Virus record (IMG/VR): IMGVR_UViG_3300027917_000004
Coordinates: 1-59,486 of that record
DNA from: a virus
Taxonomy: Duplodnaviria > Caudoviricetes
DNA length: 59,486 nucleotides
Direction: 5' to 3' (one strand)
Numbering within the stretch: position 1 is the first letter of the stretch; every line of letters starts with the position of its first letter. This document shows, piece by piece, positions 1 to 59,486 of the stretch. Both the position numbers and the translations under genes were made by a program. The notes beneath the pieces were generated by a model. The model was not told the DNA's origin and made no database searches. It worked only from the letters and a program-made list of their open reading frames with translations.

Positions 1-99
1 ATTTAACTGTTTCCACCGGTATGTCTTTTACCGCTGGCACGAATGCTTGGACGTTTGGCGCAACGTCTGGAACAAAAACTATTACCTCTAATGGTAAAA
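1..99. repeat. Terminal direct repeat (copy 1), identical to 59388-59486; circular assembly overlap
   Basis: atttaactgtttccaccggtatg...aatggtaaaa matches the last 99 nt exactly; 99 is a typical assembler k-mer and the repeat lies inside a gene. Confidence 0.95.
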
Positions 100-3000
100 G
101 TCTTGATTTTCCGTTGACCTTTAACGGGGTTGGCGGTGTTTGGACACTTGGTAGTGCGTTTACAACATCCAACACTATAACACTCACAAACGGCACGCTG
201 GATACATCGTCCAGTGGTAATTATTCCATCAGTGCAAACCAAATAAATACTGGGTCTGGCACTAAAACATTTAACTGCAACGGATCATCTATTTCAATCG
301 GCAGCACAACCGCATGGCCGAACGCAAACCCAACTGGCTTTACATTCAACGCAGGAACGTCAACTTTTACTTTTTCTGCGACTACGCCAACTTTCAGTGC
401 AAATTCTGTAACATTTTACAATGTTACATTTTCGTCTGCACCTACGGCTACTTTCAATGGTTCCTATACTTTTAATAATTTAACTGTTCCATCATCCTCA
501 GTTTCTGGCGTCAATTCTTTTACTTTGGCGGCAAACCAAACTGTCAACGGAACATTTACGGCTTCTGCAAATACGGGTAACGGCGTTGGCGCTTCTCGCC
601 TTCAAGTCAAGTCTGACACGCTCGGAACCGCTAGAACAATTACCGCCGCTGCGGTTTCACTTAGTGACGTTGATTTTCAAGACATCACAGGTGCTGGCAC
701 AGCAACTTGGTCTGGCACGCGCATTGGTAATGCTGGCGGCAACACGAATATCACATTTACTGCTGCCAAAACGGTTTATTACTCCGCAGCGACTGCGGGG
801 AATTTTTCTGTTGGTTCAAACTGGGCGACCAGCAGTGGTGGTGGTGGCTCCGGCGTAAACTTTCCGCTTCCGCAAGATACTGCTGTTATTGATAATAGCA
901 GTGGTACTGGGACATTTACAGTCAACACTCCTTATTTCTATCCGTCATTGGATTTTTCGTCGCGCAGCACTTCGCTGACTTTTGCTGTTACCGGCGCTTA
1001 TACTTTAATTGGTAATGTGACACTCAGTAGCTCAATTACGGTATCTGGAACAGTCGCAATTACGCTTGGCAGTCGCGGCACGCAGACCATTACTTCGGCT
1101 GGTCGTACATGGACAACTCCGTTCATCGTCAATTCCGTTAGCGGAACGGCGCGTCTTTTAGACGCCCTAACTGGATCAAGCACATTAAACGTCACATCAG
1201 GCACACTTGATCTCAACACATACGGTTGGACTTGCACGACTTTCAACTCCAGCAACTCCAACACGAGAACGCTTGCCTTTGGCACAACTGGTTCAATCAC
1301 CACAACGACAACATCTGGAACGCTTGCGACTGTTGCAACGTCCACGAACCTGACCGTCACAGGCACACCAAAAATTACCATCAATAACAACACGGCAAAC
1401 GGGTCAACCGTTGCTGGTGGTGGCACGGGTGCAACAGAAGCTAACTCCGTCAGCTTCTATATCATCAATGGCACATATGATCTGACGATCACGGGTTCCG
1501 TCAGAACGCTTGACCTGACGGGCTTTGCAGGAACGATCCAGAATAACAACGTCCTGACCATTTATGGCGACTGCACGATCTCCAGCGGCATGACGTTAAG
1601 TTCTGGCTCACTTGCCTTCACGATGGCGTCTACATCAGCCACAGTTCGCACGTTCACCACAAACGGCAAGACGATTGGCATTCCGTGGATTTTCAACGGC
1701 GTTGGCGGCTCGTTCAAGCTTGGTGATAACCTCACCATGTCTGCGCCCTTAACACAGACAAATGGTGCGCTTGATTTGAACGGCAAAACGCTGTCAAGCA
1801 GCTCCACATATACAATCGGCACGGGAACGCAGAGCATCACCTTCAATGGTGGCACGATCTCGTTGACTGGTTCTGGCACCGTCTTCAACGTCACTTCTGT
1901 TGCTTTGACAACAAGCGCAGGGACAGGCGCTGGCACCATCACGCTGACAAGCGCGTCTGCAAAGACGTTCGCTGGTGGCGGCGTTGTTTATTATGCCACC
2001 ATCAATCAGGGCGGTGCGGGTGCTTTGAGCATCACAGGCTCAAATACGTTCGATAATATTACGGCGACCTACACAGCAGCAGGTTACACGGTTAATTTTG
2101 GTTCAGGCAGCACAAATACATTTGGTCTATTCAGCATCAATGGTTCGTCTGGCAAGGTTTTGACGCTTGGCGCAACAACAGCGGGTGCAAGCGCGTCCGT
2201 GTCTTACACAGGCGGCGGCAATCTTGTTCTTGATTATCTGTCGATGCGTGACATCGTTTGCTTGCCAGCGTCTAACGGTTCAACACCAATTTCTTGGTAT
2301 GCTGGTACAAACTCCACCAACCTCGGCAACAATTCCAACGTCCTATTCAATACGACGGCTTACAAAGCTTATATGCTCACAAGCGGCACAACATGGACGG
2401 TGCCAACTGATTGGAACTCATCCAGCAACAACGTCTATTTATTTGGCGCTGGCGGTGGTGGTGGCGGGTCAACCGTAAACGGAACAGCCCGTGCATCTGG
2501 TGGTGGCGGCGGTGGTGGCGCATATCGTGGTGTTACCAATTATTCCGCAACACCCGGAGGCTCTGTCAGCTATGCCATTGGGGCGGCTGGCACCGCTGGC
2601 GCGGCTGGCGGTACGACATCAACTGGCGGCACAGGTGGCACGACCACGTTCGACACATATTCTGCGGGTGGTGGCACAGGCGGCGCATCGACAAGTAGCA
2701 CCAGCACGGGCGGCACGGGCGGCACATCATCCGGCGGCAATGCTGGCGGTAACGGCGGCACAGGCAACACAGGTACGTCCACAACAACTGGTCGCGGCGG
2801 TGGCGGTGGCGGCGGCGCTGGTGGCCCAAATGGCACTGGTAAAACTGGCGGTAACGGCTTCGCTGGTACGACAACAACAAACGCTGGCGGCGGCGGTGGC
2901 GGTTATGGAGGTGGCACGGCTGGCGGTAACGCATCAGGCACGGCTGGCGGTACTGGTGGTAACAACTTCAGCGGCACTGGTGGCGGCGCATCTGCAACGT

Positions 3001-3296
3001 CCGGCACTGTCGGCGGCGGTGGTGGTGGTGGTAGAGGCGCAAGTGACGCGGGCGGCGGCGGCGGTGGCATTGATCTCTTCGGCACCACTGGCGGCGGCGG
3101 TGGCATGGGTGGCGGCGGCTACACCGCTAACTATCCTTCGCCTCCTGCTTTCGGCGCTGGCGGCGCTGGTGCTTATCTTCCGACAGGCACAGGCACAACA
3201 GGTTTTGCTGGCGGCGCTGGCGGTCAAGGTGCGATCTTTATTGTTTACACACCCAGCGCAACAGTATCAAACAGTAACTTCTTCTTATTGTTCTAA
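1..3296 (+). CDS. 3' part of giant Thr/Ser/Gly-rich virion/tail-fibre protein (true start 58337, about 1448 aa across the junction)
   Basis: The ORF-track Met at 21 equals the in-frame Met at 59408 of the ORF starting at 58337; beta-strand-like T/S/G repeats and C-terminal Gly-rich domain (GAGGGGGG...GGQGAIFIVY). Confidence 0.85.
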   Translation, partial: LTVSTGMSFTAGTNAWTFGATSGTKTITSNGKSLDFPLTFNGVGGVWTLGSAFTTSNTITLTNGTLDTSSSGNYSISANQINTGSGTKTFNCNGSSISIGSTTAWPNANPTGFTFNAGTSTFTFSATTPTFSANSVTFYNVTFSSAPTATFNGSYTFNNLTVPSSSVSGVNSFTLAANQTVNGTFTASANTGNGVGASRLQVKSDTLGTARTITAAAVSLSDVDFQDITGAGTATWSGTRIGNAGGNTNITFTAAKTVYYSAATAGNFSVGSNWATSSGGGGSGVNFPLPQDTAVIDNSSGTGTFTVNTPYFYPSLDFSSRSTSLTFAVTGAYTLIGNVTLSSSITVSGTVAITLGSRGTQTITSAGRTWTTPFIVNSVSGTARLLDALTGSSTLNVTSGTLDLNTYGWTCTTFNSSNSNTRTLAFGTTGSITTTTTSGTLATVATSTNLTVTGTPKITINNNTANGSTVAGGGTGATEANSVSFYIINGTYDLTITGSVRTLDLTGFAGTIQNNNVLTIYGDCTISSGMTLSSGSLAFTMASTSATVRTFTTNGKTIGIPWIFNGVGGSFKLGDNLTMSAPLTQTNGALDLNGKTLSSSSTYTIGTGTQSITFNGGTISLTGSGTVFNVTSVALTTSAGTGAGTITLTSASAKTFAGGGVVYYATINQGGAGALSITGSNTFDNITATYTAAGYTVNFGSGSTNTFGLFSINGSSGKVLTLGATTAGASASVSYTGGGNLVLDYLSMRDIVCLPASNGSTPISWYAGTNSTNLGNNSNVLFNTTAYKAYMLTSGTTWTVPTDWNSSSNNVYLFGAGGGGGGSTVNGTARASGGGGGGGAYRGVTNYSATPGGSVSYAIGAAGTAGAAGGTTSTGGTGGTTTFDTYSAGGGTGGASTSSTSTGGTGGTSSGGNAGGNGGTGNTGTSTTTGRGGGGGGGAGGPNGTGKTGGNGFAGTTTTNAGGGGGGYGGGTAGGNASGTAGGTGGNNFSGTGGGASATSGTVGGGGGGGRGASDAGGGGGGIDLFGTTGGGGGMGGGGYTANYPSPPAFGAGGAGAYLPTGTGTTGFAGGAGGQGAIFIVYTPSATVSNSNFFLLF

Positions 3297-3316
3297 CCAT
3301 GTGAAAAGGGGGTCAC

Positions 3317-4903
3317 ATGCCTACAAGTGATACGAGAGGAAAGGATCAAATCCTTTCTTTTGTCCGCAACCTTAAACATGACCGGATGCTAGACATCGGT
3401 TGTGGTGAAGGCACCTATGCCAAGCTTTTCCCAGAAGCGCATTGGACAGGCGTGGAAATTTGGGAGCCTTATGTTGATGAGTATAAACTCCGCGATCTCT
3501 ATTCTGAACTGCATCTTATGGATGCTCGCAACTGGGATAGTAACGGCCAGCGTTGGGATGTTGCTGTCGCTGGTGATATTCTTGAACATATGACGGAGCA
3601 GGAGGCTTTTCTTCTGGTCCAAAAACTACGCGATTGCGCTGATTGGGTCATCATCAGCATCCCGTTTAACATGCCGCAGGGAGAGTGGTATGGAAACCCC
3701 TATGAAGCCCATGTTAAAGATGACTGGACCCATGAAGAAGTTAAGCGGGTTTTTGGTGACGCAGAATGGTGCTTTATTGATTATCCCATCGGAGCTTATG
3801 CTTTTAAAGGAAAGTCAAAAGAGCGTCTTAAAATTTGCGTTTATGCAATCAGCAAAAACGAAGCCCATTTCGTTCCGCGCTTTTGCGAGTCAGCAAAAGA
3901 AGCAGACCTTATCCTAATTGCAGACACGGGGTCTACAGATGGGTTGCCAGCAGAAGCCGAAAAACATGGCGCAGTGGTTCACCACATTTCTATTACACCT
4001 TGGAGATTTGATCTTGCTAGGAACGCTGCTCTTGCTCTTGTTCCTAGGGATTTTGATGTCTGCATCAGTCTAGACATTGATGAAGTTCTTCAACCCGGCT
4101 GGCGCGAAGAAATCGAACGTGTCTGGATCAAGGGCCACACGACCCGTCTGCGCTATATGTTTGATTGGGGCTGCGGCATTCAATTCTTCTACGAGAAGAT
4201 CCACGCCAAGCATGGTTATATGTGGCACCACCCGTGCCATGAATATCCTGTTCATGATGGTCGGATCAAAGAAAATTGGGCACAGACTGATATGCTTTTG
4301 GCGGTCCATATGCCTGACCCGACAAAATCACGCGGTCAGTATTTGGACTTACTGAAGCTGTCAGTTGAGGAAGACCCAGAATGCCCTCGCAATGCTTTTT
4401 ATTATGCCCGTGAACTTAGTTTTCATGGGGATTGGTGGAAAGCTATTGAAGAGTGCCAACGGTATCTCGCTCTTCCCCGCGCCACATGGATGAACGAACG
4501 GTGCTATGCGTATCGTGTCATGGGGCGGTCTTGGAATGAGCTTGGTCGGTGGGAAGAAGCCGAAAAGGCATTTCAGATGGCAGCGTCAGAGGCACCTAAT
4601 ACCCGCGAACCATGGTGCGAACTGGCCCTTTTGATGTATCGCCAGAGCCGTTGGGAAGAGTCTTTCGCCTATGCCATGCGGGCCTTGCGGATTGCGAATC
4701 GTGAACAGGTCTATACCTGTGATCCAGCAGTTTGGGGTTCTCAACCCCATGATTTGGCTTCTGTTGCCGCATGGCATCTAGGGCTGAAAGATTTAGCTTT
4801 GGAGCAAGCTATGATAGCTTTGAGCCATGATCCTGATGACATTCGTTTACAGAATAATGTAAAATTCATGTCTGGCACAGAGCCTATTAAGGATGCGGCG
4901 TGA
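3317..4903 (+). CDS. SAM-dependent methyltransferase fused to GT2 glycosyltransferase and TPR repeats
   Basis: N-term LDIGCGEG and GDILEH (class I MTase); KICVYAISKNE...ADTGSTDG...RFDLARNAAL...SLDIDE (GT2 DxD); helical TPR-like C-term. Confidence 0.85.
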   Translation: MPTSDTRGKDQILSFVRNLKHDRMLDIGCGEGTYAKLFPEAHWTGVEIWEPYVDEYKLRDLYSELHLMDARNWDSNGQRWDVAVAGDILEHMTEQEAFLLVQKLRDCADWVIISIPFNMPQGEWYGNPYEAHVKDDWTHEEVKRVFGDAEWCFIDYPIGAYAFKGKSKERLKICVYAISKNEAHFVPRFCESAKEADLILIADTGSTDGLPAEAEKHGAVVHHISITPWRFDLARNAALALVPRDFDVCISLDIDEVLQPGWREEIERVWIKGHTTRLRYMFDWGCGIQFFYEKIHAKHGYMWHHPCHEYPVHDGRIKENWAQTDMLLAVHMPDPTKSRGQYLDLLKLSVEEDPECPRNAFYYARELSFHGDWWKAIEECQRYLALPRATWMNERCYAYRVMGRSWNELGRWEEAEKAFQMAASEAPNTREPWCELALLMYRQSRWEESFAYAMRALRIANREQVYTCDPAVWGSQPHDLASVAAWHLGLKDLALEQAMIALSHDPDDIRLQNNVKFMSGTEPIKDAA

Positions 4904-5148
4904 TGGATATTCAGGGTCTTATAAATCTTGGTCTTGGGACCATTATGGCTGGCATTGGCTGGTTTGCTAGACAGATTTGGGAGGCCGTTGCGGAACTCCG
5001 TAAAGATGTCAAACAAATTGAGGTTTCTATGCCAACCCACTACGTCCGAAAGGATGAGTTTGTGGATGCAATTCGGGAAATCCGACAAGATTTAGATGTT
5101 GGATTTAGACGCATCTACGACAAACTTGATGGCAAGGCAGACAAATAG
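4900..5148 (+). CDS. Small membrane-anchored coiled-coil protein (lysis-module/holin-like)
   Basis: N-terminal TM segment then coiled coil ending LDGKADK; upstream of holin and endolysin. Confidence 0.55.
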   Translation: MMDIQGLINLGLGTIMAGIGWFARQIWEAVAELRKDVKQIEVSMPTHYVRKDEFVDAIREIRQDLDVGFRRIYDKLDGKADK

Positions 5149-5621
5149 TGGATCCCGCCACCATTTCCCTTATTTTTGGTGGCGCTAAAATGGCCTATGA
5201 AGCCATCAAAAGCGGCATTAAAGTTGGCAAAGAACTGCAAGGCATGGCTTCGGATGTTGCCAAGCTTTATGGGTCAGTCGCTAAATTAACCCAACTATCC
5301 GCAAAACCTCCCAAGCCCAAACTGTTCTCCGGCGTCTCTGTCGAAGAGATGGCTATGGATATTGTAGTTAAGCGCAAACAGGCTGAAGCTTGGTATCACG
5401 AAGTCAAAAACGCCTTTGTCGCTGAGTATGGTTTGCGTGGATGGGAAGAGGTTCAGCGCGAAATCGTCCACATCCAGAAGCAACAAAAGGCTGCTCAGGC
5501 CGCTGCTCAAAAAGAGCATGAAGAATCCATGCACCAGCTAAAAGTGTTGGGCATGGCTGGCCTATTAGTTGTGATGCTTGTAATTGGCATGATCGTAACG
5601 ATCAGCCTATCAATTAAATAG
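5148..5621 (+). CDS. Hypothetical membrane protein
   Basis: 157 aa, MDPATIS start, C-terminal TM helix; coupled to neighbours. Confidence 0.6.
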   Translation: MDPATISLIFGGAKMAYEAIKSGIKVGKELQGMASDVAKLYGSVAKLTQLSAKPPKPKLFSGVSVEEMAMDIVVKRKQAEAWYHEVKNAFVAEYGLRGWEEVQREIVHIQKQQKAAQAAAQKEHEESMHQLKVLGMAGLLVVMLVIGMIVTISLSIK

Positions 5622-5630
5622 GAGGCTGAA

Positions 5631-6158
5631 ATGGACCTTTTGAAGAGTTTTGGCCCCCTTTTGGGTCAAGTTGCGCCTACCCTTGCTACCGCACTGGGCG
5701 GTCCGATGGCTGGTTTGGCAGTCAAAACCCTGTCAAATGTCCTGCTTGGGCATGAAGAAGGCACCGAAGAGGACCTGTCAAAAGCTCTTGGCAGCGCCAC
5801 TCCCGAGCAGCTTGCTGACATCAAAAAGATCGACGCGGACTTCAAGACCCGCATGAAGGAACTGGATATTGATCTGGAACGCATCAGCGCCGCAGATCGT
5901 GACAGTGCACGCAAAATGCAGATGGAAACGCGGGATTGGGTGCCAAAGGTTCTGGCCCTTGCCATCACCATTGGCTTCTTCGGAATCCTCGTTTGGATGC
6001 TTATTAACGGTATGCCGCACACCGGGACTGAAGCTCTGCTGATGATGCTTGGTGCACTTGGCACGGCTTGGACAGGCGTTGTGAATTTCTATTATGGCTC
6101 GTCGGCTGGCTCTAAAGCCAAGACGGATGCGTTGACAGCTAAGGAAACCGGCAAATGA
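5631..6158 (+). CDS. Holin (GTA-type 3TM holin-like)
   Basis: APTLATALGGP N-term, DRDSARKMQ, two TM helices, FYYGSSAGS motif; directly before endolysin. Confidence 0.75.
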   Translation: MDLLKSFGPLLGQVAPTLATALGGPMAGLAVKTLSNVLLGHEEGTEEDLSKALGSATPEQLADIKKIDADFKTRMKELDIDLERISAADRDSARKMQMETRDWVPKVLALAITIGFFGILVWMLINGMPHTGTEALLMMLGALGTAWTGVVNFYYGSSAGSKAKTDALTAKETGK

Positions 6159-6673
6159 ACGAGAATTGGGAAAAATCCTTCCAGATGGTCCTGAAGCACG
6201 AAGGCGGCTTCGTTAATAATCCCAAAGACCCCGGCGGGATGACCAATCTTGGTGTGACTAAAAAGGTCTGGGAAGAGTTTGTCGGCAGAGAAGTTGACGA
6301 ATCAGAGATGCGTGGCCTGACGCCAGATGCCGTTAAGCCATTGTATAAAAAGAACTATTGGGATAAAATCAAAGGCGACCAACTTCCGTCTGGCGTGGAT
6401 TATGCCGCTTATGATCTGGCAGTTAATTCTGGCACGGGTCGCGCTGCCAAGTATCTGCAACAAATTGCTGGTGTTCCGGCTGACGGGATTATTGGCCCCA
6501 AATCAATGGAAGCTATTCTTGCCTGTGACCCAGAACAGACGGTTGATGCTATCTGCAATATGCGCCTCGATTTCCTGCAAAAGCTTCCGACTTGGAACAC
6601 TTTTGGTAAAGGATGGGGTCGCCGTGTGGAAGAAGTCAAAGCTGTTGGCCTCCAGATGGCAAAAGCTGAGTGA
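6155..6673 (+). CDS. Endolysin, glycosyl hydrolase family 108 with peptidoglycan-binding domain
   Basis: HEGGFVNNPKDPGGMTNLGVT, D.AVNSG, DGIIGPKS, FGKGWGRR. Confidence 0.93.
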   Translation: MNENWEKSFQMVLKHEGGFVNNPKDPGGMTNLGVTKKVWEEFVGREVDESEMRGLTPDAVKPLYKKNYWDKIKGDQLPSGVDYAAYDLAVNSGTGRAAKYLQQIAGVPADGIIGPKSMEAILACDPEQTVDAICNMRLDFLQKLPTWNTFGKGWGRRVEEVKAVGLQMAKAE

Positions 6674-6707
6674 CCGTGGTATAACAGCGGGATAGCGGAG
6701 TTCCCAA

Positions 6708-7379
6708 ATGACCACAGGCTTGAAGCGATGCTCAAAATGCGGCTTTGAAAAGCCCCATGCTGAGTTTCATCGTTCAACGCGTGGCCTTTATGGTTTGCGG
6801 GGCGACTGCAAAGAATGCCGTTTTGTCAAAAAAGCCACTGAAATTGTGCCCAATGGCATGATGCGCTGTATAAGTTGTAATGAAATCAAAAACATAGAGT
6901 GCTTTTCGCCTAGATCAGATCTTAAAACAAGGCGGACACGCTGCAAAACGTGCATGGCTGATTGGCGTACATCATACTATAAGGCCAACAAAGATCGCTG
7001 CGATGAGCATAAGCGCATTTGGGTTCAGAAAAACCCAGAAAAGCATAAAGCGGTTTGCGCTAAATGGTCCAAAAACAATCGGCCTGTCTTAAATAAACGG
7101 GACTCTGCCAGAAGGGCATTGGAATTGAATTGCCAGCCTTCATGGCTGACATCAATTCATTTAGCCCAAATTCAAGAAATGTATGATGTTGCTTTAGCCA
7201 AAAGTGTTCAAACTGGCATCAGATACGAAGTTGACCATATCCACCCTTTGCAGGGCGATGGCTTTAATGGCCTCCATGTCCCATGGAATTTGCAAGTTGT
7301 GACACTGGCTGAAAACCGTGCTAAATGTAACAAATTCCCGCAGAGTGAGGCTCATTTGCTTTGGAGCTATGAACAATGA
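6708..7379 (+). CDS. HNH homing endonuclease with N-terminal CxxC zinc ribbons
   Basis: Four CxxC pairs; YEVDHIHPLQG...GLHVPWNLQV...NRAKCN. Confidence 0.9.
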   Translation: MTTGLKRCSKCGFEKPHAEFHRSTRGLYGLRGDCKECRFVKKATEIVPNGMMRCISCNEIKNIECFSPRSDLKTRRTRCKTCMADWRTSYYKANKDRCDEHKRIWVQKNPEKHKAVCAKWSKNNRPVLNKRDSARRALELNCQPSWLTSIHLAQIQEMYDVALAKSVQTGIRYEVDHIHPLQGDGFNGLHVPWNLQVVTLAENRAKCNKFPQSEAHLLWSYEQ

Positions 7380-8110
7380 CAACGGGCCTTAGCTTTGATG
7401 GCACCGTAGCTGGAACGACCAGTTACATTAACCAGATTGCCACAATGGCGGTCGTGGAGCCGACCAATGCCGAATTCCTGATTATCCTGCCCCAGATGAT
7501 CACCTATGCGGAAAACCGCATGTACCGTGATCTAGACTTCCTGTTTACCTCTATCGCCACAACTGCCTATGGCATGACAGCTGGCAGCCGCCAGATTTCC
7601 GTGCCAGCGGGGACATTCGTAGTGCCGGAGCAGATCAATGTCCTTGTCGGCTCTAGCGACCCAGATCAAGCAACTCGCGTCCCACTTTTGGCGACAACGA
7701 AAGAGTTTTTGGACGCCGTGTATGGGTCAGGGGCTACGGCTAATCGTGGTCTACCTAAGTATTGGGTTCCTTTTGATGATTATACGTTCCTTGTAGGGCC
7801 GTATCCTGATCAGAGCTATCCATGTGAGATCGTTGGCACTTACCGTCCAGACAGCTTGTCTGCGACCAATAAAACCACGTTCATTAGTTTGTATCTACCT
7901 GATCTCTTCATCATGGCCTCAATGATTTATGTCAGCGCCTACCAGCGCAACTTTGGCCGGATTAATGACGATCCGCAGATGGCTCAAACATATGAGAGCC
8001 AGTATCAAATTCTTCTTAAGAATGCCGATCTGGAAGAAAACAGAAAGAAGTTCGAAGCTGCTGCTTGGTCTTCGCAAGAACCGTCTATCAGCGCCACTCC
8101 GACACGGTGA
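7376..8110 (+). CDS. Tail adaptor / tail tubular-like structural protein
   Basis: ITYAENRMYRDL, GLPKYW, VGPYPDQSY, YLPDLFIMAS pattern; position before nozzle gene. Confidence 0.6.
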   Translation: MTTGLSFDGTVAGTTSYINQIATMAVVEPTNAEFLIILPQMITYAENRMYRDLDFLFTSIATTAYGMTAGSRQISVPAGTFVVPEQINVLVGSSDPDQATRVPLLATTKEFLDAVYGSGATANRGLPKYWVPFDDYTFLVGPYPDQSYPCEIVGTYRPDSLSATNKTTFISLYLPDLFIMASMIYVSAYQRNFGRINDDPQMAQTYESQYQILLKNADLEENRKKFEAAAWSSQEPSISATPTR

Positions 8111-8116
8111 TAGGCT

Positions 8117-10189
8117 ATGCCGCACTCTTCGTTCAAAATCCTTCCCGGTGTCGATCAAAACAAAACACCAGCACTTAACGAAGCGGCTATTTCAGAAAGC
8201 CAGCTGATACGGTTTATTCCTGACCGTACGTTGGGTGGTCTTGTTCAAAAGCTTGGCGGTTGGACGAAGTTTTATGCCAATACAATTGGCTCTATTGTTC
8301 GTTGTCTTTGGGCTTGGGAAGATACGAATGCCAACTCATATCTAGCTGTTGGCGCAGAAGGTTTGCCCGCTAATGGCGGCGGTGCACTTGAAGTCATTGT
8401 CAGCGGCGGCGCTACTGACATCACTCCCCAAACGACCGTTGTTAATATTCCTGTCAGCTTCTCAACGACTTTGGGAAGCAATGAGGTTATCGTTACAGAT
8501 ACAGGTCGTAATGCTGACAACTACGATGTTGTTGACCTAAAGACACAAGTCTCCGTTGGTGGTCTTGTCCTTTTTGGCCAGTATCAAGTTTACAATCCCG
8601 GTGCTTCAGCAAACACCTATAAAATCTATGCCACTAATGTTCTTGGTGAACCCGCGTATGCTACATCTACGGTAGCTAACGGCGGTGCCGTTCCAGATTT
8701 TTCAACGACTAGCGGCAGCGACTTTGTCGATGTGACGCTTGCTAATCATGGTTTGGCAATTGGTGACACGTTCCCAATTTTGATTGCTACCAGCGTTGGC
8801 GGTGTGACACTTTATGGGAACTACATTGTTACAGATGTTATTTCGTCTAGCGTTTTCACCATTTCTGCTAGTACGCAAGCATCTTCGACAACCACCGGAT
8901 TTGAAAACTCCGGCAATGCCTATTTCATTTACTACAATGGAATTGGCCCCCTTCCCGGCGGCACTGGTTACGGTGTTGGTCCTTATGGCGGGGGCGGTTA
9001 TGGGACCGGTATTCCACCCGTTGCAGGGACAGGCACACCAATTAACGCGATTGATTGGACCCTTGATAACTGGGGCCAAATCTTAATCTCATGCCCACTT
9101 AACGGCCCTATTTACCAATGGGACCCGACAAGCGGAAATCCAACTGCGCTCATTATTCCAGAAGCTCCATCTGTTAATGATGGGATATTTGTGGCGATGC
9201 CTCAAAGGCAGATCATTGCTTGGGGTTCCACATTTAATGGAATTAAAGACCCGCTTTTGATCCGCTGGTGTGATGTTAATAATTTCACAGCGTGGATTGC
9301 ACAGATCACCAATCAAGCGGGGTCGTATCGCATTCCTAAAGGCTCACGCATTGTCCAGTGCATCCAAGCTGGTCAACAGGGCCTTATCTGGACCGATCTT
9401 GGCATCTGGGCCATGCAATATGCTGGTCCTCCATATGTCTACCAGTTCAACGAACTTGGTACTGGCTGCGGATTGATTGGCCGCAAAGCTGCAACATCTG
9501 TTGGTGGTCTCGTTTATTGGATGGGCCAAAGCCAGTTTTATCGTCTGTCAGGTGGTGGCGTTGAACCAATCCGCTGCCCTGTTTGGGACGTTGTTTTCCA
9601 AGATTTAGATACCAATAACTTGGAAAAAATCCGTGTCGCGCCAAATAGCCGATTTGGTGAAATTGCTTGGTATTATCCGACCAAAAACAATGGCGGCGAA
9701 ATTAGCCATTACATCAAGTATAACTACATCCTTGATCAATGGGATTTCGGCCAGCTTGCTCGTACGGCATGGATCAATGAATCTGTGCTTGGCCCTCCGA
9801 TTGGCGCGGCTCCAAACACCTATATCTACCAGCATGAAACCTCGACTGACGCTGATGGCGAACCGATGAACTCGTCATTCCAGACAGGTTATTTCGTGCT
9901 AAATGAAGCCGACAATAAGATGTTTGTTGACCAAGTATGGCCTGACATGAAGTGGGGCTATTACGGTGGGACGCAAAGTGCCAACGTCAATTTGACTTTT
10001 TATGTCGCAGATTATGCGGGTCAAACGCCGACATCGTATGGCCCATTTACCCTGACACAGGCTACAACCTACATTACGCCGCGTTTCAGAGGCCGTCTTG
10101 TTTCCATTAAAATGAACAGCAATGACATTGGCTCGTTCTGGCGTATTGGTAATACACGCTACCGCTTTCAGCCGGATGGGAAATACTAA
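8117..10189 (+). CDS. Tail nozzle / head-closure (P22 gp10-like stabilisation) protein
   Basis: 690 aa beta-rich; WTLDNWG, DPLLIRWCD, NQAGSYRI, TPRFRGR, WRIG..R...QPDG. Confidence 0.65.
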   Translation: MPHSSFKILPGVDQNKTPALNEAAISESQLIRFIPDRTLGGLVQKLGGWTKFYANTIGSIVRCLWAWEDTNANSYLAVGAEGLPANGGGALEVIVSGGATDITPQTTVVNIPVSFSTTLGSNEVIVTDTGRNADNYDVVDLKTQVSVGGLVLFGQYQVYNPGASANTYKIYATNVLGEPAYATSTVANGGAVPDFSTTSGSDFVDVTLANHGLAIGDTFPILIATSVGGVTLYGNYIVTDVISSSVFTISASTQASSTTTGFENSGNAYFIYYNGIGPLPGGTGYGVGPYGGGGYGTGIPPVAGTGTPINAIDWTLDNWGQILISCPLNGPIYQWDPTSGNPTALIIPEAPSVNDGIFVAMPQRQIIAWGSTFNGIKDPLLIRWCDVNNFTAWIAQITNQAGSYRIPKGSRIVQCIQAGQQGLIWTDLGIWAMQYAGPPYVYQFNELGTGCGLIGRKAATSVGGLVYWMGQSQFYRLSGGGVEPIRCPVWDVVFQDLDTNNLEKIRVAPNSRFGEIAWYYPTKNNGGEISHYIKYNYILDQWDFGQLARTAWINESVLGPPIGAAPNTYIYQHETSTDADGEPMNSSFQTGYFVLNEADNKMFVDQVWPDMKWGYYGGTQSANVNLTFYVADYAGQTPTSYGPFTLTQATTYITPRFRGRLVSIKMNSNDIGSFWRIGNTRYRFQPDGKY

Positions 10190-10545
10190 TGACCGCTTCA
10201 CTCAGTGATATCCTAACGGCTCAGAAAAACGGTGTGGTTGCCATCAACAACGTGGCGCAGACCAATCAGCGTGCGCTTGGCGTTGTGACATCTCAAACAG
10301 TTACAGCGTCCACGGTTATTTTCGTTGGCTCTGGGTATCTTGTGAATTTTTCCGTGGTTGTCGCAGGAAGTGCTGCGGGAACCATTTACGACTTCAATTC
10401 CACAACATCACCTCCAGCGGCAGATGCTCTTTGCGCTGTCCCGGCAACGGTTGGCGTAATTAAAACAGGTCAAGTATTTACCAATGGTTTGGTTATTGTT
10501 CCCGGCACGGGACAATCCATCAACGTCACATATTCGCCGGGGTAA
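10189..10545 (+). CDS. Small beta-rich virion protein
   Basis: 118 aa, coupled to nozzle gene; GTIYD...FTNGLVIVPG. Confidence 0.55.
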   Translation: MTASLSDILTAQKNGVVAINNVAQTNQRALGVVTSQTVTASTVIFVGSGYLVNFSVVVAGSAAGTIYDFNSTTSPPAADALCAVPATVGVIKTGQVFTNGLVIVPGTGQSINVTYSPG

Positions 10546-10548
10546 ACC

Positions 10549-11154
10549 ATGCCGCTCAAAAAAGGCTCATCTCAAAAAGCAGTTAGCTCGAATATCAGCG
10601 AATTGGTCCATTCTGGCCGTCCGCAGAAACAGGCTATTGCGATTGCTCTTGATGTGGCGCGGAAGCCTAGAAAAGCTTTTGGCGGCGCTCCGGCCCCTAA
10701 AACGCTCCCAATACTTCCAAAGGCTCCCGTTGCTAAAGGTGTCCAACAGGAAAAATTGCATGTCGGGCCGATCCATAGCCATGTAGCTGGCCGCACTGAT
10801 CACTTGCCTATGAAGGTTCCGTCAGGGTCCTACGTCATTCCAGCCGACATTATTTCTTCCATGGGGGAAGGAAATACAATGGCTGGTTTCCGGGTCGCCA
10901 AGCGTATTTTCAGCCGCCCAATTAATTACATGACCGGGTCTCCCGGGGCTTCGGCTTTTGCCAAGGGTGGTAGTGTTGAGCCTGTAGAAATTGTCGCAGC
11001 TGGCGGAGAATATGTTATTCATCCTGATGATGTAGCGTATCTTGGCGGCGAAGATTTAGATAAAGGTCATGCGGAGCTTGATAAATTCGTCAAACTCCAG
11101 AGAGCAAAAACTGTTAAAACACTAAGGAATTTACCGGGGCCAAAAAAGGACTGA
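10549..11154 (+). CDS. Conserved phage protein with two 'D-x-x-P...G(E/S)YVI(P/H)-x-D' modules and GG motifs
   Basis: MPLKKG...QKQAIAIAL N-term; GRTDHLPMKVPSGSYVIPADII and AAGGEYVIHPDDV; AFGG and FAKGG motifs. Confidence 0.7.
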   Translation: MPLKKGSSQKAVSSNISELVHSGRPQKQAIAIALDVARKPRKAFGGAPAPKTLPILPKAPVAKGVQQEKLHVGPIHSHVAGRTDHLPMKVPSGSYVIPADIISSMGEGNTMAGFRVAKRIFSRPINYMTGSPGASAFAKGGSVEPVEIVAAGGEYVIHPDDVAYLGGEDLDKGHAELDKFVKLQRAKTVKTLRNLPGPKKD

Positions 11155-11163
11155 GGGGGTCTT

Positions 11164-11655
11164 ATGGCTAATAGCTTAGGGGTAAGAATTGGTACTCCAG
11201 CCGATGTTCATAAAATGATGGACCTTGCGTTGGCTGCCTGTGACGAAAATGGGTTTATTGAGCCAAATCCTGCTAAATTATTGCAGGAAATTTGGCCCGC
11301 ACTAAACCAAGAGGGTGGGCTGGTTGGAATAATTCCGGGCAAGGAGGGCGCTTTAGAAGGCGCGGTCCTTCTACGCATCGGAAACATGTGGTATTCTGAC
11401 CATGAAGTCTTGGAGGAAAAGGCCATTTTTATTCACCCTGATTTTCGGAGTGCAAAAGGTGGCCGGGCGCGGAAACTCTGCGAGTTCTCCAAGCATGTAT
11501 CTGATTCGCTGGGCGTCCCATTAATCATTGGGGTGCTTTCAAATCATAGGACGGAAGCAAAAATTCGTCTTTATGAACGTCAATTTGGCAAGCCAAGCGG
11601 CGCATTTTTCCTTTATAATGCCACTACTGGTGGCTGGAAGGACGCTGCGGAGTAG
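11164..11655 (+). CDS. GNAT-fold acyltransferase-like protein
   Basis: VRIGTPADV start, EKAIFIHPDFRSAKGGRARKL (acyl-CoA motif A-like), RLYER; directly upstream of ejection protein. Confidence 0.65.
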   Translation: MANSLGVRIGTPADVHKMMDLALAACDENGFIEPNPAKLLQEIWPALNQEGGLVGIIPGKEGALEGAVLLRIGNMWYSDHEVLEEKAIFIHPDFRSAKGGRARKLCEFSKHVSDSLGVPLIIGVLSNHRTEAKIRLYERQFGKPSGAFFLYNATTGGWKDAAE

Positions 11656-11660
11656 AAATT

Positions 11661-14600
11661 ATGGGCGGCAAATCAACTACTTCGACACAGACAGTATCTA
11701 TCCCGCCAGAGGTTATGGCGCGGTATAATGCTGTAAACGCCCGTGCTGAAGATGTTGCCGCCACTCCATTCCAGCCATATTCCGGTAAATTTGTCGCCCC
11801 GCTTTCTCCTACCCAACAAGCTGGCGTACAGAACACCAATGTCGCGGCAGGACAGGCCCAGCCTTACTATGGCGCGGCTACCGGCCTGACCCTCGCTGGG
11901 GCTCAGGATGTTGGCGCTCTGACCCCCGGTCAGATTTCCTATTATCAGAACCCATATACCCAAGCGGTCGTTGACCCTACGGTTCAAGCCCTTCGCCAAC
12001 AGCAGGGTCAGCAACTTTCGCAACAGCAATCCGATGCTATTCGGGCTGGCGCATTTGGCGGTGACCGTTCTGGCATCCAGAGGGCTGTCCTGCAAGGCCA
12101 ACAGGGTCTCGCTACGGCTCAAGCTATCGCGCCATTGTACCAGCAGGGCTACGGACAGGCTGTCCAGACCGCTGCCGGTCAACAGGGCGTTGTAGCCTCG
12201 GATTTGGCTCGTCGGATGCAAGCTGGTTCGCAAATTGCTGGCCTTGGTGCTGCGGCTCAACAGGCGGCTATCCAAGGTGCGCAAGCCCAACTTCAAGCTG
12301 GTGGCGTCGAACAACAGACGCAACAGGCCGATCTTACCGCCCAGTATCAGCAGTTCCTGCAACAGCGCGGCTATCCGTTCCAAGTCGCCCAGTTCCTTGC
12401 AAATATTGCGATGGGCACTGGCGCGTTGTCTGGTTCGACCACGACCACAGAACAGCCCAGCGGCCTGTTTTCGGATAAGCGTCTCAAGCACGATACAGAG
12501 CGTGTTGGCTATACTGATGACGGTTTGCCGATCTACACGTTCAAATACAACGGCGACAATAAGACCCAAATGGGTGTTATGGCGCAGGATGTTGAGAAAA
12601 AGCATCCTGATGCTGTTGGCGAGGCCCAAGCCTCTGACGGTCAAATGTACAAGACCGTCGATTATGGGAAATTGGACGCTAAAGAACGCGCTTATGGCGG
12701 CGGTTTAGACCCCAATTCCATGGGCGGCGCAGTCATGGAGTCTGGCGCATTTGCCCGTGGCGGATTCCTCGGTGGTGGCCTTGTTGGCGACACCGAAATG
12801 AAGTCCATGATGGCTAATATGAAGCAGCCACTGGGCATGTATCAGCAAGCTGGTTTGTATGGCTCAACACCATATCAGACCCCTTATGGACCGGGTCTCG
12901 GCATCCGTGGGGATGCCGTTCCCGTCCCTTCGCTTGTGACGGCTGGTTCTCTCAAATCTCCGCCACCTAGCGCGCTTCAGCAAGCTACATCTGCTTATAA
13001 GCAAATGAGTGATTTGGGCCAGATGGGTTCCGGTCTTTATGATTTTGGTGAGCGCGTTGCCGTTGGCCGCCCAGAAATCAAAGACGATAAGGGTAAAGTA
13101 ACCCAAGAAAAGTCATCTGGTCTTCTTGGTTCGGCTGGCAAGTATGATCCTAAGCAAGGGTGGCTTGGCTCAAAAGAAACAGCTGCGACTGGCGGTCTTG
13201 TTGGGCGTCTTCACTACGATATGGGCGGCGATCTTCCTTATAGCTCGGGCCAACAGGGTTATGACCCTATGGCTGAAATCATTAAGCAAGGTCAGCAGCA
13301 GCATTATGAACTTGCCAAGCCCGGCCAACTTCCAAAGCGCCCAGAGCCTTTGAAAGATGCCATGCAGACCGGAATGCAGATGTATTCCGCTGGCAAAATG
13401 GGTTCCAAAATTATTGATAAAGGTAAGGAACTTGTCGATAAAATGGGTAGCGAGCCAATGGCACCGGCTACCGGTCAAGTTCAAACTGACATTACAGCTA
13501 TGCCTGTGGCTCGCCCAACTGGCCTTGGTGCTGCTCCAGTTAACCCAGATGCCCCGGCTGCTGGCGCGAAAGCTGTTGAAGCAACACAGGCTACGCCAAA
13601 CGTTGCCGGGACCTATACGATCCCCGGCTCCGGCCAGACCGTTACTCCCGGATTGGCATCTGGTGCTGAAGCGCCTACGGCTGCTGTTGCTGAAACTATG
13701 CCGGAATCGGTGGGCGCTGCTGCTGCCCCCGCTGCTGAAACAGTCGCGGCTGCGGCTCCAGAAGCATTGGGTGCGGCTGAAGGTGCAACTGCACTTGCCG
13801 GTGGCGCAGAAGCACTGGGAGCAGCTGGTACGGCTGCCGCGGGTGCTGAAGAAGCTCTTCCATTTTTGCTTGCACTTCTTAAGCGTGGTGGCCGCGTCAA
13901 TGATCATCATTACGCAGAGGGCGGCTTGGTTCCGCGCCACGGTTATGCGAACGAGGGAACTGTTTCCTCACCTGCATATGACCCAGAAGATTTGGCAATC
14001 CGCACTATTGCTGCGGAAACTGGTGGCGATCCCGATGAAACAAAGGGTATCGCTGCGGTTATCAAAAATCGTTTGGATTCTGGCAAGTATGGTAAGTCCC
14101 TTGGTGACGTTGTCCTTGCTAAGGGGCAGTTCGAGCCTTGGGCTAATCCTGCCGCTCCTAATTATCCGATGCGTTTTGAGCCGGGCAACAAGCGTTATGA
14201 AGCTGCAAAAGATGCTTGGAACGCTGTTCAACAAGGCGATGACCCAACAGGTGGCGCTACTCATTTCTGGGCTCCGGCAGCACAAAAAGCATTGGGCCGT
14301 GCTGCACCAAGCTGGGGTCAACAAGGTGGCGTAGATATTGGCGCTACACGTTTTCATAAATTGGAAGATGATGGCGGTCTTGGCTCGAAGTACATGACCT
14401 ATGCCCCCCAGACAGGTGGCCTTGGTAATGCGGATGCTTTGAAGGCTATCGACCAAGCTGCGGGTAAGGCAACTGGGCTCGCATCTTATTTCCCGACAAA
14501 GAAAGATGATACCGGCGCTGAAACAACGGATTGGAAGAAAATCCTTATTCCGTTGGCAACCGGCATTGCTGGTGTGGCTGGTGCTCCAACCCGTAATTTG

Positions 14601-15923
14601 GGTACGGCTTTGGCTTTAGGTATTGGCGCTGGCGCTAAGAGCTATGCTGACATTGACAAGCAACAGGCTGACATTGCGTATCGCGAAGCTGAAACAGGTA
14701 AGCTTACGCAAGAAACTCAATTGTCTATGATTGATCGTCTTATCAAGATCAATCAGGTTCGCTTCCTTAATAAGTTGCAGCCAATTAAAACAATTGATGA
14801 ATATATGCGCCGCGCAAAGGATAACACTCTTTTGACGGATGAGCCTTCTGCGGTAGGCACTACAGGTGCAAAACCAGCTGGCGCAACTGTGCAGCCAGCC
14901 GCTGGTACACAGCCGTCTGAAGCAGCTGGTCAACCGGGGGCTAAAACTGAAGAAGCGAAAGCTCCTAGCGCCATTGATTGGAACCAAGTTGTCGATGTCG
15001 ATAACATTGAAAAAATGGGCGAAAAGGTTAACCGTTTGGAATCTTTGTTGAGCATCGAAACGGACCCTGACAAAATTGTATCCTTGACCAAGCAAATTCA
15101 AGACATCAACAGCCGCATTAAAGATGTTAAGGCACAGCCTTCATTGTTGTTGAAGAGCGGCGAAAAAATTACGCCGCCGTCTTGGGCTGCTCAACAGCGT
15201 TATGAGCAGAATTTGCCAGAGATTAACAAGACAGCAAACCAAATAGCTGAAAAACAAAAAGCAGCAGACGTAAACATGTCGCAGCTTGATAATATCGAAA
15301 AGGCTCTCGGCATTCTGCAAAGCGGCGCACTCATGAATTATAAAACTGATTTTGCTCGCGCCATGAATGCCGCTGGGTTCCCAGTTTCCGATAAACAAAT
15401 GTCGGATGTCGTAGAGGCACAAAAAGTAGTTAAGGATGCGTGGAACCAAATCTTTGCAAAAGCCGCCTCTCTTCCCGGGACAATTCGTAACCTTGAACTT
15501 CAAGGCGAGCAAAAAGCATCGAATGATATCAGCATCGAACCCGGTGCGAATAAAAACATCCTTGTTAATGGCAAGGCTGGTGTCGCTTATGAACGCCAAC
15601 ATGCTATTGATTGGAACAAGGCTCGATTGGAGCAGGGCGCACGGTTTGACCCATTGACGTTTGAAAATCAATGGCGAGCAGATCATCCTCAACTGTTGGA
15701 TCAGCTTAAAGCCCAATATACCAAGGATATTGCTTTGATGGGTGACACCCCCGTTAAAGATGGGAAAATTCTTGATTATGGGAAGCTCAAGGAAGGTCAT
15801 TCCTATATCATTACACCGGACATGATCACCCCTATGGGCCAATCTGTTGGTATCCAACAGCCCACAAAATTTAGGGCTGAACGTGGTCCAAAAGGAAATA
15901 TCGTTCTCAATCCGGTGCAATGA
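11661..15923 (+). CDS. Large internal virion (DNA ejection) protein with S74-like autoprocessing domain and SleB/Hydrolase_2 cell-wall hydrolase domain
   Basis: Gln/Ala-rich N-term; SDKRLK...GLPIYTFKY...GVMAQDVEK..P.AV...VDYGKL; RTIAAE...AVIKNR...GQFEPW...DPTGGATHF. Confidence 0.8.
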   Translation: MGGKSTTSTQTVSIPPEVMARYNAVNARAEDVAATPFQPYSGKFVAPLSPTQQAGVQNTNVAAGQAQPYYGAATGLTLAGAQDVGALTPGQISYYQNPYTQAVVDPTVQALRQQQGQQLSQQQSDAIRAGAFGGDRSGIQRAVLQGQQGLATAQAIAPLYQQGYGQAVQTAAGQQGVVASDLARRMQAGSQIAGLGAAAQQAAIQGAQAQLQAGGVEQQTQQADLTAQYQQFLQQRGYPFQVAQFLANIAMGTGALSGSTTTTEQPSGLFSDKRLKHDTERVGYTDDGLPIYTFKYNGDNKTQMGVMAQDVEKKHPDAVGEAQASDGQMYKTVDYGKLDAKERAYGGGLDPNSMGGAVMESGAFARGGFLGGGLVGDTEMKSMMANMKQPLGMYQQAGLYGSTPYQTPYGPGLGIRGDAVPVPSLVTAGSLKSPPPSALQQATSAYKQMSDLGQMGSGLYDFGERVAVGRPEIKDDKGKVTQEKSSGLLGSAGKYDPKQGWLGSKETAATGGLVGRLHYDMGGDLPYSSGQQGYDPMAEIIKQGQQQHYELAKPGQLPKRPEPLKDAMQTGMQMYSAGKMGSKIIDKGKELVDKMGSEPMAPATGQVQTDITAMPVARPTGLGAAPVNPDAPAAGAKAVEATQATPNVAGTYTIPGSGQTVTPGLASGAEAPTAAVAETMPESVGAAAAPAAETVAAAAPEALGAAEGATALAGGAEALGAAGTAAAGAEEALPFLLALLKRGGRVNDHHYAEGGLVPRHGYANEGTVSSPAYDPEDLAIRTIAAETGGDPDETKGIAAVIKNRLDSGKYGKSLGDVVLAKGQFEPWANPAAPNYPMRFEPGNKRYEAAKDAWNAVQQGDDPTGGATHFWAPAAQKALGRAAPSWGQQGGVDIGATRFHKLEDDGGLGSKYMTYAPQTGGLGNADALKAIDQAAGKATGLASYFPTKKDDTGAETTDWKKILIPLATGIAGVAGAPTRNLGTALALGIGAGAKSYADIDKQQADIAYREAETGKLTQETQLSMIDRLIKINQVRFLNKLQPIKTIDEYMRRAKDNTLLTDEPSAVGTTGAKPAGATVQPAAGTQPSEAAGQPGAKTEEAKAPSAIDWNQVVDVDNIEKMGEKVNRLESLLSIETDPDKIVSLTKQIQDINSRIKDVKAQPSLLLKSGEKITPPSWAAQQRYEQNLPEINKTANQIAEKQKAADVNMSQLDNIEKALGILQSGALMNYKTDFARAMNAAGFPVSDKQMSDVVEAQKVVKDAWNQIFAKAASLPGTIRNLELQGEQKASNDISIEPGANKNILVNGKAGVAYERQHAIDWNKARLEQGARFDPLTFENQWRADHPQLLDQLKAQYTKDIALMGDTPVKDGKILDYGKLKEGHSYIITPDMITPMGQSVGIQQPTKFRAERGPKGNIVLNPVQ

Positions 15924-18295
15924 TGGCTGATCAAAACGCTCCTTCCTCCATCGATCTTGGCGTCCCTTTTCCAGAAAAAGAGGACGTAAAATCGATTGAG
16001 CTTGAACCAGTTACATCTGAAACACCGGGCGTCCGTGGGTACGAATCCCGCGTCCGTGAATATATGCCCAAGGCTACAGAAGCAGTTTTGGCAGCAGACA
16101 AAGATACGCTTGCCGGTATCCCGTATCAAAGATTTACGATCCCATATAGCTCGCTTCCTGTAGTTGGACCACTCTATAGGTCTGCTGTTTCTGCTATTGA
16201 AGCGGCTCGCGGAATGGGTGAAGGCGAAACTTTTGGAGAGCGTCATACAAGCAATATTGCTTGGAAAGAGGCTTTAGATCGTGCGCGCCAACAACAGTTT
16301 CCAAAATCTCAAGTTGCAAGTGAAGTTGCAGGTGGCTTAACGGCTGCTTTGGCAACACCAGCTTTAGAGGTTGGAAATATTGGCGCTCAAACAATGCAAA
16401 AAGCCGCCCAATTTTTAGCTCAAAGAGAAATGCCAGCATTTGGAGAAATGATTAGCAAAGTTCCGGGCGCTCTTTCTGAAATAGCTAAGGGTGGTATTTA
16501 CGGCGGCACTTCATCTCTTGCGGAACGTAAGCCCGGTGAAACTCTTGCAGAGACAGGTGAGCGGACTGCTATTGGAACTGCTATTGGTGCGGGCGCTCCA
16601 GTTGTTGCTGGTGCCGCTAGAAAAGGTATTGATAAATTTGGCGAGTCAATACTCGATCCCAAAACAGCCGTTCTTCGTGAGCTTTATGGCGTTTCACCAT
16701 CTATGGGTCCAAAATCAAAAGGACCTATGACTCCAGAAGAATTTGTGTCTCTGCAACAGGCTGGCAAGGATGTAAATGTCGCTGATATTATTGGCGCGCC
16801 AGAAAGAATTTCCAAAGCAGCTGGGGCAAGCACTGCTGACAATCGTCTTGATTCCTTAAATCAAAGGCTTCAAGAAAGGTTTGAGGCCAATATTGGTAAC
16901 ATTGGCCGTACGGTTGATAATGTTTTTGGCACACCTGTGAATGCTTTCCAGCTTAGGGATCAAGCAGAAAAAATTGCTCGGAATACAAACGCACCTTTGT
17001 ATAACCGCGCCTATGCCCACCCGGACGCTCAAAATATTTGGGATGATTCAATTGGGCGAATCCTTAATACAAATGAAGGCAAAACCGCGCTTCAATGGGC
17101 TGATAACGAAGCCCGAAAAGCTGCTGTCGATGCTGGTCGCTCCGCACCTCGCAACCCATTCCAGATTGATGAACAAGGGAACGTCACTCTTCGCCCCGGC
17201 GAAACTGGTGCGCCGCTTGAGTTTCTTGATTGGGTAAAACGAGGCCTCAACAAGGTTTATGCAGAGCAAAGTTCTTCTGCAACGGGTCCGCGTGATCCGG
17301 CTCGTCAATCTACGCAAGAAATTACCGAATTATTCACCAATCTTCTTAAAGATAAAGTTCCAGCTTATGGGGATGCTTTGTCAAATGCGGGTAAATTTAT
17401 TCGCGGTGATAATGCATTTGATGCAGGAACGAAATTTTTTGAGCTTCTACCAACTTATGGCCGCACAAATCCGGGTCAACTTGACGCTCAATTGGCAAAG
17501 TTTAGTCCTTTCCAACGGAATCCATTGTCTTATGAAGAACAGCAACAATTCCGTCTAGGCATTGGTTCTTGGATTAAAGAAAACCCAACACAAGCGGCGG
17601 CTATCTTTAAAGGTAACAATGAAGCCTCTGTGAGAGCTAAAGAAGCCCTTCAAAAGGTTCTTGGCGAGGATGCTTATCGATCTATCGACCAATCAATGCG
17701 AGTTGCCCGTGTTTCAGATTTGGTTAGGGAAATCAGAGCAAATGTAACTCAAAACCAAAATATAACACCAAAGCAGATGTTTTTATCTACAGCTGCGGGT
17801 TCGTCAATCCCATATAACTATGAACATATTATTAATATGGTCCAATCCCATCCTTATATGGCTGCTCTAAGCGGAATATATGGTCTTGGCTCTATGGGCT
17901 CACGAATGATGGGTAATCGCCGCATGAATGCACTGTTGGATATGGCTTCATCAGAAGACCCGGCAGTTGCAGCTAAGGCTGCTGAAACTCTGTCAAAAAT
18001 TGCAGCTGGTGACACGCGGTGGGAAAAATCCCTAAATAAGATTGAAGACACATTGAGCATTTATTTGGCTCAACAACATATGGGCGAACCAGCCCTACCA
18101 GTTGTTGGACCAACAAAGCTTGAAGAACGCAAAATGGGTCGGAAGTCTGGTGGCCGTGTTACCGCAGAAGGCCTTGTCGCTGCTGCTGAACGCGCCAAGA
18201 AGGCCGTCAACAAAACGACAGAGCCGTTGCTGAATAAAGATGATACTTCCGTGGCGCGGGCTCTGGAAGTCGCAAACAAGCATATTGAGGGCTGA
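15920..18295 (+). CDS. Internal virion (ejection) protein
   Basis: 791 aa helical Ala/Gly-rich protein after the ejection gene; C-term RKSGGRV...VARALEV. Confidence 0.6.
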   Translation: MMADQNAPSSIDLGVPFPEKEDVKSIELEPVTSETPGVRGYESRVREYMPKATEAVLAADKDTLAGIPYQRFTIPYSSLPVVGPLYRSAVSAIEAARGMGEGETFGERHTSNIAWKEALDRARQQQFPKSQVASEVAGGLTAALATPALEVGNIGAQTMQKAAQFLAQREMPAFGEMISKVPGALSEIAKGGIYGGTSSLAERKPGETLAETGERTAIGTAIGAGAPVVAGAARKGIDKFGESILDPKTAVLRELYGVSPSMGPKSKGPMTPEEFVSLQQAGKDVNVADIIGAPERISKAAGASTADNRLDSLNQRLQERFEANIGNIGRTVDNVFGTPVNAFQLRDQAEKIARNTNAPLYNRAYAHPDAQNIWDDSIGRILNTNEGKTALQWADNEARKAAVDAGRSAPRNPFQIDEQGNVTLRPGETGAPLEFLDWVKRGLNKVYAEQSSSATGPRDPARQSTQEITELFTNLLKDKVPAYGDALSNAGKFIRGDNAFDAGTKFFELLPTYGRTNPGQLDAQLAKFSPFQRNPLSYEEQQQFRLGIGSWIKENPTQAAAIFKGNNEASVRAKEALQKVLGEDAYRSIDQSMRVARVSDLVREIRANVTQNQNITPKQMFLSTAAGSSIPYNYEHIINMVQSHPYMAALSGIYGLGSMGSRMMGNRRMNALLDMASSEDPAVAAKAAETLSKIAAGDTRWEKSLNKIEDTLSIYLAQQHMGEPALPVVGPTKLEERKMGRKSGGRVTAEGLVAAAERAKKAVNKTTEPLLNKDDTSVARALEVANKHIEG

Positions 18296-18297
18296 TC

Positions 18298-19170
18298 ATG
18301 ACTTCGTCCTATACAACCAACAAAGTCCTCGAAAAGCCCGGCAACGGCGATTACGTCGATACATGGAACGTGCCTGTTAACGGCGACATGGATGTCATCG
18401 ACCAAGCTTTTGGTGGCGTTACATCTCTCAATGCGACAGGCGGCTCCGCAACTCTGACAGCGGCTCAATATCGTTCATTGATTTTGTCAATTTCTGGCGC
18501 AATGAGTGGTAACGTCACCTACACCATTCCATCCGGCAAGGGTGGAACTTGGATTGTTTACACAAACACATCAGATGTCTCCGGTGGTCCATATACCGTA
18601 ACTTTCGCTTCCGGCGGCGGTGGCACATCTGTTGTAACACCACGCGGTTATGTGGCTACAATTTACAGTGATGGTACGAACATCCAATTTGCGGACAACC
18701 GTCCACTTACTCCTGCGGCAAACAGTGTTGATACTGCGGCTATTCAGGATGGGGCGGTTACTTATCCAAAAATTGATCCTGCATCTATCGCGGGTGCAGC
18801 TGAATTTCGTGCCAATACAAGCAGTCATCTTCTAGATACAACTGGGACGTGGGCATCGGCAGCTTTTGTGGCATTGACAGATGCGCCTTCAATTTCCGTC
18901 GATTTGTCCACGGGCATTAACTTTACTGTGACCCTTGGCGGCAACAGGACGCTTGCAAACCCGACCAATACAAAGGTTGGTCAGAGCGGCGTGATTATCG
19001 TCAATCAGGATTCAACTGGTGGCCGTACCCTGTCATTCAACAGCTATTACAAGTTCGCGAATGGCACGGCTCCGACGATCAGCACCTCGGCAAACTCTGT
19101 CAACGTGCTGTCCTACTATGTTGTCTCGTCCAGCTTCATTGTGGTTGCCGCTCTTACTGGGGTTGCCTAA
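18298..19170 (+). CDS. Tail fibre/spike adaptor protein
   Basis: MTSSYT..K.LEKPGNG...WNVPVN N-term; AIQDGAVT.PKI; TLGGNRTLANP...QDSTGGRTLSF. Confidence 0.7.
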   Translation: MTSSYTTNKVLEKPGNGDYVDTWNVPVNGDMDVIDQAFGGVTSLNATGGSATLTAAQYRSLILSISGAMSGNVTYTIPSGKGGTWIVYTNTSDVSGGPYTVTFASGGGGTSVVTPRGYVATIYSDGTNIQFADNRPLTPAANSVDTAAIQDGAVTYPKIDPASIAGAAEFRANTSSHLLDTTGTWASAAFVALTDAPSISVDLSTGINFTVTLGGNRTLANPTNTKVGQSGVIIVNQDSTGGRTLSFNSYYKFANGTAPTISTSANSVNVLSYYVVSSSFIVVAALTGVA

Positions 19171-20000
19171 TGATTCCGGGGCTGTCTAACGCCTTGTTCC
19201 TGTCGCAAGGGTTCATCGTCGCAACTGGCGGCACGATTACCTTTGACGGCAATTATAAAATTCACACCTTCACTTCGAGCGACAATTTCATTGTCACTTC
19301 GGGTTCTGGGCTTGTCCAATATCTTCTCGTTGGCGGCGGTGGTGGTGGTGGCGCACAAACTGGCGGCGGTGGCGGCGGGGGTGGTTATTTGACGGGTACG
19401 TCACTCGTCTCTCCGCAAACCTATGCTGTAGCTGTGGGCGTTGGTGGTGCGAACGGATATGCGGTCAACACCAGTTTTTGCTACAATGGACAGAACGGCG
19501 GCAACACGACCTTCAATAGCATTCTTGCTTATGGCGGCGGTGGCGGCAGGTCCGCTAACGGAAACACATATGTGAGCGGCGACCTCAACGGTCTGTCAAC
19601 CACCTACGGCGGCTCTGGCGGTGGCGGTAACACTGGAAACAATGTCGCTGGACAGGGTTATGCTGGCGGCACGGCTAGTGGGATTGCTGCGGGCGGCGGC
19701 GGTGCTGGTGCTAATACCACGAATGGCACAGGCGGCGATGGCCTCCAGAGCAGCATTACAGGCACAGCTATCTACTATGCTGGCGGCGGTGGCGGTGGCG
19801 GCTCCAACAACAACGGTACGCAGTACGCTGGTGGACAAGGCGGTGGCGGCACTGGACGCGGCACAGGATCGTCAGGAACGGTTGGCACCAATGGTCTCGG
19901 CGGTGGTGGTGGCGGCGGTGGTCAGAACGGCTCTGGTGGCCTGTATTCTGGCGGCGCAGGTGGTAGCGGTGTTGCCATCATCCGCTACCAGTACAAGTGA
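19170..20000 (+). CDS. Glycine-rich tail-associated protein
   Basis: ATGGTI...YKIHTFTSS, LVGGGGGGG, YYAGGGGG, GGSGVAIIRY. Confidence 0.8.
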   Translation: MIPGLSNALFLSQGFIVATGGTITFDGNYKIHTFTSSDNFIVTSGSGLVQYLLVGGGGGGGAQTGGGGGGGGYLTGTSLVSPQTYAVAVGVGGANGYAVNTSFCYNGQNGGNTTFNSILAYGGGGGRSANGNTYVSGDLNGLSTTYGGSGGGGNTGNNVAGQGYAGGTASGIAAGGGGAGANTTNGTGGDGLQSSITGTAIYYAGGGGGGGSNNNGTQYAGGQGGGGTGRGTGSSGTVGTNGLGGGGGGGGQNGSGGLYSGGAGGSGVAIIRYQYK

Positions 20001-20727
20001 ACAATTCACTGAATAAGCAATCGTTTTTCTCAATCCATTCTGGCGTGATGTCTTTAATGATGTCACGCCAGAACGTCTCGAAGATATGGATAGCGCATGG
20101 GTTCCCCATGATGTCTTTAGCTTCCTGCTTTAGCGCCGGATCAAACATCCAATTCTTCGACAGGTCAAATGGGCAGAAGAACCTATGACTTAGCGGGTTA
20201 TAGTGCGGGTCATAGAAAGGGTCGTGGGTCATTTCATATGGCACGACCACGCCGCCGTAAGCCCACACAGGATTGCTCATTGCCTCCGGCATACGCTCTA
20301 ACCAACCTTTAATGAACTCATTGCCGGGTGGCGTTGCCATGAAGGCATTGCAGATCGACTCGCAAAACGCCGTCTCCCAACAGAACGACAAGATGGTATC
20401 GTCATACGGTTTAAATTGCCGCAGCGAGATCATGTCGGTATCCATGTAGATTCCGCCATGCTCATAGAGGATTTGAAGGCGCATCACATCAGACACATAT
20501 TGAGGCCAAACGATATCAGACCCGCCAATATGGGTTGGAATATCGCACTTTATTTTTGTGACAAATGGCAAAGGAACGCTGCTAGGCGCGTTTGTCCAAA
20601 TGACAACTTCATGGTCTGGGTAGGTGCTTATTGCCGTCTTAACAGCAAGTGTATTTACGATAGACCACGGGCGTGTCTTTTCAGTCCACGGATAAATGAA
20701 GTGAATTTTTTTAGGTATTTCAGTCAT
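19978..20727 (-). CDS. DxD glycosyltransferase (GT32/Gly_transf_sug-like)
   Basis: IPKKIHFI, SDVMRLQILYEHGGIYMDTD, NAFM. Confidence 0.88.
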   Translation of the reverse strand: MTEIPKKIHFIYPWTEKTRPWSIVNTLAVKTAISTYPDHEVVIWTNAPSSVPLPFVTKIKCDIPTHIGGSDIVWPQYVSDVMRLQILYEHGGIYMDTDMISLRQFKPYDDTILSFCWETAFCESICNAFMATPPGNEFIKGWLERMPEAMSNPVWAYGGVVVPYEMTHDPFYDPHYNPLSHRFFCPFDLSKNWMFDPALKQEAKDIMGNPCAIHIFETFWRDIIKDITPEWIEKNDCLFSELFTCTGSG

Positions 20728-20989
20728 GACGAATAAATCTTTTTTCTCGCGCTACGACCATGCTGATCGGGTCTTGGTTCATTGTTAGGTATTTTTCGCC
20801 GCTGGCAGCGTCCTCAAAGCAATCAAGGTAGCAGACCAAACGGTGATCTGGGCGTGAGGTGAAAATCTGGTCTCCGTCACCGTCTTCGTAGCAATACCCA
20901 TATGGCGCGTCCAGATCAGGCCTACGCAGCCAACCAAATGACCAGTGCCATCCAGACTTGATATATTTATCTTGTAGATAGTGGGACAT
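20720..20989 (-). CDS. Hypothetical protein
   Basis: 89 aa ORF coupled to neighbours. Confidence 0.55.
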   Translation of the reverse strand: MSHYLQDKYIKSGWHWSFGWLRRPDLDAPYGYCYEDGDGDQIFTSRPDHRLVCYLDCFEDAASGEKYLTMNQDPISMVVAREKRFIRHD

Positions 20990-21179
20990 TAGAAACTCTT
21001 CCGTAAGTTAGATTAGAATCAGCTTTGATGTCGTTATTTTTCCATGTCCAGCATTCGCCGTCCATCTGAAAGCATACCCATAGAAGATCGTGATCTGGAC
21101 CATAGTCAATAAGGATGTGCGCTATTGCTGGCCCTTTAGGCGTTTTAACTTGAAGCGGCGGGTTAAGCTGCAACATCAT
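20967..21179 (-). CDS. Conserved small phage hypothetical protein
   Basis: LQLNPP...TPKG...IDYG...WVCF...GECW. Confidence 0.6.
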   Translation of the reverse strand: MMLQLNPPLQVKTPKGPAIAHILIDYGPDHDLLWVCFQMDGECWTWKNNDIKADSNLTYGRVSNVPLSTR

Positions 21180-21180
21180 C

Positions 21181-21657
21181 TTAGGCCTTTTTTAAAATAA
21201 ATCTGGACGCATTGCTCTTCTCTCGCTTTTCAGCCGGATAGAGGCAAAGCTTGTGATGCTCTTCGCAGTAGCTCTGCTTCCAAGTAGGTTGGCCGCAAAA
21301 CCGATATTCTTTGGGGCTTATTTCCTTAATTGGATAGCGGCACATATCGATCCCAAGCTCCATAAGGCCATAGCCCATTAGCTTACGTTTCTCGGCCATT
21401 CGCTCACTAGCGATCCGTTTGATCTCTGCGGATTCTTCTTCTTTTGTTTTCTTTGGTGCGGTCTTTGCCCTTTTAAGGGCTTTTACGGATGGTTGAATTG
21501 GAACCTTATAGCCAACAAAGCCCTCCCTTCGCAGACGATGGATTCGACCCATAATTACGTTTCGCGTAACGCCAAAGTGGTTAGCTAATTCAGATGAGGT
21601 AGCCCCCTGATCCCACATCTTCAGCATGTCTTTGTCTTTATCGGTCAACGTAATCAT
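21181..21657 (-). CDS. gcrA: GcrA cell-cycle regulator homologue
   Basis: N-term HTH W..G.TSSELA...GVTRNVIMGRIHRL; C-term CRYPI...FCG......YCEEH. Confidence 0.85.
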   Translation of the reverse strand: MITLTDKDKDMLKMWDQGATSSELANHFGVTRNVIMGRIHRLRREGFVGYKVPIQPSVKALKRAKTAPKKTKEEESAEIKRIASERMAEKRKLMGYGLMELGIDMCRYPIKEISPKEYRFCGQPTWKQSYCEEHHKLCLYPAEKREKSNASRFILKKA

Positions 21658-21668
21658 GGGTCTATTCC

Positions 21669-22064
21669 TTATTCAGACTTTGGTTCTGGTGTCGGCATCG
21701 TTGTAGCGACAGGCTGCGGGTTCGGCATTGCGGGGCGAACAGGCGCAAACTTACGCGCCATCGTCGCAATATCCTCTTCCAGAGCAACCTTTACCTGTTC
21801 TTCCGCTTGGCTAAATTGTGCGGCAAAGGCCAGATAATTGATGCCATCGACATAGTTGTCATCCAATGTACGAGAGCTACTGATGCGAGCCATTTTCATG
21901 GAATGCATAATCATCGCGATATCATACATAGTGACTTGCTTATCCAGCATCAGCGTTGCCAATTTGGCAGCGCGATCAAACGTATCCTCCACGCTTCCGT
22001 AGCGGCGGCCCCTGTCGCCCAGTGTTGTTACTGAAGCCTTCAGAATATCCGTATGATTCGTCAT
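21669..22064 (-). CDS. DUF6378-like phage protein
   Basis: DRGRRYG...F...A...M...KMAR......DNYVDGINY. Confidence 0.7.
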   Translation of the reverse strand: MTNHTDILKASVTTLGDRGRRYGSVEDTFDRAAKLATLMLDKQVTMYDIAMIMHSMKMARISSSRTLDDNYVDGINYLAFAAQFSQAEEQVKVALEEDIATMARKFAPVRPAMPNPQPVATTMPTPEPKSE

Positions 22065-22326
22065 CGTTTTCCCTTTCTCCATATTCAAAGAACTCTTGCA
22101 CCTTGCCGATATGCGAGGTGTTTATCAGAAGCTCGCCCTTGTCGTTCCAGATCACCTTGCCGGTTACATCGTCGCGGCGTCTGTAAAACAATTGAGCTTT
22201 GATAAATTCGTAATCGTTGATGACCCTGCAAAACTGATCGATGTTTTCACTTGGATGCTCAACGGTAATTTGATGCACAGAGTAACCCTGTGCGCTAGGC
22301 ATATGCATCGTGATGAGAAGCTTCAC
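21976..22326 (-). CDS. Hypothetical protein
   Basis: GTG start after GGAGAG overlapping the upstream stop; INTSHIGKV motif. Confidence 0.55.
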   Translation of the reverse strand: MKLLITMHMPSAQGYSVHQITVEHPSENIDQFCRVINDYEFIKAQLFYRRRDDVTGKVIWNDKGELLINTSHIGKVQEFFEYGERENDDESYGYSEGFSNNTGRQGPPLRKRGGYV

Positions 22327-22673
22327 GATTCTCTCCTTACAACTGTCCCATCCATTCGCTTCTTCCATTTGGAATGGCGTCCTCCGGGCATTGGGTTTTT
22401 GGACTTTAGTTCAGCGCCGATGTGACGCTGGTGGATGCGTTTGACCTTGGCGATCTTAGGCATATCCACGGTAGAAGTGTGAACACGATGGCACTTCCGA
22501 TGGGCAACCAGCCAGTTTGACTCATCATCAGCACCGCCACACTCAAGAGGAATTTCGTGGCTAACATCCCAATCTTCTCCCGGCACAACCTTCAAGCTGC
22601 ACAGATGGCAAACACCCATATGGCGCGTGAAGATTTCTACCCTCATCTTTGCTGTGATACGTTTCCGCTTCAT
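22323..22673 (-). CDS. Small HNH endonuclease
   Basis: CHLC...WDVSHEIPL..GGADDESNW..AHRKCH. Confidence 0.8.
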   Translation of the reverse strand: MKRKRITAKMRVEIFTRHMGVCHLCSLKVVPGEDWDVSHEIPLECGGADDESNWLVAHRKCHRVHTSTVDMPKIAKVKRIHQRHIGAELKSKNPMPGGRHSKWKKRMDGTVVRRES

Positions 22674-23152
22674 AGCTCATAGTTCCCTTTGACCCAGTTA
22701 AAGATCGTTTGCGGGTCTGTAAGTTCTTCCTGCTTAATCCACCATGCTGGAGCGCCAGTATTGTCTTGGTCAGACTTGTCTTTCTTTTTAGCTTTATGGC
22801 CTGATATCCCGCCTACAATAGTGTAGTTGGGGCATTCTGTTATCACCAGCACATATACAAAACTCTCTGGATCATTGTCTCTGATGATCAGATGTCCATC
22901 TTTGCGGGTTGTAGACCGCACATGGATATTTGCAACATCAGGGTCTTTGAATGACCCGACATGACCGCTCCAGTATACACCCATAGCCTTTGCCACAGCA
23001 AGTTCTGCACAAGCGCCATCGATGTCGTAAGACCATTCGCTTTTGTAGGCGTGTTTGTACCTATTCAAGCTTTTATGGATGCTGTCGAGGCGTCGAGCTA
23101 GGCCCACATGGGCAGCCATCATCACCTCTTCATCGCTCAATTTAATGATCAA
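22670..23152 (-). CDS. Hypothetical protein (possible PD-(D/E)xK-like fold)
   Basis: GACAELAVAK...PDV..IHVRST. Confidence 0.5.
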   Translation of the reverse strand: MIIKLSDEEVMMAAHVGLARRLDSIHKSLNRYKHAYKSEWSYDIDGACAELAVAKAMGVYWSGHVGSFKDPDVANIHVRSTTRKDGHLIIRDNDPESFVYVLVITECPNYTIVGGISGHKAKKKDKSDQDNTGAPAWWIKQEELTDPQTIFNWVKGNYEL

Positions 23153-23430
23153 TTTCTGGTCTCGTTTTTGTTTTCGTCTTCATCCTCTTCACCAACCATT
23201 TCTGCCATCTGCTTGATGGTAAAGATCATGCTGGCAAAGATATTGGCGGTTTCGGCCATAGCAAGAGCAGGGTCTTCCGTGTTGCTCAAAACGCTCTGCA
23301 TCAGCAAAGACACAAGAATGGCGACACGATCTTCATATTGCAGACCCTCAGATAATTCATGGAACGCTTGAGAAATCTTAGACAAATCTTGGGCGTGTTT
23401 TAAAAGCTCATCGGATTCTTTTTTATTCAT
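23149..23430 (-). CDS. Hypothetical protein
   Basis: 93 aa helical ORF in operon. Confidence 0.55.
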   Translation of the reverse strand: MNKKESDELLKHAQDLSKISQAFHELSEGLQYEDRVAILVSLLMQSVLSNTEDPALAMAETANIFASMIFTIKQMAEMVGEEDEDENKNETRN

Positions 23431-23442
23431 TTTTAACCCCTA

Positions 23443-23760
23443 TTAAAGTTTCATTTCAGCGCGTCTGGTGGCCTCATGTGACTGCCATTCACTGAATTGC
23501 ATACGGATATATTCTAGCTGAACTTTGAGAAGAGCCGCCTTTTTACGCGCCTCAACCATTTCTGTGATGTAATCTGTCCAAGGCGTGGATGCCTTAACGG
23601 TCATCTCCGCCTTTGACACGGGCATGTCGCCCAGATCGGCCATGCTCTTGGAAAGGAAAGCCGACTTGGTTTCCTCCAAGATGCTGGCGGCAGAATCCGC
23701 ATCGACCCATTTTTTGGCGACGATGCGGAACTGCTCAGATAGTGGAAGATTGCTGTCCAT
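23443..23760 (-). CDS. Coiled-coil protein in recombination operon (possible mediator)
   Basis: VSKAEM..KAS..W...WQSHEATRRAE; adjacent to SSB-like gene. Confidence 0.5.
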   Translation of the reverse strand: MDSNLPLSEQFRIVAKKWVDADSAASILEETKSAFLSKSMADLGDMPVSKAEMTVKASTPWTDYITEMVEARKKAALLKVQLEYIRMQFSEWQSHEATRRAEMKL

Positions 23761-24017
23761 TAAAAAGGGAAATCCGAGTTATCTTTTGCAGCTGGAGCAG
23801 GACGCTCTTCGCGCTGATCATACTCAGGCTTCTGTTCCTTTTCACGGAAAGACATGCTGATCCACTTCTCGCCGTTCTTGTCGGTCTTTACCCATGCATT
23901 GACCCAGACATCGCGTCCAAAGATGCGAGCAGAGCCTGTCATGTCGGCAGACTTTTCGTTTTGCTTATTGCGGTTCTTAAAGATTGAACCGCTCAGATCA
24001 CGGACTTCATAGGCCAT
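23760..24017 (-). CDS. Small ssDNA-binding protein-like
   Basis: GSIFKN...DMTG...AW.K..KNG.KWISMS and SSB-type C-terminal tip SDFPF. Confidence 0.7.
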   Translation of the reverse strand: MAYEVRDLSGSIFKNRNKQNEKSADMTGSARIFGRDVWVNAWVKTDKNGEKWISMSFREKEQKPEYDQREERPAPAAKDNSDFPF

Positions 24018-24658
24018 TAGAATTTTTCCTTCTTACATGCTGCCTCAAGGGCGACAATCTTGTCTTCAAGCTCAGACAAGAATTTCTCAACTTCGCGTTC
24101 AAGCTCAATGATGAGTTCGTCATCACGCTCAATCCGCGCCATGAACAGTTGCATTTCTTCCGGCATACGCGGGTCATACGATACGAAATCGCACCATTTG
24201 CGGCCCGTGCAAGCCATCTGCCATTGCATCTGGGTGATGTATTTGGACGGTGCAGTTTTGCCCAACAGCGTCTCAATATGAGTGGCTGTGTTGGGGCATT
24301 TGATCTCCACCAGACCTTCTTCAAGGACAAGGCCATCAGGAGAGGCCCCAGCCATGGTAATGGTAGGGTGGGAGACGAAGCCGACTTCCTCGACCAATAC
24401 GCCTTCGAGAGCTTCGTAGGCTGCACGGGCCATGGGTTCGGTATTCGTCCCCCACACCATCGCGGCATTTGAAAAGGAATCCCCCTGTTTCCCAGTCAAA
24501 CGCTCGCACACTAGCTCTGCCATATAGTTGGCGCGGCTGGTGCTATACCCGCTTTTCGTCTTGGCAATGATATCGGCTACGCGAGACGCGGTGACCTTAC
24601 CAAGACGGGCGGTAAACCATTGTTCAGACCTTTGGACTAATTCCTGCGTATTCACCAT
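24017..24658 (-). CDS. YqaJ/lambda-type exonuclease
   Basis: QRSEQWFTARLGKVTAS, WGT..EP.AR, GASPDGLV, EIKCP, QMQWQM, CDFVSYDPR. Confidence 0.93.
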   Translation of the reverse strand: MVNTQELVQRSEQWFTARLGKVTASRVADIIAKTKSGYSTSRANYMAELVCERLTGKQGDSFSNAAMVWGTNTEPMARAAYEALEGVLVEEVGFVSHPTITMAGASPDGLVLEEGLVEIKCPNTATHIETLLGKTAPSKYITQMQWQMACTGRKWCDFVSYDPRMPEEMQLFMARIERDDELIIELEREVEKFLSELEDKIVALEAACKKEKF

Positions 24659-25118
24659 ATAGCTCCTTCTTGTAATTTATGTATGCGTTATGGGCTTCTT
24701 CAGCTGTTTTAAAAGTTCCTATTGTTATGAGCTTTTTATTATACGCAATTCTGGCAGCATACTTACCACTGCTTGCATTAATGCGAACACCCATAGGCAG
24801 GTTTTGTTTTTTTGCTCTTTTAAAATGGTTCCACGCATTTTGCGTAATTGTTGCATTACGCAAATTTTCTGGCCGATCATCTAAAGAGTTGCCGTTGATA
24901 TGATCAATGCAATCAGAAGGCCATTTACCGTGGACCATATAATATACTATCCTTGAGCGTTTTACTTTTTTCCCATTTATTTGAACAGCCCAATAAGTTT
25001 TTTTATTTGACGTAACGGGCGACCCAGCCTCTTTACCCAATAAACGTGGGTGTCGTTTAGGTGGATTGCGCCAAAACAACTTTCCAGTTTTTCTATCAAG
25101 GGTAAAAAGCTGTTCCAT
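24624..25118 (-). CDS. HNH endonuclease with AP2 DNA-binding domain
   Basis: IDHINGNSLDDRPENLR.AT..QN; GV......KY.ARI......IGTF.TAEEA; start placed after GGGGG RBS. Confidence 0.9.
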   Translation of the reverse strand: MEQLFTLDRKTGKLFWRNPPKRHPRLLGKEAGSPVTSNKKTYWAVQINGKKVKRSRIVYYMVHGKWPSDCIDHINGNSLDDRPENLRNATITQNAWNHFKRAKKQNLPMGVRINASSGKYAARIAYNKKLITIGTFKTAEEAHNAYINYKKELYGEYAGISPKV

Positions 25119-25119
25119 G

Positions 25120-25734
25120 TTAGGCCCCCTTAGCTGCATCAGCAGTGGCGGCTGTGGACTTCAACACCTTGAGGTGATTCGAGGGGAACATCTGACGGTC
25201 TTTGGCCGACAGTTCGGTCCAGAAGACACGAAGGGCCTCGCTGCCAAGGTTGGCTGCAATATCAGCCTGTTTGAACAGGTCGCTGTTAGCTGCGAGAGGC
25301 TTTCCGGGAACAGGGATGGGGTCGCCGTTCCGAATCAGGGGCGCACGCTCGACAGCGGAATTGCCGTCATCATCATCTGGCGCAAGGTTAAGGATTGCCA
25401 TAGCGCCTTGACGGCGGCCAAAGGTCAAAGCCCCAGCCAGACCATGCACATCCTGCTTATTTGCGGGCCAGAAGGTGGTCTCCGACATAAACTGACCAGA
25501 CTTGTGCAAGATCATGGTTTCGACCTCGACCCCGTTGTCACGGGTACGGGGGAACTGGATCAGCGACAAATCATTGACGGCCAGCGGCTCGCGAATCGCT
25601 TCGCGGATCGATGCCAGATCGGCAAACTTGCTCTTATAGAACGTGTTTTCGCGGTCTGCGCGAGCGTTCTCAATCATGCCCTGCGCCTTAGCAAGCGCGG
25701 TAGCCAATTCGATGATTTCATCAGACATTTTCAT
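25120..25734 (-). CDS. erf: ERF-family single-strand annealing protein
   Basis: LAKAQ, N.FYKSKFADL, LHKSGQ, GALTFGRR, DDDGN. Confidence 0.88.
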   Translation of the reverse strand: MKMSDEIIELATALAKAQGMIENARADRENTFYKSKFADLASIREAIREPLAVNDLSLIQFPRTRDNGVEVETMILHKSGQFMSETTFWPANKQDVHGLAGALTFGRRQGAMAILNLAPDDDDGNSAVERAPLIRNGDPIPVPGKPLAANSDLFKQADIAANLGSEALRVFWTELSAKDRQMFPSNHLKVLKSTAATADAAKGA

Positions 25735-25745
25735 GGTGTTGGTCC

Positions 25746-26045
25746 TTACCAGTTGTTATTCGCGTATTCTTCAGCACATGCAGTTTCGATATCTTCCATG
25801 AGATCACGGTCAGCTTGCATGATCTTGATCAGAGCTTGCTCAAATGATCGCGGGATCAGCGAGTTAGGCTGACGATCTGCAATAAACGAAATCTGGGAAA
25901 TCTCGACTTCGTTATTGACGATGTTGATGTCCAGCCAGCAATCGGTGATGAAGATGCTTTCCATACCCTTTGGCTCGTATTCCTCAAGGTGATAGATGAT
26001 CGGGTCGAGCATGACAGGTTCGGCATCAGGGTTATTAGCGTTCAT
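25746..26045 (-). CDS. Hypothetical acidic protein
   Basis: First gene of leftward operon, GGAG RBS. Confidence 0.6.
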   Translation of the reverse strand: MNANNPDAEPVMLDPIIYHLEEYEPKGMESIFITDCWLDINIVNNEVEISQISFIADRQPNSLIPRSFEQALIKIMQADRDLMEDIETACAEEYANNNW

Positions 26046-26074
26046 ATCCGTATCTCCGTAAAACCAATATGCAG

Positions 26075-26138
26075 AACATAAGCCGCCCTAAAATCGTTGT
26101 CAAGCCCGACTTGACAAATCTTTTCGGGGCTGTATATT
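26075..26138. promoter_or_regulatory. Back-to-back sigma70-type promoters
   Basis: Minus: TTGACA(26103-26098)-N17-TATGTT; plus: TTGACA(26111)-N16-TATATT(26133) with TG extension. Confidence 0.75.
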
Positions 26139-26144
26139 GCCAGC

Positions 26145-26345
26145 ATGACAAAACCGGACCCCATACTCGCTAAGGTATTCGCCGCAGCGGGAAACCAATC
26201 CAAGCTCGCAGCAATGTTGGGTCTTACCCGCGCCGCTGTGTCTTGCTGGAAAAAGGTTCCTATTCGTCATGTAAGAGAAGTTTCCAAAATTACCAATATC
26301 CCGCGCCAGAAGTTACGCCCAGATGTCTTCGATGAAAACAACTAA
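26145..26345 (+). CDS. Cro-like HTH regulator (probably leaderless mRNA)
   Basis: GNQSKLAAMLGLTRAAVSCW..VP...LRPDVF; ATG 6 nt after the -10 box. Confidence 0.85.
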   Translation: MTKPDPILAKVFAAAGNQSKLAAMLGLTRAAVSCWKKVPIRHVREVSKITNIPRQKLRPDVFDENN

Positions 26346-26547
26346 ACTTACACCGGAAGACGTTCTACGTTGGTTCCGGCAGGGAGCAGATACGCAAAAG
26401 ATTGCATATCTGTTCCGCATGTCAGAATCTGACGTAGCCAACTTATTGGGGCAAGCAAAAGATGCGGAATACAATCAAGATCATTCTTCCGTTTCCACCG
26501 AGCGTGAACCGCCTGTGGAGGACGAACAAAACCGGAGGGATGCATAG
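26323..26547 (+). CDS. Hypothetical small HTH-like protein
   Basis: FRQGADTQKIAYLFRMSESDV. Confidence 0.45.
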   Translation: MSSMKTTKLTPEDVLRWFRQGADTQKIAYLFRMSESDVANLLGQAKDAEYNQDHSSVSTEREPPVEDEQNRRDA

Positions 26548-26839
26548 ATCAACGGAGTATTCCGCTTGGCGCAAACAAGCCGAATGGGCGGTTGCTGGGC
26601 AAGTCAAGGGTAACAAGATCGCTGGGGAATATACGCTGGAGATCGCGGCAGTTAAGCCCGACAAACGGCGGCGTGATCTGGGGAATTTGGAGAAGGCTGT
26701 TAGTGACCTTCTGCAAAAGGTTAAGGTGATCGAAGACGATTACCTTTGCCAAGAGATACATATGAAGTGGGTGAAGTCTGGCCCAGAGTGTCTGATAATA
26801 CTAAAGGATTATAACGATGACGAAGGAACAACAGATTGA
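26462..26839 (+). CDS. rusA: RusA-like Holliday junction resolvase
   Basis: LPFPPSVNRLWR, PDKRRRDLGNLEKAVSDLL...IEDD. Confidence 0.9.
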   Translation: MRNTIKIILPFPPSVNRLWRTNKTGGMHRSTEYSAWRKQAEWAVAGQVKGNKIAGEYTLEIAAVKPDKRRRDLGNLEKAVSDLLQKVKVIEDDYLCQEIHMKWVKSGPECLIILKDYNDDEGTTD

Positions 26840-26987
26840 AATTCTGATGGCGGCTCTACAAGAGTGCCAAGAATACTTTGATGACGAATCAGATGTAGTG
26901 GATGGCGACGATGGTCAGCCGGAGCCTAACCGTGAAATGTATATGTCTATGATGATCGATAGTGCTTTGAGGGAGATCGGCAAATGA
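26817..26987 (+). CDS. Hypothetical 56-aa protein (not in ORF track)
   Basis: MTKEQQIEILMAALQECQEYFD...REIGK; AAGGA RBS, ATGA coupling to next gene. Confidence 0.55.
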   Translation: MTKEQQIEILMAALQECQEYFDDESDVVDGDDGQPEPNREMYMSMMIDSALREIGK

Positions 26988-27187
26988 GCGACGACAAAAC
27001 CATCACAGACTACATCCACAACCAGCCTCCGATTTATCAGTTACAGGCCATGGGTCCGATTGCGACCCTGCGCGACCAGTTCGCGATGGCGGCGCTTGGC
27101 GGGATCAACGTAAAGAACTTCCAACCGCGTGACATTGCAGAAATGGCTTATGAGCTTGCCGATGCCATGATGGAGGCGCGGAAATGA
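26984..27187 (+). CDS. Conserved small phage protein
   Basis: TLRDQFAMAAL...AYELADAMMEAR. Confidence 0.7.
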   Translation: MSDDKTITDYIHNQPPIYQLQAMGPIATLRDQFAMAALGGINVKNFQPRDIAEMAYELADAMMEARK

Positions 27188-27432
27188 TTGACCTTAACGC
27201 ACTCGACAACGACCCGTGGTCTACGATCCCAGTGAATAAGGATGACCTTCGTGCGCTGGCTTCTGCGCTGCAAAGCATGGAGGCTGATCTGGCGCGGGTG
27301 ACTAAAGATGCCAGCCATTTCTATCAGGCACTGGTCTTTATCTCTGGGCAGGACATGGAGTTACGCTCTCGCAATCTGGCTCGGCGCACTCTTGGGTTAG
27401 AACCTCAAGCAAATACGGATTTGATACTATGA
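27184..27432 (+). CDS. Hypothetical protein
   Basis: ATGA-coupled ORF. Confidence 0.55.
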   Translation: MIDLNALDNDPWSTIPVNKDDLRALASALQSMEADLARVTKDASHFYQALVFISGQDMELRSRNLARRTLGLEPQANTDLIL

Positions 27433-27776
27433 TCAGCAAAGACAAAACCTACCGCACCCGCGATGGCCGTGAAGTGCGTATCTATGCGACTGATGGGCAT
27501 CCTTTGGAGCCTATTCATGGAGCATTCCAAGATTACTCAGGCGCTTGGAATAGCACCATGTGGCGTCACGATGGAACAAATGTATATGGAAAAGGTGAAA
27601 CCGATCTCATAGAAGTAAAGCCCCGCATCAAGCGCACGGTGTGGATGAATGTGTATGACAACGAAGTCATTCATGGCGGCTGGCGTACAAAAGAAGAAGC
27701 GCAGGGTTATCATGAAAAGAACCGCATTGCTTGTCTGAAACTTGATCTGGATTTTGAAGAAGGAGAAGGGCTGTGA
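27429..27776 (+). CDS. Conserved phage hypothetical protein
   Basis: YRTRDGREVRIYATDG...DLIEV. Confidence 0.65.
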   Translation: MISKDKTYRTRDGREVRIYATDGHPLEPIHGAFQDYSGAWNSTMWRHDGTNVYGKGETDLIEVKPRIKRTVWMNVYDNEVIHGGWRTKEEAQGYHEKNRIACLKLDLDFEEGEGL

Positions 27777-28024
27777 CCGACGATCTTGTGAAGCGGCTGC
27801 GCGACACGTTCTTTAGCGTTGATCCATTTGACGCAATGATCTTTCAAGAAGCCGCCAGCCGCATTGAACAACTGGAAGCGGCGCTGCGGGATGTTTACGA
27901 AGTCTATGCAGGATCAGAAGGAATACCACAGCCAATGACTGCGGCTGAAGGATACTTGCTGCACTTGGTAAAGGAAATGGCAAACACAGCCCGCGCCGCA
28001 CTAGGGGAGAAGAAAAATGACTGA
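27773..28024 (+). CDS. 'DDLVxRLR' cassette protein 1
   Basis: MTDDLVKRLR...AASRIEQLEAAL...ARAALGEKK. Confidence 0.7.
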   Translation: MTDDLVKRLRDTFFSVDPFDAMIFQEAASRIEQLEAALRDVYEVYAGSEGIPQPMTAAEGYLLHLVKEMANTARAALGEKKND

Positions 28025-28087
28025 TCTGTCTGTTTTCATGATGTGTGTGACCGCTGTTCTCATTGCAATGATTTGGAGCGCGAACCA

Positions 28088-28333
28088 ATGACTGATGATC
28101 TGGTTAATAGGCTGATGGATTGCGGAACATTTGGCGCAGAAGGAGCTGAAAGTTTGTGTAGTGAAGCTGCCGACCGCATTGAAACGCTAGAGAAGGCGCT
28201 GCAAAAAATTGCCGTCATTGAAGATGAACATATCAACGTTCCAAAAACCAATGAAGGCGCAAACCTTTGGGCTTGCCTAGCCATGTGCGTTGAGCTTGCT
28301 GAACGCGCACTAGGGGAAAAAAAAGATGGATGA
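28088..28333 (+). CDS. 'DDLVxRLR' cassette protein 2
   Basis: MTDDLVNRL...AADRIETLEKAL...ERALGEKKDG. Confidence 0.7.
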   Translation: MTDDLVNRLMDCGTFGAEGAESLCSEAADRIETLEKALQKIAVIEDEHINVPKTNEGANLWACLAMCVELAERALGEKKDG

Positions 28334-28634
28334 TCTTGTGAATGAACTCCGCAATCCCAAGGGAACCAGCGGTTCTGACTTCAATGCTACCTATTGGCTT
28401 GGGTTGGCAAATAAAGCTGCTGACCGCATTTATGAATTGGAAAAAGAACTTTTTGTGAGGGGATGTAAAAACTGGGATTTGTTTGTTCAAAAAAGTTCCC
28501 GCATTGAGGCGCTGGAAACGGCGCTTGCTCACATCTACGCATGGTATCCAATCAGCGTGACGCAACCGCATCAAACAATTCATGACATTCGGGAGTTTGC
28601 TCGCGCCGCACTAGGGGAGAAGAAAGATGGATAA
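28326..28634 (+). CDS. 'DDLVxRLR' cassette protein 3
   Basis: MDDLVNELR...AADRIYELE...ARAALGEKKDG. Confidence 0.7.
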   Translation: MDDLVNELRNPKGTSGSDFNATYWLGLANKAADRIYELEKELFVRGCKNWDLFVQKSSRIEALETALAHIYAWYPISVTQPHQTIHDIREFARAALGEKKDG

Positions 28635-28866
28635 TGAAATTATAAAACACCTTCACGAAGTAGGCATATGGCTTGATCTGGACGGCGACGAGGCTGAAGC
28701 CCAGATCATCTATGAAGCTGTCGATTATGCAGAAGATTTAGAAAAGCGCGTAAAGAAACTAACCGAATACATCGATGCATATCAGAACCAGACCAACATC
28801 ATGTTGGACCGCATTAAAAAGATAGAGGCCGAATTAGAGGAGAAAGCAAATGGCAAAATACCGTAA
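28627..28866 (+). CDS. Hypothetical coiled-coil protein
   Basis: Coupled ORF using the repeated GGGGAG RBS. Confidence 0.55.
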   Translation: MDNEIIKHLHEVGIWLDLDGDEAEAQIIYEAVDYAEDLEKRVKKLTEYIDAYQNQTNIMLDRIKKIEAELEEKANGKIP

Positions 28867-29056
28867 TCGCAGAACGTCTGATAGCCATGGCACAATGCAA
28901 TATGATTCACATAAACCACGGCTCGCGACACTCAAACAAATCCGGTTTGAAAACCGCATTCGAGAAACTTTGATCGATGCTGATAGCAAAAGAGCAAAAG
29001 CTAGAGTTTCATTGCCTAAATTCAGCTGGGACAAAGACGATGGGAAAGAGGTCTGA
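28850..29056 (+). CDS. Hypothetical basic protein
   Basis: GAGGAG RBS; ends VSLPKFSW. Confidence 0.5.
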   Translation: MAKYRNRRTSDSHGTMQYDSHKPRLATLKQIRFENRIRETLIDADSKRAKARVSLPKFSWDKDDGKEV

Positions 29057-29561
29057 CTTCACCCGTCGAAAGATGGATTTCTACGCGACCCCCGAATCAG
29101 CTGTGCGGCCCTTGCTGCCGCATATTCCCAAAGGGACCATCTATTGCGAGCCGTGCGCTGGAGAGGGTGACCTGATAGGCCACCTTCTGGCTCTGGGCGG
29201 CCATCACTGCATAGCCGCCTATGATGCCGAAATAGGGCCGTGGAAGAGGATCGATGCTTCTTGGCTAATGGAGGATGATCTCAGTGGCGCGGAGATGATT
29301 ATCACCAACCCGCCATGGGACAGGCCCGTCCTTCACCAGATCATAGAACGCTGCGCCCTGCTGCGGCCTACATGGCTGCTCTTCGATGCGGATTGGATGC
29401 ACACCGCTCAAGCCGCGCCACATTTGGAAATCTGCAAAATGATCGTTGCGATAGGGCGGGTGAAATGGTTTGGCGATACTAGCGGCAAAGACAACTGCTG
29501 CTGGTATCTCTTCGATGCCGCAGGATCGCCCCACAGGCCAGTTTTTGTAGGTAGGGCATGA
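29040..29561 (+). CDS. DNA amino-(N6-adenine/N4-cytosine) methyltransferase
   Basis: DFYATP, EPCAGEGDL (motif I), IITNPPW (motif IV). Confidence 0.85.
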   Translation: MGKRSDFTRRKMDFYATPESAVRPLLPHIPKGTIYCEPCAGEGDLIGHLLALGGHHCIAAYDAEIGPWKRIDASWLMEDDLSGAEMIITNPPWDRPVLHQIIERCALLRPTWLLFDADWMHTAQAAPHLEICKMIVAIGRVKWFGDTSGKDNCCWYLFDAAGSPHRPVFVGRA

Positions 29562-29803
29562 GTACCATCAAACAACAGGCCGATGCCGTTGAGCGGGCCG
29601 CTATGAACCTTCGCGGCACCATTGCTCACATGAAGAACATGGCCCGAGTGAACAAGGGCGACGAGACGATGATCAGGATGCGCGAGAGCCACCTGACTGA
29701 CTTATTGTCAGCGCATAAGACTATGGTATGGTTAATGGAGAACGAGGAAAAAATTAGGGCGGCACTAGGCCGCCCCAAGTCAGTTTCGTCAAGAAAAGAC
29801 TAG
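29558..29803 (+). CDS. Hypothetical protein
   Basis: ATGA-coupled ORF followed by CTAGGGGA-ACA-TCCCCTAG hairpin. Confidence 0.55.
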   Translation: MSTIKQQADAVERAAMNLRGTIAHMKNMARVNKGDETMIRMRESHLTDLLSAHKTMVWLMENEEKIRAALGRPKSVSSRKD

Positions 29804-29882
29804 GGGAACATCCCCTAGCCACCTCAGAAGATACCATTTTGAATTTTTTGTCACGCTCAACTTTTGGCCTTTAAAATACCTG

Positions 29883-29948
29883 TTGACTAAATGACAGAAT
29901 GCCACATATATATGACATATTGCCATTTAAAAAATGGCAGACTGCCAT
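29883..29948 (+). promoter_or_regulatory. Promoter overlapped by three palindromic operators ATGRCA-N3-TGCCAY
   Basis: TTGACT at 29883 with TATATA about 18 nt downstream; operators at 29891, 29912 and 29934. Confidence 0.7.
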
Positions 29949-29963
29949 TTACTGAGGGGCAAA

Positions 29964-30164
29964 ATGTCAAAAGGTGAATTAAACGAAAAATTCGTTGAAC
30001 TATCCAAAAAACTCAAACTGAATAATCTTGAAGTGTCTAAATTGTTGGGGGTTCACCCTCGGACCTACTATAGGTGGGCGTCTGGCGACACCAGCGTCCC
30101 ATATAGTGTTATCAAGGTGTTAGAGTTGCTTTGTGAGCAAAACGAGAGTAAGGTAGCTGAATAA
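29964..30164 (+). CDS. XRE-family HTH regulator
   Basis: LNNLEVSKLLGVHPRTYYRWASG...VP; GAGGGG RBS before ATG 29964. Confidence 0.8.
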   Translation: MSKGELNEKFVELSKKLKLNNLEVSKLLGVHPRTYYRWASGDTSVPYSVIKVLELLCEQNESKVAE

Positions 30165-30293
30165 CGAAACCCCAGAGGGTGTGAGACCTCTGGGGCTTCT
30201 GAGATCAACACGCAAGGCGCTGCGAGTTGGACTTGACGGATAATTATCCCGAAATTCCGATTTTTGCAAGTGCCCCAAAACATGGGGTCATAA

Positions 30294-30566
30294 ATGTCGT
30301 TTCAAGCTATGGCTTGGGCCATCCGTCAAAAAGCACCGACTAAACCAAAATTCGTTTTGTTGGTCCTCGCCAACTACGCAGACCCGAAAGGCGTAGCTTG
30401 GCCGTCCCTAAAGGTGCTGGAGCAAGATACTGGGATCAAGCGGTCCACGCTGATCACCAGCATCGCAACGCTTGTGAAGCTTGGGCTGCTCACCAAGGCA
30501 AAGCGGTATCGCGGGAACCTCAAAACGTCCAACATTTACCAGCTTGAAATGGCCGAAACCTCGTAG
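30294..30566 (+). CDS. Replication-initiator-type winged HTH protein (N-terminal domain only)
   Basis: MSFQAMAWA...KFVLLVLANYAD..G.AWPS...L...GLL...SNIYQL. Confidence 0.8.
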   Translation: MSFQAMAWAIRQKAPTKPKFVLLVLANYADPKGVAWPSLKVLEQDTGIKRSTLITSIATLVKLGLLTKAKRYRGNLKTSNIYQLEMAETS

Positions 30567-30708
30567 TCCAGAATCTGGACTTACCGTGGTTCAAAACTTG
30601 GACCCTATACAGTCATACCAGAAACTATCATCCAACACTTGGAATATCCGAGCCAAGAGAGGAATGATTCTAGTTAGAGTGAGTAGGTTAAACCGTTACG
30701 GAGCCGAA

Positions 30709-32211
30709 ATGGATTTACGCGATTATCAAACTGACGCTATCGACAAACTGCGTGACAGCCTCCGCGCTGGAAAGACCCGTCCCGTGGTGCAAATGCCTAC
30801 GGGAGCGGGCAAGACCATTGTGGCCGCTAACATCGTCCGAATGGCCTTGGACAAGGGCAAGCGGGTTGTGTTCTGCGTCCCTGCCATCAGCCTGATCGAC
30901 CAGAGCGTTGAGAAGTTCGAGCGCAATGGCATCCCGCATATCGGGGTGATCCAAGCCCAGCATGAGCGGACTGACCGGACAGCACCTGTACAGGTCTGTT
31001 CGATCCAGACACTGGCGCGGAGGCATCTCCCAGAGGGTGATCTGGTGATCATCGATGAGTGCCACCTGATGTTTAAATTTTACGATATCTGGATGAACTT
31101 GCCTGAGTGGCAAAAGGTTCCCTTTATCGGGCTGACTGCGACCCCATGGGCCAAGGGCATGGGCGCACAGGGGCGGTGGGATGATTTAATTATTGGCACG
31201 ACAACCGATGAGCTTATTAAACTCGGCCACCTGTCCGATTTTAAGGTTTTCGCGCCAGCGCATCCCGATCTGGATGGGGTCAAGATCGTCGCGGGTGACT
31301 ACAAGCTCGACCAGCTGGGTCAGGCGATGGACAAGGCCCCCTTGGTTGCCGACATCGTCTCGACATGGCTGGAACGGGGCCAAGATCGCTCGACGCTGGT
31401 CTTCGCTGTCAATCGCGCCCATGCCAAGAACATCGAAAAGCAATTCCAAGAAGCGGGCGTGACTACCGCTTATCTGGATGCCTACACCGATCTGGAAGAA
31501 CGAAACCAGATCGCGAAGGCGTTCGAGGCGGGTGACGTTCGGGTGGTCTGCAACGTGGGGGTTTTGACCACGGGGGTCGATTGGGACGTTCGGTGCATCG
31601 TTCTGGCGCGTCCGACTCGATCCGAAATCCTCTACACCCAAATCATTGGCCGTGGTCTGCGGACGGCGGAGGGGAAGGACTATTGCCTGATCCTCGACCA
31701 CAGTGACACCACCCTTAAGCTCGGGTTCGTGACCGATATCAGCCACGACAAGCTCGACAATGGACGGGTCAAAAGCTCGCCCAAGGAAAAGAAACAGCTG
31801 CTTCCCAAGGAATGCCCCAAGTGCGCTTTCCTCAAGCCGCCCAAGACCAAGGTCTGCCCGTCCTGCGGGTTCGAGGCCATTGCGGTTTCGGATATCGACA
31901 CGGAAGAGGGCGAGCTTCATGAGATCACCCGTGACGGGCGGGTGAAGGTTGAAAAATGGCCGCAGGAGCAAAAAGAATATTTTTATCGTGAGCTTCTGGG
32001 TTACGCGGAATTAAAAAGCTACAAAAAGGGCTGGGCCTATCACGCTTATCGGGCGCGGTTTTCTGTCGGTCCTGCTAATTCTTTTTCCGGTAGTCCGTTG
32101 CGAATGATCCGGCCCGAAACCGCGTCTTGGATTAAATCTTATAATATCCGAAAGGCTAAGGCGCGTGAAAAGGCGGCTGGGGCTAGGTTTGACGCAAGGC
32201 ATCCAGACTGA
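30709..32211 (+). CDS. SF2 (DEAD/H-like) helicase with C-terminal zinc ribbon
   Basis: LRDYQ, MPTGAGKT, IIDECH, GLTATP, LTTGVD, QIIGRGLR, CPKC/CPSC; GGAG RBS before ATG 30709. Confidence 0.93.
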   Translation: MDLRDYQTDAIDKLRDSLRAGKTRPVVQMPTGAGKTIVAANIVRMALDKGKRVVFCVPAISLIDQSVEKFERNGIPHIGVIQAQHERTDRTAPVQVCSIQTLARRHLPEGDLVIIDECHLMFKFYDIWMNLPEWQKVPFIGLTATPWAKGMGAQGRWDDLIIGTTTDELIKLGHLSDFKVFAPAHPDLDGVKIVAGDYKLDQLGQAMDKAPLVADIVSTWLERGQDRSTLVFAVNRAHAKNIEKQFQEAGVTTAYLDAYTDLEERNQIAKAFEAGDVRVVCNVGVLTTGVDWDVRCIVLARPTRSEILYTQIIGRGLRTAEGKDYCLILDHSDTTLKLGFVTDISHDKLDNGRVKSSPKEKKQLLPKECPKCAFLKPPKTKVCPSCGFEAIAVSDIDTEEGELHEITRDGRVKVEKWPQEQKEYFYRELLGYAELKSYKKGWAYHAYRARFSVGPANSFSGSPLRMIRPETASWIKSYNIRKAKAREKAAGARFDARHPD

Positions 32212-32221
32212 GGGGGAAAAT

Positions 32222-32416
32222 ATGAGCTACGGCCAATATATGCTTTCACGCGCTCCAAATAGTATCAGCGCGGGAGAAACGTCCGGCGTTTTTTTAGTCA
32301 TGCCAAGTTTCTATTCCGATAGCGGGATTATTTACGCCCGTGAAGGTTCGATGGCTGCCAACCCTGATCGCGCCCTTTACCGCGTCCGTTTTCGTCTGAA
32401 GGATAAAACCAAGTGA
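32222..32416 (+). CDS. Hypothetical protein
   Basis: GAGGGGG RBS; coupled to primase. Confidence 0.5.
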   Translation: MSYGQYMLSRAPNSISAGETSGVFLVMPSFYSDSGIIYAREGSMAANPDRALYRVRFRLKDKTK

Positions 32417-33354
32417 CAGCCCCGCGTGAATTAGCCAAAGGCCATTGGGCAACCCTGCTACCGGCCCTTGGGGTCGATAGCCGCTTTCTGGTCAATCGGC
32501 ATGGCCCGTGCCCGATCTGCGGCGGGGCTGACCGATTCCGGTGGGATAACCAGCACGACGAGGGCGGCTACATCTGCGGCCAGTGCGGCGGCGGGGATGG
32601 GTTCGATCTGGCGCGGAAGGTAACGGGCCAGCCGTTCGGGGCCATCTTGGGCAAGATCGAAGAATTGCTCGGCAAGAAGCTCGACAGCACCCCGACCGAT
32701 AACCGTGGGGAAGAGTACCGCGTTAGAACGGCCATGGAATCGATCTGGCGGGGGTCTACACGGCCAACTGCACATGATCCGCTAGGGGTATACCTGACGC
32801 ACCGCCTTGGCCGTTTCTGGGCTTTTACGGGGCTGCGCTACAACCCCAGCGTCTGGCACTATGAGGCCAAGGCCCGTTTCCCTGCCATGGTGACACAAAT
32901 TGTCACCCCAGAGGGTCGAGCGGTTAACCTTCACCTCACCTATCTGCGGCCTGACGGGTTCAAGGCCGATCTGGAAAAGGCCAAGATGGTCATGGCTGCC
33001 AAGCTACCGGACGGGTGCGCCATCAGGCTGGGGCCGGAGCGGGAAAAGATGGGGGTCGCGGAAGGTATCGAAACCGCCCTTAGCGCGGCCATCCTTTTCA
33101 AGATGCCCGTCTGGGCTTGCGTAAATGGCAATTTGCTCGCCAAGTGGCAGCCGCCGGAGATAGCCAAGGAGATCGTGATTTTTGGCGATAACGACGAGAA
33201 TTTCACGGGTCAGGCCAAGGCCTACCACCTCGCCAACCGCCTAGAGGTGCAATTTAAGCGCAAGGCCTTTGTCATGATCCCGCCCCATGCGGGGCAGGAT
33301 TGGAATGACCATTTGCGAGCGGTATCAGGCCACGGGCTGCGGGTTATTAAATAG
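32413..33354 (+). CDS. DNA primase (P4-alpha-type zinc finger plus TOPRIM)
   Basis: HGPCPICGGADRFR, CGQCG.GDG, AEGIETALS, FGDND, DWND. Confidence 0.9.
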   Translation: MTAPRELAKGHWATLLPALGVDSRFLVNRHGPCPICGGADRFRWDNQHDEGGYICGQCGGGDGFDLARKVTGQPFGAILGKIEELLGKKLDSTPTDNRGEEYRVRTAMESIWRGSTRPTAHDPLGVYLTHRLGRFWAFTGLRYNPSVWHYEAKARFPAMVTQIVTPEGRAVNLHLTYLRPDGFKADLEKAKMVMAAKLPDGCAIRLGPEREKMGVAEGIETALSAAILFKMPVWACVNGNLLAKWQPPEIAKEIVIFGDNDENFTGQAKAYHLANRLEVQFKRKAFVMIPPHAGQDWNDHLRAVSGHGLRVIK

Positions 33355-33361
33355 CCCGCGC

Positions 33362-33631
33362 CTAATTTGCTTTTTTCTTTTTCTTTTTTGCTTCGGTGAA
33401 AATCAGCTTTCCTGTGGTTTTAATATAATCATTTATTGTGGCGGCTTGGTTTTCGTTGCGCTCGCGTAGTTCTTCGACCTCTTTTTGAATTTCCATTAAT
33501 TCTTTTAATTTAGCCTCCGCCCTCCAAAAATCGTATTGGGCATTGATTAAATCTTCGCTTTTCCGGTGCAATTGATCGATGAGCAGCTGCATAAATTCTT
33601 CTTCAAAGTCCTCGGGGATTTCGACCAGCAT
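33362..33631 (-). CDS. Hypothetical coiled-coil protein
   Basis: GGAG RBS; last gene of leftward early operon. Confidence 0.6.
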   Translation of the reverse strand: MLVEIPEDFEEEFMQLLIDQLHRKSEDLINAQYDFWRAEAKLKELMEIQKEVEELRERNENQAATINDYIKTTGKLIFTEAKKKKKKAN

Positions 33632-33643
33632 GATTTGTCTCCT

Positions 33644-33928
33644 TCATTGGTATTGCGAGAAAATAAACTCTTTTGCGGTCTCTAGGGCGTAGCAATGCTT
33701 AACCTCGCCATGAATTGAGACCGCCCTATATTTCGGGCCGTCCGGCATGGGTTTGGTAATTTTATTCAGCCACCCCATAACCGCCCCGTCACGGGTGAGG
33801 GTAATTACCCCCTCCTCTAGGCTGGTGCATATAGCGTTAATTCGGGTTACGGGTTCGAGCTTGGGCTTGGGCTTTTTTTCGTCCAAAACGATTCCCAGCA
33901 TATTAGCTAAATCTCGCGGCATATCCAT
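33644..33928 (-). CDS. Hypothetical protein
   Basis: GGAGGGG RBS. Confidence 0.6.
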   Translation of the reverse strand: MDMPRDLANMLGIVLDEKKPKPKLEPVTRINAICTSLEEGVITLTRDGAVMGWLNKITKPMPDGPKYRAVSIHGEVKHCYALETAKEFIFSQYQ

Positions 33929-34046
33929 TAGTGGCCCCTCCTTTTAGGTCTAGACGGCAAACAAAGCAGAAAGATGAAACCGAAAAATAGCGCGGCACCG
34001 ATTAATAAAAGCTTAAACAGCGCGGCGAGTCCTGTAATTAAATCTT

Positions 34047-34241
34047 TCACCCTGTTTGCCCCATGTCTTGAATTTCATTTATCGCGCACTCGAATGTTTC
34101 ATTTTCTACGAGGGCGTCTAATCGCTCATAAGGGTCGAGGCTGAAAAAGTGTTTTTCGATCTCCTCGAAGGTCTCTAAATCCGTTTCAATTTCATAAATT
34201 GAAAAGGTTACGTTTCGAAGGTGAATCCGTTTCCTAGCCAT
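34047..34241 (-). CDS. Hypothetical small acidic protein
   Basis: Start MARKRIHL after GGGGGG; Glu/Asp-rich. Confidence 0.5.
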   Translation of the reverse strand: MARKRIHLRNVTFSIYEIETDLETFEEIEKHFFSLDPYERLDALVENETFECAINEIQDMGQTG

Positions 34242-34242
34242 T

Positions 34243-34497
34243 TTATGCCCCCCAGCTTGCAACGTAATTATCCCCATCGAAAAGCACCGCTTCGATAGTG
34301 CCGGAAGCACCCGCCACCGCTAGGGCCGTTTGAATCGCTTGCATTGCATCGCATAGGGCCCCGCCATAAAACCCCCAGCGTTCGACCTCTGAATCGTGGG
34401 CGGGGGCCTCGCAAATCTTTACCGCCCCCGCTTCTTTCGCCTTGGCATAGGTTTCGAACTTAACCGAATTATAAAAGTGAAGCGTCAAATCAGACAT
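34243..34497 (-). CDS. Hypothetical protein
   Basis: AAGGAG RBS, coupled. Confidence 0.6.
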   Translation of the reverse strand: MSDLTLHFYNSVKFETYAKAKEAGAVKICEAPAHDSEVERWGFYGGALCDAMQAIQTALAVAGASGTIEAVLFDGDNYVASWGA

Positions 34498-34723
34498 AGC
34501 TGGACTCCTTTGTTAGATATTTAGCGGGCACCTGATAAAAATCGGTTGGGCTATCTCGGAACGGGTCAAGATTGCGGGTGATCCCGAATAGTTCCCCGTT
34601 TTTTAGTTTCCAGTGAATCGTATACCCCGCCGCGTTGTCGTATCTTGCAACGGGGTACGGGTGAACGTCTAAAGCTTGGTCATAGATGATTTTGTAAAAT
34701 TCGGCTTTATTGGTCAGTCTCAT
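34490..34723 (-). CDS. Hypothetical protein
   Basis: AGGGGG RBS. Confidence 0.55.
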   Translation of the reverse strand: MRLTNKAEFYKIIYDQALDVHPYPVARYDNAAGYTIHWKLKNGELFGITRNLDPFRDSPTDFYQVPAKYLTKESSYV

Positions 34724-34735
34724 TTTAGCCCCCTA

Positions 34736-35479
34736 TTATGCCGCGACCTTGCGGGCGTGATTTTCTCCGGCCCCGTGGGCCTCAATAACGATAGATTTAC
34801 CCTTGGCGCTATTACCCTTGCACAACCCGCAATCGGTACATTGAACCCCCTTGTTAGAGGGGCAAACAATCTCGGACCCCTTAACAATCTCGGACTCGGA
34901 ATTGACTAGGCGGAACGTACGGCGACCCAAGGCCCAAGCGGCTCGGGCTTGCTCGGCGCTTTCGACTGATTGCATAAACCAAGCGGGGTTAGCGGAGGCC
35001 TTGGGGTTTTCGAATTGGTGCGAATAGCCTGTCCACCCCTTAGCGCGGCTCAAAAGGCTTTCCCAAATGTAGCTAGGCACGGCGGCGGGGTCGCCATAGG
35101 TTCCGGCTCGGACCATTTTACCCGCGCCAAGGGCCGCGATTGCGTCATGGCCGCTAACCGTAGGGTAGCCGCCCCGTTGCAAGTGTTTCCAAGTGATAAG
35201 AACGCCTTGCCCGATGTTAACATAGCACCCGCGCCCGATTGCCAGCTTACCCTTTTCGGGGTTAGGCGTGCCGCGCAAGGGGCAATTGCCGCAAATAGAA
35301 TAATCGGCGCCCGTACGGTTAGCCTCACGCGGGTCGATATCGTCGCGCAGGATATAGGTTTGCACCATAAGGCCCGTTTTACGGTTGCGGGCGGAAAGAA
35401 CGGCGACAACGGCAATCGGTTGGCCGTCTAACAATGAAGGGCCGCGATAAATCACGGCGCTTTGCACAAGCTTAGTCAT
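34736..35479 (-). CDS. Cys-rich conserved phage early protein (putative metal/Fe-S binding, Gp88-like)
   Basis: NRKTG, CGNCP, CYV, GTYGDP, TGYSH, CP...CTDCGLC, AHG. Confidence 0.6.
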   Translation of the reverse strand: MTKLVQSAVIYRGPSLLDGQPIAVVAVLSARNRKTGLMVQTYILRDDIDPREANRTGADYSICGNCPLRGTPNPEKGKLAIGRGCYVNIGQGVLITWKHLQRGGYPTVSGHDAIAALGAGKMVRAGTYGDPAAVPSYIWESLLSRAKGWTGYSHQFENPKASANPAWFMQSVESAEQARAAWALGRRTFRLVNSESEIVKGSEIVCPSNKGVQCTDCGLCKGNSAKGKSIVIEAHGAGENHARKVAA

Positions 35480-35513
35480 AGCGTTACCCCTAGAAAATAA
35501 ATCAGCGTGAACC

Positions 35514-35585
35514 TTATAGCATGGCGACCCGCCACAGTATATTATACTAAAGTCGTACGACTAAAGTCTAATGGCAATCCGCCAC
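35514..35585. promoter_or_regulatory. Early control element copy A: leftward extended -10, two operators and a 22-bp box
   Basis: TTATAGCATGGC (minus strand TGCTATAA); ATGGCG-ACC-CGCCAC 35521; ACTAAAGTCGTACGACTAAAGT 35546-35567; ATGGCA-ATC-CGCCAC 35571. Confidence 0.7.
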
Positions 35586-35794
35586 AAGATAGGCTATAAC
35601 TTAAATCACGCGCCGAGGTTGCCCGAGGCTAGTAGGAATGGCACCCTATGAATGAAGCCGGATAGCTCCGACAATAAAAGCCCCAAGCCTAGGTTAGGCC
35701 GTTATGGCGGTTGCGTTAGTCTGATTTGGTGAGGGGTAACCCTAAGAAGCAAATCAGGCCCGCCAATTAATTCTAGCTGATAGGGGTTAAGACA

Positions 35795-36205
35795 ATGGAA
35801 TATGCTACACTTAAAGAGAAAATCGCCGCCGAAAAGGTTGCCCGTGCGGAACGTCATTCCAATTATGAAACCGTCTTTAATAAGGCCTTGGCCGAGGGCT
35901 TGCTTGCGGGTCAAAACGCGCAACCCCGCGCCATGAAAATTACCGACTCCTTTACGGGTCAGACATGGGTCGAAGAGTCCGGCTTGTGCGGTTTCGCTTG
36001 GGTTATTGTAAAGGCCGCTAACAAGGGGTTCGGCCATTGGTTGCTTAAATCGGGCCGCGCTCGCAAGTCTTACTACGGCGGGGCCGAGATTTGGGTTAGC
36101 GAATTCGGCCAAAGCTATGAACGCAAGGCCGCAATGGCTAGCGCAATGGCTACGGTTTTTAATGACGCGGGTTTCGATAGCTACGCGGGGTCGCGGTTAG
36201 ACTAA
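35795..36205 (+). CDS. Conserved phage hypothetical protein
   Basis: GLCGFAWV...GQSYERK.A.A.A....SRLD; AGGGG RBS. Confidence 0.75.
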   Translation: MEYATLKEKIAAEKVARAERHSNYETVFNKALAEGLLAGQNAQPRAMKITDSFTGQTWVEESGLCGFAWVIVKAANKGFGHWLLKSGRARKSYYGGAEIWVSEFGQSYERKAAMASAMATVFNDAGFDSYAGSRLD

Positions 36206-36317
36206 AGGTTAACTAAGAAGCAAAAACCCCAATCAAACAGCAAAAACTAGGGGCCCCCTAAAAAGGGCCTTTTCTTTTTGCCGCCAATGGGTTAGATTGT
36301 TTCTAGAGGGGTTTTCA

Positions 36318-36506
36318 ATGTCTGATTCTTGGGTTTTTCCGGCGGTTGCTTTTGGCGCGATTGTAGGTTTTCCGGCCCTAGTTATTGCTTGGGCCTTGGC
36401 GCTTTCCTATTATGAGCGGGCAAAGGCCTTGCGGGTTCGCGATAACATGGGGCCCGATGCATGGGGGTCGCAAGATATCGACCCGCGCTTTAGGGGTAGC
36501 CGATGA
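36318..36506 (+). CDS. Small membrane protein
   Basis: GAGGGG RBS, one TM helix, coupled to TerS. Confidence 0.5.
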   Translation: MSDSWVFPAVAFGAIVGFPALVIAWALALSYYERAKALRVRDNMGPDAWGSQDIDPRFRGSR

Positions 36507-37186
36507 CCGGAAAGCTAGAGACGTTAGAGACAATGGAATCTCTCCCGTTGCCTAAAGAGACAAGGGCGGAAAAGCGGGAGCGGGTTAGCCGAGAGACTTT
36601 GGCCGAGCAAAGGATAGCGATTGCCGAGGGAGAGGCTAGGGCCGAGCAAGGTATAGCTTTGGCGCGACAAGCCGGAAGGCCTTCGACCTATGACCCTAAC
36701 AAGGCAATGGAAATATGCACCCGAATAGCTTTAGGGCAATCTCTCTCTAGCATATGCAAGCAAGAGGGGTTTCCTTGTGAGGCTACGGTTATGAAATGGT
36801 TCAATGACAATCCGCCATTCGTAAAGAGTTACGCCCGAGCGAGGGAGTTACAGGCGGACTCCCTATTCGACTCCATCATCGATATAGCCGATGACACTAG
36901 TCGGGACATAATCACCTTGCCCCCAGAAGAGGGAGAGGGAGGGAATGGCAAGACGGTTTTGAACCCCGTAGCGGTTAGTCGCGCCAAGGTCCGAATAGAT
37001 GCAAGATTCCGGTTATGCGGAAAGCTTAATCCGAAGAAGTACGGCGACAAGCTAGAGGCGTATATATCGGGGCCGGATGGCGGACCTATCGAAACAACGG
37101 TTATTCCGGCGGACCGGTTAGACCGGAACGCAAGAGACCGGCTTAGAGAGATATTGGCAACGGCGAAGGATATTACGCCGGAATAG
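36503..37186 (+). CDS. terS: Terminase small subunit
   Basis: GRPSTY...ICTRIALGQSL..IC...P...TV.KW...YARARE.QAD...IADD...PKKYGDK...GPDGGPI. Confidence 0.9.
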   Translation: MTGKLETLETMESLPLPKETRAEKRERVSRETLAEQRIAIAEGEARAEQGIALARQAGRPSTYDPNKAMEICTRIALGQSLSSICKQEGFPCEATVMKWFNDNPPFVKSYARARELQADSLFDSIIDIADDTSRDIITLPPEEGEGGNGKTVLNPVAVSRAKVRIDARFRLCGKLNPKKYGDKLEAYISGPDGGPIETTVIPADRLDRNARDRLREILATAKDITPE

Positions 37187-37220
37187 AAAAAGGCCGGAAG
37201 GTTTCCCCTCCGGCCCTTTG
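37187..37220. terminator. Bidirectional intrinsic terminator
   Basis: AAAAA-GGCCGGA...TCCGGCC-CTTT between convergent genes. Confidence 0.7.
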
Positions 37221-37222
37221 GT

Positions 37223-37579
37223 TCACGCGGCGCTGTTTGCGTATCGGTCTTTAAAGAATTGCCCCGCCCATTGGTTATTCGCTTTGAAGTCTGAACCCTC
37301 TGGGAGGTGAGCATAAGACCTAATCCGGCTCCGGCCATTGGTATAGCTATCCTTTATCGGAGGCCTTTGTTCACCCCGAGAAAGAAGCGTAGCCAAATAA
37401 ATCGGAGCATCACAATCTTCTTCGAGGTAAACCGAGGTTACCCCGCTTGCGTCCGTTCTTGCGTAGCTACAACCGGAAAAGTCTTTTTCCCAGCTAAGGC
37501 CTACGCGGGAAAGTTCCGAGACCGGAACCTTTAGCCAAGCGTGTGAGGGGTCCGAATAGAGTGTAAGCGTCTTAGTCAT
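37223..37579 (-). CDS. Conserved phage early protein
   Basis: SDPSHAWLKVP...SY...YLEEDCDA...S.IRSY. Confidence 0.7.
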   Translation of the reverse strand: MTKTLTLYSDPSHAWLKVPVSELSRVGLSWEKDFSGCSYARTDASGVTSVYLEEDCDAPIYLATLLSRGEQRPPIKDSYTNGRSRIRSYAHLPEGSDFKANNQWAGQFFKDRYANSAA

Positions 37580-37632
37580 TAGTCTAATCCTTATGAGATA
37601 GAGAAAAGGCGGGGTTGCCCCCGCCCATATTG

Positions 37633-37872
37633 TTAAACGCGGCCCCCGCCTTCTCCGGTAAGCATGTCCAATAGATCAAAAGCATCTTTATAGATGATTA
37701 AGTGTTTTTCTATCGGCCCGAACTTAGCCCGTTGCCAGCTGGGGGTATCTTCCTGATATTCCGACTCAATGGCCGTCAATTGCTCTTGTACCGCCTTGCG
37801 GGTTTTACCTATGAGCGAATAGCACTTGCTATCGTCTAACCGTTCGGCGGCCCAGTAAATCAGCTTTGGCAT
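37633..37872 (-). CDS. Hypothetical protein, first gene of leftward early unit
   Basis: AAAGGG RBS; followed by GGCGGGG-GCAA-CCCCGCC-TTTT terminator on the minus strand. Confidence 0.6.
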   Translation of the reverse strand: MPKLIYWAAERLDDSKCYSLIGKTRKAVQEQLTAIESEYQEDTPSWQRAKFGPIEKHLIIYKDAFDLLDMLTGEGGGRV

Positions 37873-37966
37873 TGTGTTAACCCTTTCTTAACGTAGGAAC
37901 GGCTCGCACCCGTCTAGGTTGCCCCAGCGGGTTGGCGAGTCGTTCACTTATCAAACAGCATGTTCT

Positions 37967-38035
37967 TTATAGCATGGCCTATGGCAAATTGCCATATAGC
38001 AATTAGTCTTAAGACTAAAGTCGTACGACTAAAGT
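37967..38035. promoter_or_regulatory. Early control element copy B
   Basis: TTATAGCATGGC 37967; ATGGCA-AAT-TGCCAT 37981; ACTAAAGTCGTACGACTAAAGT 38014-38035. Confidence 0.7.
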
Positions 38036-38040
38036 ATAAG

Positions 38041-38180
38041 CCGGTCTTTACCGGTAATCGCCGCCCCGCGCCGCGCCCCGCTTGGCCGCAGTCTTTACCG
38101 GTAATCATTGCCGGTAATCTTTATGGTTAACGCCGCGCCGCTTGGCCGTAATGTTTACAGGTAAACTTTTCCGGTAATCG
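38041..38180. repeat. Degenerate repeats with about 60-bp period (CCGGTAATC / CTTGGCCG)
   Basis: CCGGTAATC at 38051, 38098, 38111, 38171; CTTGGCCG at 38081, 38141. Confidence 0.8.
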
Positions 38181-38298
38181 CGCCCGCCTCTCAAGGTACC
38201 CCGCAGCACCCCCCGCCACCCCCTAAAATGAAGGAGCATATGAGAAGGGGAATGGGCCAATCTCCAAAACGTCACACGCTTATTTTTTGAAACTCTTT

Positions 38299-38526
38299 AT
38301 GGGTCCCCTTTTCGGGGGTGGGGGTACCTGTTTCACATGAAACATGGGTCCCCTTTTTGATACCCCGGGTATACCGCTATATATGCGGATGCCTCCTATG
38401 GGTCCCCTGATGGCTTGTCGCGCCAAAAAATGGGCCACCGCAGCATCCCGCGATGACCCTGATTGTATCCGAAACCCCAAAAGGAACCACCCGTTTTGGT
38501 TATTTTGATTATAGCACGGGTCCCCT
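38299..38526. repeat. GGGTCCCCT boxes (x4) upstream of terL; candidate packaging/terminus signals
   Basis: GGGTCCCCT at 38301, 38346, 38400, 38518. Confidence 0.65.
38329..38344. promoter_or_regulatory. parS: parS-like centromere site
   Basis: TGTTTCACATGAAACA, 15/16 match to consensus TGTTTCACGTGAAACA, in non-coding DNA. Confidence 0.7.
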
Positions 38527-38585
38527 TAAAGGGTAGGGGTACAGGGATTAGATTATGGTATAAGGTTGGTTAGAGGGGTGGGGTA

Positions 38586-40361
38586 ATGCGCGTACTATCG
38601 ATTGATAATCAGAAGATTGATTACGAAAAGCAGCTGCTTGAATTGGATCGGGCTGACTGCGAGGAGAGCTTGTACGAGTTTTTGAAGAATTCGTGGAAGT
38701 ACATTGACAGTGTGCCGTTTACGGATGGATGGCCGATTGAAGCTGTAGCCGAACATCTTGAGGCTGTGGCGCGAGGTCAGATACGCCGTTTGATTATTAA
38801 CATTCCGCCTCGTTGCGCCAAGTCCTCGCTGACTTCTGTTGCGTTTCCGGCTTGGGTCTGGGCGCAGTCGCAGCGGGGCCCGACGATTGGACCGGGTACG
38901 CAATTCCTTCATGCCTCCTATGCCCAGCAGCTTTCTCTCAGAGACAGCGTGAAATGCCGCCGCCTGATTGAAAGCCCGTGGTATCGGAAGCTTTGGGGTG
39001 ACCGGTTTAGGTTAACGAGTGATCAGAACACAAAGTCGAGGTTTGATAATGACAAAGGCGGCTCAAGGCTCTCAACCTCCGTTGGCTCGGCCCTCACGGG
39101 TGAAGGCGGTCATATCATCGTGGTCGATGACCCGAATGCTGCACAGGAAGCCTTCTCGGAAGCCACCATTGCATCTACCATTGAGTGGTGGGATGCGGCT
39201 CTTTCCACCCGCTTGAATGATCCCAAGACTGGCGCGTTTGTTGTTATTCAGCAGAGGCTCAGTGAAGAGGATTTGACCGGCCACATTACGTCCAAAGACG
39301 AAGGCGAGTGGACGCATTTGTGTCTGCCGATGAAGTATGAGTGGCAGCGTCATTCTTATACAACTTTGGGCTATGACGAGAACGGTGATGAGATCGTCTG
39401 GAACGACCCGCGTGGGTGCGTCGAGGATGAAGACACGGGTGAATTAGTCCCGCTTGTTGAAGTGAATGATGACGGTGAACGCATTGCGATCTCGCCGGAA
39501 GCCCAAGAGGTTCTGGAGGAGGAGCGTGAAGGATCGCTGCTTTGGGAAGAGCGTTTCGGGATTGAGGAAGTCAATATTCTGGAGAAGCAACTTGGTCCTT
39601 GGGCCGCTGCGGGTCAGCTGCAACAAAGGCCGGAACCCAAGGGCGGTGGTATTATCAAGTCGGATTGGTGGCAAGTTTGGCAGGAACCGGAATATCCGCC
39701 AATGGATTATATCATTGCCTCTCTCGACACTGCCTACACTACTAAAACGGAAAACGACTTCTCTGCGATGACTGTTTGGGGCGTGTTTACCAAGTCTGCG
39801 ACAGCCCAGATCACCCGCTCTGTGGCGCGGCATGGTGGACTTATGTCCCATATCGAAGTGACCCGTGACTACGTTGATAAGCAAAGCCCGAAAGTCATGA
39901 TGATGTATGCATGGCAAGCAAGGCTTGAGCTTCATGAATTGGTCGAAAAGGTAGCCGAAAGTTGTAGGAAGATGAAAGTTGATAAGCTTATCATCGAAAA
40001 CAAAGCCGCTGGTTACTCTATTGCCCAAGAACTTCGTCGCCTTTACGGCCATGAAAACTTTGCCGTGCAGCTGGTTGACCCCAAAGGTCAGGACAAGCTT
40101 TCACGCCTGTATTCAGTCCAGCATTTGTTCGCAGAAGGTATGATCTTCGCGCCAGTCAGAGGCTGGGCCGATATGGTCATCCAACAGGTTGGTACCTTCC
40201 CCAAAGGCAAACACGACGACTTGGTCGATACTGTCTCGCAGTCGATCCGTCATTTGCGCGATCTGAACTTGCTGGTGAGGGCGCCGGAACTGATCCACGA
40301 TGTGGAAGACAGCATGGCATTCCGCTCACAAAAAGAGGATGTGCCTCTTTACCCGATCTGA
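38586..40361 (+). CDS. terL: Terminase large subunit
   Basis: INIPPRCAKS (Walker A), IVVDDP (Walker B), QQR, GQLQQRP, SLDTAY, IENKAAG, HDDLVD. Confidence 0.96.
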   Translation: MRVLSIDNQKIDYEKQLLELDRADCEESLYEFLKNSWKYIDSVPFTDGWPIEAVAEHLEAVARGQIRRLIINIPPRCAKSSLTSVAFPAWVWAQSQRGPTIGPGTQFLHASYAQQLSLRDSVKCRRLIESPWYRKLWGDRFRLTSDQNTKSRFDNDKGGSRLSTSVGSALTGEGGHIIVVDDPNAAQEAFSEATIASTIEWWDAALSTRLNDPKTGAFVVIQQRLSEEDLTGHITSKDEGEWTHLCLPMKYEWQRHSYTTLGYDENGDEIVWNDPRGCVEDEDTGELVPLVEVNDDGERIAISPEAQEVLEEEREGSLLWEERFGIEEVNILEKQLGPWAAAGQLQQRPEPKGGGIIKSDWWQVWQEPEYPPMDYIIASLDTAYTTKTENDFSAMTVWGVFTKSATAQITRSVARHGGLMSHIEVTRDYVDKQSPKVMMMYAWQARLELHELVEKVAESCRKMKVDKLIIENKAAGYSIAQELRRLYGHENFAVQLVDPKGQDKLSRLYSVQHLFAEGMIFAPVRGWADMVIQQVGTFPKGKHDDLVDTVSQSIRHLRDLNLLVRAPELIHDVEDSMAFRSQKEDVPLYPI

Positions 40362-40387
40362 TTTTTATGTCAAAGTAACCTTAACAT

Positions 40388-40464
40388 CCGGGTGTAGCGC
40401 AGTCTGGTAGCGTGGCTGATTTGGAGTCAGTAGGTCGCATGTTCGAATCATGCCACCCGGACCA
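40388..40464 (+). tRNA. tRNA-Pro(UGG)
   Basis: CCGGGTG/CACCCGG acceptor + ACCA; GCTGA-TTTGGAG-TCAGT anticodon arm; GCATG-TTCGAAT-CATGC T arm. Confidence 0.9.
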
Positions 40465-40483
40465 CATCTCTGAGGGGGGATAC

Positions 40484-40840
40484 ATGGACAATTTAGATAA
40501 ACCGCTTGAGGAAATGGAACTTAGGCAACGGACAACGAACGCTCTTATCCAAGCCGGATATAAAACATTGCGCGATGTTGTGGTTGCTAAACAGTCTGAA
40601 ATTAAAAAAATACCCGGACTTGGCAGCAAATCATTTGACGAAATTAGAGAAGTGATAATGTTCTATGGTTATCACTTTGATATGCAAATTTTAAAATCAG
40701 CCAACCATTATCAGTCTTATGAAAAAGCCCTTCAAGAAATTGAAAGGCTGGAAAAACTTTTGGAACAACGCGACTCCTTCATCATTTACAACAATTTATG
40801 GGATGATTTTGTCGCATCACTAAAGGAGAAAGCACAATGA
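40484..40840 (+). CDS. RNA polymerase alpha C-terminal-domain-like protein
   Basis: PLEEMELRQRTTNALIQAGYKTLRDVV...EIKKIPGLGSKSFDEI parallels alpha-CTD; GAGGGGG RBS. Confidence 0.8.
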   Translation: MDNLDKPLEEMELRQRTTNALIQAGYKTLRDVVVAKQSEIKKIPGLGSKSFDEIREVIMFYGYHFDMQILKSANHYQSYEKALQEIERLEKLLEQRDSFIIYNNLWDDFVASLKEKAQ

Positions 40841-41367
40841 AAATTTTGCATTGGATCAAAACACAGCTGGATTATCGCAAAAAATATAAAGCGTCTCTCC
40901 AGCAGCGCCTATTTAATGAAAAAGAAGACCGTACAGCAGCCAAAAATGCTCTGGATATTTTGGCTAAATACGAAATTCTGACAGCAAGTCTTCCGGCAAA
41001 TCATGAGTTATCTACTCAGATTTATTGGAAAGAATATGCTGATCGCAATTTAATGCGGGAAAATGAAAATCTCCGCAGTCAATTTAATCACCTACAAAAA
41101 ACTTATTATGAACTGTCCAATAAATGGACGGATAATATTTTGCGCTACGGCGTCCAGATGTACGGCGAGTGGCAGCCTATGGAGATCGCGCCCAAAGATA
41201 ATTCAGCCATTTTGCTTTGCTATGAAAATGGCGATGGCCGCTGGGTCGGCAACGGTTTTTATGAGCAAGGCAAACAAAACGGCGGCGAATATGTTGGCTG
41301 GGTATGTGAAGGGGAGAATGACGTTACCCCGCTGTACTGGATGCCGTTGCCGGAGGGGCCGAAATGA
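40837..41367 (+). CDS. Coiled coil plus DUF551-like protein
   Basis: WQPMEIAPKD...WMPLPEGP. Confidence 0.7.
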   Translation: MKILHWIKTQLDYRKKYKASLQQRLFNEKEDRTAAKNALDILAKYEILTASLPANHELSTQIYWKEYADRNLMRENENLRSQFNHLQKTYYELSNKWTDNILRYGVQMYGEWQPMEIAPKDNSAILLCYENGDGRWVGNGFYEQGKQNGGEYVGWVCEGENDVTPLYWMPLPEGPK

Positions 41368-41567
41368 ACTGGCAACCTATTGAGACCGCGCCAAAAGACG
41401 GCTCATGTTTCTTAGCTTATATGTGGTACGAAAAAGAAGAAGGCGATGATTATGAGTTTTATAGCGTTATTCGTTGGGAAAAAGGCTTAGGTTGGGTACA
41501 AGAGAATCCCTACATGGACCCATTTAAGCCAACCCATTGGATGCCCTTGCCGGAGCCGCCCAAATGA
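41364..41567 (+). CDS. DUF551-like protein
   Basis: WQPIETAPKDG...PTHWMPLPEPP. Confidence 0.8.
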   Translation: MNWQPIETAPKDGSCFLAYMWYEKEEGDDYEFYSVIRWEKGLGWVQENPYMDPFKPTHWMPLPEPPK

Positions 41568-41821
41568 AATGGGAGCCCATTGCTACCGCTCCAATGGATG
41601 GCACTTGGGTCCTGTTGACCGGGTTCAAACAGGGCAAGACCAAAACGATCAGCCACCTGTATGTGGTTGGCGCGTGGTATAACGTGAGCCAACGCTACCC
41701 CAACATGGGTGGAAATTGGTATGTTCTGGACCAAGACGGCAAGTTTGTCCTAAACCCGACCCACTGGGCCGATCTGCCTGATCTGCCCCCTAAACCTGTT
41801 CCCGTATCGTCTAACCGGTAG
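41564..41821 (+). CDS. DUF551-like protein
   Basis: WEPIATAPMDG...PTHWADLPDLP; 3' end overlaps tRNA-Gln. Confidence 0.7.
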   Translation: MKWEPIATAPMDGTWVLLTGFKQGKTKTISHLYVVGAWYNVSQRYPNMGGNWYVLDQDGKFVLNPTHWADLPDLPPKPVPVSSNR

Positions 41822-41874
41822 GACAACGCACTTTGACTGCGTCAATCGTGGTTCGAATCCATGTGCGGGAGCCA
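41800..41874 (+). tRNA. tRNA-Gln(UUG)
   Basis: TCCCGTA/TGCGGGA acceptor + GCCA; ACGCA-CTTTGAC-TGCGT anticodon arm; CGTGG-TTCGAAT-CCATG T arm. Confidence 0.9.
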
Positions 41875-41905
41875 ATTTATGCTATATAATTGTTTTTACC
41901 GCTGT

Positions 41906-41982
41906 TGGTCCGTGGCGGGGAAGGGCTGGCCGCTCGGTACCGGTCAGGTCGTGGGGGCTTCCACAACCGCCAAAACGGACCA
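41906..41982 (+). ncRNA. Candidate structured RNA (four-segment interrupted hairpin) in the late-operon leader
   Basis: TGGTCCGT/ACGGACCA, GGCGG/CCGCC, GGAAG/CTTCC, CTGGCCG/CGGTCAG nested pairings after a TATAAT box. Confidence 0.45.
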
Positions 41983-41997
41983 CACACAGAGGGTAAA

Positions 41998-42210
41998 ATG
42001 AATCGGGTTCTTGCAAACGCTGTCGTTGACGTAATTAAACCAGCTTCTCCGGTCGGTCTCGGCATATTTTCAGTCGAAGTCTGGGGCGTAGAGCCTTATG
42101 ATTACACGCGCCGCTATGAAATTCAGTCTAAAAACGATACACTAGCTGCCCAAGAGGGCATCCGCCGTTTCGTTGCTGAGATGGAACAGCTGCCCGATCA
42201 GGGGAATTAA
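41998..42210 (+). CDS. Small conserved protein upstream of portal
   Basis: GAGGG RBS; MNRVLANAVVD...AAQEGIRRFV. Confidence 0.65.
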   Translation: MNRVLANAVVDVIKPASPVGLGIFSVEVWGVEPYDYTRRYEIQSKNDTLAAQEGIRRFVAEMEQLPDQGN

Positions 42211-42213
42211 TTC

Positions 42214-44547
42214 ATGCCTTTAACGCCCGGCCTTGTCCCTAACATCCGCGAGCTTGGCTCCGATCCCGCAGCCATGCCGTCTGAGGACGATATCGTCATT
42301 GAGATGGTAGAGGACCAAGACGCGCCGGAGATCGATGAAAAAGGCAATGTCATCAAGATCGAACACGCAGACGGTTCGATTACGATTTCGCTGGATGGTC
42401 GCCCCGTCGAAGAAAATATCAAAGAGAAGGATATGGCGGATTGGTTCCGCAACCTTGTCGAAGATATCGATGACATGGAACTTTCCAGCATTGCCAGCGA
42501 CTTGATCCGTGGCATTGATGATGACATTTCATCGCGCCGCGAGTGGATCGAAGACCGCGCACAAGGCTTGAAGCTTCTTGGCCTTAAGGTTGAAATTCCC
42601 GGCCTCCAAGGCGCTACAGATGGCGCGCCAGTTGAAGGCATGTCCAAGGTCCGCCACCCGCTTCTTCTCGAAGCCGTGTTGCGCTTCCAAGCCAATGCCC
42701 GTTCAGAACTTCTCCCGACAGATGGTCCAGTCAAAGTTCGCAATGACAACAACAATGCGAACCTTAAAGATGACCAGCTTGGTAATGCGCTTGAGAGCGA
42801 TCTCAATCATTACCTGACAGCAGTTGCCAAAGAATATTATCCAGACACAGATCGTATGCTTCTGATGTTGGGTTTTGGCGGCACAGCTTTCAAGAAAGTT
42901 TACTTCTGCCCGCTGCGTAACCGTCCTGTCTCTGAGACAGTTGATGCAGACGATTTGATCGTCAATAACGCAGCCACAGACCTTTCAAATGCCAAACGCG
43001 TTACGCAGCGCATTTACATGCGGCCTTCAACGGTCAAGCGTATGCAAATTCTTGGCGCGTATCGTGACATTGATTTGTCTACGCCAAATGAACCTGACTA
43101 CGATGAGGTTCAAAAAGCTGAACGCGCACAGCAAGGCATTAACGATGGATCGATGAACCCGGAAGACCGGGATCGTGAGATTTACGAATGCTATTGCGAA
43201 CTTAATCTGCGCGGCTTTGAGCATAAGCACAAAGGCAAAGAAAGCGGTTTGGAAATTCCGTACCGCGTAACGATTGACGTTTCTTCCAAGCAAATCCTGT
43301 CAATTGTCCGTAACTATGACGAAGACACCGCAGAGCTTCCAGAAGCTCGCCAGAACTTCGTCAAGTACACTTTTGTTCCGGGCTTTGGTTTCTACGACAT
43401 CGGCCTCCTGCATATCCTTGGCAACACGACCAATGCAGTGACTGCTGCATGGCGCGAAATGCTTGATGCGGGCATGTACGCAAACTTCCCCGGCTTCCTT
43501 ATGGCCGACAGCGGTGCGCGTCAGAACACCAACATTTTCCGTGTTCCTCCGGGCGGCATGGCTCTTGTGAAAACAGGCGGTATGCCGATCAACCAAGCCA
43601 TCATGCCGTTGCCGTATAAAGAACCCGGCGCTGCTTTGATGAACCTTGTCGATAACATGGCTCAGACAGGTATGCGCGTTGGCGGCACAGCTGAAATGGC
43701 TGTTGGCGAAGGCCGCGCTGATGCACCTGTCGGCACAACCATTGCGCTGATTGAGCAAGCTAAAGTTGTCATGAGTTCGGTGCATAAGCGCCTTCATGCT
43801 TCACAGGCTGAAGAGTTCCAGTTGCTGCGCCGTACGTTCGAAGAACATCCAGACAGCTTCTGGCAGCGTAATCGGGCTACTGCATTCCCGTGGGATGAAA
43901 AAACATTTACGGATGCATTGAAGAACTTTTTGCTGGTCCCACAAGCTGACCCGAATACAGCTTCCAGCATCCAGCGCATGATGAAGGTCGTTGCTCTCAA
44001 GCAATTGGCTGCACAAAACCCTGCGCTGTATGATCCGATTGCGGTTGATATTGCCGCTCTTCAAGCGATGGGTTGGAACAACCCGCAGCAGTTTATGGCT
44101 CCGCCTTCCGCTCAAGGAAAGCCGCCGCCGGAACTGTTGGAGAAGATGGCAAACATCCAAGCCAAGCAAAAAGAAGCAGATGCCCGCATGTTGGATTCGC
44201 AGACCCGCGCTGCCGAATCACAGGCGCGTTTGCAGCTGGATCAGCAAAAGCTTCAGATGGAAATGGGCGGTGGCCTCAACGGTGGCATAGACCCCGAAAA
44301 GGCTATGCAGTTCCAAATCCAACAGGCAGAAATCCAACAGCGCCAACAAGATACAATGTTGGACGCTATTAACCGCAAACGCGACCGCGAATCACGCGAG
44401 CGTTTGGCTGCCATCAAACTGGCTGAAGAAGCCGCCCGTAACCCGCAAGGTTTGGGTATCATCCAAAGCATCGTAACCCCTGACATGCTGGCTCGCCTTG
44501 AGGGTAATGAGCCGGGTCTTGATGGACAGCAGACCGGAGAACTCTAA
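42214..44547 (+). CDS. Portal protein
   Basis: 777 aa; SRREW, HPLLLEAVLRFQA.A..ELLP.DGPVK, GTAFKKVY, GFYDIGLLHILG, PVGTTIAL, Gln-rich C-term barrel. Confidence 0.9.
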   Translation: MPLTPGLVPNIRELGSDPAAMPSEDDIVIEMVEDQDAPEIDEKGNVIKIEHADGSITISLDGRPVEENIKEKDMADWFRNLVEDIDDMELSSIASDLIRGIDDDISSRREWIEDRAQGLKLLGLKVEIPGLQGATDGAPVEGMSKVRHPLLLEAVLRFQANARSELLPTDGPVKVRNDNNNANLKDDQLGNALESDLNHYLTAVAKEYYPDTDRMLLMLGFGGTAFKKVYFCPLRNRPVSETVDADDLIVNNAATDLSNAKRVTQRIYMRPSTVKRMQILGAYRDIDLSTPNEPDYDEVQKAERAQQGINDGSMNPEDRDREIYECYCELNLRGFEHKHKGKESGLEIPYRVTIDVSSKQILSIVRNYDEDTAELPEARQNFVKYTFVPGFGFYDIGLLHILGNTTNAVTAAWREMLDAGMYANFPGFLMADSGARQNTNIFRVPPGGMALVKTGGMPINQAIMPLPYKEPGAALMNLVDNMAQTGMRVGGTAEMAVGEGRADAPVGTTIALIEQAKVVMSSVHKRLHASQAEEFQLLRRTFEEHPDSFWQRNRATAFPWDEKTFTDALKNFLLVPQADPNTASSIQRMMKVVALKQLAAQNPALYDPIAVDIAALQAMGWNNPQQFMAPPSAQGKPPPELLEKMANIQAKQKEADARMLDSQTRAAESQARLQLDQQKLQMEMGGGLNGGIDPEKAMQFQIQQAEIQQRQQDTMLDAINRKRDRESRERLAAIKLAEEAARNPQGLGIIQSIVTPDMLARLEGNEPGLDGQQTGEL

Positions 44548-46043
44548 TGGTTGACCGCCCCTCCACAGCGACTATGCGCCGCCGGATGTATGTCCCGGAG
44601 GAGCGGCCAGATTATGAGTCTTACATTGCTGATCCTGAGAACCAGCGCCTAGCTGAAGAAGCAGCAATGAATTTGATTGCTTTGGGCATGGGGCCAATGG
44701 GTGAAATCCCAGCTGGTCTTCGTTTGGCGCGTAATGTTTTGGGCGGTGCTCGTCTTGCAAATAAAGGGGAGCAGCTTCTTCCGCGCCCAGATCGTGGCAA
44801 TGCCATGCGTCCAGAAGAAATGTTGACCCCAGAGCCGCAAGCTCCGTGGTTAGCTGCTGATCAAAATCGTTGGTATCCAACAAAATATAATACCAAAGAT
44901 AATTTGTTGCCTAAACCGCAGCGCCCGCAAATGACTGAAGAAGAAATGCAAGCAATGGAAATTGCTCGCATGGTTGGCGAGGGTGGCCCATCGTTTTCAA
45001 AACAGGAAGCTGCTCGTCGCGAAGTTCGTCGTCGTCCTTCTGAAGAAGAAATGCGTGCAAATGAAGTTGCGCGTATGGAATCAGAAGGCGGCATGGACCC
45101 AGAACTGGCTGCTTTGCTGCGCACTATTAAAGAAGATCGTGAACGTGCTGCACATGCTGAAGACCTTGCCCGCTTTGAGGGTGAAGGCGGCGGTGCATGG
45201 ACCTATACGGGTCCCCGTTACAAGTATGGTCTCCCAGCCACTCAAGGTTCTCGCGAAGTTATGCCGTTCAACGCTGGCGCTCGCGAAATGATTCCATATG
45301 GCTCCAGCAGCAGCGTTCCGACATTTGCCGGTGGTCGCGGCGGCATGGATTTGCTGACACCATCTTATCGTTTTGCTGAAGGCCAAGAAGCTCTTATGCC
45401 TCCTGCTGGTGGCGGTAGACTTCCGCCTCCAAGCGGCGGCGCAGCACCGGGCGCTTCAGTTCCTCCTTCTAGTGGCGGGTTTACTGGTTTCCAAACAAAA
45501 GTTCCGTATGGCGGGGAAGCAGCCAATTTTGCGTTAGGTGATATGCCGGGCTCAGTGGGCGCTTTAACTCGTTCAGTGCCGCCGTTTGCATTCTCAATAA
45601 ATGAAGAAGTCAATAAACTTAAAGCACAGCGACAGGCCGCTAATACCCCAGCCCAAACGCAAGCTCCTGCGGTAACGCCAGAAGACTTGTTTGATATGCG
45701 TAATGCTCCTGCCCCTGTTTATACGCCAGCCGACCTTTTTGATATGCGGTCTGCGCCAGCAGGAAAAGGAAGCCCTGCTCGTTCTTCTGGCGCTCCTGCT
45801 CCGGCACCAGCTGCAAAACAATCCACTGGCGCGGATATTCGTGCGCTTTGGGAAAATTACAACAAGAGCGGCGAAGCAGCTGATTTCATTCGTGCCGACA
45901 AGGCCATGCAAGAAGCTCGCAAGGCCGGTATTGATCTCGGCCTTCCAACAGCACAGGGCGAAAAGCGCGGTGGTTCTGTCGAGAAGAAGCCAGATGCAGT
46001 GCATAAGGCTCTTGAGATCATCCATCACCTTGTGACGCGATAA
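44547..46043 (+). CDS. Low-complexity putative internal head protein with internal repeats and C-terminal KRGG tag
   Basis: AR(M/F)xxEGG x3, TPxDLFDMRxAP x2, ends EKRGGSVEKKPDAVHKALEIIHHL. Confidence 0.65.
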   Translation: MVDRPSTATMRRRMYVPEERPDYESYIADPENQRLAEEAAMNLIALGMGPMGEIPAGLRLARNVLGGARLANKGEQLLPRPDRGNAMRPEEMLTPEPQAPWLAADQNRWYPTKYNTKDNLLPKPQRPQMTEEEMQAMEIARMVGEGGPSFSKQEAARREVRRRPSEEEMRANEVARMESEGGMDPELAALLRTIKEDRERAAHAEDLARFEGEGGGAWTYTGPRYKYGLPATQGSREVMPFNAGAREMIPYGSSSSVPTFAGGRGGMDLLTPSYRFAEGQEALMPPAGGGRLPPPSGGAAPGASVPPSSGGFTGFQTKVPYGGEAANFALGDMPGSVGALTRSVPPFAFSINEEVNKLKAQRQAANTPAQTQAPAVTPEDLFDMRNAPAPVYTPADLFDMRSAPAGKGSPARSSGAPAPAPAAKQSTGADIRALWENYNKSGEAADFIRADKAMQEARKAGIDLGLPTAQGEKRGGSVEKKPDAVHKALEIIHHLVTR

Positions 46044-46045
46044 TC

Positions 46046-46399
46046 ATGACCAGCTACCCGCTCAGACATCATACAGATTGGGAAGAAGCCCATGACTATG
46101 AGAAAACTGGCGGGAAGCTAGTTCACATGTCTCCTGATGAATATTTGTCAAAAGTGAAGCCATTGAACATGGATCACAATGACAAGCACATTATTCATCA
46201 TTTTAAAAAACAGATAAAAAAGGGAGAGAAACTTGACCCTATCGCAATTTACCCAGACGGCCATCCAAACGGTCGCCACCGCGCTCACGCGGCTAAAGCT
46301 TTGGGCCTCAAAAAAATTCCAGTGGTGATTTGGCCCAAGAAGAAACGAGGCGGCTCTATTGTAGACCGCGCTCTTATGCTAACATCTAAAAAGGCTTAA
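46046..46399 (+). CDS. Small ParB/sulfiredoxin-like N-terminal-domain protein with C-terminal KRGG tag
   Basis: MSPDEYL, LDPI.I, NGRHRAHAAKALGLKKIPV; ends KKRGGSIVDRALML. Confidence 0.65.
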   Translation: MTSYPLRHHTDWEEAHDYEKTGGKLVHMSPDEYLSKVKPLNMDHNDKHIIHHFKKQIKKGEKLDPIAIYPDGHPNGRHRAHAAKALGLKKIPVVIWPKKKRGGSIVDRALMLTSKKA

Positions 46400-46437
46400 G
46401 CCTCGGGGGACGCCCCGGAACCTGATCAGGAGCGAGC

Positions 46438-48324
46438 ATGTCAAGTCTGGCTAAACAGGCCCGTGAGGCCATGAAGGCGAAGGCATCCCGCCTTACGACC
46501 GCCGACCCACACCAAAAAGTTGATTCGTCCAATTGGACCCCGGCTGAACCGCTGAACACAGAGGTTAAGACCGGTCTTCGCCCCGTGAGCCGCCGTGCTT
46601 TTAAGTCGGGCGGCAAGGTGACGGGTGCTAAGTCTAAGGCCAACCTTGGCAAGAAGGCTCGTAATTCGGGCGGTAAAGCCATTACGGCTGACAGCCTGAT
46701 CAACCGTAACGTCAAAGAAGCCAATGAAGAGCGGCCCGGCGGCAAGGCTCACATTGGTGGTTACAAGAAGGGTGGCCGTCTGAAGCGTAATGCTGGCGGC
46801 GATGCCATCAAGGACTATTTGGATGCCAACCCAGACTCTAAGCCAGAGTCGGTGCCGCTTCCGCCTCCCCGTCCTAAGAATTTGGATGCACCCAAGCCTG
46901 AGAAGTTCAAGTCACCTTATGATTTGAACACGCAGCGCGCCAAACGTGGTGGCAAAGCTGAAAAGTGCTGGGGCGGAAAAGCAAAGAAAGCTGATGGCGG
47001 CTCACTGGACGCTGCCAAGCAGATGATGATGCAAGCCCAGAAAACCGCTGGCGTTCCGTCGAGCGGCATTTATGGCTCTGGCTTTACACGCACTGGCGCG
47101 GGTTCCATGAGCCCAGCTGGCGCTCTCGGTAAGCAGAAGCTGAAAAAAGGCGGCGCTGCCCATGAAGACGTTAAAGCCGATATGGCGCTCATTAAGAAAA
47201 TGGTGAAGCCGTCTGCTATGCGTAAAGGCCGTGCTGGCGGCGGTATGCTTGGTGGTACAGCTTCGACGCTTGACCCAGTTGGCACACCTCAAGCTATCAA
47301 AGACCCACTTAACCTTGGTAAGGGCGTTACCGACCCTTTGGGCATTGATAAGCCGCTTAAGCGCGGCGGTCGTACGGCCCGCAAAGAAGGCGGCGGCGTC
47401 TTCTCCGGCCCCGGCTATCCCGGCAAAGTTCCCGGCGTAGTTGGTGGCCGTCAGGCCCACGCAACCCGTGGTCGCGTTAAAACCGCAGACGATATTGCAG
47501 CAGAATATGCAATGCGCGGCCCAGATGAAGCGATGCAATCCATTGTTCATGGCGGTCTTCCACCGGGTGAATATAAAGCTTCCGGTCAGTCCGCTATGCG
47601 TCCTCAAGATTGGGAAGCTGTGCGGAATAGCATGTATGATGATGCTATGCGCCGTTCTCTCATGGATTCTTCGCGCAACAACGATTTGATGTACCTTTAT
47701 GACAAAGCCATGAGTGGCGCTCAACCAAGCATGAGCGAATACACTGGGGCGGCGGGTGCTTCATTAGCCCCGGAAGAAACGATAGGAATGGATATGGCCC
47801 GCCGTCATGGTGGCCGTACAGCCCATGCTAAAGGCGGCAAAGCAAAGGGCAAAGGCAAAACCCACATCAACATCATGATTGCTGCTGGCAAACCCGGCAT
47901 GGGCGATATGATGCCTCCGGGTGGCCCAACGCCTCCTCCGGGAATGGATGGTGGTCCGGGTGGCATCGCGCCAGTGCCTATGGCTCCTCCTCCGGGCGGC
48001 GCTCCGGGCGCTCCAATGCCGATGCCTATCCCGATGCCAATGCCAATGGCTGGCGGCGCTCCTGCTGGCGGTCCTCCGCCGGTTGGCCGCAAATCGGGTG
48101 GTCGCCTGACCAAGGTCGCGCATTCATACAAAGATATGGAAGCGGGTGCTGGTTCGGGTGAGGGCCGTTTGCAGAAAACGGACATTGCCAAGTTTAAAGC
48201 TGGCCGTAAGGCTGGTGGCAAAGTTGGGCATCGCACCTATCGTTCGTACAAGGATATGGACGCTGGCGCGGGTTCTGGTTTTGGCCGTTTGGAAAAAGCG
48301 GAGATTCAATCCCGCAAGAAATGA
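46438..48324 (+). CDS. Basic low-complexity protein with at least 14 xxGG motifs (putative internal head polyprotein)
   Basis: FKSGGKV, YKKGGRL, AKRGGKA, KADGGSL, LKKGGAA, LKRGGRT, HAKGGKA, RKSGGRL, RKAGGKV etc. Confidence 0.75.
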   Translation: MSSLAKQAREAMKAKASRLTTADPHQKVDSSNWTPAEPLNTEVKTGLRPVSRRAFKSGGKVTGAKSKANLGKKARNSGGKAITADSLINRNVKEANEERPGGKAHIGGYKKGGRLKRNAGGDAIKDYLDANPDSKPESVPLPPPRPKNLDAPKPEKFKSPYDLNTQRAKRGGKAEKCWGGKAKKADGGSLDAAKQMMMQAQKTAGVPSSGIYGSGFTRTGAGSMSPAGALGKQKLKKGGAAHEDVKADMALIKKMVKPSAMRKGRAGGGMLGGTASTLDPVGTPQAIKDPLNLGKGVTDPLGIDKPLKRGGRTARKEGGGVFSGPGYPGKVPGVVGGRQAHATRGRVKTADDIAAEYAMRGPDEAMQSIVHGGLPPGEYKASGQSAMRPQDWEAVRNSMYDDAMRRSLMDSSRNNDLMYLYDKAMSGAQPSMSEYTGAAGASLAPEETIGMDMARRHGGRTAHAKGGKAKGKGKTHINIMIAAGKPGMGDMMPPGGPTPPPGMDGGPGGIAPVPMAPPPGGAPGAPMPMPIPMPMPMAGGAPAGGPPPVGRKSGGRLTKVAHSYKDMEAGAGSGEGRLQKTDIAKFKAGRKAGGKVGHRTYRSYKDMDAGAGSGFGRLEKAEIQSRKK

Positions 48325-48356
48325 TTCGCCGCCTTGTCTCCTTGGCGCTGCGGATC

Positions 48357-48390
48357 GGGACGGGAGTTGGCCCCCTCTAACTCCCGTCCC
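48357..48390 (+). terminator. Strong hairpin (terminator or processing site)
   Basis: GGGACGGGAGTTGG...CTAACTCCCGTCCC followed by TCTT. Confidence 0.55.
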
Positions 48391-48424
48391 TCTTATCCAA
48401 GAGGGGACCACTTAGGGGAGTGGT

Positions 48425-48640
48425 ATGCAAACTGGACATGCATTTTTTTCGTCTGAACTAGAACGGCTGATCAAATTAGAGATTGATCATCTGAAAGATA
48501 ATTTAGTGACCGGCAGCGCATCGATTGATTATGCCGGATACAAACACCAAGTAGGAAGAATACAAGGACTTCAAGAAGCTCTTCAGCTTATTGAGGAAGC
48601 GTGGAGTATTGTTAACGGTGCAGAGCAGAGGGGAAACTAA
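48425..48640 (+). CDS. Small conserved head-module protein
   Basis: YKHQVGRIQGLQEA motif, preceding groES-like gene. Confidence 0.7.
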   Translation: MQTGHAFFSSELERLIKLEIDHLKDNLVTGSASIDYAGYKHQVGRIQGLQEALQLIEEAWSIVNGAEQRGN

Positions 48641-49042
48641 ATGCCGCCTATGATGATTAAACACAAAATTCCGCCAGCTAAGAAGCTGATGGATGAACTT
48701 GGCGATATCTCCGATTTGGAGATTTTTAATAATCAAATCCTGTGTGCGGTTTACATCCGCCCAACAGAAACTGTGGTTGGCGGTAAGGCATTTTTTCTGA
48801 CCGACAATCAAGTCGATGAAGACAAGTTTCAATCGAAAATGGGTCTCGTCGTAAAAATGGGGTCATCTGCCTTCCAAGACAAATCAGGAAACTGGTTCAA
48901 AGATATCACTGTCAAAGAAGGTGACTGGCTTATCCTTCGTCCATCCGATGGTTGGAGCATCACTGTTAATGGCGTTTTGTGCCGCATCATGGAAGACGCG
49001 GACGTTAAGGGACGCCATCCCAACCCGGATGCAATTTGGTGA
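48641..49042 (+). CDS. groES: GroES-like co-chaperonin
   Basis: NQILC....P.ETVVGG...GLVVKMG..AF....VKEGDW......G.....NG...RIMED.DV. Confidence 0.75.
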   Translation: MPPMMIKHKIPPAKKLMDELGDISDLEIFNNQILCAVYIRPTETVVGGKAFFLTDNQVDEDKFQSKMGLVVKMGSSAFQDKSGNWFKDITVKEGDWLILRPSDGWSITVNGVLCRIMEDADVKGRHPNPDAIW

Positions 49043-49052
49043 GGATTAAATC

Positions 49053-49973
49053 ATGAATGAGAATGAAAAATTGGATGATATTGAGATCGTTGTAACAGAC
49101 GAACCTCAAAAGAAGCCCGACGATAACCTTGTTGTCTCTGATGACATGCCGGAAATCGTTGTTGCAGATGCTGATGGTGATGGTTCTAACGATACAGACC
49201 CTCAGTCAGCTATTGAAAAACTTCAAAAAAAGTTGAAAAAAGAGCGTGAACGCCGCAAAGAAGCGGAACGTCAGGCTCAAGCAGCATCTTATGAAGCTCA
49301 AAAAGCTTCGTATCAGGTCGAAGATAGTAATCTGACGCTTGTTACCAATGCCATTGATACGCTGAAGCGTGACAATGAGTATCTTAAGGCTGCGTATAAA
49401 GAGTCTATGAGTGTTGGCGACTACGACAGAGCTGCTGAAATTCAAGAAGTCATGTCTGGTAATTCTGCCAAGCTCCTTCAATTGGAGAATGGTAAGAATG
49501 TTATGGAGAGCAAACCGCGCCAGCCTCCTCAATTTGAGACTGATCCGGTTGAGCGAATGGCTGCCAACCTTTCTCCACGCTCTGCAAAGTGGATTCGCAA
49601 GAACCCACAGTTCGCAACTGATCCGCGTTTGACGCAAAAGATGGTTGCGGCGCACAATTTGGCTATGGCCGATGGTTATCAGGCCGATTCCGATGATTAC
49701 TTTGAATTTGTCGAAGACATTTTGAAGGTTCGGACCAGAAATGATGACCGTGAAGATGAATCCGCACTTTCAGAGGCTTCAATGGCTAAATCTCGTCGCT
49801 CTGCGCCGGTCGCTGCACCAGTTTCACGTTCTGGTCAGGCCCCCGGCACCCGTCCAAATGTAGTTCGTTTGACAAGTGAAGAGCGGGAAATCGCCCGTTT
49901 CAACAAAATGACGGACCATGAGTACGCCAAGTACAAAATCCAGCTTCAAAAAGAAGGCAAATTGCCAAATTAA
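49053..49973 (+). CDS. Capsid scaffolding protein (putative)
   Basis: Acidic N-term, long coiled coil, C-term VRLTSEEREIA...EYAK. Confidence 0.65.
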   Translation: MNENEKLDDIEIVVTDEPQKKPDDNLVVSDDMPEIVVADADGDGSNDTDPQSAIEKLQKKLKKERERRKEAERQAQAASYEAQKASYQVEDSNLTLVTNAIDTLKRDNEYLKAAYKESMSVGDYDRAAEIQEVMSGNSAKLLQLENGKNVMESKPRQPPQFETDPVERMAANLSPRSAKWIRKNPQFATDPRLTQKMVAAHNLAMADGYQADSDDYFEFVEDILKVRTRNDDREDESALSEASMAKSRRSAPVAAPVSRSGQAPGTRPNVVRLTSEEREIARFNKMTDHEYAKYKIQLQKEGKLPN

Positions 49974-49984
49974 GGAGTTAAATC

Positions 49985-50593
49985 ATGACTAATGCATCAA
50001 ATCCTCGTCCCCGTGGCCGTCCGCGTAAGGTTCAAGCCGCTGCACCGGTGGTTTCTGCCCAAGAAGAGGCAGTAATCAACGAATCTTTTGATGGACGCCC
50101 TCCGCTTCGCGCCCCAATGCGTGATGAAGACCCTCGCGCCCGTGCGGCTCGCCGTGCGGCTGAAATTAAGGGCCACCTTGGCGGCAATATGGATGAAGGG
50201 ACCGATGAATTCTTTATCGACACCCGTACCGTGCCGGATGGCTGGACCTATGAGTGGAAGCGCCGGACCGTTTTGGGCAAAGAAGACCCGGCTTATCAGG
50301 TTTCTTTGGCGCGTCTGGGTTGGGAGCCTGTTCCGGCTAGCCGTCACCCCGAAATGATGCCAGCTGGCATGAGTGCAGCTGATATTGAGCGTAAAGGCAT
50401 GGTCCTTATGGAGCGACCAAAGGAAATTACGGACGAAGCTCGTCGTATTGACGCGCAGAAGGCCCGTAATCAGGTCCGCGCCAAGGAACAGCAGCTTAGT
50501 TACGCCCCGGAAGGCACCCTTCCGCGTGACCACGCTCAAGCGCGTCCAAATATCAAGAAAAGCTACTCGCCAGTGGATATTCCCACGGATTAA
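49985..50593 (+). CDS. Conserved head-module protein
   Basis: PDGWTYEWKR...GWEPV....HPE...G.VLMERP. Confidence 0.7.
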   Translation: MTNASNPRPRGRPRKVQAAAPVVSAQEEAVINESFDGRPPLRAPMRDEDPRARAARRAAEIKGHLGGNMDEGTDEFFIDTRTVPDGWTYEWKRRTVLGKEDPAYQVSLARLGWEPVPASRHPEMMPAGMSAADIERKGMVLMERPKEITDEARRIDAQKARNQVRAKEQQLSYAPEGTLPRDHAQARPNIKKSYSPVDIPTD

Positions 50594-50614
50594 TCTCTGG
50601 CTAATTAGCATTTG

Positions 50615-50637
50615 GGGCCACCTTCGGGTGGCCCTTT
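50615..50637 (+). terminator. Intrinsic terminator
   Basis: GGGCCACC-TTCG-GGTGGCCC-TTT. Confidence 0.8.
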
Positions 50638-50684
50638 ACATTTATAAATTCCCGTATAAAATATTTTTATACCATTTATTGGTT

Positions 50685-50770
50685 AGCTTCCCCCGGCGTG
50701 GAGGCTTCACTACTATCAGGTTTTCGGCCTCCCCGGTGTGAGGTTAGAAAACTGCTCCTTTAAAAAGGAG
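50685..50770 (+). ncRNA. Candidate cis-regulatory RNA leader of the capsid operon
   Basis: Two hairpins with 8-nt loops CCCGGCGT and CCCGGTGT, then CTCCTT-TAAA-AAGGAG hairpin occluding the RBS. Confidence 0.55.
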
Positions 50771-50778
50771 ACGCCCAA

Positions 50779-51372
50779 ATGGCTAACTCGAACAGCCCTT
50801 TTGGTTTCCGTCAGTACAGCGGCACAGGTTCTGCTCCGACATACGAGCAGGTTGCTGTAGACATCGCATACAACACAACGAACATTTTTTTCGGTGACCC
50901 CGTTGCTCCAACGAACACGGGCTACATCACTCAGGCTTCGTCTTCAGGCGGTTCGTCTGATACGCAGATTGCTGGCATTTTTGTCGGTTGTCAGTATCTC
51001 TCGACAGCTCAGAAGCGTACCGTCTGGTCGAACTATTATCCGGGTGGGACTGATCCGGCTTCTGGTTCGATTGTTGGTTATATTGTCAATGATCCGAATG
51101 CCAAGTTCCTTGCCCAAACGGGTGCGGGTGGCGCGGCTCAGACGAACATCAACAACACTGTTGGGTTCACAATCGGCTCTGGTAACACAGCAAACGGCAT
51201 TTCGGCGGCTCTCGTCAATATGTCTACGGCTGGTACGGACAACACACAGCCCTTCAAAATTGTGTCACTTGTGACATCACCTCCCGGGTCTGCTGGCACG
51301 GCGTCTGGCGACTACAACTATGTTGTGGTTTCGTTCAACAACGTCTCCACCAAGCAACTCACCGGCATCTAA
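50779..51372 (+). CDS. Capsid decoration / minor capsid protein
   Basis: MAN.N.PFGFR, IFFGDPV, GIFVGCQY, NDPN..F; directly upstream of MCP. Confidence 0.7.
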   Translation: MANSNSPFGFRQYSGTGSAPTYEQVAVDIAYNTTNIFFGDPVAPTNTGYITQASSSGGSSDTQIAGIFVGCQYLSTAQKRTVWSNYYPGGTDPASGSIVGYIVNDPNAKFLAQTGAGGAAQTNINNTVGFTIGSGNTANGISAALVNMSTAGTDNTQPFKIVSLVTSPPGSAGTASGDYNYVVVSFNNVSTKQLTGI

Positions 51373-51385
51373 GGAGTAAGGACCA

Positions 51386-52300
51386 ATGGCTGTTAATCTT
51401 TCTGCCATCAAAGACCTTCTCCTCCCCGGTCTCCGTGGGGTTGAAGGCAAGTACGAGATGATCCCATCTCAGTACGACAAAATCTTCACCAAGCATGAAT
51501 CGAAGATGGCTCTGGAACGCACTGCTGAAATGCGCTTCCTCGGCCTCGCCCAGTTGAAGACTGAAGGCGGCCAGACGGCTTTCGACAACAACGCTGGTGA
51601 GCGTTATGTCTACAACCAAGAGCATATTGAAATCGGTCTCGGCTACGCGATCACTCGCAAAGCCATCGATGACAATCTCTACAAGACACAGTTCCACCCA
51701 TCGAACCTCGGCCTGATTGAATCTTTCCAACAGACCAAGGAAATCTATGGCGCGAACATCTTGAACACTGCCACGACCTATAACTCGGCTGTTGGCGGTG
51801 ACGGCAAGGCGCTCTGCGCTACGGACCATCCGATTGACGGTGGCACGGTTGCGAACAAGCCTTCGGTGGACGTTGACCTTAACGAGTCGACCCTGCTGAA
51901 CGCGATGATCGCCATCCGTACCAACTTCAAGGATCAGGCTGGTCTGAAAGTGTTTGCGCGTGGCCGCAAGCTCATCGTGCCTCCGGCACTTGAGCCTGTT
52001 GCTATCCGTCTTCTCAAGACTGAACTGCGTCCCGGCTCTGCCGACAATGATGTCAATGCAATTCTTACAACCGCTGGCGGCTTGCCAGAGTCGTATATGG
52101 TCAACGACTTCTTGACCTCGGCTTACGCTTGGTTCCTGCTTACGAACATCGACGGTCTCTCCTACATGGAGCGAGTGAAGTTCGAAACAGATATGCAGGT
52201 AGATTTTGTGACCGACAACTTGCTGGTTAAGGGGTATGAACGGTACTCCTTTAGCTATTATAATTGGAGGGCTATCTATGGCAGCTTCCCAACTACTTGA
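51386..52300 (+). CDS. Major capsid protein
   Basis: LLPGL, S..A.E, K.EG, ITRKAIDDNLY, GDGKALC...HP, LIVPPAL, NDFLT...AWF, YERYSF...NWR. Confidence 0.88.
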   Translation: MAVNLSAIKDLLLPGLRGVEGKYEMIPSQYDKIFTKHESKMALERTAEMRFLGLAQLKTEGGQTAFDNNAGERYVYNQEHIEIGLGYAITRKAIDDNLYKTQFHPSNLGLIESFQQTKEIYGANILNTATTYNSAVGGDGKALCATDHPIDGGTVANKPSVDVDLNESTLLNAMIAIRTNFKDQAGLKVFARGRKLIVPPALEPVAIRLLKTELRPGSADNDVNAILTTAGGLPESYMVNDFLTSAYAWFLLTNIDGLSYMERVKFETDMQVDFVTDNLLVKGYERYSFSYYNWRAIYGSFPTT

Positions 52301-52389
52301 TTTTTCAAGTAGTTAAGCTGTATAGATAAATCCAATTTGGAAAACAAGAGCTTCCGGTGTATGGTTCATAACCAGCATCGGAGGCTCAA

Positions 52390-53055
52390 ATGAAGGGTAA
52401 AGCTAGGGTTCCTAGTCTTACGCACCAGCAAGTTCGGGATGCATTGGATTACAATCCTGCTACCGGGGAGTTTGTGTGGAAGATCAGTCCAGCAAAGAAT
52501 GTAAAGTCTGGAACTAGAGCAGGTGGATATAGCAAGAGCAATAGCTATCGCTATATCCGTCTTTTTGGTGAAGAAGTTACAGAATCTAGACTGGCTTGGT
52601 TTTATATGACTGGCGAATGGCCGAAACGGCGGGTTAGATTCAAAAATGGCAATCTTGATGATTGCAGATTTGAAAATCTAACTCTCTTCAACGGCATCGG
52701 CGGTGAGTTTGATCATAAAACCTCTGAAGGCCGTAAGGCTTATTTGAGAGCATATAGATCAAAAACGCCACTGATCCAAAAGTCCCGCGCATTGCGTGAT
52801 AGCTTTAACCTTTCATTAGATCAGTATTCAGAAATGCTGAAGGCCCAAAACGGTGTATGCGCGATCTGTAACCAACCAGAAACGCATATGCGGAACGGAA
52901 AGCTAAAAGCATTGGCCGTAGATCATGACCACAAAAGTGGTGCAATCCGGGGTCTTCTGTGTTCTGATTGCAATACAGGGATTGGAAAGCTGAAAGACGA
53001 CCATAAGGTTCTTCAATCAGCAATTCAGTATCTGGAAAAGTCTAGGAATCCTTAG
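52390..53055 (+). CDS. Homing endonuclease (degenerate HNH_3-like N-term plus endonuclease VII domain)
   Basis: YNPATGEFVW; QNGVCAIC...LAVDHDH.SG.IRGLLCSDCNTGIG. Confidence 0.88.
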   Translation: MKGKARVPSLTHQQVRDALDYNPATGEFVWKISPAKNVKSGTRAGGYSKSNSYRYIRLFGEEVTESRLAWFYMTGEWPKRRVRFKNGNLDDCRFENLTLFNGIGGEFDHKTSEGRKAYLRAYRSKTPLIQKSRALRDSFNLSLDQYSEMLKAQNGVCAICNQPETHMRNGKLKALAVDHDHKSGAIRGLLCSDCNTGIGKLKDDHKVLQSAIQYLEKSRNP

Positions 53056-53118
53056 TCACACAGACCGACCTAGCGGACGCTGCACAGACTGTGTGATTGA
53101 CTCGTGCAGGAGGTTGCT

Positions 53119-53577
53119 ATGGCAACAACCACATTTACTGGCCCGATCAAGGCTGGCGATGTTCTCAACACGACCGGCAGCACTGTCGGTACGCTCAAGA
53201 ATGTCGGCACCGTTGTGACGGCTCAACAGGCTGCGGTCGCGCAGTCTGCTACTGCTGCTTCTACGACCATCGTGATCCCGGCAAACAGCACAATCGTTTC
53301 GATTGATTTGTTTGTTACGACAGCTTGGTCTAGCGCAACGACTACCTACACTGTCAGCGTTGGTACTTCGGCAACTGCAACGGAACTCGTTGCGGCTACG
53401 AACGCTAATGCTATTGGCCGCCTTGCCCTTACACCGGGTACGGATGCCACGAAGACAGGCCTGTGGGTCAATGTCGGTACGTCTGACGTTCAGATTTATG
53501 TCAAATCTGGCGCTCCAGACACCACTCCCGGTGCTGGTACGCTGGTCGTTCGTTACATCCAAGCAGCTAATGCTTAA
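53119..53577 (+). CDS. Virion structural protein
   Basis: MATTTFTGPIKAG, IPANSTI, SVG, VRYIQ; GGAGG RBS. Confidence 0.7.
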   Translation: MATTTFTGPIKAGDVLNTTGSTVGTLKNVGTVVTAQQAAVAQSATAASTTIVIPANSTIVSIDLFVTTAWSSATTTYTVSVGTSATATELVAATNANAIGRLALTPGTDATKTGLWVNVGTSDVQIYVKSGAPDTTPGAGTLVVRYIQAANA

Positions 53578-53598
53578 TCAGAGCTATAGGAGGCTCAC

Positions 53599-53886
53599 AT
53601 GAAAGGTCGTTCCAAGCGTGCTTCTGGCGGCGTCAATGAAATGGCGCAGGACATGGGCAAGAAGAATATGCGTTATACCTATCAGTCGAACGTCAATGAC
53701 GAGGCTGAAGAGCGTAAGCGCGGTGGCAAAGCTGTTGGCAAGGTCAAAGGCATGAAGGGTAAAGCGGACATGGGCCGCAAGCCTCGCAAGTCCGGTGGCC
53801 GCACTGGCTCGAACATGAGCCCGCTGTCTTCGGCAGCTAAGGGTACACCGGCTCCGGGCCGTAACGTCTCTGGCAGCCTTGACTAA
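53599..53886 (+). CDS. Small basic protein with three xxGG motifs
   Basis: KRASGGV, RKRGGKA, RKSGGRT. Confidence 0.7.
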   Translation: MKGRSKRASGGVNEMAQDMGKKNMRYTYQSNVNDEAEERKRGGKAVGKVKGMKGKADMGRKPRKSGGRTGSNMSPLSSAAKGTPAPGRNVSGSLD

Positions 53887-53890
53887 AATT

Positions 53891-53920
53891 GGTGGGGGCT
53901 TCGGCCCCCATCTTTCCTTT
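53891..53920 (+). terminator. Intrinsic terminator
   Basis: GGTGGGGGC-TTCG-GCCCCCATC-TTTCCTTT. Confidence 0.8.
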
Positions 53921-53930
53921 GGAGGGGTAA

Positions 53931-54176
53931 ATGGCAAAGTCACCCGCGTGGACCCGTAAAGAGGGCAAATCGCCATCTGGCGGTCTGAATGAAAAGGGCC
54001 GCGCCAGCCTTCGTGCAGCTGGGCATGATATTAAACGTCCACAGCCGGAAGGTGGCTCTCGCAAAGACAGTTTTTGTGCCAGAATGACGGGTATGAAGCG
54101 GAAGTTAACAGGTTCAGCCAAAGCCGCTGACCCGAACAGCCGAATCAATAAGTCACTAAGAAAGTGGGATTGCTGA
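53931..54176 (+). CDS. Small basic conserved phage protein (DUF6321-like)
   Basis: AWTRKEGK.P.GGLN.KGR...RKDSFCARM...SRINKSLRKWDC. Confidence 0.75.
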   Translation: MAKSPAWTRKEGKSPSGGLNEKGRASLRAAGHDIKRPQPEGGSRKDSFCARMTGMKRKLTGSAKAADPNSRINKSLRKWDC

Positions 54177-54340
54177 TGGCTGATAAACCTTTTTGGGAGC
54201 AAAAGGCTCCGAAAGATGCTAAGGTAAAGCATCTGAACCGCAAACAAGTTCAAGAGGCCAAAGCCCGCGCTCGCGCTGCTGGGCGTCCTTATCCGAACTT
54301 GGTTGATAATGCAGCAGTCGCCCGATCAAAGGGGAAGTGA
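54176..54340 (+). CDS. Small basic protein (54 aa, not in ORF track)
   Basis: MADKPFW...AKARARAAGRPYPNLVDN; TGATG coupling. Confidence 0.65.
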   Translation: MADKPFWEQKAPKDAKVKHLNRKQVQEAKARARAAGRPYPNLVDNAAVARSKGK

Positions 54341-54341
54341 A

Positions 54342-54689
54342 ATGCAACCGATTACAGTTTCCACGACAGATGCCACTGCTGGCACCACATACAGCCGCAA
54401 GGTTCGCATGGATAGCTGGGCATTTGCTCAGACCATCATTCAAGTGGATGTCACCGGCACTGCAACCTATACAGTCGAAACATCGATGGATGACCCGAAT
54501 AGCATCACCAATCCGGTTGATGTTGCGAGCATGACATGGATTAACGCGGCTGATAGTGCGATTGTCGCTAAGACGGCATCGGCTCAAGGCGTTCTTGTTG
54601 CTACACCAACCTTCATCCGCATCAAGCAGACTGCTGGTAATGGTTCGACAACCATGACCCTTGCTCAATTTGGCAATGCTCCATACTAA
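54342..54689 (+). CDS. Small beta-rich virion protein
   Basis: YTVETSMDDP...W...IRI; GGGGAAG RBS. Confidence 0.65.
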   Translation: MQPITVSTTDATAGTTYSRKVRMDSWAFAQTIIQVDVTGTATYTVETSMDDPNSITNPVDVASMTWINAADSAIVAKTASAQGVLVATPTFIRIKQTAGNGSTTMTLAQFGNAPY

Positions 54690-54697
54690 GGTGAGCC

Positions 54698-55390
54698 ATG
54701 GCTACCAGCGGAACATATGCATTCAATCCTTCGCTTGGTGAGTTGACGCTTTATGCGTACAACTTGATCGGCGTTAGGAACACGGCTGTTCTGCAAGAGC
54801 ATATGGAAGCTGCCCGTATGGCTTCCAACATGATGTTGGCGCGGTGGTCCAACCAAGGTGTTAACCTCTGGGCAGTCGATAAAATCACGGTTCCATTGGT
54901 GCAGGGACAATCTACCTACAGTGTAGATGCCAACACCGTTATGATTCTTGATGCTTACATGGTCATCGATAATGGTAATGGTCAGCCAATTGACCGCATT
55001 ATCCTGCCTATTTCGCGCACGGAATACGCTTCTTATCCAAACAAAGAGCAGCAAGGTTTCACAACCACATTCTGGTTTGATCGCTTGCTTTCTCCGACTG
55101 TTACTCTCTGGCCTGTGCCGGATGGAAGTTCTGCTCAGTATCTAAAGTACTATCGTGTTCGACAGCTTCAAGACTCAGAACTTCAAAACGGCCAGCAAGT
55201 TGAAATTCCGTATCTTTGGATGGAAGCTTTTGCTTATGGCTTGGCTCAACGCCTTGCAATGGTTTGGGCACCCGATAAGGTTGCTATTCTTAAACCTATT
55301 GCTGATGAATCGTACATGATTGCAGCAGAGCAAAACGTCGAACAAGCACAGCAATATATTTCGCCGCAGATTTCTGGCTACTTTAGGTAG
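54698..55390 (+). CDS. Head-tail adaptor / tail tubular protein
   Basis: MATSGTYAFN, WSNQGVNLW, ISRTEY...PNK..QG, LWPVPD, EAFAYGLA. Confidence 0.7.
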   Translation: MATSGTYAFNPSLGELTLYAYNLIGVRNTAVLQEHMEAARMASNMMLARWSNQGVNLWAVDKITVPLVQGQSTYSVDANTVMILDAYMVIDNGNGQPIDRIILPISRTEYASYPNKEQQGFTTTFWFDRLLSPTVTLWPVPDGSSAQYLKYYRVRQLQDSELQNGQQVEIPYLWMEAFAYGLAQRLAMVWAPDKVAILKPIADESYMIAAEQNVEQAQQYISPQISGYFR

Positions 55391-55399
55391 GGGGCGTGA

Positions 55400-55915
55400 A
55401 TGGGATACGCCTCCAAAGCTGGACGGGCGAGGACTAATCCAAATAGCCCTCAAGCACATGCGATATGTGATCGTTGCGGCTTTCGCTATAACCATGTCGA
55501 TCTGCATTGGCAGTACGATTGGCGCGGCGCGTCAATGATGAACATTCGTTTGTTGGTCTGCAACACTTGCTACGATGCTCCGCAAGAGCAGCTTCGTGCG
55601 ATTGTCGTTCCTGCTGATCCTGTGCCGATTGTTAATCCGCGCATTCAGGATTTTGTCACTGCGGAAACAAATACCCGCGCCACATCAGGCCAGAACACTG
55701 TTGATCCGACCACAAATATCCCCATTATTAACGGGGATACGAGAATCACGCAGGACGACAAGGTTCGTGTTACGCAACAAACGGGTGAGCCTCCAAGGGG
55801 TCTTAACGAAGAACCCGGCACTGATCCGAATGCTCCGGGTGACAATGATCCGGGTCTTCCCTACAATATGGACGAAGTTCCAAAGACAGGTCCGCTTAAC
55901 GGTAGTGAGACCTAA
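55400..55915 (+). CDS. Zinc-ribbon-containing structural-module protein
   Basis: AICDRCGFRY...LVCNTCYD.PQ. Confidence 0.7.
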   Translation: MGYASKAGRARTNPNSPQAHAICDRCGFRYNHVDLHWQYDWRGASMMNIRLLVCNTCYDAPQEQLRAIVVPADPVPIVNPRIQDFVTAETNTRATSGQNTVDPTTNIPIINGDTRITQDDKVRVTQQTGEPPRGLNEEPGTDPNAPGDNDPGLPYNMDEVPKTGPLNGSET

Positions 55916-55933
55916 TTATGCCAGTCTTGATGA

Positions 55934-58126
<2,193 letters not shown>

Positions 58127-58138
58127 TTGGAGGGGAAT

Positions 58139-58333
58139 ATGGCAGTTACGATTTTAGAAAACGGCTGGATCAGTGACGCTTTCGTTCTTGGCGATGGTCC
58201 ACTGGTCTATTCAGACGCAATTGTTTTGCCGCCTGAGCAATACAACGCATTGTCGCCTGATGAAATTGCTGCATTGAAGCAGCAGCGGTATGACAATTGG
58301 ATTGCCATCATTAACACACCTCCGCAGGAGTAA
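58139..58333 (+). CDS. Small tail-fibre-associated protein
   Basis: SDAIVLP...EIAALKQQRYDNW; GGAGGGG RBS. Confidence 0.65.
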   Translation: MAVTILENGWISDAFVLGDGPLVYSDAIVLPPEQYNALSPDEIAALKQQRYDNWIAIINTPPQE

Positions 58334-58336
58334 ACG

Positions 58337-59486
58337 ATGGCAGCGCGGTTTTGGGTCACAGGCGGCACAGGAAACTGGAGTAGCACAACTAATTGGTCAA
58401 CTGCATCTGGTGGAGCCAGTGGCGCATCTGTTCCCGGAACGGCTGATACCGCAACATTTGATGCTTCTTCTGGCGCTGGCACGGCAACCGTTGACAGCAA
58501 CGTAACTATTCAAACTCTGACCATGACGGGGTTTACGGGTACGCTTGCCTTTGGAACAAATAGCATTTCTTTGAATAGCACTGGCACGGTTTATACTGGC
58601 GCTACTACGTTTACTGTTACTGGTACGCCTGTTATCAATGTTACCAGCACTGGTTCAACATCAATTACTGTAAATACAACTGCTACCACTGAAGCAAACT
58701 CAATTTCATTTAATTTTACTGGCGGCACATATGCGTTGTCATTGACTGGCACTACTTCTTTCCGCAATCTTGATTTTACGGGATATGCTGGAACCGTTGG
58801 CAACAGCGCGATTTCAATTTATGGAAATTTAACCGTTTCCACTGGCATGTCTCTTACCGCTGGCACGAATGCTTGGACGTTTGGCGCTACAAGCGGAACA
58901 AAAACGATTACATCAAATGGTAAAACGATTGATTTTCCTCTTACATTTAACGGTGCTGGTGGAGCGTTTCAGCTTCAAGATGCTTTGACTCTTGGGTCAA
59001 CAAGGACTCTAACTCTTACCGCTGGTACGCTGGACCTTAATAGCAAAACGCTTACCACGGGTCTTTTCTCATCAAATGTTTCGTCAACACGTTCTGTTGC
59101 GTTCGGTACAGGTAAGATTGTTCTTATTTCATCTGGAACAGTCTTTGCTGTTACGACTACAACTGGTTGGAGCGTTACTGGAACGCCTGTTGTTGATGTC
59201 AACAACAATACCGCAACAGCAACTACTATCAATCTTGGTGTCAGCGCTGGTGAAACCAATTCTGTTTCGTTCAATATTCTAAGCGGAACTTATACGCTTA
59301 CATTTTTGTCTGGTTGTTCAATTCGTAACTTGGATTATACTGGATTTTCGGGAACTCAGGCAAATGGTACAGTTAATATTTATGGAAATTTAACTGTTTC
59401 CACCGGTATGTCTTTTACCGCTGGCACGAATGCTTGGACGTTTGGCGCAACGTCTGGAACAAAAACTATTACCTCTAATGGTAAAA
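58337..59486 (+). CDS. 5' part of giant Thr/Ser/Gly-rich virion protein (continues at position 100 through 3296)
   Basis: GGAG RBS, MAARFWVTGGTGNWSSTTNWS...; open to the end of the window and in frame with ORF 21..3296. Confidence 0.85.
   Translation, partial: MAARFWVTGGTGNWSSTTNWSTASGGASGASVPGTADTATFDASSGAGTATVDSNVTIQTLTMTGFTGTLAFGTNSISLNSTGTVYTGATTFTVTGTPVINVTSTGSTSITVNTTATTEANSISFNFTGGTYALSLTGTTSFRNLDFTGYAGTVGNSAISIYGNLTVSTGMSLTAGTNAWTFGATSGTKTITSNGKTIDFPLTFNGAGGAFQLQDALTLGSTRTLTLTAGTLDLNSKTLTTGLFSSNVSSTRSVAFGTGKIVLISSGTVFAVTTTTGWSVTGTPVVDVNNNTATATTINLGVSAGETNSVSFNILSGTYTLTFLSGCSIRNLDYTGFSGTQANGTVNIYGNLTVSTGMSFTAGTNAWTFGATSGTKTITSNGK
59388..59486. repeat. Terminal direct repeat (copy 2)
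   Basis: Identical to 1-99. Confidence 0.95.

Follow-up and report, generated by a model that had tools for sequence, protein, structure and literature searches.

A sharply bounded, maintained depletion of CAG/CTG between the primase and terminase genes of a tailed phage

In a viral genome of the Caudoviricetes (IMG/VR record IMGVR_UViG_3300027917_000004; its 59,486 nucleotides, analysed as one stretch, are called the window here), a block of about 5 kb that lies between the genes for primase and large terminase is nearly devoid of the three-letter DNA word CWG, i.e. CAG/CTG. The edges of this island are sharp, the purge of its 3-letter word has been maintained in evolution and comes on top of ordinary palindrome avoidance, and the near-absence of CWG here and in diverged relatives speaks for selection acting locally on the DNA as such. 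As to the cause, we tentatively favour a maintained local avoidance of some CWG-reading, DNA-level activity within a repressor-controlled, probably early module.

Word counts and codon usage

CWG occurs at 9.6 per kb between the maximum-likelihood change points 33421 and 38400, as opposed to 33.3 per kb outside them, and the interval 33360–38580 holds 54 copies where the remaining genome predicts 194.6 (0.28x). Scoring the 32 strand-symmetric trinucleotides in 109 windows of 5 kb, i.e. 3,488 tests, gave CWG at 33501–38500 as the strongest depletion of all (51 vs 185.9, z = −9.9), so that the island reported in a preliminary description from manual counts is confirmed as the most extreme pair of window and word. 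The small terminase gene terS has two CAG (36851, 36924) and no CTG, which agrees with the count given there for about 720 bp spanning the gene, and it holds the CWG minimum. The TAG/CTA-type words said to be frequent instead are indeed raised (CTA/TAG 2.12x, CTAG 4.0x). While the loss of CAG/CTG and of GATC is real, the signature is broader than these purged words, with CA/TG at 0.62x, TA at 1.52x and CCCC/GGGG at 4x. A model of C-to-T decay was rejected: TTG/CAA stands at 0.84x and is not raised, and GC content is not lowered (0.511 in the island vs 0.505).

GATC sites lie at 34580, 37674 and then 38646, which bears out the claims that GATC is missing from about 34583 to 37673 and occurs only once more up to 38645. 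Of the 246 gaps in the genome none is longer than this one of 3,094 bp (Poisson estimate for a maximum gap of this size 0.0007, uncorrected for the 16 palindromes). The island has 4 GATC vs 13.4 expected from a Markov model and 13.6 from synonymous shuffles (z = −3.6, 0/500 shuffles), and outside it GATC is normal (243 vs 248.5 expected).

A neutral by-product is an unlikely explanation, according to which weakly expressed early genes with relaxed codon or dinucleotide usage, or a regional mutation bias, would have lost CWG without any target. The island does use codons that are rare elsewhere (GGG, CTA, ATA, CGA), has fewer GCT, GGT and CGT, and does not share the low TA, CTAG and GANTC of the remaining genome; early and late phage genes are reported to differ in codon usage (available part of PMC5683454). 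In addition, DUF7227 genes, one of which lies in the island, deviate from their own genomes in many words at 29 other phage loci (GAG 0.57, CTC 0.44, CAG 0.74, CTG 0.70), with CWG at z < −2 in 12 of these 29 loci and in 1 of 110 control genes, so that some of the signal may reflect a codon oddity common to early genes. Yet the depletion remains when both the amino-acid sequences and the codon usage of the island itself are kept: synonymous shuffles predict 79.3 CWG and 37 are observed (z = −7.75, 0/500 shuffles as low; 130.0 expected with the codon usage of the remaining genome), CWG being the lowest trinucleotide under this null. It affects both strands symmetrically (sense CAG z = −4.1, sense CTG z = −5.8) and all three codon frames, and it extends to the spacers, which carry 19 CWG in 1,347 nt (14.1 per kb) vs 72 in 2,702 nt (26.6 per kb) elsewhere. 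The earlier view of the bias as positional rather than codon-driven thus survives control for amino acids and GC. Neutrality also fits poorly with the specificity for CWG in four lineages (see below), whereas other shifts vary among them.

Gene content and right edge

The features of the island and its flanks are collected in Table 1. Its genes can be read as one module, which would consist of three operons: a long leftward one that begins with the DUF7227 gene, one running rightward (p136-p69-terS) and a second, short leftward one. The DUF7227 protein scores above the Pfam gathering cut-off (30 vs 27 bits), has seven invariant Cys in the alignment and is tied to PF17338 (GP88) by an Atlas link. 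The five small leftward ORFs beyond it, which are manual picks rather than gene-finder calls, are intermediate in CWG.

Table 1. Positions of features in and next to the CWG-poor island
Feature	Coordinates	Strand	Basis
Primase (Zn-ribbon + DUF7146 + Toprim_3), left flank with normal CWG	32413..33354	+	Pfam and PHROG matches; CWG profile
Five small ORFs (89, 94, 87, 84, 77 aa)	33362..34723	-	No family match
CWG-poor island	33421..38400	.	Maximum-likelihood change points; counts and controls
GATC-free stretch, longest GATC gap of the genome	34584..37673	.	GATC positions
DUF7227 (GP88-like) protein	34736..35479	-	PF23872 5e-07, phrog_2554 1e-62
Promoter/operator copy 1	35497..35590	-	Operator palindrome AGTCGTACGACT at 35551-35562
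p136	35795..36205	+	Uncharacterised, widespread phage protein, 147 relatives
p69, small hydrophobic ORF, overlaps terS start	36297..36506	+	ORF list
Small terminase terS, Sf6 gp1 type	36503..37186	+	PF20901 6.1e-36; PDB 3hef 1.2e-25, 4dyc 1e-25
Short leftward operon (p79 37633-37872, p118 37223-37579)	37223..37872	-	No family match
Promoter/operator copy 2	37950..38040	-	Operators AGTCTTAAGACT 38005-38016, AGTCGTACGACT 38019-38030
Repeat segment, right edge	38044..38411	.	Repeat and parS-like words
Large terminase TerL, right flank with normal CWG	38586..40361	+	phrog_38 8e-85; CWG profile

The first promoter has sigma-70-like hexamers on the minus strand (TAGACT-18-TATAAT), and operators of the form AGTC-N4-GACT occur three times, each time in one of the two leftward promoter regions of the island. 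Judging from these motifs, the two leftward units appear to be under one common type of promoter/operator and the module to be repressor-controlled and self-regulated. Given the position of the GP88/DUF7227 family in other phages, the module is probably early. That its small proteins are anti-defence candidates, as had been proposed, remains a guess because none of the nine small ORFs among the 60 ORFs scanned matched a family in Pfam, PHROGs or NCBIfam, and the predicted fold of p136 (pLDDT 95) matched nothing in the PDB by Foldseek.

At the right edge, four copies of (T)TTACCGGTAATC-like words (38044–38179) are followed by three copies of ATGGGTCCCCTTTT (38299–38411). The parS test word was the 16-bp palindrome TGTTTCACGTGAAACA, taken from exact copies in relatives, which we take to be the ParB consensus of chromosomal-type parS. 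The window carries a single copy with one mismatch, TGTTTCACATGAAACA at 38329–38344, in a search in which up to three mismatches gave a hit in 26 of 100 shuffles. As described before, the bias ends within this repeat/parS-like segment, at the change point 38400. Exact words occur four times each in the relatives L082 and L083, three times in L164 and once in L171; clusters of putative parS sites of the host type are thus a feature of this clade of phages. In relatives, the 1.5–2 kb of CWG-normal DNA between island and terL carries such sites.

A mechanical or enzymatic constraint on the substrate DNA that is unrelated to defence, be it near a packaging or partition site (terS, pac, parS) or at a primase-side replication start, e.g. 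as a zone free of primase start sites, is a very unlikely cause. The CWG minimum is centred on terS and the upstream genes in every lineage, the right edge lies 250–600 bp before the exact parS clusters of L082 and L083 (coordinates converted by hand), and the left edge adjoins the primase gene. However, we know of no packaging or ParB function that reads a 3-mer over 3–5 kb, and the window itself has one degenerate parS word only. In the available part of PMC2978363, γ-proteobacterial DnaG is described as starting primers on d(CTG), in keeping with such a constraint, but also on d(CTA) as a second site, and CTA/TAG is raised 2.1x in the island.

Relatives and the origin of the block

The loci L001/L081, L002 and L090 carry the same island as the window, kept at 67–90% nucleotide identity in L001, L002 and L090. 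A search for the island in relatives, suggested in the preliminary description, also found it in three lineages with TerL about 70–71% identical by blastp, namely L083, L082 and L197. The first two are ~68–69% identical at the DNA level and 59–60% in their DUF7227 protein; in L197, a GP88-type gene (PF17338, 7.6e-32) takes the position that DUF7227 has in the others. The island sits in the same place, from the GP88/DUF7227 gene through the Sf6-type small terminase gene, with 5.4, 11.6 and 11.0 CWG per kb in L083, L082 and L197 vs 37.0, 35.7 and 33.8. Synonymous shuffles gave z = −6.6, −4.8 and −4.2 for their island genes vs +2.1, +1.6 and −0.2 for the flank genes. Among the four lineages, CWG is the only word that is low in all (ratios 0.26, 0.15, 0.32, 0.33), the next-lowest having a geometric mean of 0.56; each of the seven lowest tetramers contains CWG, and the other word shifts differ between lineages. 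A p136 homologue lies inverted in L197 and is CWG-poor there, but not in L091 or L099, and the loss of CWG would thus appear positional rather than gene-bound.

Further observations count against the maintained avoidance that we favour: the TerL relatives L231, L232 and L235 (63–68% identity) have no island, and the turnover of CWG is only slightly raised, 13 of 27 remaining sites being conserved in L001 vs 0.68 for other 3-mers. Close TerL relatives were found only in metagenome bins, with inconsistent taxonomy.

Across the genome, 19 palindromic hexamers are avoided, each with observed/expected <= 0.25, and the other 45 palindromes are not. The 19 are as scarce inside the island (4 vs 33.7 expected) as in 18 control windows (0–5 vs 17–36 expected), and CCWGG is missing altogether (0 vs 96–109 expected genome-wide). 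Such palindrome avoidance is typical of phage DNA that is unmodified and exposed to Type II restriction.

This shared avoidance bears on whether the island is a foreign cassette that still bears the signature of its donor, which we regard as highly improbable. Atypical composition, sharp edges in L083, island proteins more diverged than the backbone (terS 30–38% identical vs TerL 70–71%) and a contig of run X3 that leaves the window sequence left of 38136, hinting at mosaic exchange at the edge, would all fit a cassette. Yet the island obeys the genome's own hexamer avoidance, down to the 45 palindromes left alone, and its signature survives saturating divergence. A donor with the same bias, which the preliminary description had named as a possible refutation, was looked for and not found: megablast against phages yielded no donor, blastn produced a single weak 5% match in phages and nothing in plasmids, and among 160 terS or DUF7227 loci low CWG at comparable GC was confined to the same-island loci L001/L081, L002 and L090. 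A horizontal island should differ in composition and have a donor, and its signature should decay with residence; here the composition differs, the donor was not found and the signature is kept at ~70% TerL identity. The island is not a recent import.

Entry order, mechanism and known systems

The preliminary description had placed the island at the first-entering end of the chromosome. In its strict version, i.e. a physical end stripped of defence words until its early proteins act, we consider this explanation rather unlikely. The gene family gives it circumstantial support: DUF7227/GP88 genes lie 1.2–3.6 kb from the right end and point inward in all 35 actinobacteriophage rows among the 60 listed, in records that we take to begin at mapped ends, and in the T7-like Caulobacter phage S2B, whose terminal repeats are annotated, only two genes separate a homologue from the early end. 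An uncharacterised family is thereby linked to early regions at chromosome ends. Mild CWG depletion is seen at the leading ends of S2B (22–28 vs 40 per kb) and CRP-118 (15–23 vs 33 per kb), the island adjoins a repeat-rich segment just upstream of terL, and Murciavirus phages, the first-step-transfer DNA of T5 and the leading regions of conjugative plasmids offer precedents (available part of PMC12455610). However, in L083, L082 and L197, 1.5–2 kb of leftward genes with normal CWG (27–47 per kb) separate the island from terL, the CWG minimum covers terS and the gene upstream of it rather than the edge, and the right end of phage Che12 shows no depletion. Furthermore, the window and the relative G002 were each assembled as a circle with a k-mer overlap of exactly 99 bp, and terS is of the Sf6 type (E 1e-25), which weakly favours headful packaging and therefore, by an argument made in the available part of PMC12455610, no unique first-entering end. 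No unitig of doubled depth was found within 30–44 kb.

The purged words had also been taken for targets of host restriction or defence. One 3-mer shared across lineages with ~70% identical TerL is odd for host defence because restriction specificities change fast; GATC was lost in this lineage only, and its relatives do not avoid it. A literature search found no bacterial system that reads bare CWG.

Under the maintained avoidance that we favour, the island would be a position-bound, selectively kept purge of the double-stranded word CWG, joined in this lineage by GATC, and would form the second of two tiers of target avoidance. In the first, the whole genome including the island avoids CCWGG and the 19 palindromic hexamers; in the second, only this module is also depleted of CWG, presumably because its DNA must stay intact or readable during a CWG-reading activity. 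Such an activity, whether it belongs to the host's defences or to a factor linked with the module, would act before, or independently of, whatever protects the remaining genome, and the module might have priority by entering the cell first or by being expressed first. A further, quite improbable extension is that a conserved activity in the clade or its hosts reads CWG on double-stranded or transiently single-stranded DNA, leaving the module as its 'blind spot'. It could be a nuclease with a short motif, a modification enzyme or a preference in primer starts, and all four islands encode an Fe-S-type GP88/DUF7227 protein that might belong to it.

Work on restriction avoidance has mostly scored complete recognition sites over entire genomes. 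If defence or another DNA-reading activity is the cause, the island marks the phage DNA that must survive first, and CWG offers a sequence handle by which the agent might be traced; a neutral cause, on the other hand, would be a warning that modules of early genes can look like target avoidance even when codon usage is controlled for.

Local, sub-genomic avoidance of restriction motifs has precedent: according to the available part of PMC12455610, Murciavirus/Autographiviridae have lost motifs of the Type I system Mme2I in the first-injected region. The island resembles such cases in that avoidance is sub-genomic, with the same words common elsewhere in the genome (CWG 0.27–0.28x and GATC 4 vs 13.4 inside, GATC 243 vs 248.5 outside), and in that it combines small ORFs of no assigned function with a gene family of other phages' leading ends. 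Unlike in T5, Murciavirus or plasmid leading regions, a bare 3-mer rather than a full recognition site is avoided; the word is conserved across diverged lineages, the late gene terS lies at the minimum, and fixed ends and entry order are partly contradicted. With acquired compositional islands and early-versus-late codon differences it shares atypical codon and k-mer usage in an early-type block; unlike these, the depletion survives codon control, reaches the spacers and is kept in relatives, and unlike acquired islands the block shares the host-imposed palindrome avoidance. The Type II palindrome avoidance known from phages is likewise found here, in CCWGG and the 19 hexamers and with the island included, but it does not explain the local purge of words other than hexamers, CWG and GATC being normal outside the island.

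Extent of the CWG-poor island

The words CAG and CTG (together CWG) are scarce between the primase and large terminase (terL) genes, where the interval 33360-38580 holds 54 of them; at the rate seen in the remaining genome, 194.6 would be expected (0.28x). A two-rate likelihood scan places the edges of this island at 33421 and 38400, in near-exact agreement with the preliminary description, with 9.6 CWG per kb inside and 33.3 outside. When all 32 trinucleotides were followed through 109 sliding windows (3,488 tests), CWG in the island proved to be the strongest depletion of all (z = -9.9), and CCC/GGG and CTA/TAG reached the strongest enrichments at the same position. The minimum sits over the small terminase gene terS (two CAG, no CTG). 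GATC occurs at 34580, 37674 and 38646, and on recount all of the earlier hand counts, for GATC positions as well as for CAG/CTG in terS, hold. The resulting 3,094-bp GATC gap is the genome's longest (0.0007 by a Poisson estimate for a longest gap of this size, before correction for 16 palindromes); a 2,507-bp GGCC-free stretch at 316-2823, inside the 1,091-aa first gene, is as unusual by the same kind of estimate (0.0007).

The words singled out earlier stand, but the signature is broader than was described: in addition to CTA/TAG at 2.12x and CTAG at 4x relative to the rest of the genome (33360-38580), CA/TG falls to 0.62x, TA rises to 1.52x and CCCC/GGGG to 4x, and the island favours codons such as GGG, CTA and ATA.

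The window is a single complete contig of 59,486 bp whose first 99 bases recur at its end, so the assembly is circular and its start point arbitrary. ORFs, taken as the greedy longest rather than from a gene finder, were scanned against PHROG and Pfam and yielded a tailed phage gene set (see table), with no integrase and no ParB among the 60 ORFs scanned. Two glycosyltransferase-type genes are present: a fusion with a methyltransferase domain and TPR repeats, and a second gene with a DXD sugar-binding region. The nearest characterised phage is only about 30-46% identical in TerL. A first TerL scan of genome contigs gave no match, a profile search of them returned binned phage contigs and distant prophages only, and no host could be named; PDB sequence searches with the methyltransferase, the DUF7227 protein and TerL gave no usable match.

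Features of the window and exact copies of the parS-like palindrome in relatives
Feature	Location	Strand	Remark
Glycosyltransferase-type gene	3317-4903	+	
Glycosyltransferase-type gene	19978-20727	-	
Cro-like regulator	near 26 kb		PHROG/Pfam scan
RusA			PHROG/Pfam scan; listed beside the amino-methyltransferase, before the helicase
Amino-methyltransferase	28977-29561		PHROG/Pfam scan; NPPW motif
Helicase	30481-32211		PHROG/Pfam scan
Primase	32413-33354		PHROG/Pfam scan; followed by the island
DUF7227 (GP88-like) gene	34736-35479	-	
Near-identical ~90-bp segments	35497-35590 and 37950-38040		upstream of the two leftward units
AGTC-N4-GACT putative operator palindromes	35546-35567 and 38005-38035		at two leftward promoters, inside the duplicated segment
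terS	36503-37186		
Direct repeats, TTTACCGGTAATC-like, x4	38044-38179		just upstream of terL
Direct repeats, ATGGGTCCCCTTTT, x3	38299-38411		just upstream of terL
parS-like word	38329-38344		single copy of TGTTTCACGTGAAACA with central mismatch
Large terminase (terL)	38586-40361		PHROG/Pfam scan; after the island, then portal, capsid and tail genes
142-aa protein	40412-40840	+	right after terL; resembles RNA polymerase alpha subunit C-terminal domain (PF03118, 3e-14)
Exact TGTTTCACGTGAAACA x4	L082 6913-7845		
Exact TGTTTCACGTGAAACA x4	L083 2256-3594		
Exact TGTTTCACGTGAAACA x3	L164 1648-2529		
Exact TGTTTCACGTGAAACA x1	L171 1916-1931		

Composition, site avoidance and conservation

That the depletion is not codon-driven, as had been proposed, was borne out by several controls. 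All three frames are poor in CWG (frame-1 CTG, for instance, at 0.76 per kb vs 12.96 in other genes), sense CAG and sense CTG are both low in island genes, and spacers carry 14.1 CWG per kb in the island vs 26.6 elsewhere. When synonymous codons were shuffled inside every island gene, so that neither the protein nor the codon usage of the island changed, 79.3 CWG were predicted where 37 are observed (z = -7.75, 0/500 shuffles); under the other genes' codon usage the prediction is 130.0. Under the synonymous-shuffle null CWG is the lowest of the trinucleotides, GATC stands at 4 vs 13.6 expected, and seven genes from elsewhere, chosen as a matched set, give no comparable CWG signal. GC content is 0.511 inside the island and 0.505 outside, and neither codon usage, amino acids nor GC explains the depletion.

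As to mutation, 5-methylcytosine decay was rejected because TTG/CAA stands at 0.84x and GC is unchanged, and a general CA-to-TA shift appears at codon junctions in the window's lineage only, being absent in relatives. Leftover CWG sites are conserved in 13/27, 8/16 and 2/9 cases vs 0.68, 0.57 and 0.36 for other words, too small a gap to decide on faster turnover.

Across the genome, CCWGG is missing altogether (96-109 expected) and 19 palindromic hexamers, including GGCGCC, TGGCCA, CGCGCG, TCCGGA, CGGCCG, CTGCAG and CGATCG, have an observed/expected ratio of at most 0.25, a pattern resembling strong avoidance of Type II-style sites. The island follows suit, with 4 of these hexamers vs 33.7 expected, much like 18 control windows (0-5 observed vs 17-36 expected), while the remaining 45 palindromes show no avoidance in it. 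Searches for a foreign donor, by megablast and blastn against phages, by blastn against plasmids and in a survey of loci, found none, the one blastn match to a phage (CRP-403) being a weak 5% one. Since the hexamer list is obeyed and no donor was found, the island has been exposed to whatever pressures shaped the remaining genome and shows an extra local avoidance on top, and its arrival as a foreign cassette is very improbable.

As had been asked of relatives, a CWG-poor block occupies the same place in a number of them. In L001, L002 and L090, short contigs of the same lineage (67-90% DNA identity), the island is kept and CWG turns normal at terL. L083, L082 and L197 are diverged lineages with TerL about 70-71% identical to the window's (blastp), and they share its gene order: primase, leftward small genes, GP88/DUF7227, rightward small genes and an Sf6-type terS. 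CWG per kb in that block is 5.4, 11.6 and 11.0 vs 37.0, 35.7 and 33.8, and synonymous-shuffle z is -6.6, -4.8 and -4.2 for island genes vs +2.1, +1.6 and -0.2 for flank genes (L083, L082 and L197, respectively); GATC shows no depletion in their island genes. CWG is the only word consistently low in the four lineages (0.26, 0.15, 0.32 and 0.33; next word, geometric mean 0.56), and each of the seven lowest tetramers contains it. As a separate observation, GANTC words (GAGTC, GATTC), CTAG, CGCG and AATT are 2-4x commoner in the islands of these four lineages than in the flanks, being avoided in the rest of each genome and not in its island.

More widely, one or more upstream 1-kb bins hold no more than 17 CWG at 11 of 46 TerL-related loci; TerL identity is 60% or higher in every one of these 11, several of which are near-duplicates. 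No such bin occurs in three contigs from genome bins whose TerL is 63-68% identical. The trait tracks position rather than gene, in keeping with the positional bias first suggested: a homologue of the island protein gene p136 has little CWG in L197, in inverted orientation, but not at the loci L091 or L099. The island is real and maintained in relatives, and codons, GC and recent import do not explain it.

Control elements and island genes

The two ~90-bp segments hold all three AGTC-N4-GACT sites of the genome (0/100 shuffles reach three). Because this motif is confined to the island's leftward promoters, the module would have its own repressor-type control. At its right edge the island ends, as had been noted, in a repeat segment with one parS-like word. 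The exact 16-bp form of that palindrome, which we take to be the chromosomal ParB-binding parS consensus, clusters between terS and terL in relatives; in L082 and L083 the clusters start 250-600 bp past the island's right edge (coordinates hand-converted), inside CWG-normal leftward genes that part terS from terL. The spacing between these two genes is 1.4 kb in the window, with two leftward genes plus repeats; in the more distant relative MW202675.1, terS directly adjoins terL. At 38136, one contig of run X3 agrees with the window rightward and carries unrelated sequence leftward, which suggests that a co-occurring relative has a mosaic junction within the repeat segment.

Both repeat arrays could be binding sites for terminase or other proteins. 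A packaging, partition or priming constraint on the DNA is an improbable source of the island. In particular, avoidance of primase CTG start sites is a weak idea because CTA, likewise a start site according to PMC2978363, is enriched in the island.

Among the island's products, the DUF7227 protein shows no variation at seven cysteines (C63, C66, C85, C206, C214, C217 and C220), and its predicted fold is alpha/beta barrel-like (pLDDT 85.8). Foldseek returned no match to the model at E <= 0.001, and the top VIA-align matches were radical-SAM enzymes (PFL-activating enzyme, QueE) at Z of only 4.4-2.6, a likeness of the predicted model that is a weak lead and not a result. A literature search for DUF7227 found no paper. 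The fold of p136 is confidently predicted, and a structure search with it gave no match.

At 29 other loci, DUF7227 genes carry less CWG than protein and genome predict (median z -1.8; z < -2 in 12/29 vs 1/110 control genes). When these genes are pooled, GAG/CTC is still lower than CWG, so that the effect outside the clade reads as a peculiarity of early genes in general and not as a CWG target, which weakens the idea of a CWG target bound to the DUF7227 gene. A neutral early-gene regime as the source of the island is unlikely.

What the island may avoid

The most likely reading, offered tentatively, is that a self-regulated, probably early module locally avoids a DNA-level activity that reads CWG. 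A literature search for a bacterial methyltransferase with CWG as its recognition sequence found no paper. The preliminary description had taken the island for the first-entering end of the chromosome and its small genes for anti-defence candidates; in its strict form, entry by this end is unlikely. The window and its circular relative G002, two independent assemblies, are both circular with k-mer-sized overlaps, and terS is clearly homologous to Sf6 gp1, which hints at headful packaging, a mode to which the leading-end argument does not apply according to PMC12455610. Moreover, in relatives the island and terL are 1.5-2 kb apart, with CWG-normal DNA between them, and the depletion is deepest over terS. 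Contig ends, counted by hand at about 10, 11, 9, 9-10 and 1 per successive 1-kb bin of distance to terL, show no excess beside it. Four of the six sequencing runs, all of them available as contigs, gave no pile-up of starts or ends.

Other phages bear on entry both for and against. Leading ends are only mildly CWG-poor in the Caulobacter phage S2B and in CRP-118, and not poor in Che12. Yet DUF7227/GP88 genes lie close to an end: of the 60 rows listed, the 35 from mycobacteriophages and Gordonia phages all place the gene in minus orientation, with 1.2-3.6 kb left to the right end, and these records presumably begin at mapped ends. Likewise, in the T7-like S2B, with its annotated 259-bp terminal repeats, the DUF7227 homologue comes third counting from the early end, and motif avoidance confined to part of a genome has experimental precedent in PMC12455610.

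Follow-up and report, generated by a model that had tools for sequence, protein, structure and literature searches.

A recurrent Gly-Gly tag in virion-module proteins of a podovirus genome and its candidate role in cargo loading

To our knowledge, the choice of what is packed and injected is understood for only a few model phages, each of which uses a different signal. Injected cargo includes anti-defence enzymes, cell-wall hydrolases, and polymerases. In phage T4 and adenovirus, a short signal directs the loading of basic internal proteins, which a head protease then trims, and small basic peptides, such as the T4 internal peptides and adenovirus mu and VII, remain with the DNA. The T4 capsid-targeting sequence is N-terminal, about 10 aa long, and removed by a gp21-type prohead protease at L/I-x-E, and adenain cuts adenovirus core proteins at Gly-Gly, with a hydrophobic residue required four positions before the cut (M/I/L-x-G-G). 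C39 systems use a single N-terminal leader ending in GG together with an ABC exporter carrying a C39 domain. Encapsulin cargo-loading peptides are short C-terminal tails that take unrelated enzymes into an HK97-fold shell.

Three further systems are closer in setting. In phage crAss001, 12 copies of the cargo protein gp45 dock on the portal wing by means of an internal domain (residues 425–552), and a single gp45 chain has been proposed to extend through both capsid and tail (Bayfield et al. 2023, PMC10172136). The T5 tape-measure protein pb2 is C-terminally processed during assembly, and Linares et al. (2023, PMC10038345) report the cut after R1127. Polyvalent/MuF effectors are variable multi-domain proteins encoded next to the portal, for which packaging and injection have been predicted (Iyer et al. 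2017, PMC5512222).

The window analysed here, a 59.5-kb stretch of viral DNA, is a complete podovirus genome with an SU10-type portal (Table 1). Between the portal gene and the scaffold/capsid genes lies the gene for a 628-aa protein, which is built of short conserved helical modules strung together by one conserved junction peptide with a consensus of roughly [F/Y/K/R]-[K/A]-x-G-G-[K/R/S]-[V/A/I/T]. This peptide, hereafter the tag, was found in several other proteins of the genome, and no publication describing it was found in a literature search. The phage group is very large and uncultured: the 628-aa protein family comprised 874 metagenomic clusters at 50% identity, and the family of the 201-aa protein had 3710 matches. 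Within the phage collection, the 628-aa protein, the tails described below, and the full-length 201-aa protein were matched in a single record, MW202675, which is uncultured. Genome contigs yielded only five MAG contigs of phage size, none of which pointed to a host.

Table 1. Features of the window discussed in the text
Feature	Coordinates	Strand	Remarks
201-aa protein, T7 gp14-like position	10549..11154	+	N-terminal helical hairpin, then two beta-hairpin/two-helix units
First tag of 201-aa protein, aa 42-46	10672..10686	+	After N-terminal hairpin, in low-pLDDT linker
Second tag of 201-aa protein, aa 137-143	10957..10977	+	In low-pLDDT linker ahead of second repeat unit
163-aa GNAT-like protein	11164..11655	+	Acetyltransf_7, E 0.0066, below cut-off
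1420-aa ejection protein, T7 gp16-like	11661..15923	+	Peptidase_S74, aa 271-319; cell-wall hydrolase (Hydrolase_2), aa 796-885
Two adjacent tags of 1420-aa protein, GG at aa 743 and 754	13878..13940	+	Between Ala/Gly/Leu-rich hydrophobic stretch and hydrolase domain
791-aa internal or ejection protein	15920..18295	+	phrog_5880
Type C tail, last 66 aa of 791-aa protein	18095..18292	+	R-K-S-G-G-R-V, helix, V-A-R-A-L-E-V-A-N-K
Portal protein, SU10 type	42214..44547	+	Start of cargo locus; without tag
498-aa post-portal protein	44547..46043	+	Start overlaps portal stop
Type B tail of 498-aa protein, aa 470-498	45954..46040	+	K-R-G-G-S-V, about 10 residues, helix H-K-A-L-E-I-I-H-H
117-aa ParB-like nuclease-domain protein	46046..46399	+	phrog_1033, E 1.3e-4
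Type A tail of 117-aa protein, aa 98-117	46337..46396	+	K-K-R-G-G-S-I-V-D-R-A-L-M-L-T-S-K-K-A
628-aa Gly/Lys/Ala/Pro-rich basic protein	46438..48324	+	28 GG pairs, about 12-14 in tag context
Central GG-plus-helix module of 628-aa protein, aa 236-257	47143..47208	+	Helix 245-255 in AF2 model
Two C-terminal repeat units of 628-aa protein, aa 551-628	48088..48321	+	R-K-x-G-G tag before each
202-aa protein	49985-50593		Opens with AT-hook (PF02178, E 0.27, below cut-off)
95-aa very basic protein	53599..53886	+	3 tags (aa 10, 42, 66); miniature-like version of 628-aa protein

The GG pairs of the 628-aa protein exceeded the 15.8, 17.2, and 19.0 expected from shuffling globally, in 40-aa blocks, and in 20-aa blocks, and their number was reached in 3, 10, and 39 of 5000 shuffles, respectively. 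The excess of GG-[KR]-[AVLT] was larger, with 11 occurrences versus 0.66–0.98 expected and 0/5000 in every shuffle type, although these patterns were picked after the data had been seen. The motif is thus more frequent than the Gly/Lys content predicts. All 14 heptapeptides listed in the first-pass annotation of this DNA were present in the translation, with the GG at aa 58, 78, 112, 120, 171, 179, 187, 238, 310, 318, 458, 466, 554, and 593 and the GG contexts read by eye. The bracket pattern given with them was too narrow and fitted only 8 of the 14, but these 8 still compared with 0.08–0.15 in shuffles (0/5000). The DNA of the tag region was unrepeated, as had been stated, save for one 64-nt unit occurring twice (at 48123 and 48243, with 78% identity) and a few short runs; the C-terminal repeat units were the only part of the protein repeated at the DNA level.

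Searches of Pfam (up to E 5), PHROGs, and PDB sequences with the 628-aa protein yielded no family, and ten longer homologs (736–987 aa) had no Pfam domain. The KGG stress-protein repeat, which we take to be Pfam PF10685, did not match the protein at E up to 5, and structure matches in the Atlas had TM values of 0.20 or less. Among 120 homologs, the number of tag copies ranged from 5 to 14, and the conserved flanks were an aliphatic residue two positions past the GG and an aromatic residue ahead of it. The sites were conserved in the 874 clusters of the family. The GG columns were invariant or at least 90% conserved in alignments of 16 and 103 homologs, and the stretches between the tags were strongly conserved modules as well. 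In the central module, K236, K237, G238, G239, A250, L251, I252, K253, K254, M255, and K257 were invariant in 16 homologs, and the helix after K-K-G-G reads A-L-I-K-K-M-V-K. The helices of the two C-terminal repeats (574–588 and 614–626) formed blocks with pLDDT of 72–86. The protein is otherwise mostly of low confidence in the models and probably disordered: the AF2 model had a mean pLDDT of 56.3, with 297 of the 628 residues below 50, and the Atlas model had a pLDDT of 0.40. All tags lay in or adjoining the stretches with pLDDT below 50, between helices. This placement, which is shared by the tags of the 201-aa protein, is the layout of a linear motif.

Passive flexible linkers, surviving in fast-evolving disordered spacers without a specific reader, could have this appearance, since the tags lie in low-confidence linkers and at insertion/deletion boundaries and their number varies among homologs. 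However, the flank preferences exceed composition, as none of the local shuffles reached the observed count, and the sites keep invariant positions across hundreds of clusters. The tag is also missing from Gly-rich fibre proteins encoded in this genome: the ORF at 21-3296 has 78 GG pairs and one match to the general motif, and that at 19170-20000 has 49 GG pairs and no match. We regard this explanation as very improbable.

The distribution of the tag was scored genome-wide with the pattern [KR].?GG[KRS][AVILT]. The structural half of the genome outside the 628-aa protein contained 13 matches versus 1.09 expected, and the region 19978-42210 contained 0 versus 0.49, a depletion that is not significant by itself; the replication proteins were without the tag. 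Stop-to-stop ORFs not counted among the genes (321 ORFs, 31,490 aa) gave no strict match and one general match. Together with the excess over shuffles, the conserved GG columns, and the unrepeated DNA, this absence from out-of-frame ORFs points to selection on the tag at the peptide level. In 46 related loci, whose counts are non-independent events because the loci share kinship, the general motif occurred 260 times in homologs of the 628-aa protein (7.6 expected), 58 times in post-portal ORFs (5.1 expected), and twice in minus-strand ORFs (2.2 expected), and the 42 portals had no match (1.2 expected). These results support the conclusion that the tag is limited to virion-module proteins that are likely internal or ejected.

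Most of the individual sites named in the first-pass annotation were located. The 95-aa protein had the three sites claimed, versus 0.076 expected, and is conserved in 7 loci; the 201-aa protein had the two claimed (aa 45 and 140), and the 791-, 498-, and 117-aa proteins had one each near the C-terminus (aa 744/791, 475/498, and 102/117, respectively). For the 1420-aa protein, the claim of about six sites was too high, and about four tag-like sites were found (aa 346, 367, 743, and 754). The sole match in the 163-aa protein (aa 99) probably belongs to a folded domain, where it would form the acetyl-CoA-binding loop, presumably that of GNAT motif A, and was rejected as a false positive. The tag was also carried by gp44, gp46, gp47, and gp49 of Pelagibacter phage HTVC027P, the only cultured carrier found.

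The AF2 model of the 201-aa protein had a mean pLDDT of 75.5 and a good core. Its G45 and G46 were invariant in 56 homologs; in the second tag, G141 was invariant and G140 was at least 90% conserved. The N-terminal helix of this protein was considered as a tail of the kind described below and rejected, as it is a separate widespread module, with 100 phage records matching aa 1–42. PF20106 had no match in the window, and among PDB sequences, no match below E 0.004 was obtained for the 202-aa, 197-aa, 201-aa, or capsid protein. Orthologs of the 1420-aa protein in two related genomes had the tag at the corresponding place. The type C tail was the sole part of the 791-aa protein that matched orthologs in 4 of 5 related records, and single-protein patterns from this protein found no close relatives in viral_contigs.

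In the variable post-portal proteins, a portable C-terminal tail begins with the tag and continues as an amphipathic helix. A tail was defined as GG followed within 2–14 residues by an A-L-x-hydrophobic helix, inside the last 70 aa. Such a tail was present in 43 of 66 distinct post-portal ORFs of related phages (0.36 on average in shuffles), and the same pattern was found in none of 42 portals and in 4 of 374 other plus-strand ORFs. The type A helix occurred in 17 of the 66 cargo ORFs versus 1 of the 374 others. In the alignment of 31 type B tails, G63 was invariant, and G62, A75, L76, I78, I79, and H81 were conserved to at least 90%. The tail is carried by unrelated bodies, namely ParB-like, Amidase_2, ART-PolyVal (E 1.1e-34), and Hydrolase_2 domains, and in relatives, the ParB-like domain plus tail terminates proteins of 125–903 aa. 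None of the 498-, 117-, and 628-aa proteins matched a Pfam family at E 0.01 or lower. A C-terminal GG-plus-helix tail shared by post-portal proteins with unrelated enzyme domains is what is new here.

The 498-aa protein contained 13 GG pairs versus 5.2 expected, and its conservation among relatives was limited to the C-terminal part. Across the loci, identities were 85–90% for the MCP and mostly 63–74% for the portal. Only the tails of the 791-aa and 498-aa proteins were conserved between genomes, which fits a conserved binding partner such as the MCP or the portal. A complex prediction for the type B tail (31 rows) with the MCP, whose alignment was very shallow (21 rows, 92% mean column identity), gave a score of 0.00, which counts neither for nor against binding.

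It is also conceivable, albeit improbable, that the tags act as hooks by which internal proteins resembling histone tails contact DNA, with basic residues around a flexible GG following the packaged DNA, neutralising charge, and travelling with it. K+R makes up 17% and 23% of the strongly basic 628-aa and 95-aa proteins, respectively, their low-confidence structure models are consistent with disorder, an AT-hook opens the 202-aa protein, and R-G-R-P AT-hook cores end 10 of the 66 post-portal proteins in relatives. True R-G-R-P cores were, however, confined to these ends and to the start of the 202-aa family, and 0 of 38 homologs of the 628-aa protein had one. The glycines of the tag are invariant, more than merely frequent, and its conserved aliphatic and aromatic flanks would be needless for charge binding. 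Many tags in the cargo tails and in the 201-aa and 1420-aa proteins lack basic flanks and read aromatic-A-x-G-G-S/T-V/I; the non-basic flanks of many tails, such as F-A-x-G-G-S-V, argue for protein recognition over charge.

Our preferred reading, to which we assign a probability of about 0.4, is that the tag stays uncut and loads cargo by serving for docking or as a junction, the 628-aa protein being a multivalent carrier. The position of their genes and their family matches lead us to infer that the tagged proteins are head-internal cargo injected with the DNA. The tag plus helix would serve as a putative uncut docking or hinge element, whose candidate readers are a conserved part of the assembling head (the portal or the inner capsid face) or other tagged proteins. 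It would load the cargo and may also hold the modules together by flexible tethers, so that they can unfold and leave by way of the tail. The 628-aa protein, given its dozen or so tags, would act as a multivalent carrier or as a lining protein, with the single-tag proteins as its co-passengers. The docking of crAss001 gp45 on the portal wing is a precedent, and the lack of a protease family in the scans described below also favors an uncut tag. The first-pass annotation had suggested a di-glycine code for sorting and/or maturation; its sorting part is favored by the occurrence of the tag on likely internal or ejected proteins and by the conserved, sorting-like C-terminal tails on unrelated enzymes, whereas its cleavage part has so far gained no support.

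Several observations count against uncut docking. A dozen copies in one chain are unusual for an address tag. The tag follows the N-terminal helix in the 201-aa protein and precedes the C-terminal helix in the tails, so that there is no single fixed two-part binding surface. Two invariant glycines in a disordered linker are a classic protease-site signature, and in every case a helix or module stands on one side of the tag and the protein body on the other, which would suit a cleavable or hinge linker. The last two points, together with the constrained flanks on either side of the GG, favor a different reading, in which the tag is a proteolytic maturation site cut at or near the tag by a host protease or an unrecognised phage protease. 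Cutting would separate cargo from the helix that targets it and would turn the 628-aa and 95-aa proteins into small basic DNA-associated peptides. We hold this to be somewhat less likely than uncut docking. It gains from HTVC027P, which has small separate basic tagged proteins in place of one long protein, and from T5 pb2, where the cut reported after R1127 falls between R and A of R-A-E-G-G, two residues upstream of a tag-like sequence, which also counts against uncut docking. The T5 site has a hydrophobic stretch on one side and a muralytic domain on the other, as have aa 743–754 of the 1420-aa protein.

Other evidence weighs against cleavage. The small HTVC027P proteins retain the tag internally, and the model of crAss001 gp45 runs without a break from G427-G428 into the downstream domain. 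The T5 site is contested, with V1148 as the alternative and R1127 being a trypsin site, and the reported cut precedes the tag and does not follow the GG. The would-be P1 residue is basic at some tags and aromatic at others, which is ill-suited to one protease. Among the window proteins scanned with Pfam (38) and PHROGs (30), small ORFs being left out, no peptidase family was found except the Peptidase_S74 chaperone domain, and no gene for a GG-directed viral cysteine protease (adenain, ASFV S273R, or Ulp-like) was detected in the same set. The 201-aa protein was examined as the missing protease, and its model had no match to a protease-like fold, with no Foldseek match in the PDB at E 0.001 or below and a best Z of 4.6 in VIA-align against 48,161 chains, which covered the N-terminal hairpin only and barely tested the repeat domains. 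Cutting after GG into many short basic peptides, as originally suggested, is unsupported so far, given the lack of a protease family in these scans and the strong conservation of the stretches between tags.

The two functions might be combined in a general code for head loading and tail exit, in which the tag is both docking handle and protease cut point and the 628-aa protein is a polyprotein precursor, a combination that we consider unlikely. The cutter would be a host enzyme or an unrecognised phage enzyme; a candidate is the family of the 201-aa protein, which has invariant His/Ser/Asp and is without known fold. At least a dozen small basic peptides would condense the DNA, as a phage counterpart of adenovirus core-protein maturation.

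Among the described systems, those with proteolytic signals differ from the tag in several respects. Unlike the T4 targeting sequence, the tags are internal or their tails C-terminal, and no prohead protease family was found in the PHROG scans. The adenain consensus did not fit, since the fourth position before the putative cut was K (38%) or A (16%) and the fifth was R/K (43%) or F (6%) in 120 homologs. The tags also differ from C39 leaders in being multiple and internal or C-terminal, and the Pfam scans turned up neither a C39 nor an ABC family. T5 pb2 leaves through the tail and has R-A-x-G-G, with the GG at 1130, past R1127, between a hydrophobic stretch and a muralytic domain; the same tape-measure-type junction layout was found in the 1420-aa protein (hydrophobic stretch, tags at 743 and 754, Hydrolase_2 at 796–885). 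In contrast to the phage tag, pb2 has a single site, is a tail protein, and is cut two residues before the GG at a disputed position.

The crAss001 cargo protein C1 (gp45) resembles the 628-aa protein in being a virion-internal podovirus protein with short structured parts and unresolved linkers. Its aromatic-preceded GG pairs, at 209, 263, 427, and 562, flank two resolved parts, with G427-G428 inside a resolved part. It differs in that the aromatic residue is mostly directly before the GG and in having 6 sites in 842 aa versus about 12 in 628. It has no sequence or family match to the window, the 201-aa protein has no fold match, and when all six frames of the window were searched with the crAss cargo protein 1 domain (PF25725), there were 0 matches at E up to 1; for the 201-aa protein, the Atlas feature score was 0.77, below the lead threshold. 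No discussion of a motif was found in the accessible part of that paper (PMC10172136).

The polyvalent effectors share ART-PolyVal and ParB-like domains with the post-portal proteins of the freshwater clade studied here, but the common element here is the C-terminal GG-plus-helix tail, no description of which was found in the available portion of that study (PMC5512222). A MuF (SPP1 gp7-like) domain had no match at E up to 5 in the window proteins scanned. The encapsulin peptides are alike in being a short C-terminal tail common to unrelated proteins, which holds here for the 43 of 66 post-portal ORFs versus 0.36 in shuffles. They differ in sequence, and the phage tag is also internal and present in many copies, with its capsid binding being putative. 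With a portable cargo-marking tail, injected effectors could be predicted from metagenomes by a sequence rule, phage heads could be loaded with foreign proteins by way of a ready handle, and phage capsid loading would be connected with encapsulin cargo loading.

The 628-aa protein contained 28 Gly-Gly (GG) pairs among 100 Gly, 78 Ala, 67 Lys, and 56 Pro residues, compared with 15.8 after global shuffling and 17.2 and 19.0 after shuffling within 40- and 20-residue blocks, respectively. All 14 sites listed in the first-pass annotation for the tag, a short peptide around GG, were present in its translation. GG-[KR]-[AVLT] and the first-pass pattern occurred 11 and 8 times, against 0.66–0.98 and 0.08–0.15 in composition-preserving shuffles, respectively, and neither number was reached in 5000 shuffles; because the patterns were selected after viewing the data, the exact ratios are generous, although the margin remains large. 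Thus, composition did not account for the motif frequency, and the signal is stronger in the context of GG than in its count. The underlying DNA, described earlier as not repeated, was so for most of the gene; the exceptions were a few short runs and a 64-nt unit that occurs in two copies with 78% identity and codes for both C-terminal repeats.

Outside this protein, [KR].?GG[KRS][AVILT] matched 13 times in the structural half (1.09 expected), in the genes starting at 10549 (201 aa), 11164, 11661 (1420 aa), 15920 (791 aa), 44547 (498 aa), 46046 (117 aa, ParB-like), and 53599 (95 aa). The match in 11164 looks like the cofactor loop of a GNAT-like protein and is probably unrelated to the tag. 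This gene is conserved in two related records (G003 and G004), and its product could be an injected enzyme or a modifier of lysine-rich cargo. As first noticed, tag clusters were absent from the replication and recombination proteins (0 matches vs. 0.49 expected in the early region, 19978–42210, a depletion not significant alone). The pattern had no match in 321 ORFs outside the gene set, where a looser general motif had one. The tag was nearly absent from the Gly-rich fibre proteins, with one general-motif match between the two despite their 78 and 49 GG pairs. The 498-aa protein also carries three acidic repeats, A-R-[M/F]-x-x-E-G-G, with GG at aa 146, 181, and 214, which mirror the basic tag but with negative charge.

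Direct terminal repeats bound the 59,486-base window, a whole virus record with completeness rated 100%, and its gene order is of the podovirus type. The nearest named relatives of the portal (~31–35% identity) belong to Pelagibacter HTVC027P and HTVC023P, Roseobacter CRP-901/902, and Caulobacter RW phages; the uncultured MW202675 is the sole close record. The capsid protein was unusually conserved (85–90% identity across loci L004–L082, vs. 63–74% for portals and 35–60% for scaffolds), and almost all of its best 120 database matches were at least 90% identical. The GcrA cell-cycle-regulator homolog hints at an alphaproteobacterial host; five contigs with the 628-aa family were binned to MAGs of unrelated phyla and indicated no host. 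Both HNH/endonuclease VII genes probably encode homing endonucleases. The 202-aa protein has an AT-hook at its start, and the longer antisense ORF open across its gene appears to be kept in eight loci only as a shadow of this real gene.

Coordinates of features in the window and two related contigs
Feature	Position	Strand	Module or remark
HNH/endonuclease VII gene	6708-7379	+	within structural modules
T7-like block of internal proteins	10189-18295		ejection module
N-terminal hairpin of 10549	10549-10674	+	aa 1-42; phrog_2423
GNAT-like acetyltransferase gene	11164-11655	+	inside internal/ejection block
1420-aa ejection protein	11661-15923	+	Peptidase_S74 at aa 271-319
GcrA homolog	21181-21657	-	Pfam E 3.5e-20
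Large terminase	start 38586		head module
Small protein, RNA polymerase alpha C-terminal-domain fold	40412-40840	+	Pfam E 3.2e-14; between terminase and portal genes
SU10-type portal	42214-44547		head module
498-aa protein	44547-46043	+	acidic repeats at aa 138-215
628-aa protein	46438-48324	+	
GroES-like and scaffold-like proteins			head module
202-aa protein	49985-50593	+	between scaffold and capsid genes
Antisense ORF	49997-50611	-	
Mu gpT-like capsid protein	51386-52300	+	head module
HNH/endonuclease VII gene	52390-53055	+	within structural modules; directly 3′ of capsid gene
SU10-type adaptor, collagen-like fibres, two tail tubular proteins			tail module
Post-portal protein of L029	4572-6359		
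Post-portal protein of L074	5690-8323		

The 628-aa family comprised 1591 matches among 8000 scored candidates, and exhaustive searching yielded 874 clusters (50% identity); none of the matches listed had a source-given name beyond 'hypothetical protein'. No relatives were found in Pfam, PHROG, or PDB, and searches with ten longer homologs yielded none either. Across 120 homologs, the strict tag occurred 5–14 times per protein (mean 8.8), with R/K (43%) at −3, K (38%) or A (16%) at −2, and R/K (41%) followed by A/T/V (49%) after GG. Aligning 16 and, separately, 103 homologs showed that the GG columns were invariant or at least 90% conserved, and the segments between them were equally conserved. 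Conserved segments were the first 60 residues, the module K-K-G-G...A-L-I-K-K-M-V-K, the block G-V-F-S-G-P-G-Y-P-G-K, the strand K-G-K-T-N-I-N-I, and both C-terminal repeats; inserts between tags were variable. AlphaFold2 (103 sequences; mean pLDDT 56.3, with 297 of 628 residues below 50) predicted ten short helices separated by low-confidence stretches in or beside which the tags lie; the Atlas model had a pLDDT of 0.40. That the tags are passive linkers is very improbable, fitting more poorly than docking or processing.

We analyzed the ORFs between the portal and the 628-aa homolog in 46 related viral contigs holding both. These putative cargo ORFs (71–1531 aa) were very diverse in domain content, including ParB-like, Amidase_2, ART-PolyVal, and cell-wall hydrolase domains. 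A tail of GG followed within 2–14 residues by an A-L-x-hydrophobic helix ended 43 of 66 distinct ORFs (0.36 on average for shuffled tails), and several of the other 23 had looser versions. The same tail ended 0/42 portals, 4/374 other plus-strand ORFs, and 0/133 minus-strand ORFs. The two main types were A (G-G-S-[I/V]-V-D-[R/K]-A-L-M-L-T-S-K-K-A; 17/66) and B (G-G, about 10 residues, then H-K-A-L-E-I-I-H-H; 24/66), borne in the window by the 117-aa ParB-like and 498-aa proteins, respectively. The 791-aa ejection protein bears a third version, and its last ~66 residues were the only part matching orthologs in four of five related records. Across the 46 loci, [FYWKR][AKR].GG.[AVILT] occurred 260 times in 628-aa homologs (7.6 expected), 58 times in cargo ORFs (5.1), and never in portals (1.2), counts that are not independent because the loci are related. 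An R-G-R-P AT-hook core terminated 10/66 ORFs, mostly just past the type A helix; the idea that the tags are DNA hooks is unlikely, being a poorer fit than docking or processing. Two post-portal proteins (L029 and L074) terminate exactly at K-G-G, and thus have a natural C-terminus at the tag.

The 10549 family had 3710 matches. Its predicted fold, an N-terminal hairpin and two copies of a beta-hairpin/two-helix unit, matched no known fold, and each of its two low-confidence linkers holds one invariant tag. The hairpin is a widespread small module, matching 100 phage records that include Acinetobacter, Caulobacter phiCbK-like, Pseudomonas, and Klebsiella phages and cyanophages. The 1420-aa protein has two tags between a hydrophobic stretch and a hydrolase domain. 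Its Peptidase_S74 (endosialidase intramolecular chaperone) domain, usually located at the ends of tail fibres, suggests that the protein may cleave itself after residue ~270. The 95-aa protein resembles a small version of the 628-aa protein. In HTVC027P, small basic proteins are encoded in a row behind the portal, and four of them bear the tag; phage RW has no tag.

The recurrent motif was thus confirmed and extended by shuffles, homologs, and the portable tail on unrelated enzymes, the last being an addition of the present analysis. Of the proposed sorting and/or cutting code, the portable tails bear out a sorting-like tag, while cutting was left without a protease. Proteolytic processing at the tag is possible but doubtful. 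Four points speak for it: the glycines are invariant, the tag lies consistently between helix and body, HTVC027P has split small proteins, and T5 pb2 is reported to be cut after R1127, just before A-E-G-G (PMC10038345). However, that cut site is disputed, Pfam and PHROG scans found no protease family among the window proteins scanned, and structure searches gave no protease-like match for 10549. The evidence fits a recognition element within flexible linkers. We tentatively favor, at a probability of roughly 40%, an uncut docking or junction tag, because the tail is portable among unrelated enzymes, the tag's hydrophobic and aromatic flanks are conserved, tails are conserved while bodies diverge, and crAss001 provides a precedent. 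The literature searches yielded no description of the tag. In crAss001, a cargo protein is reported to dock on the portal (PMC10172136), and GG pairs flank its resolved parts.
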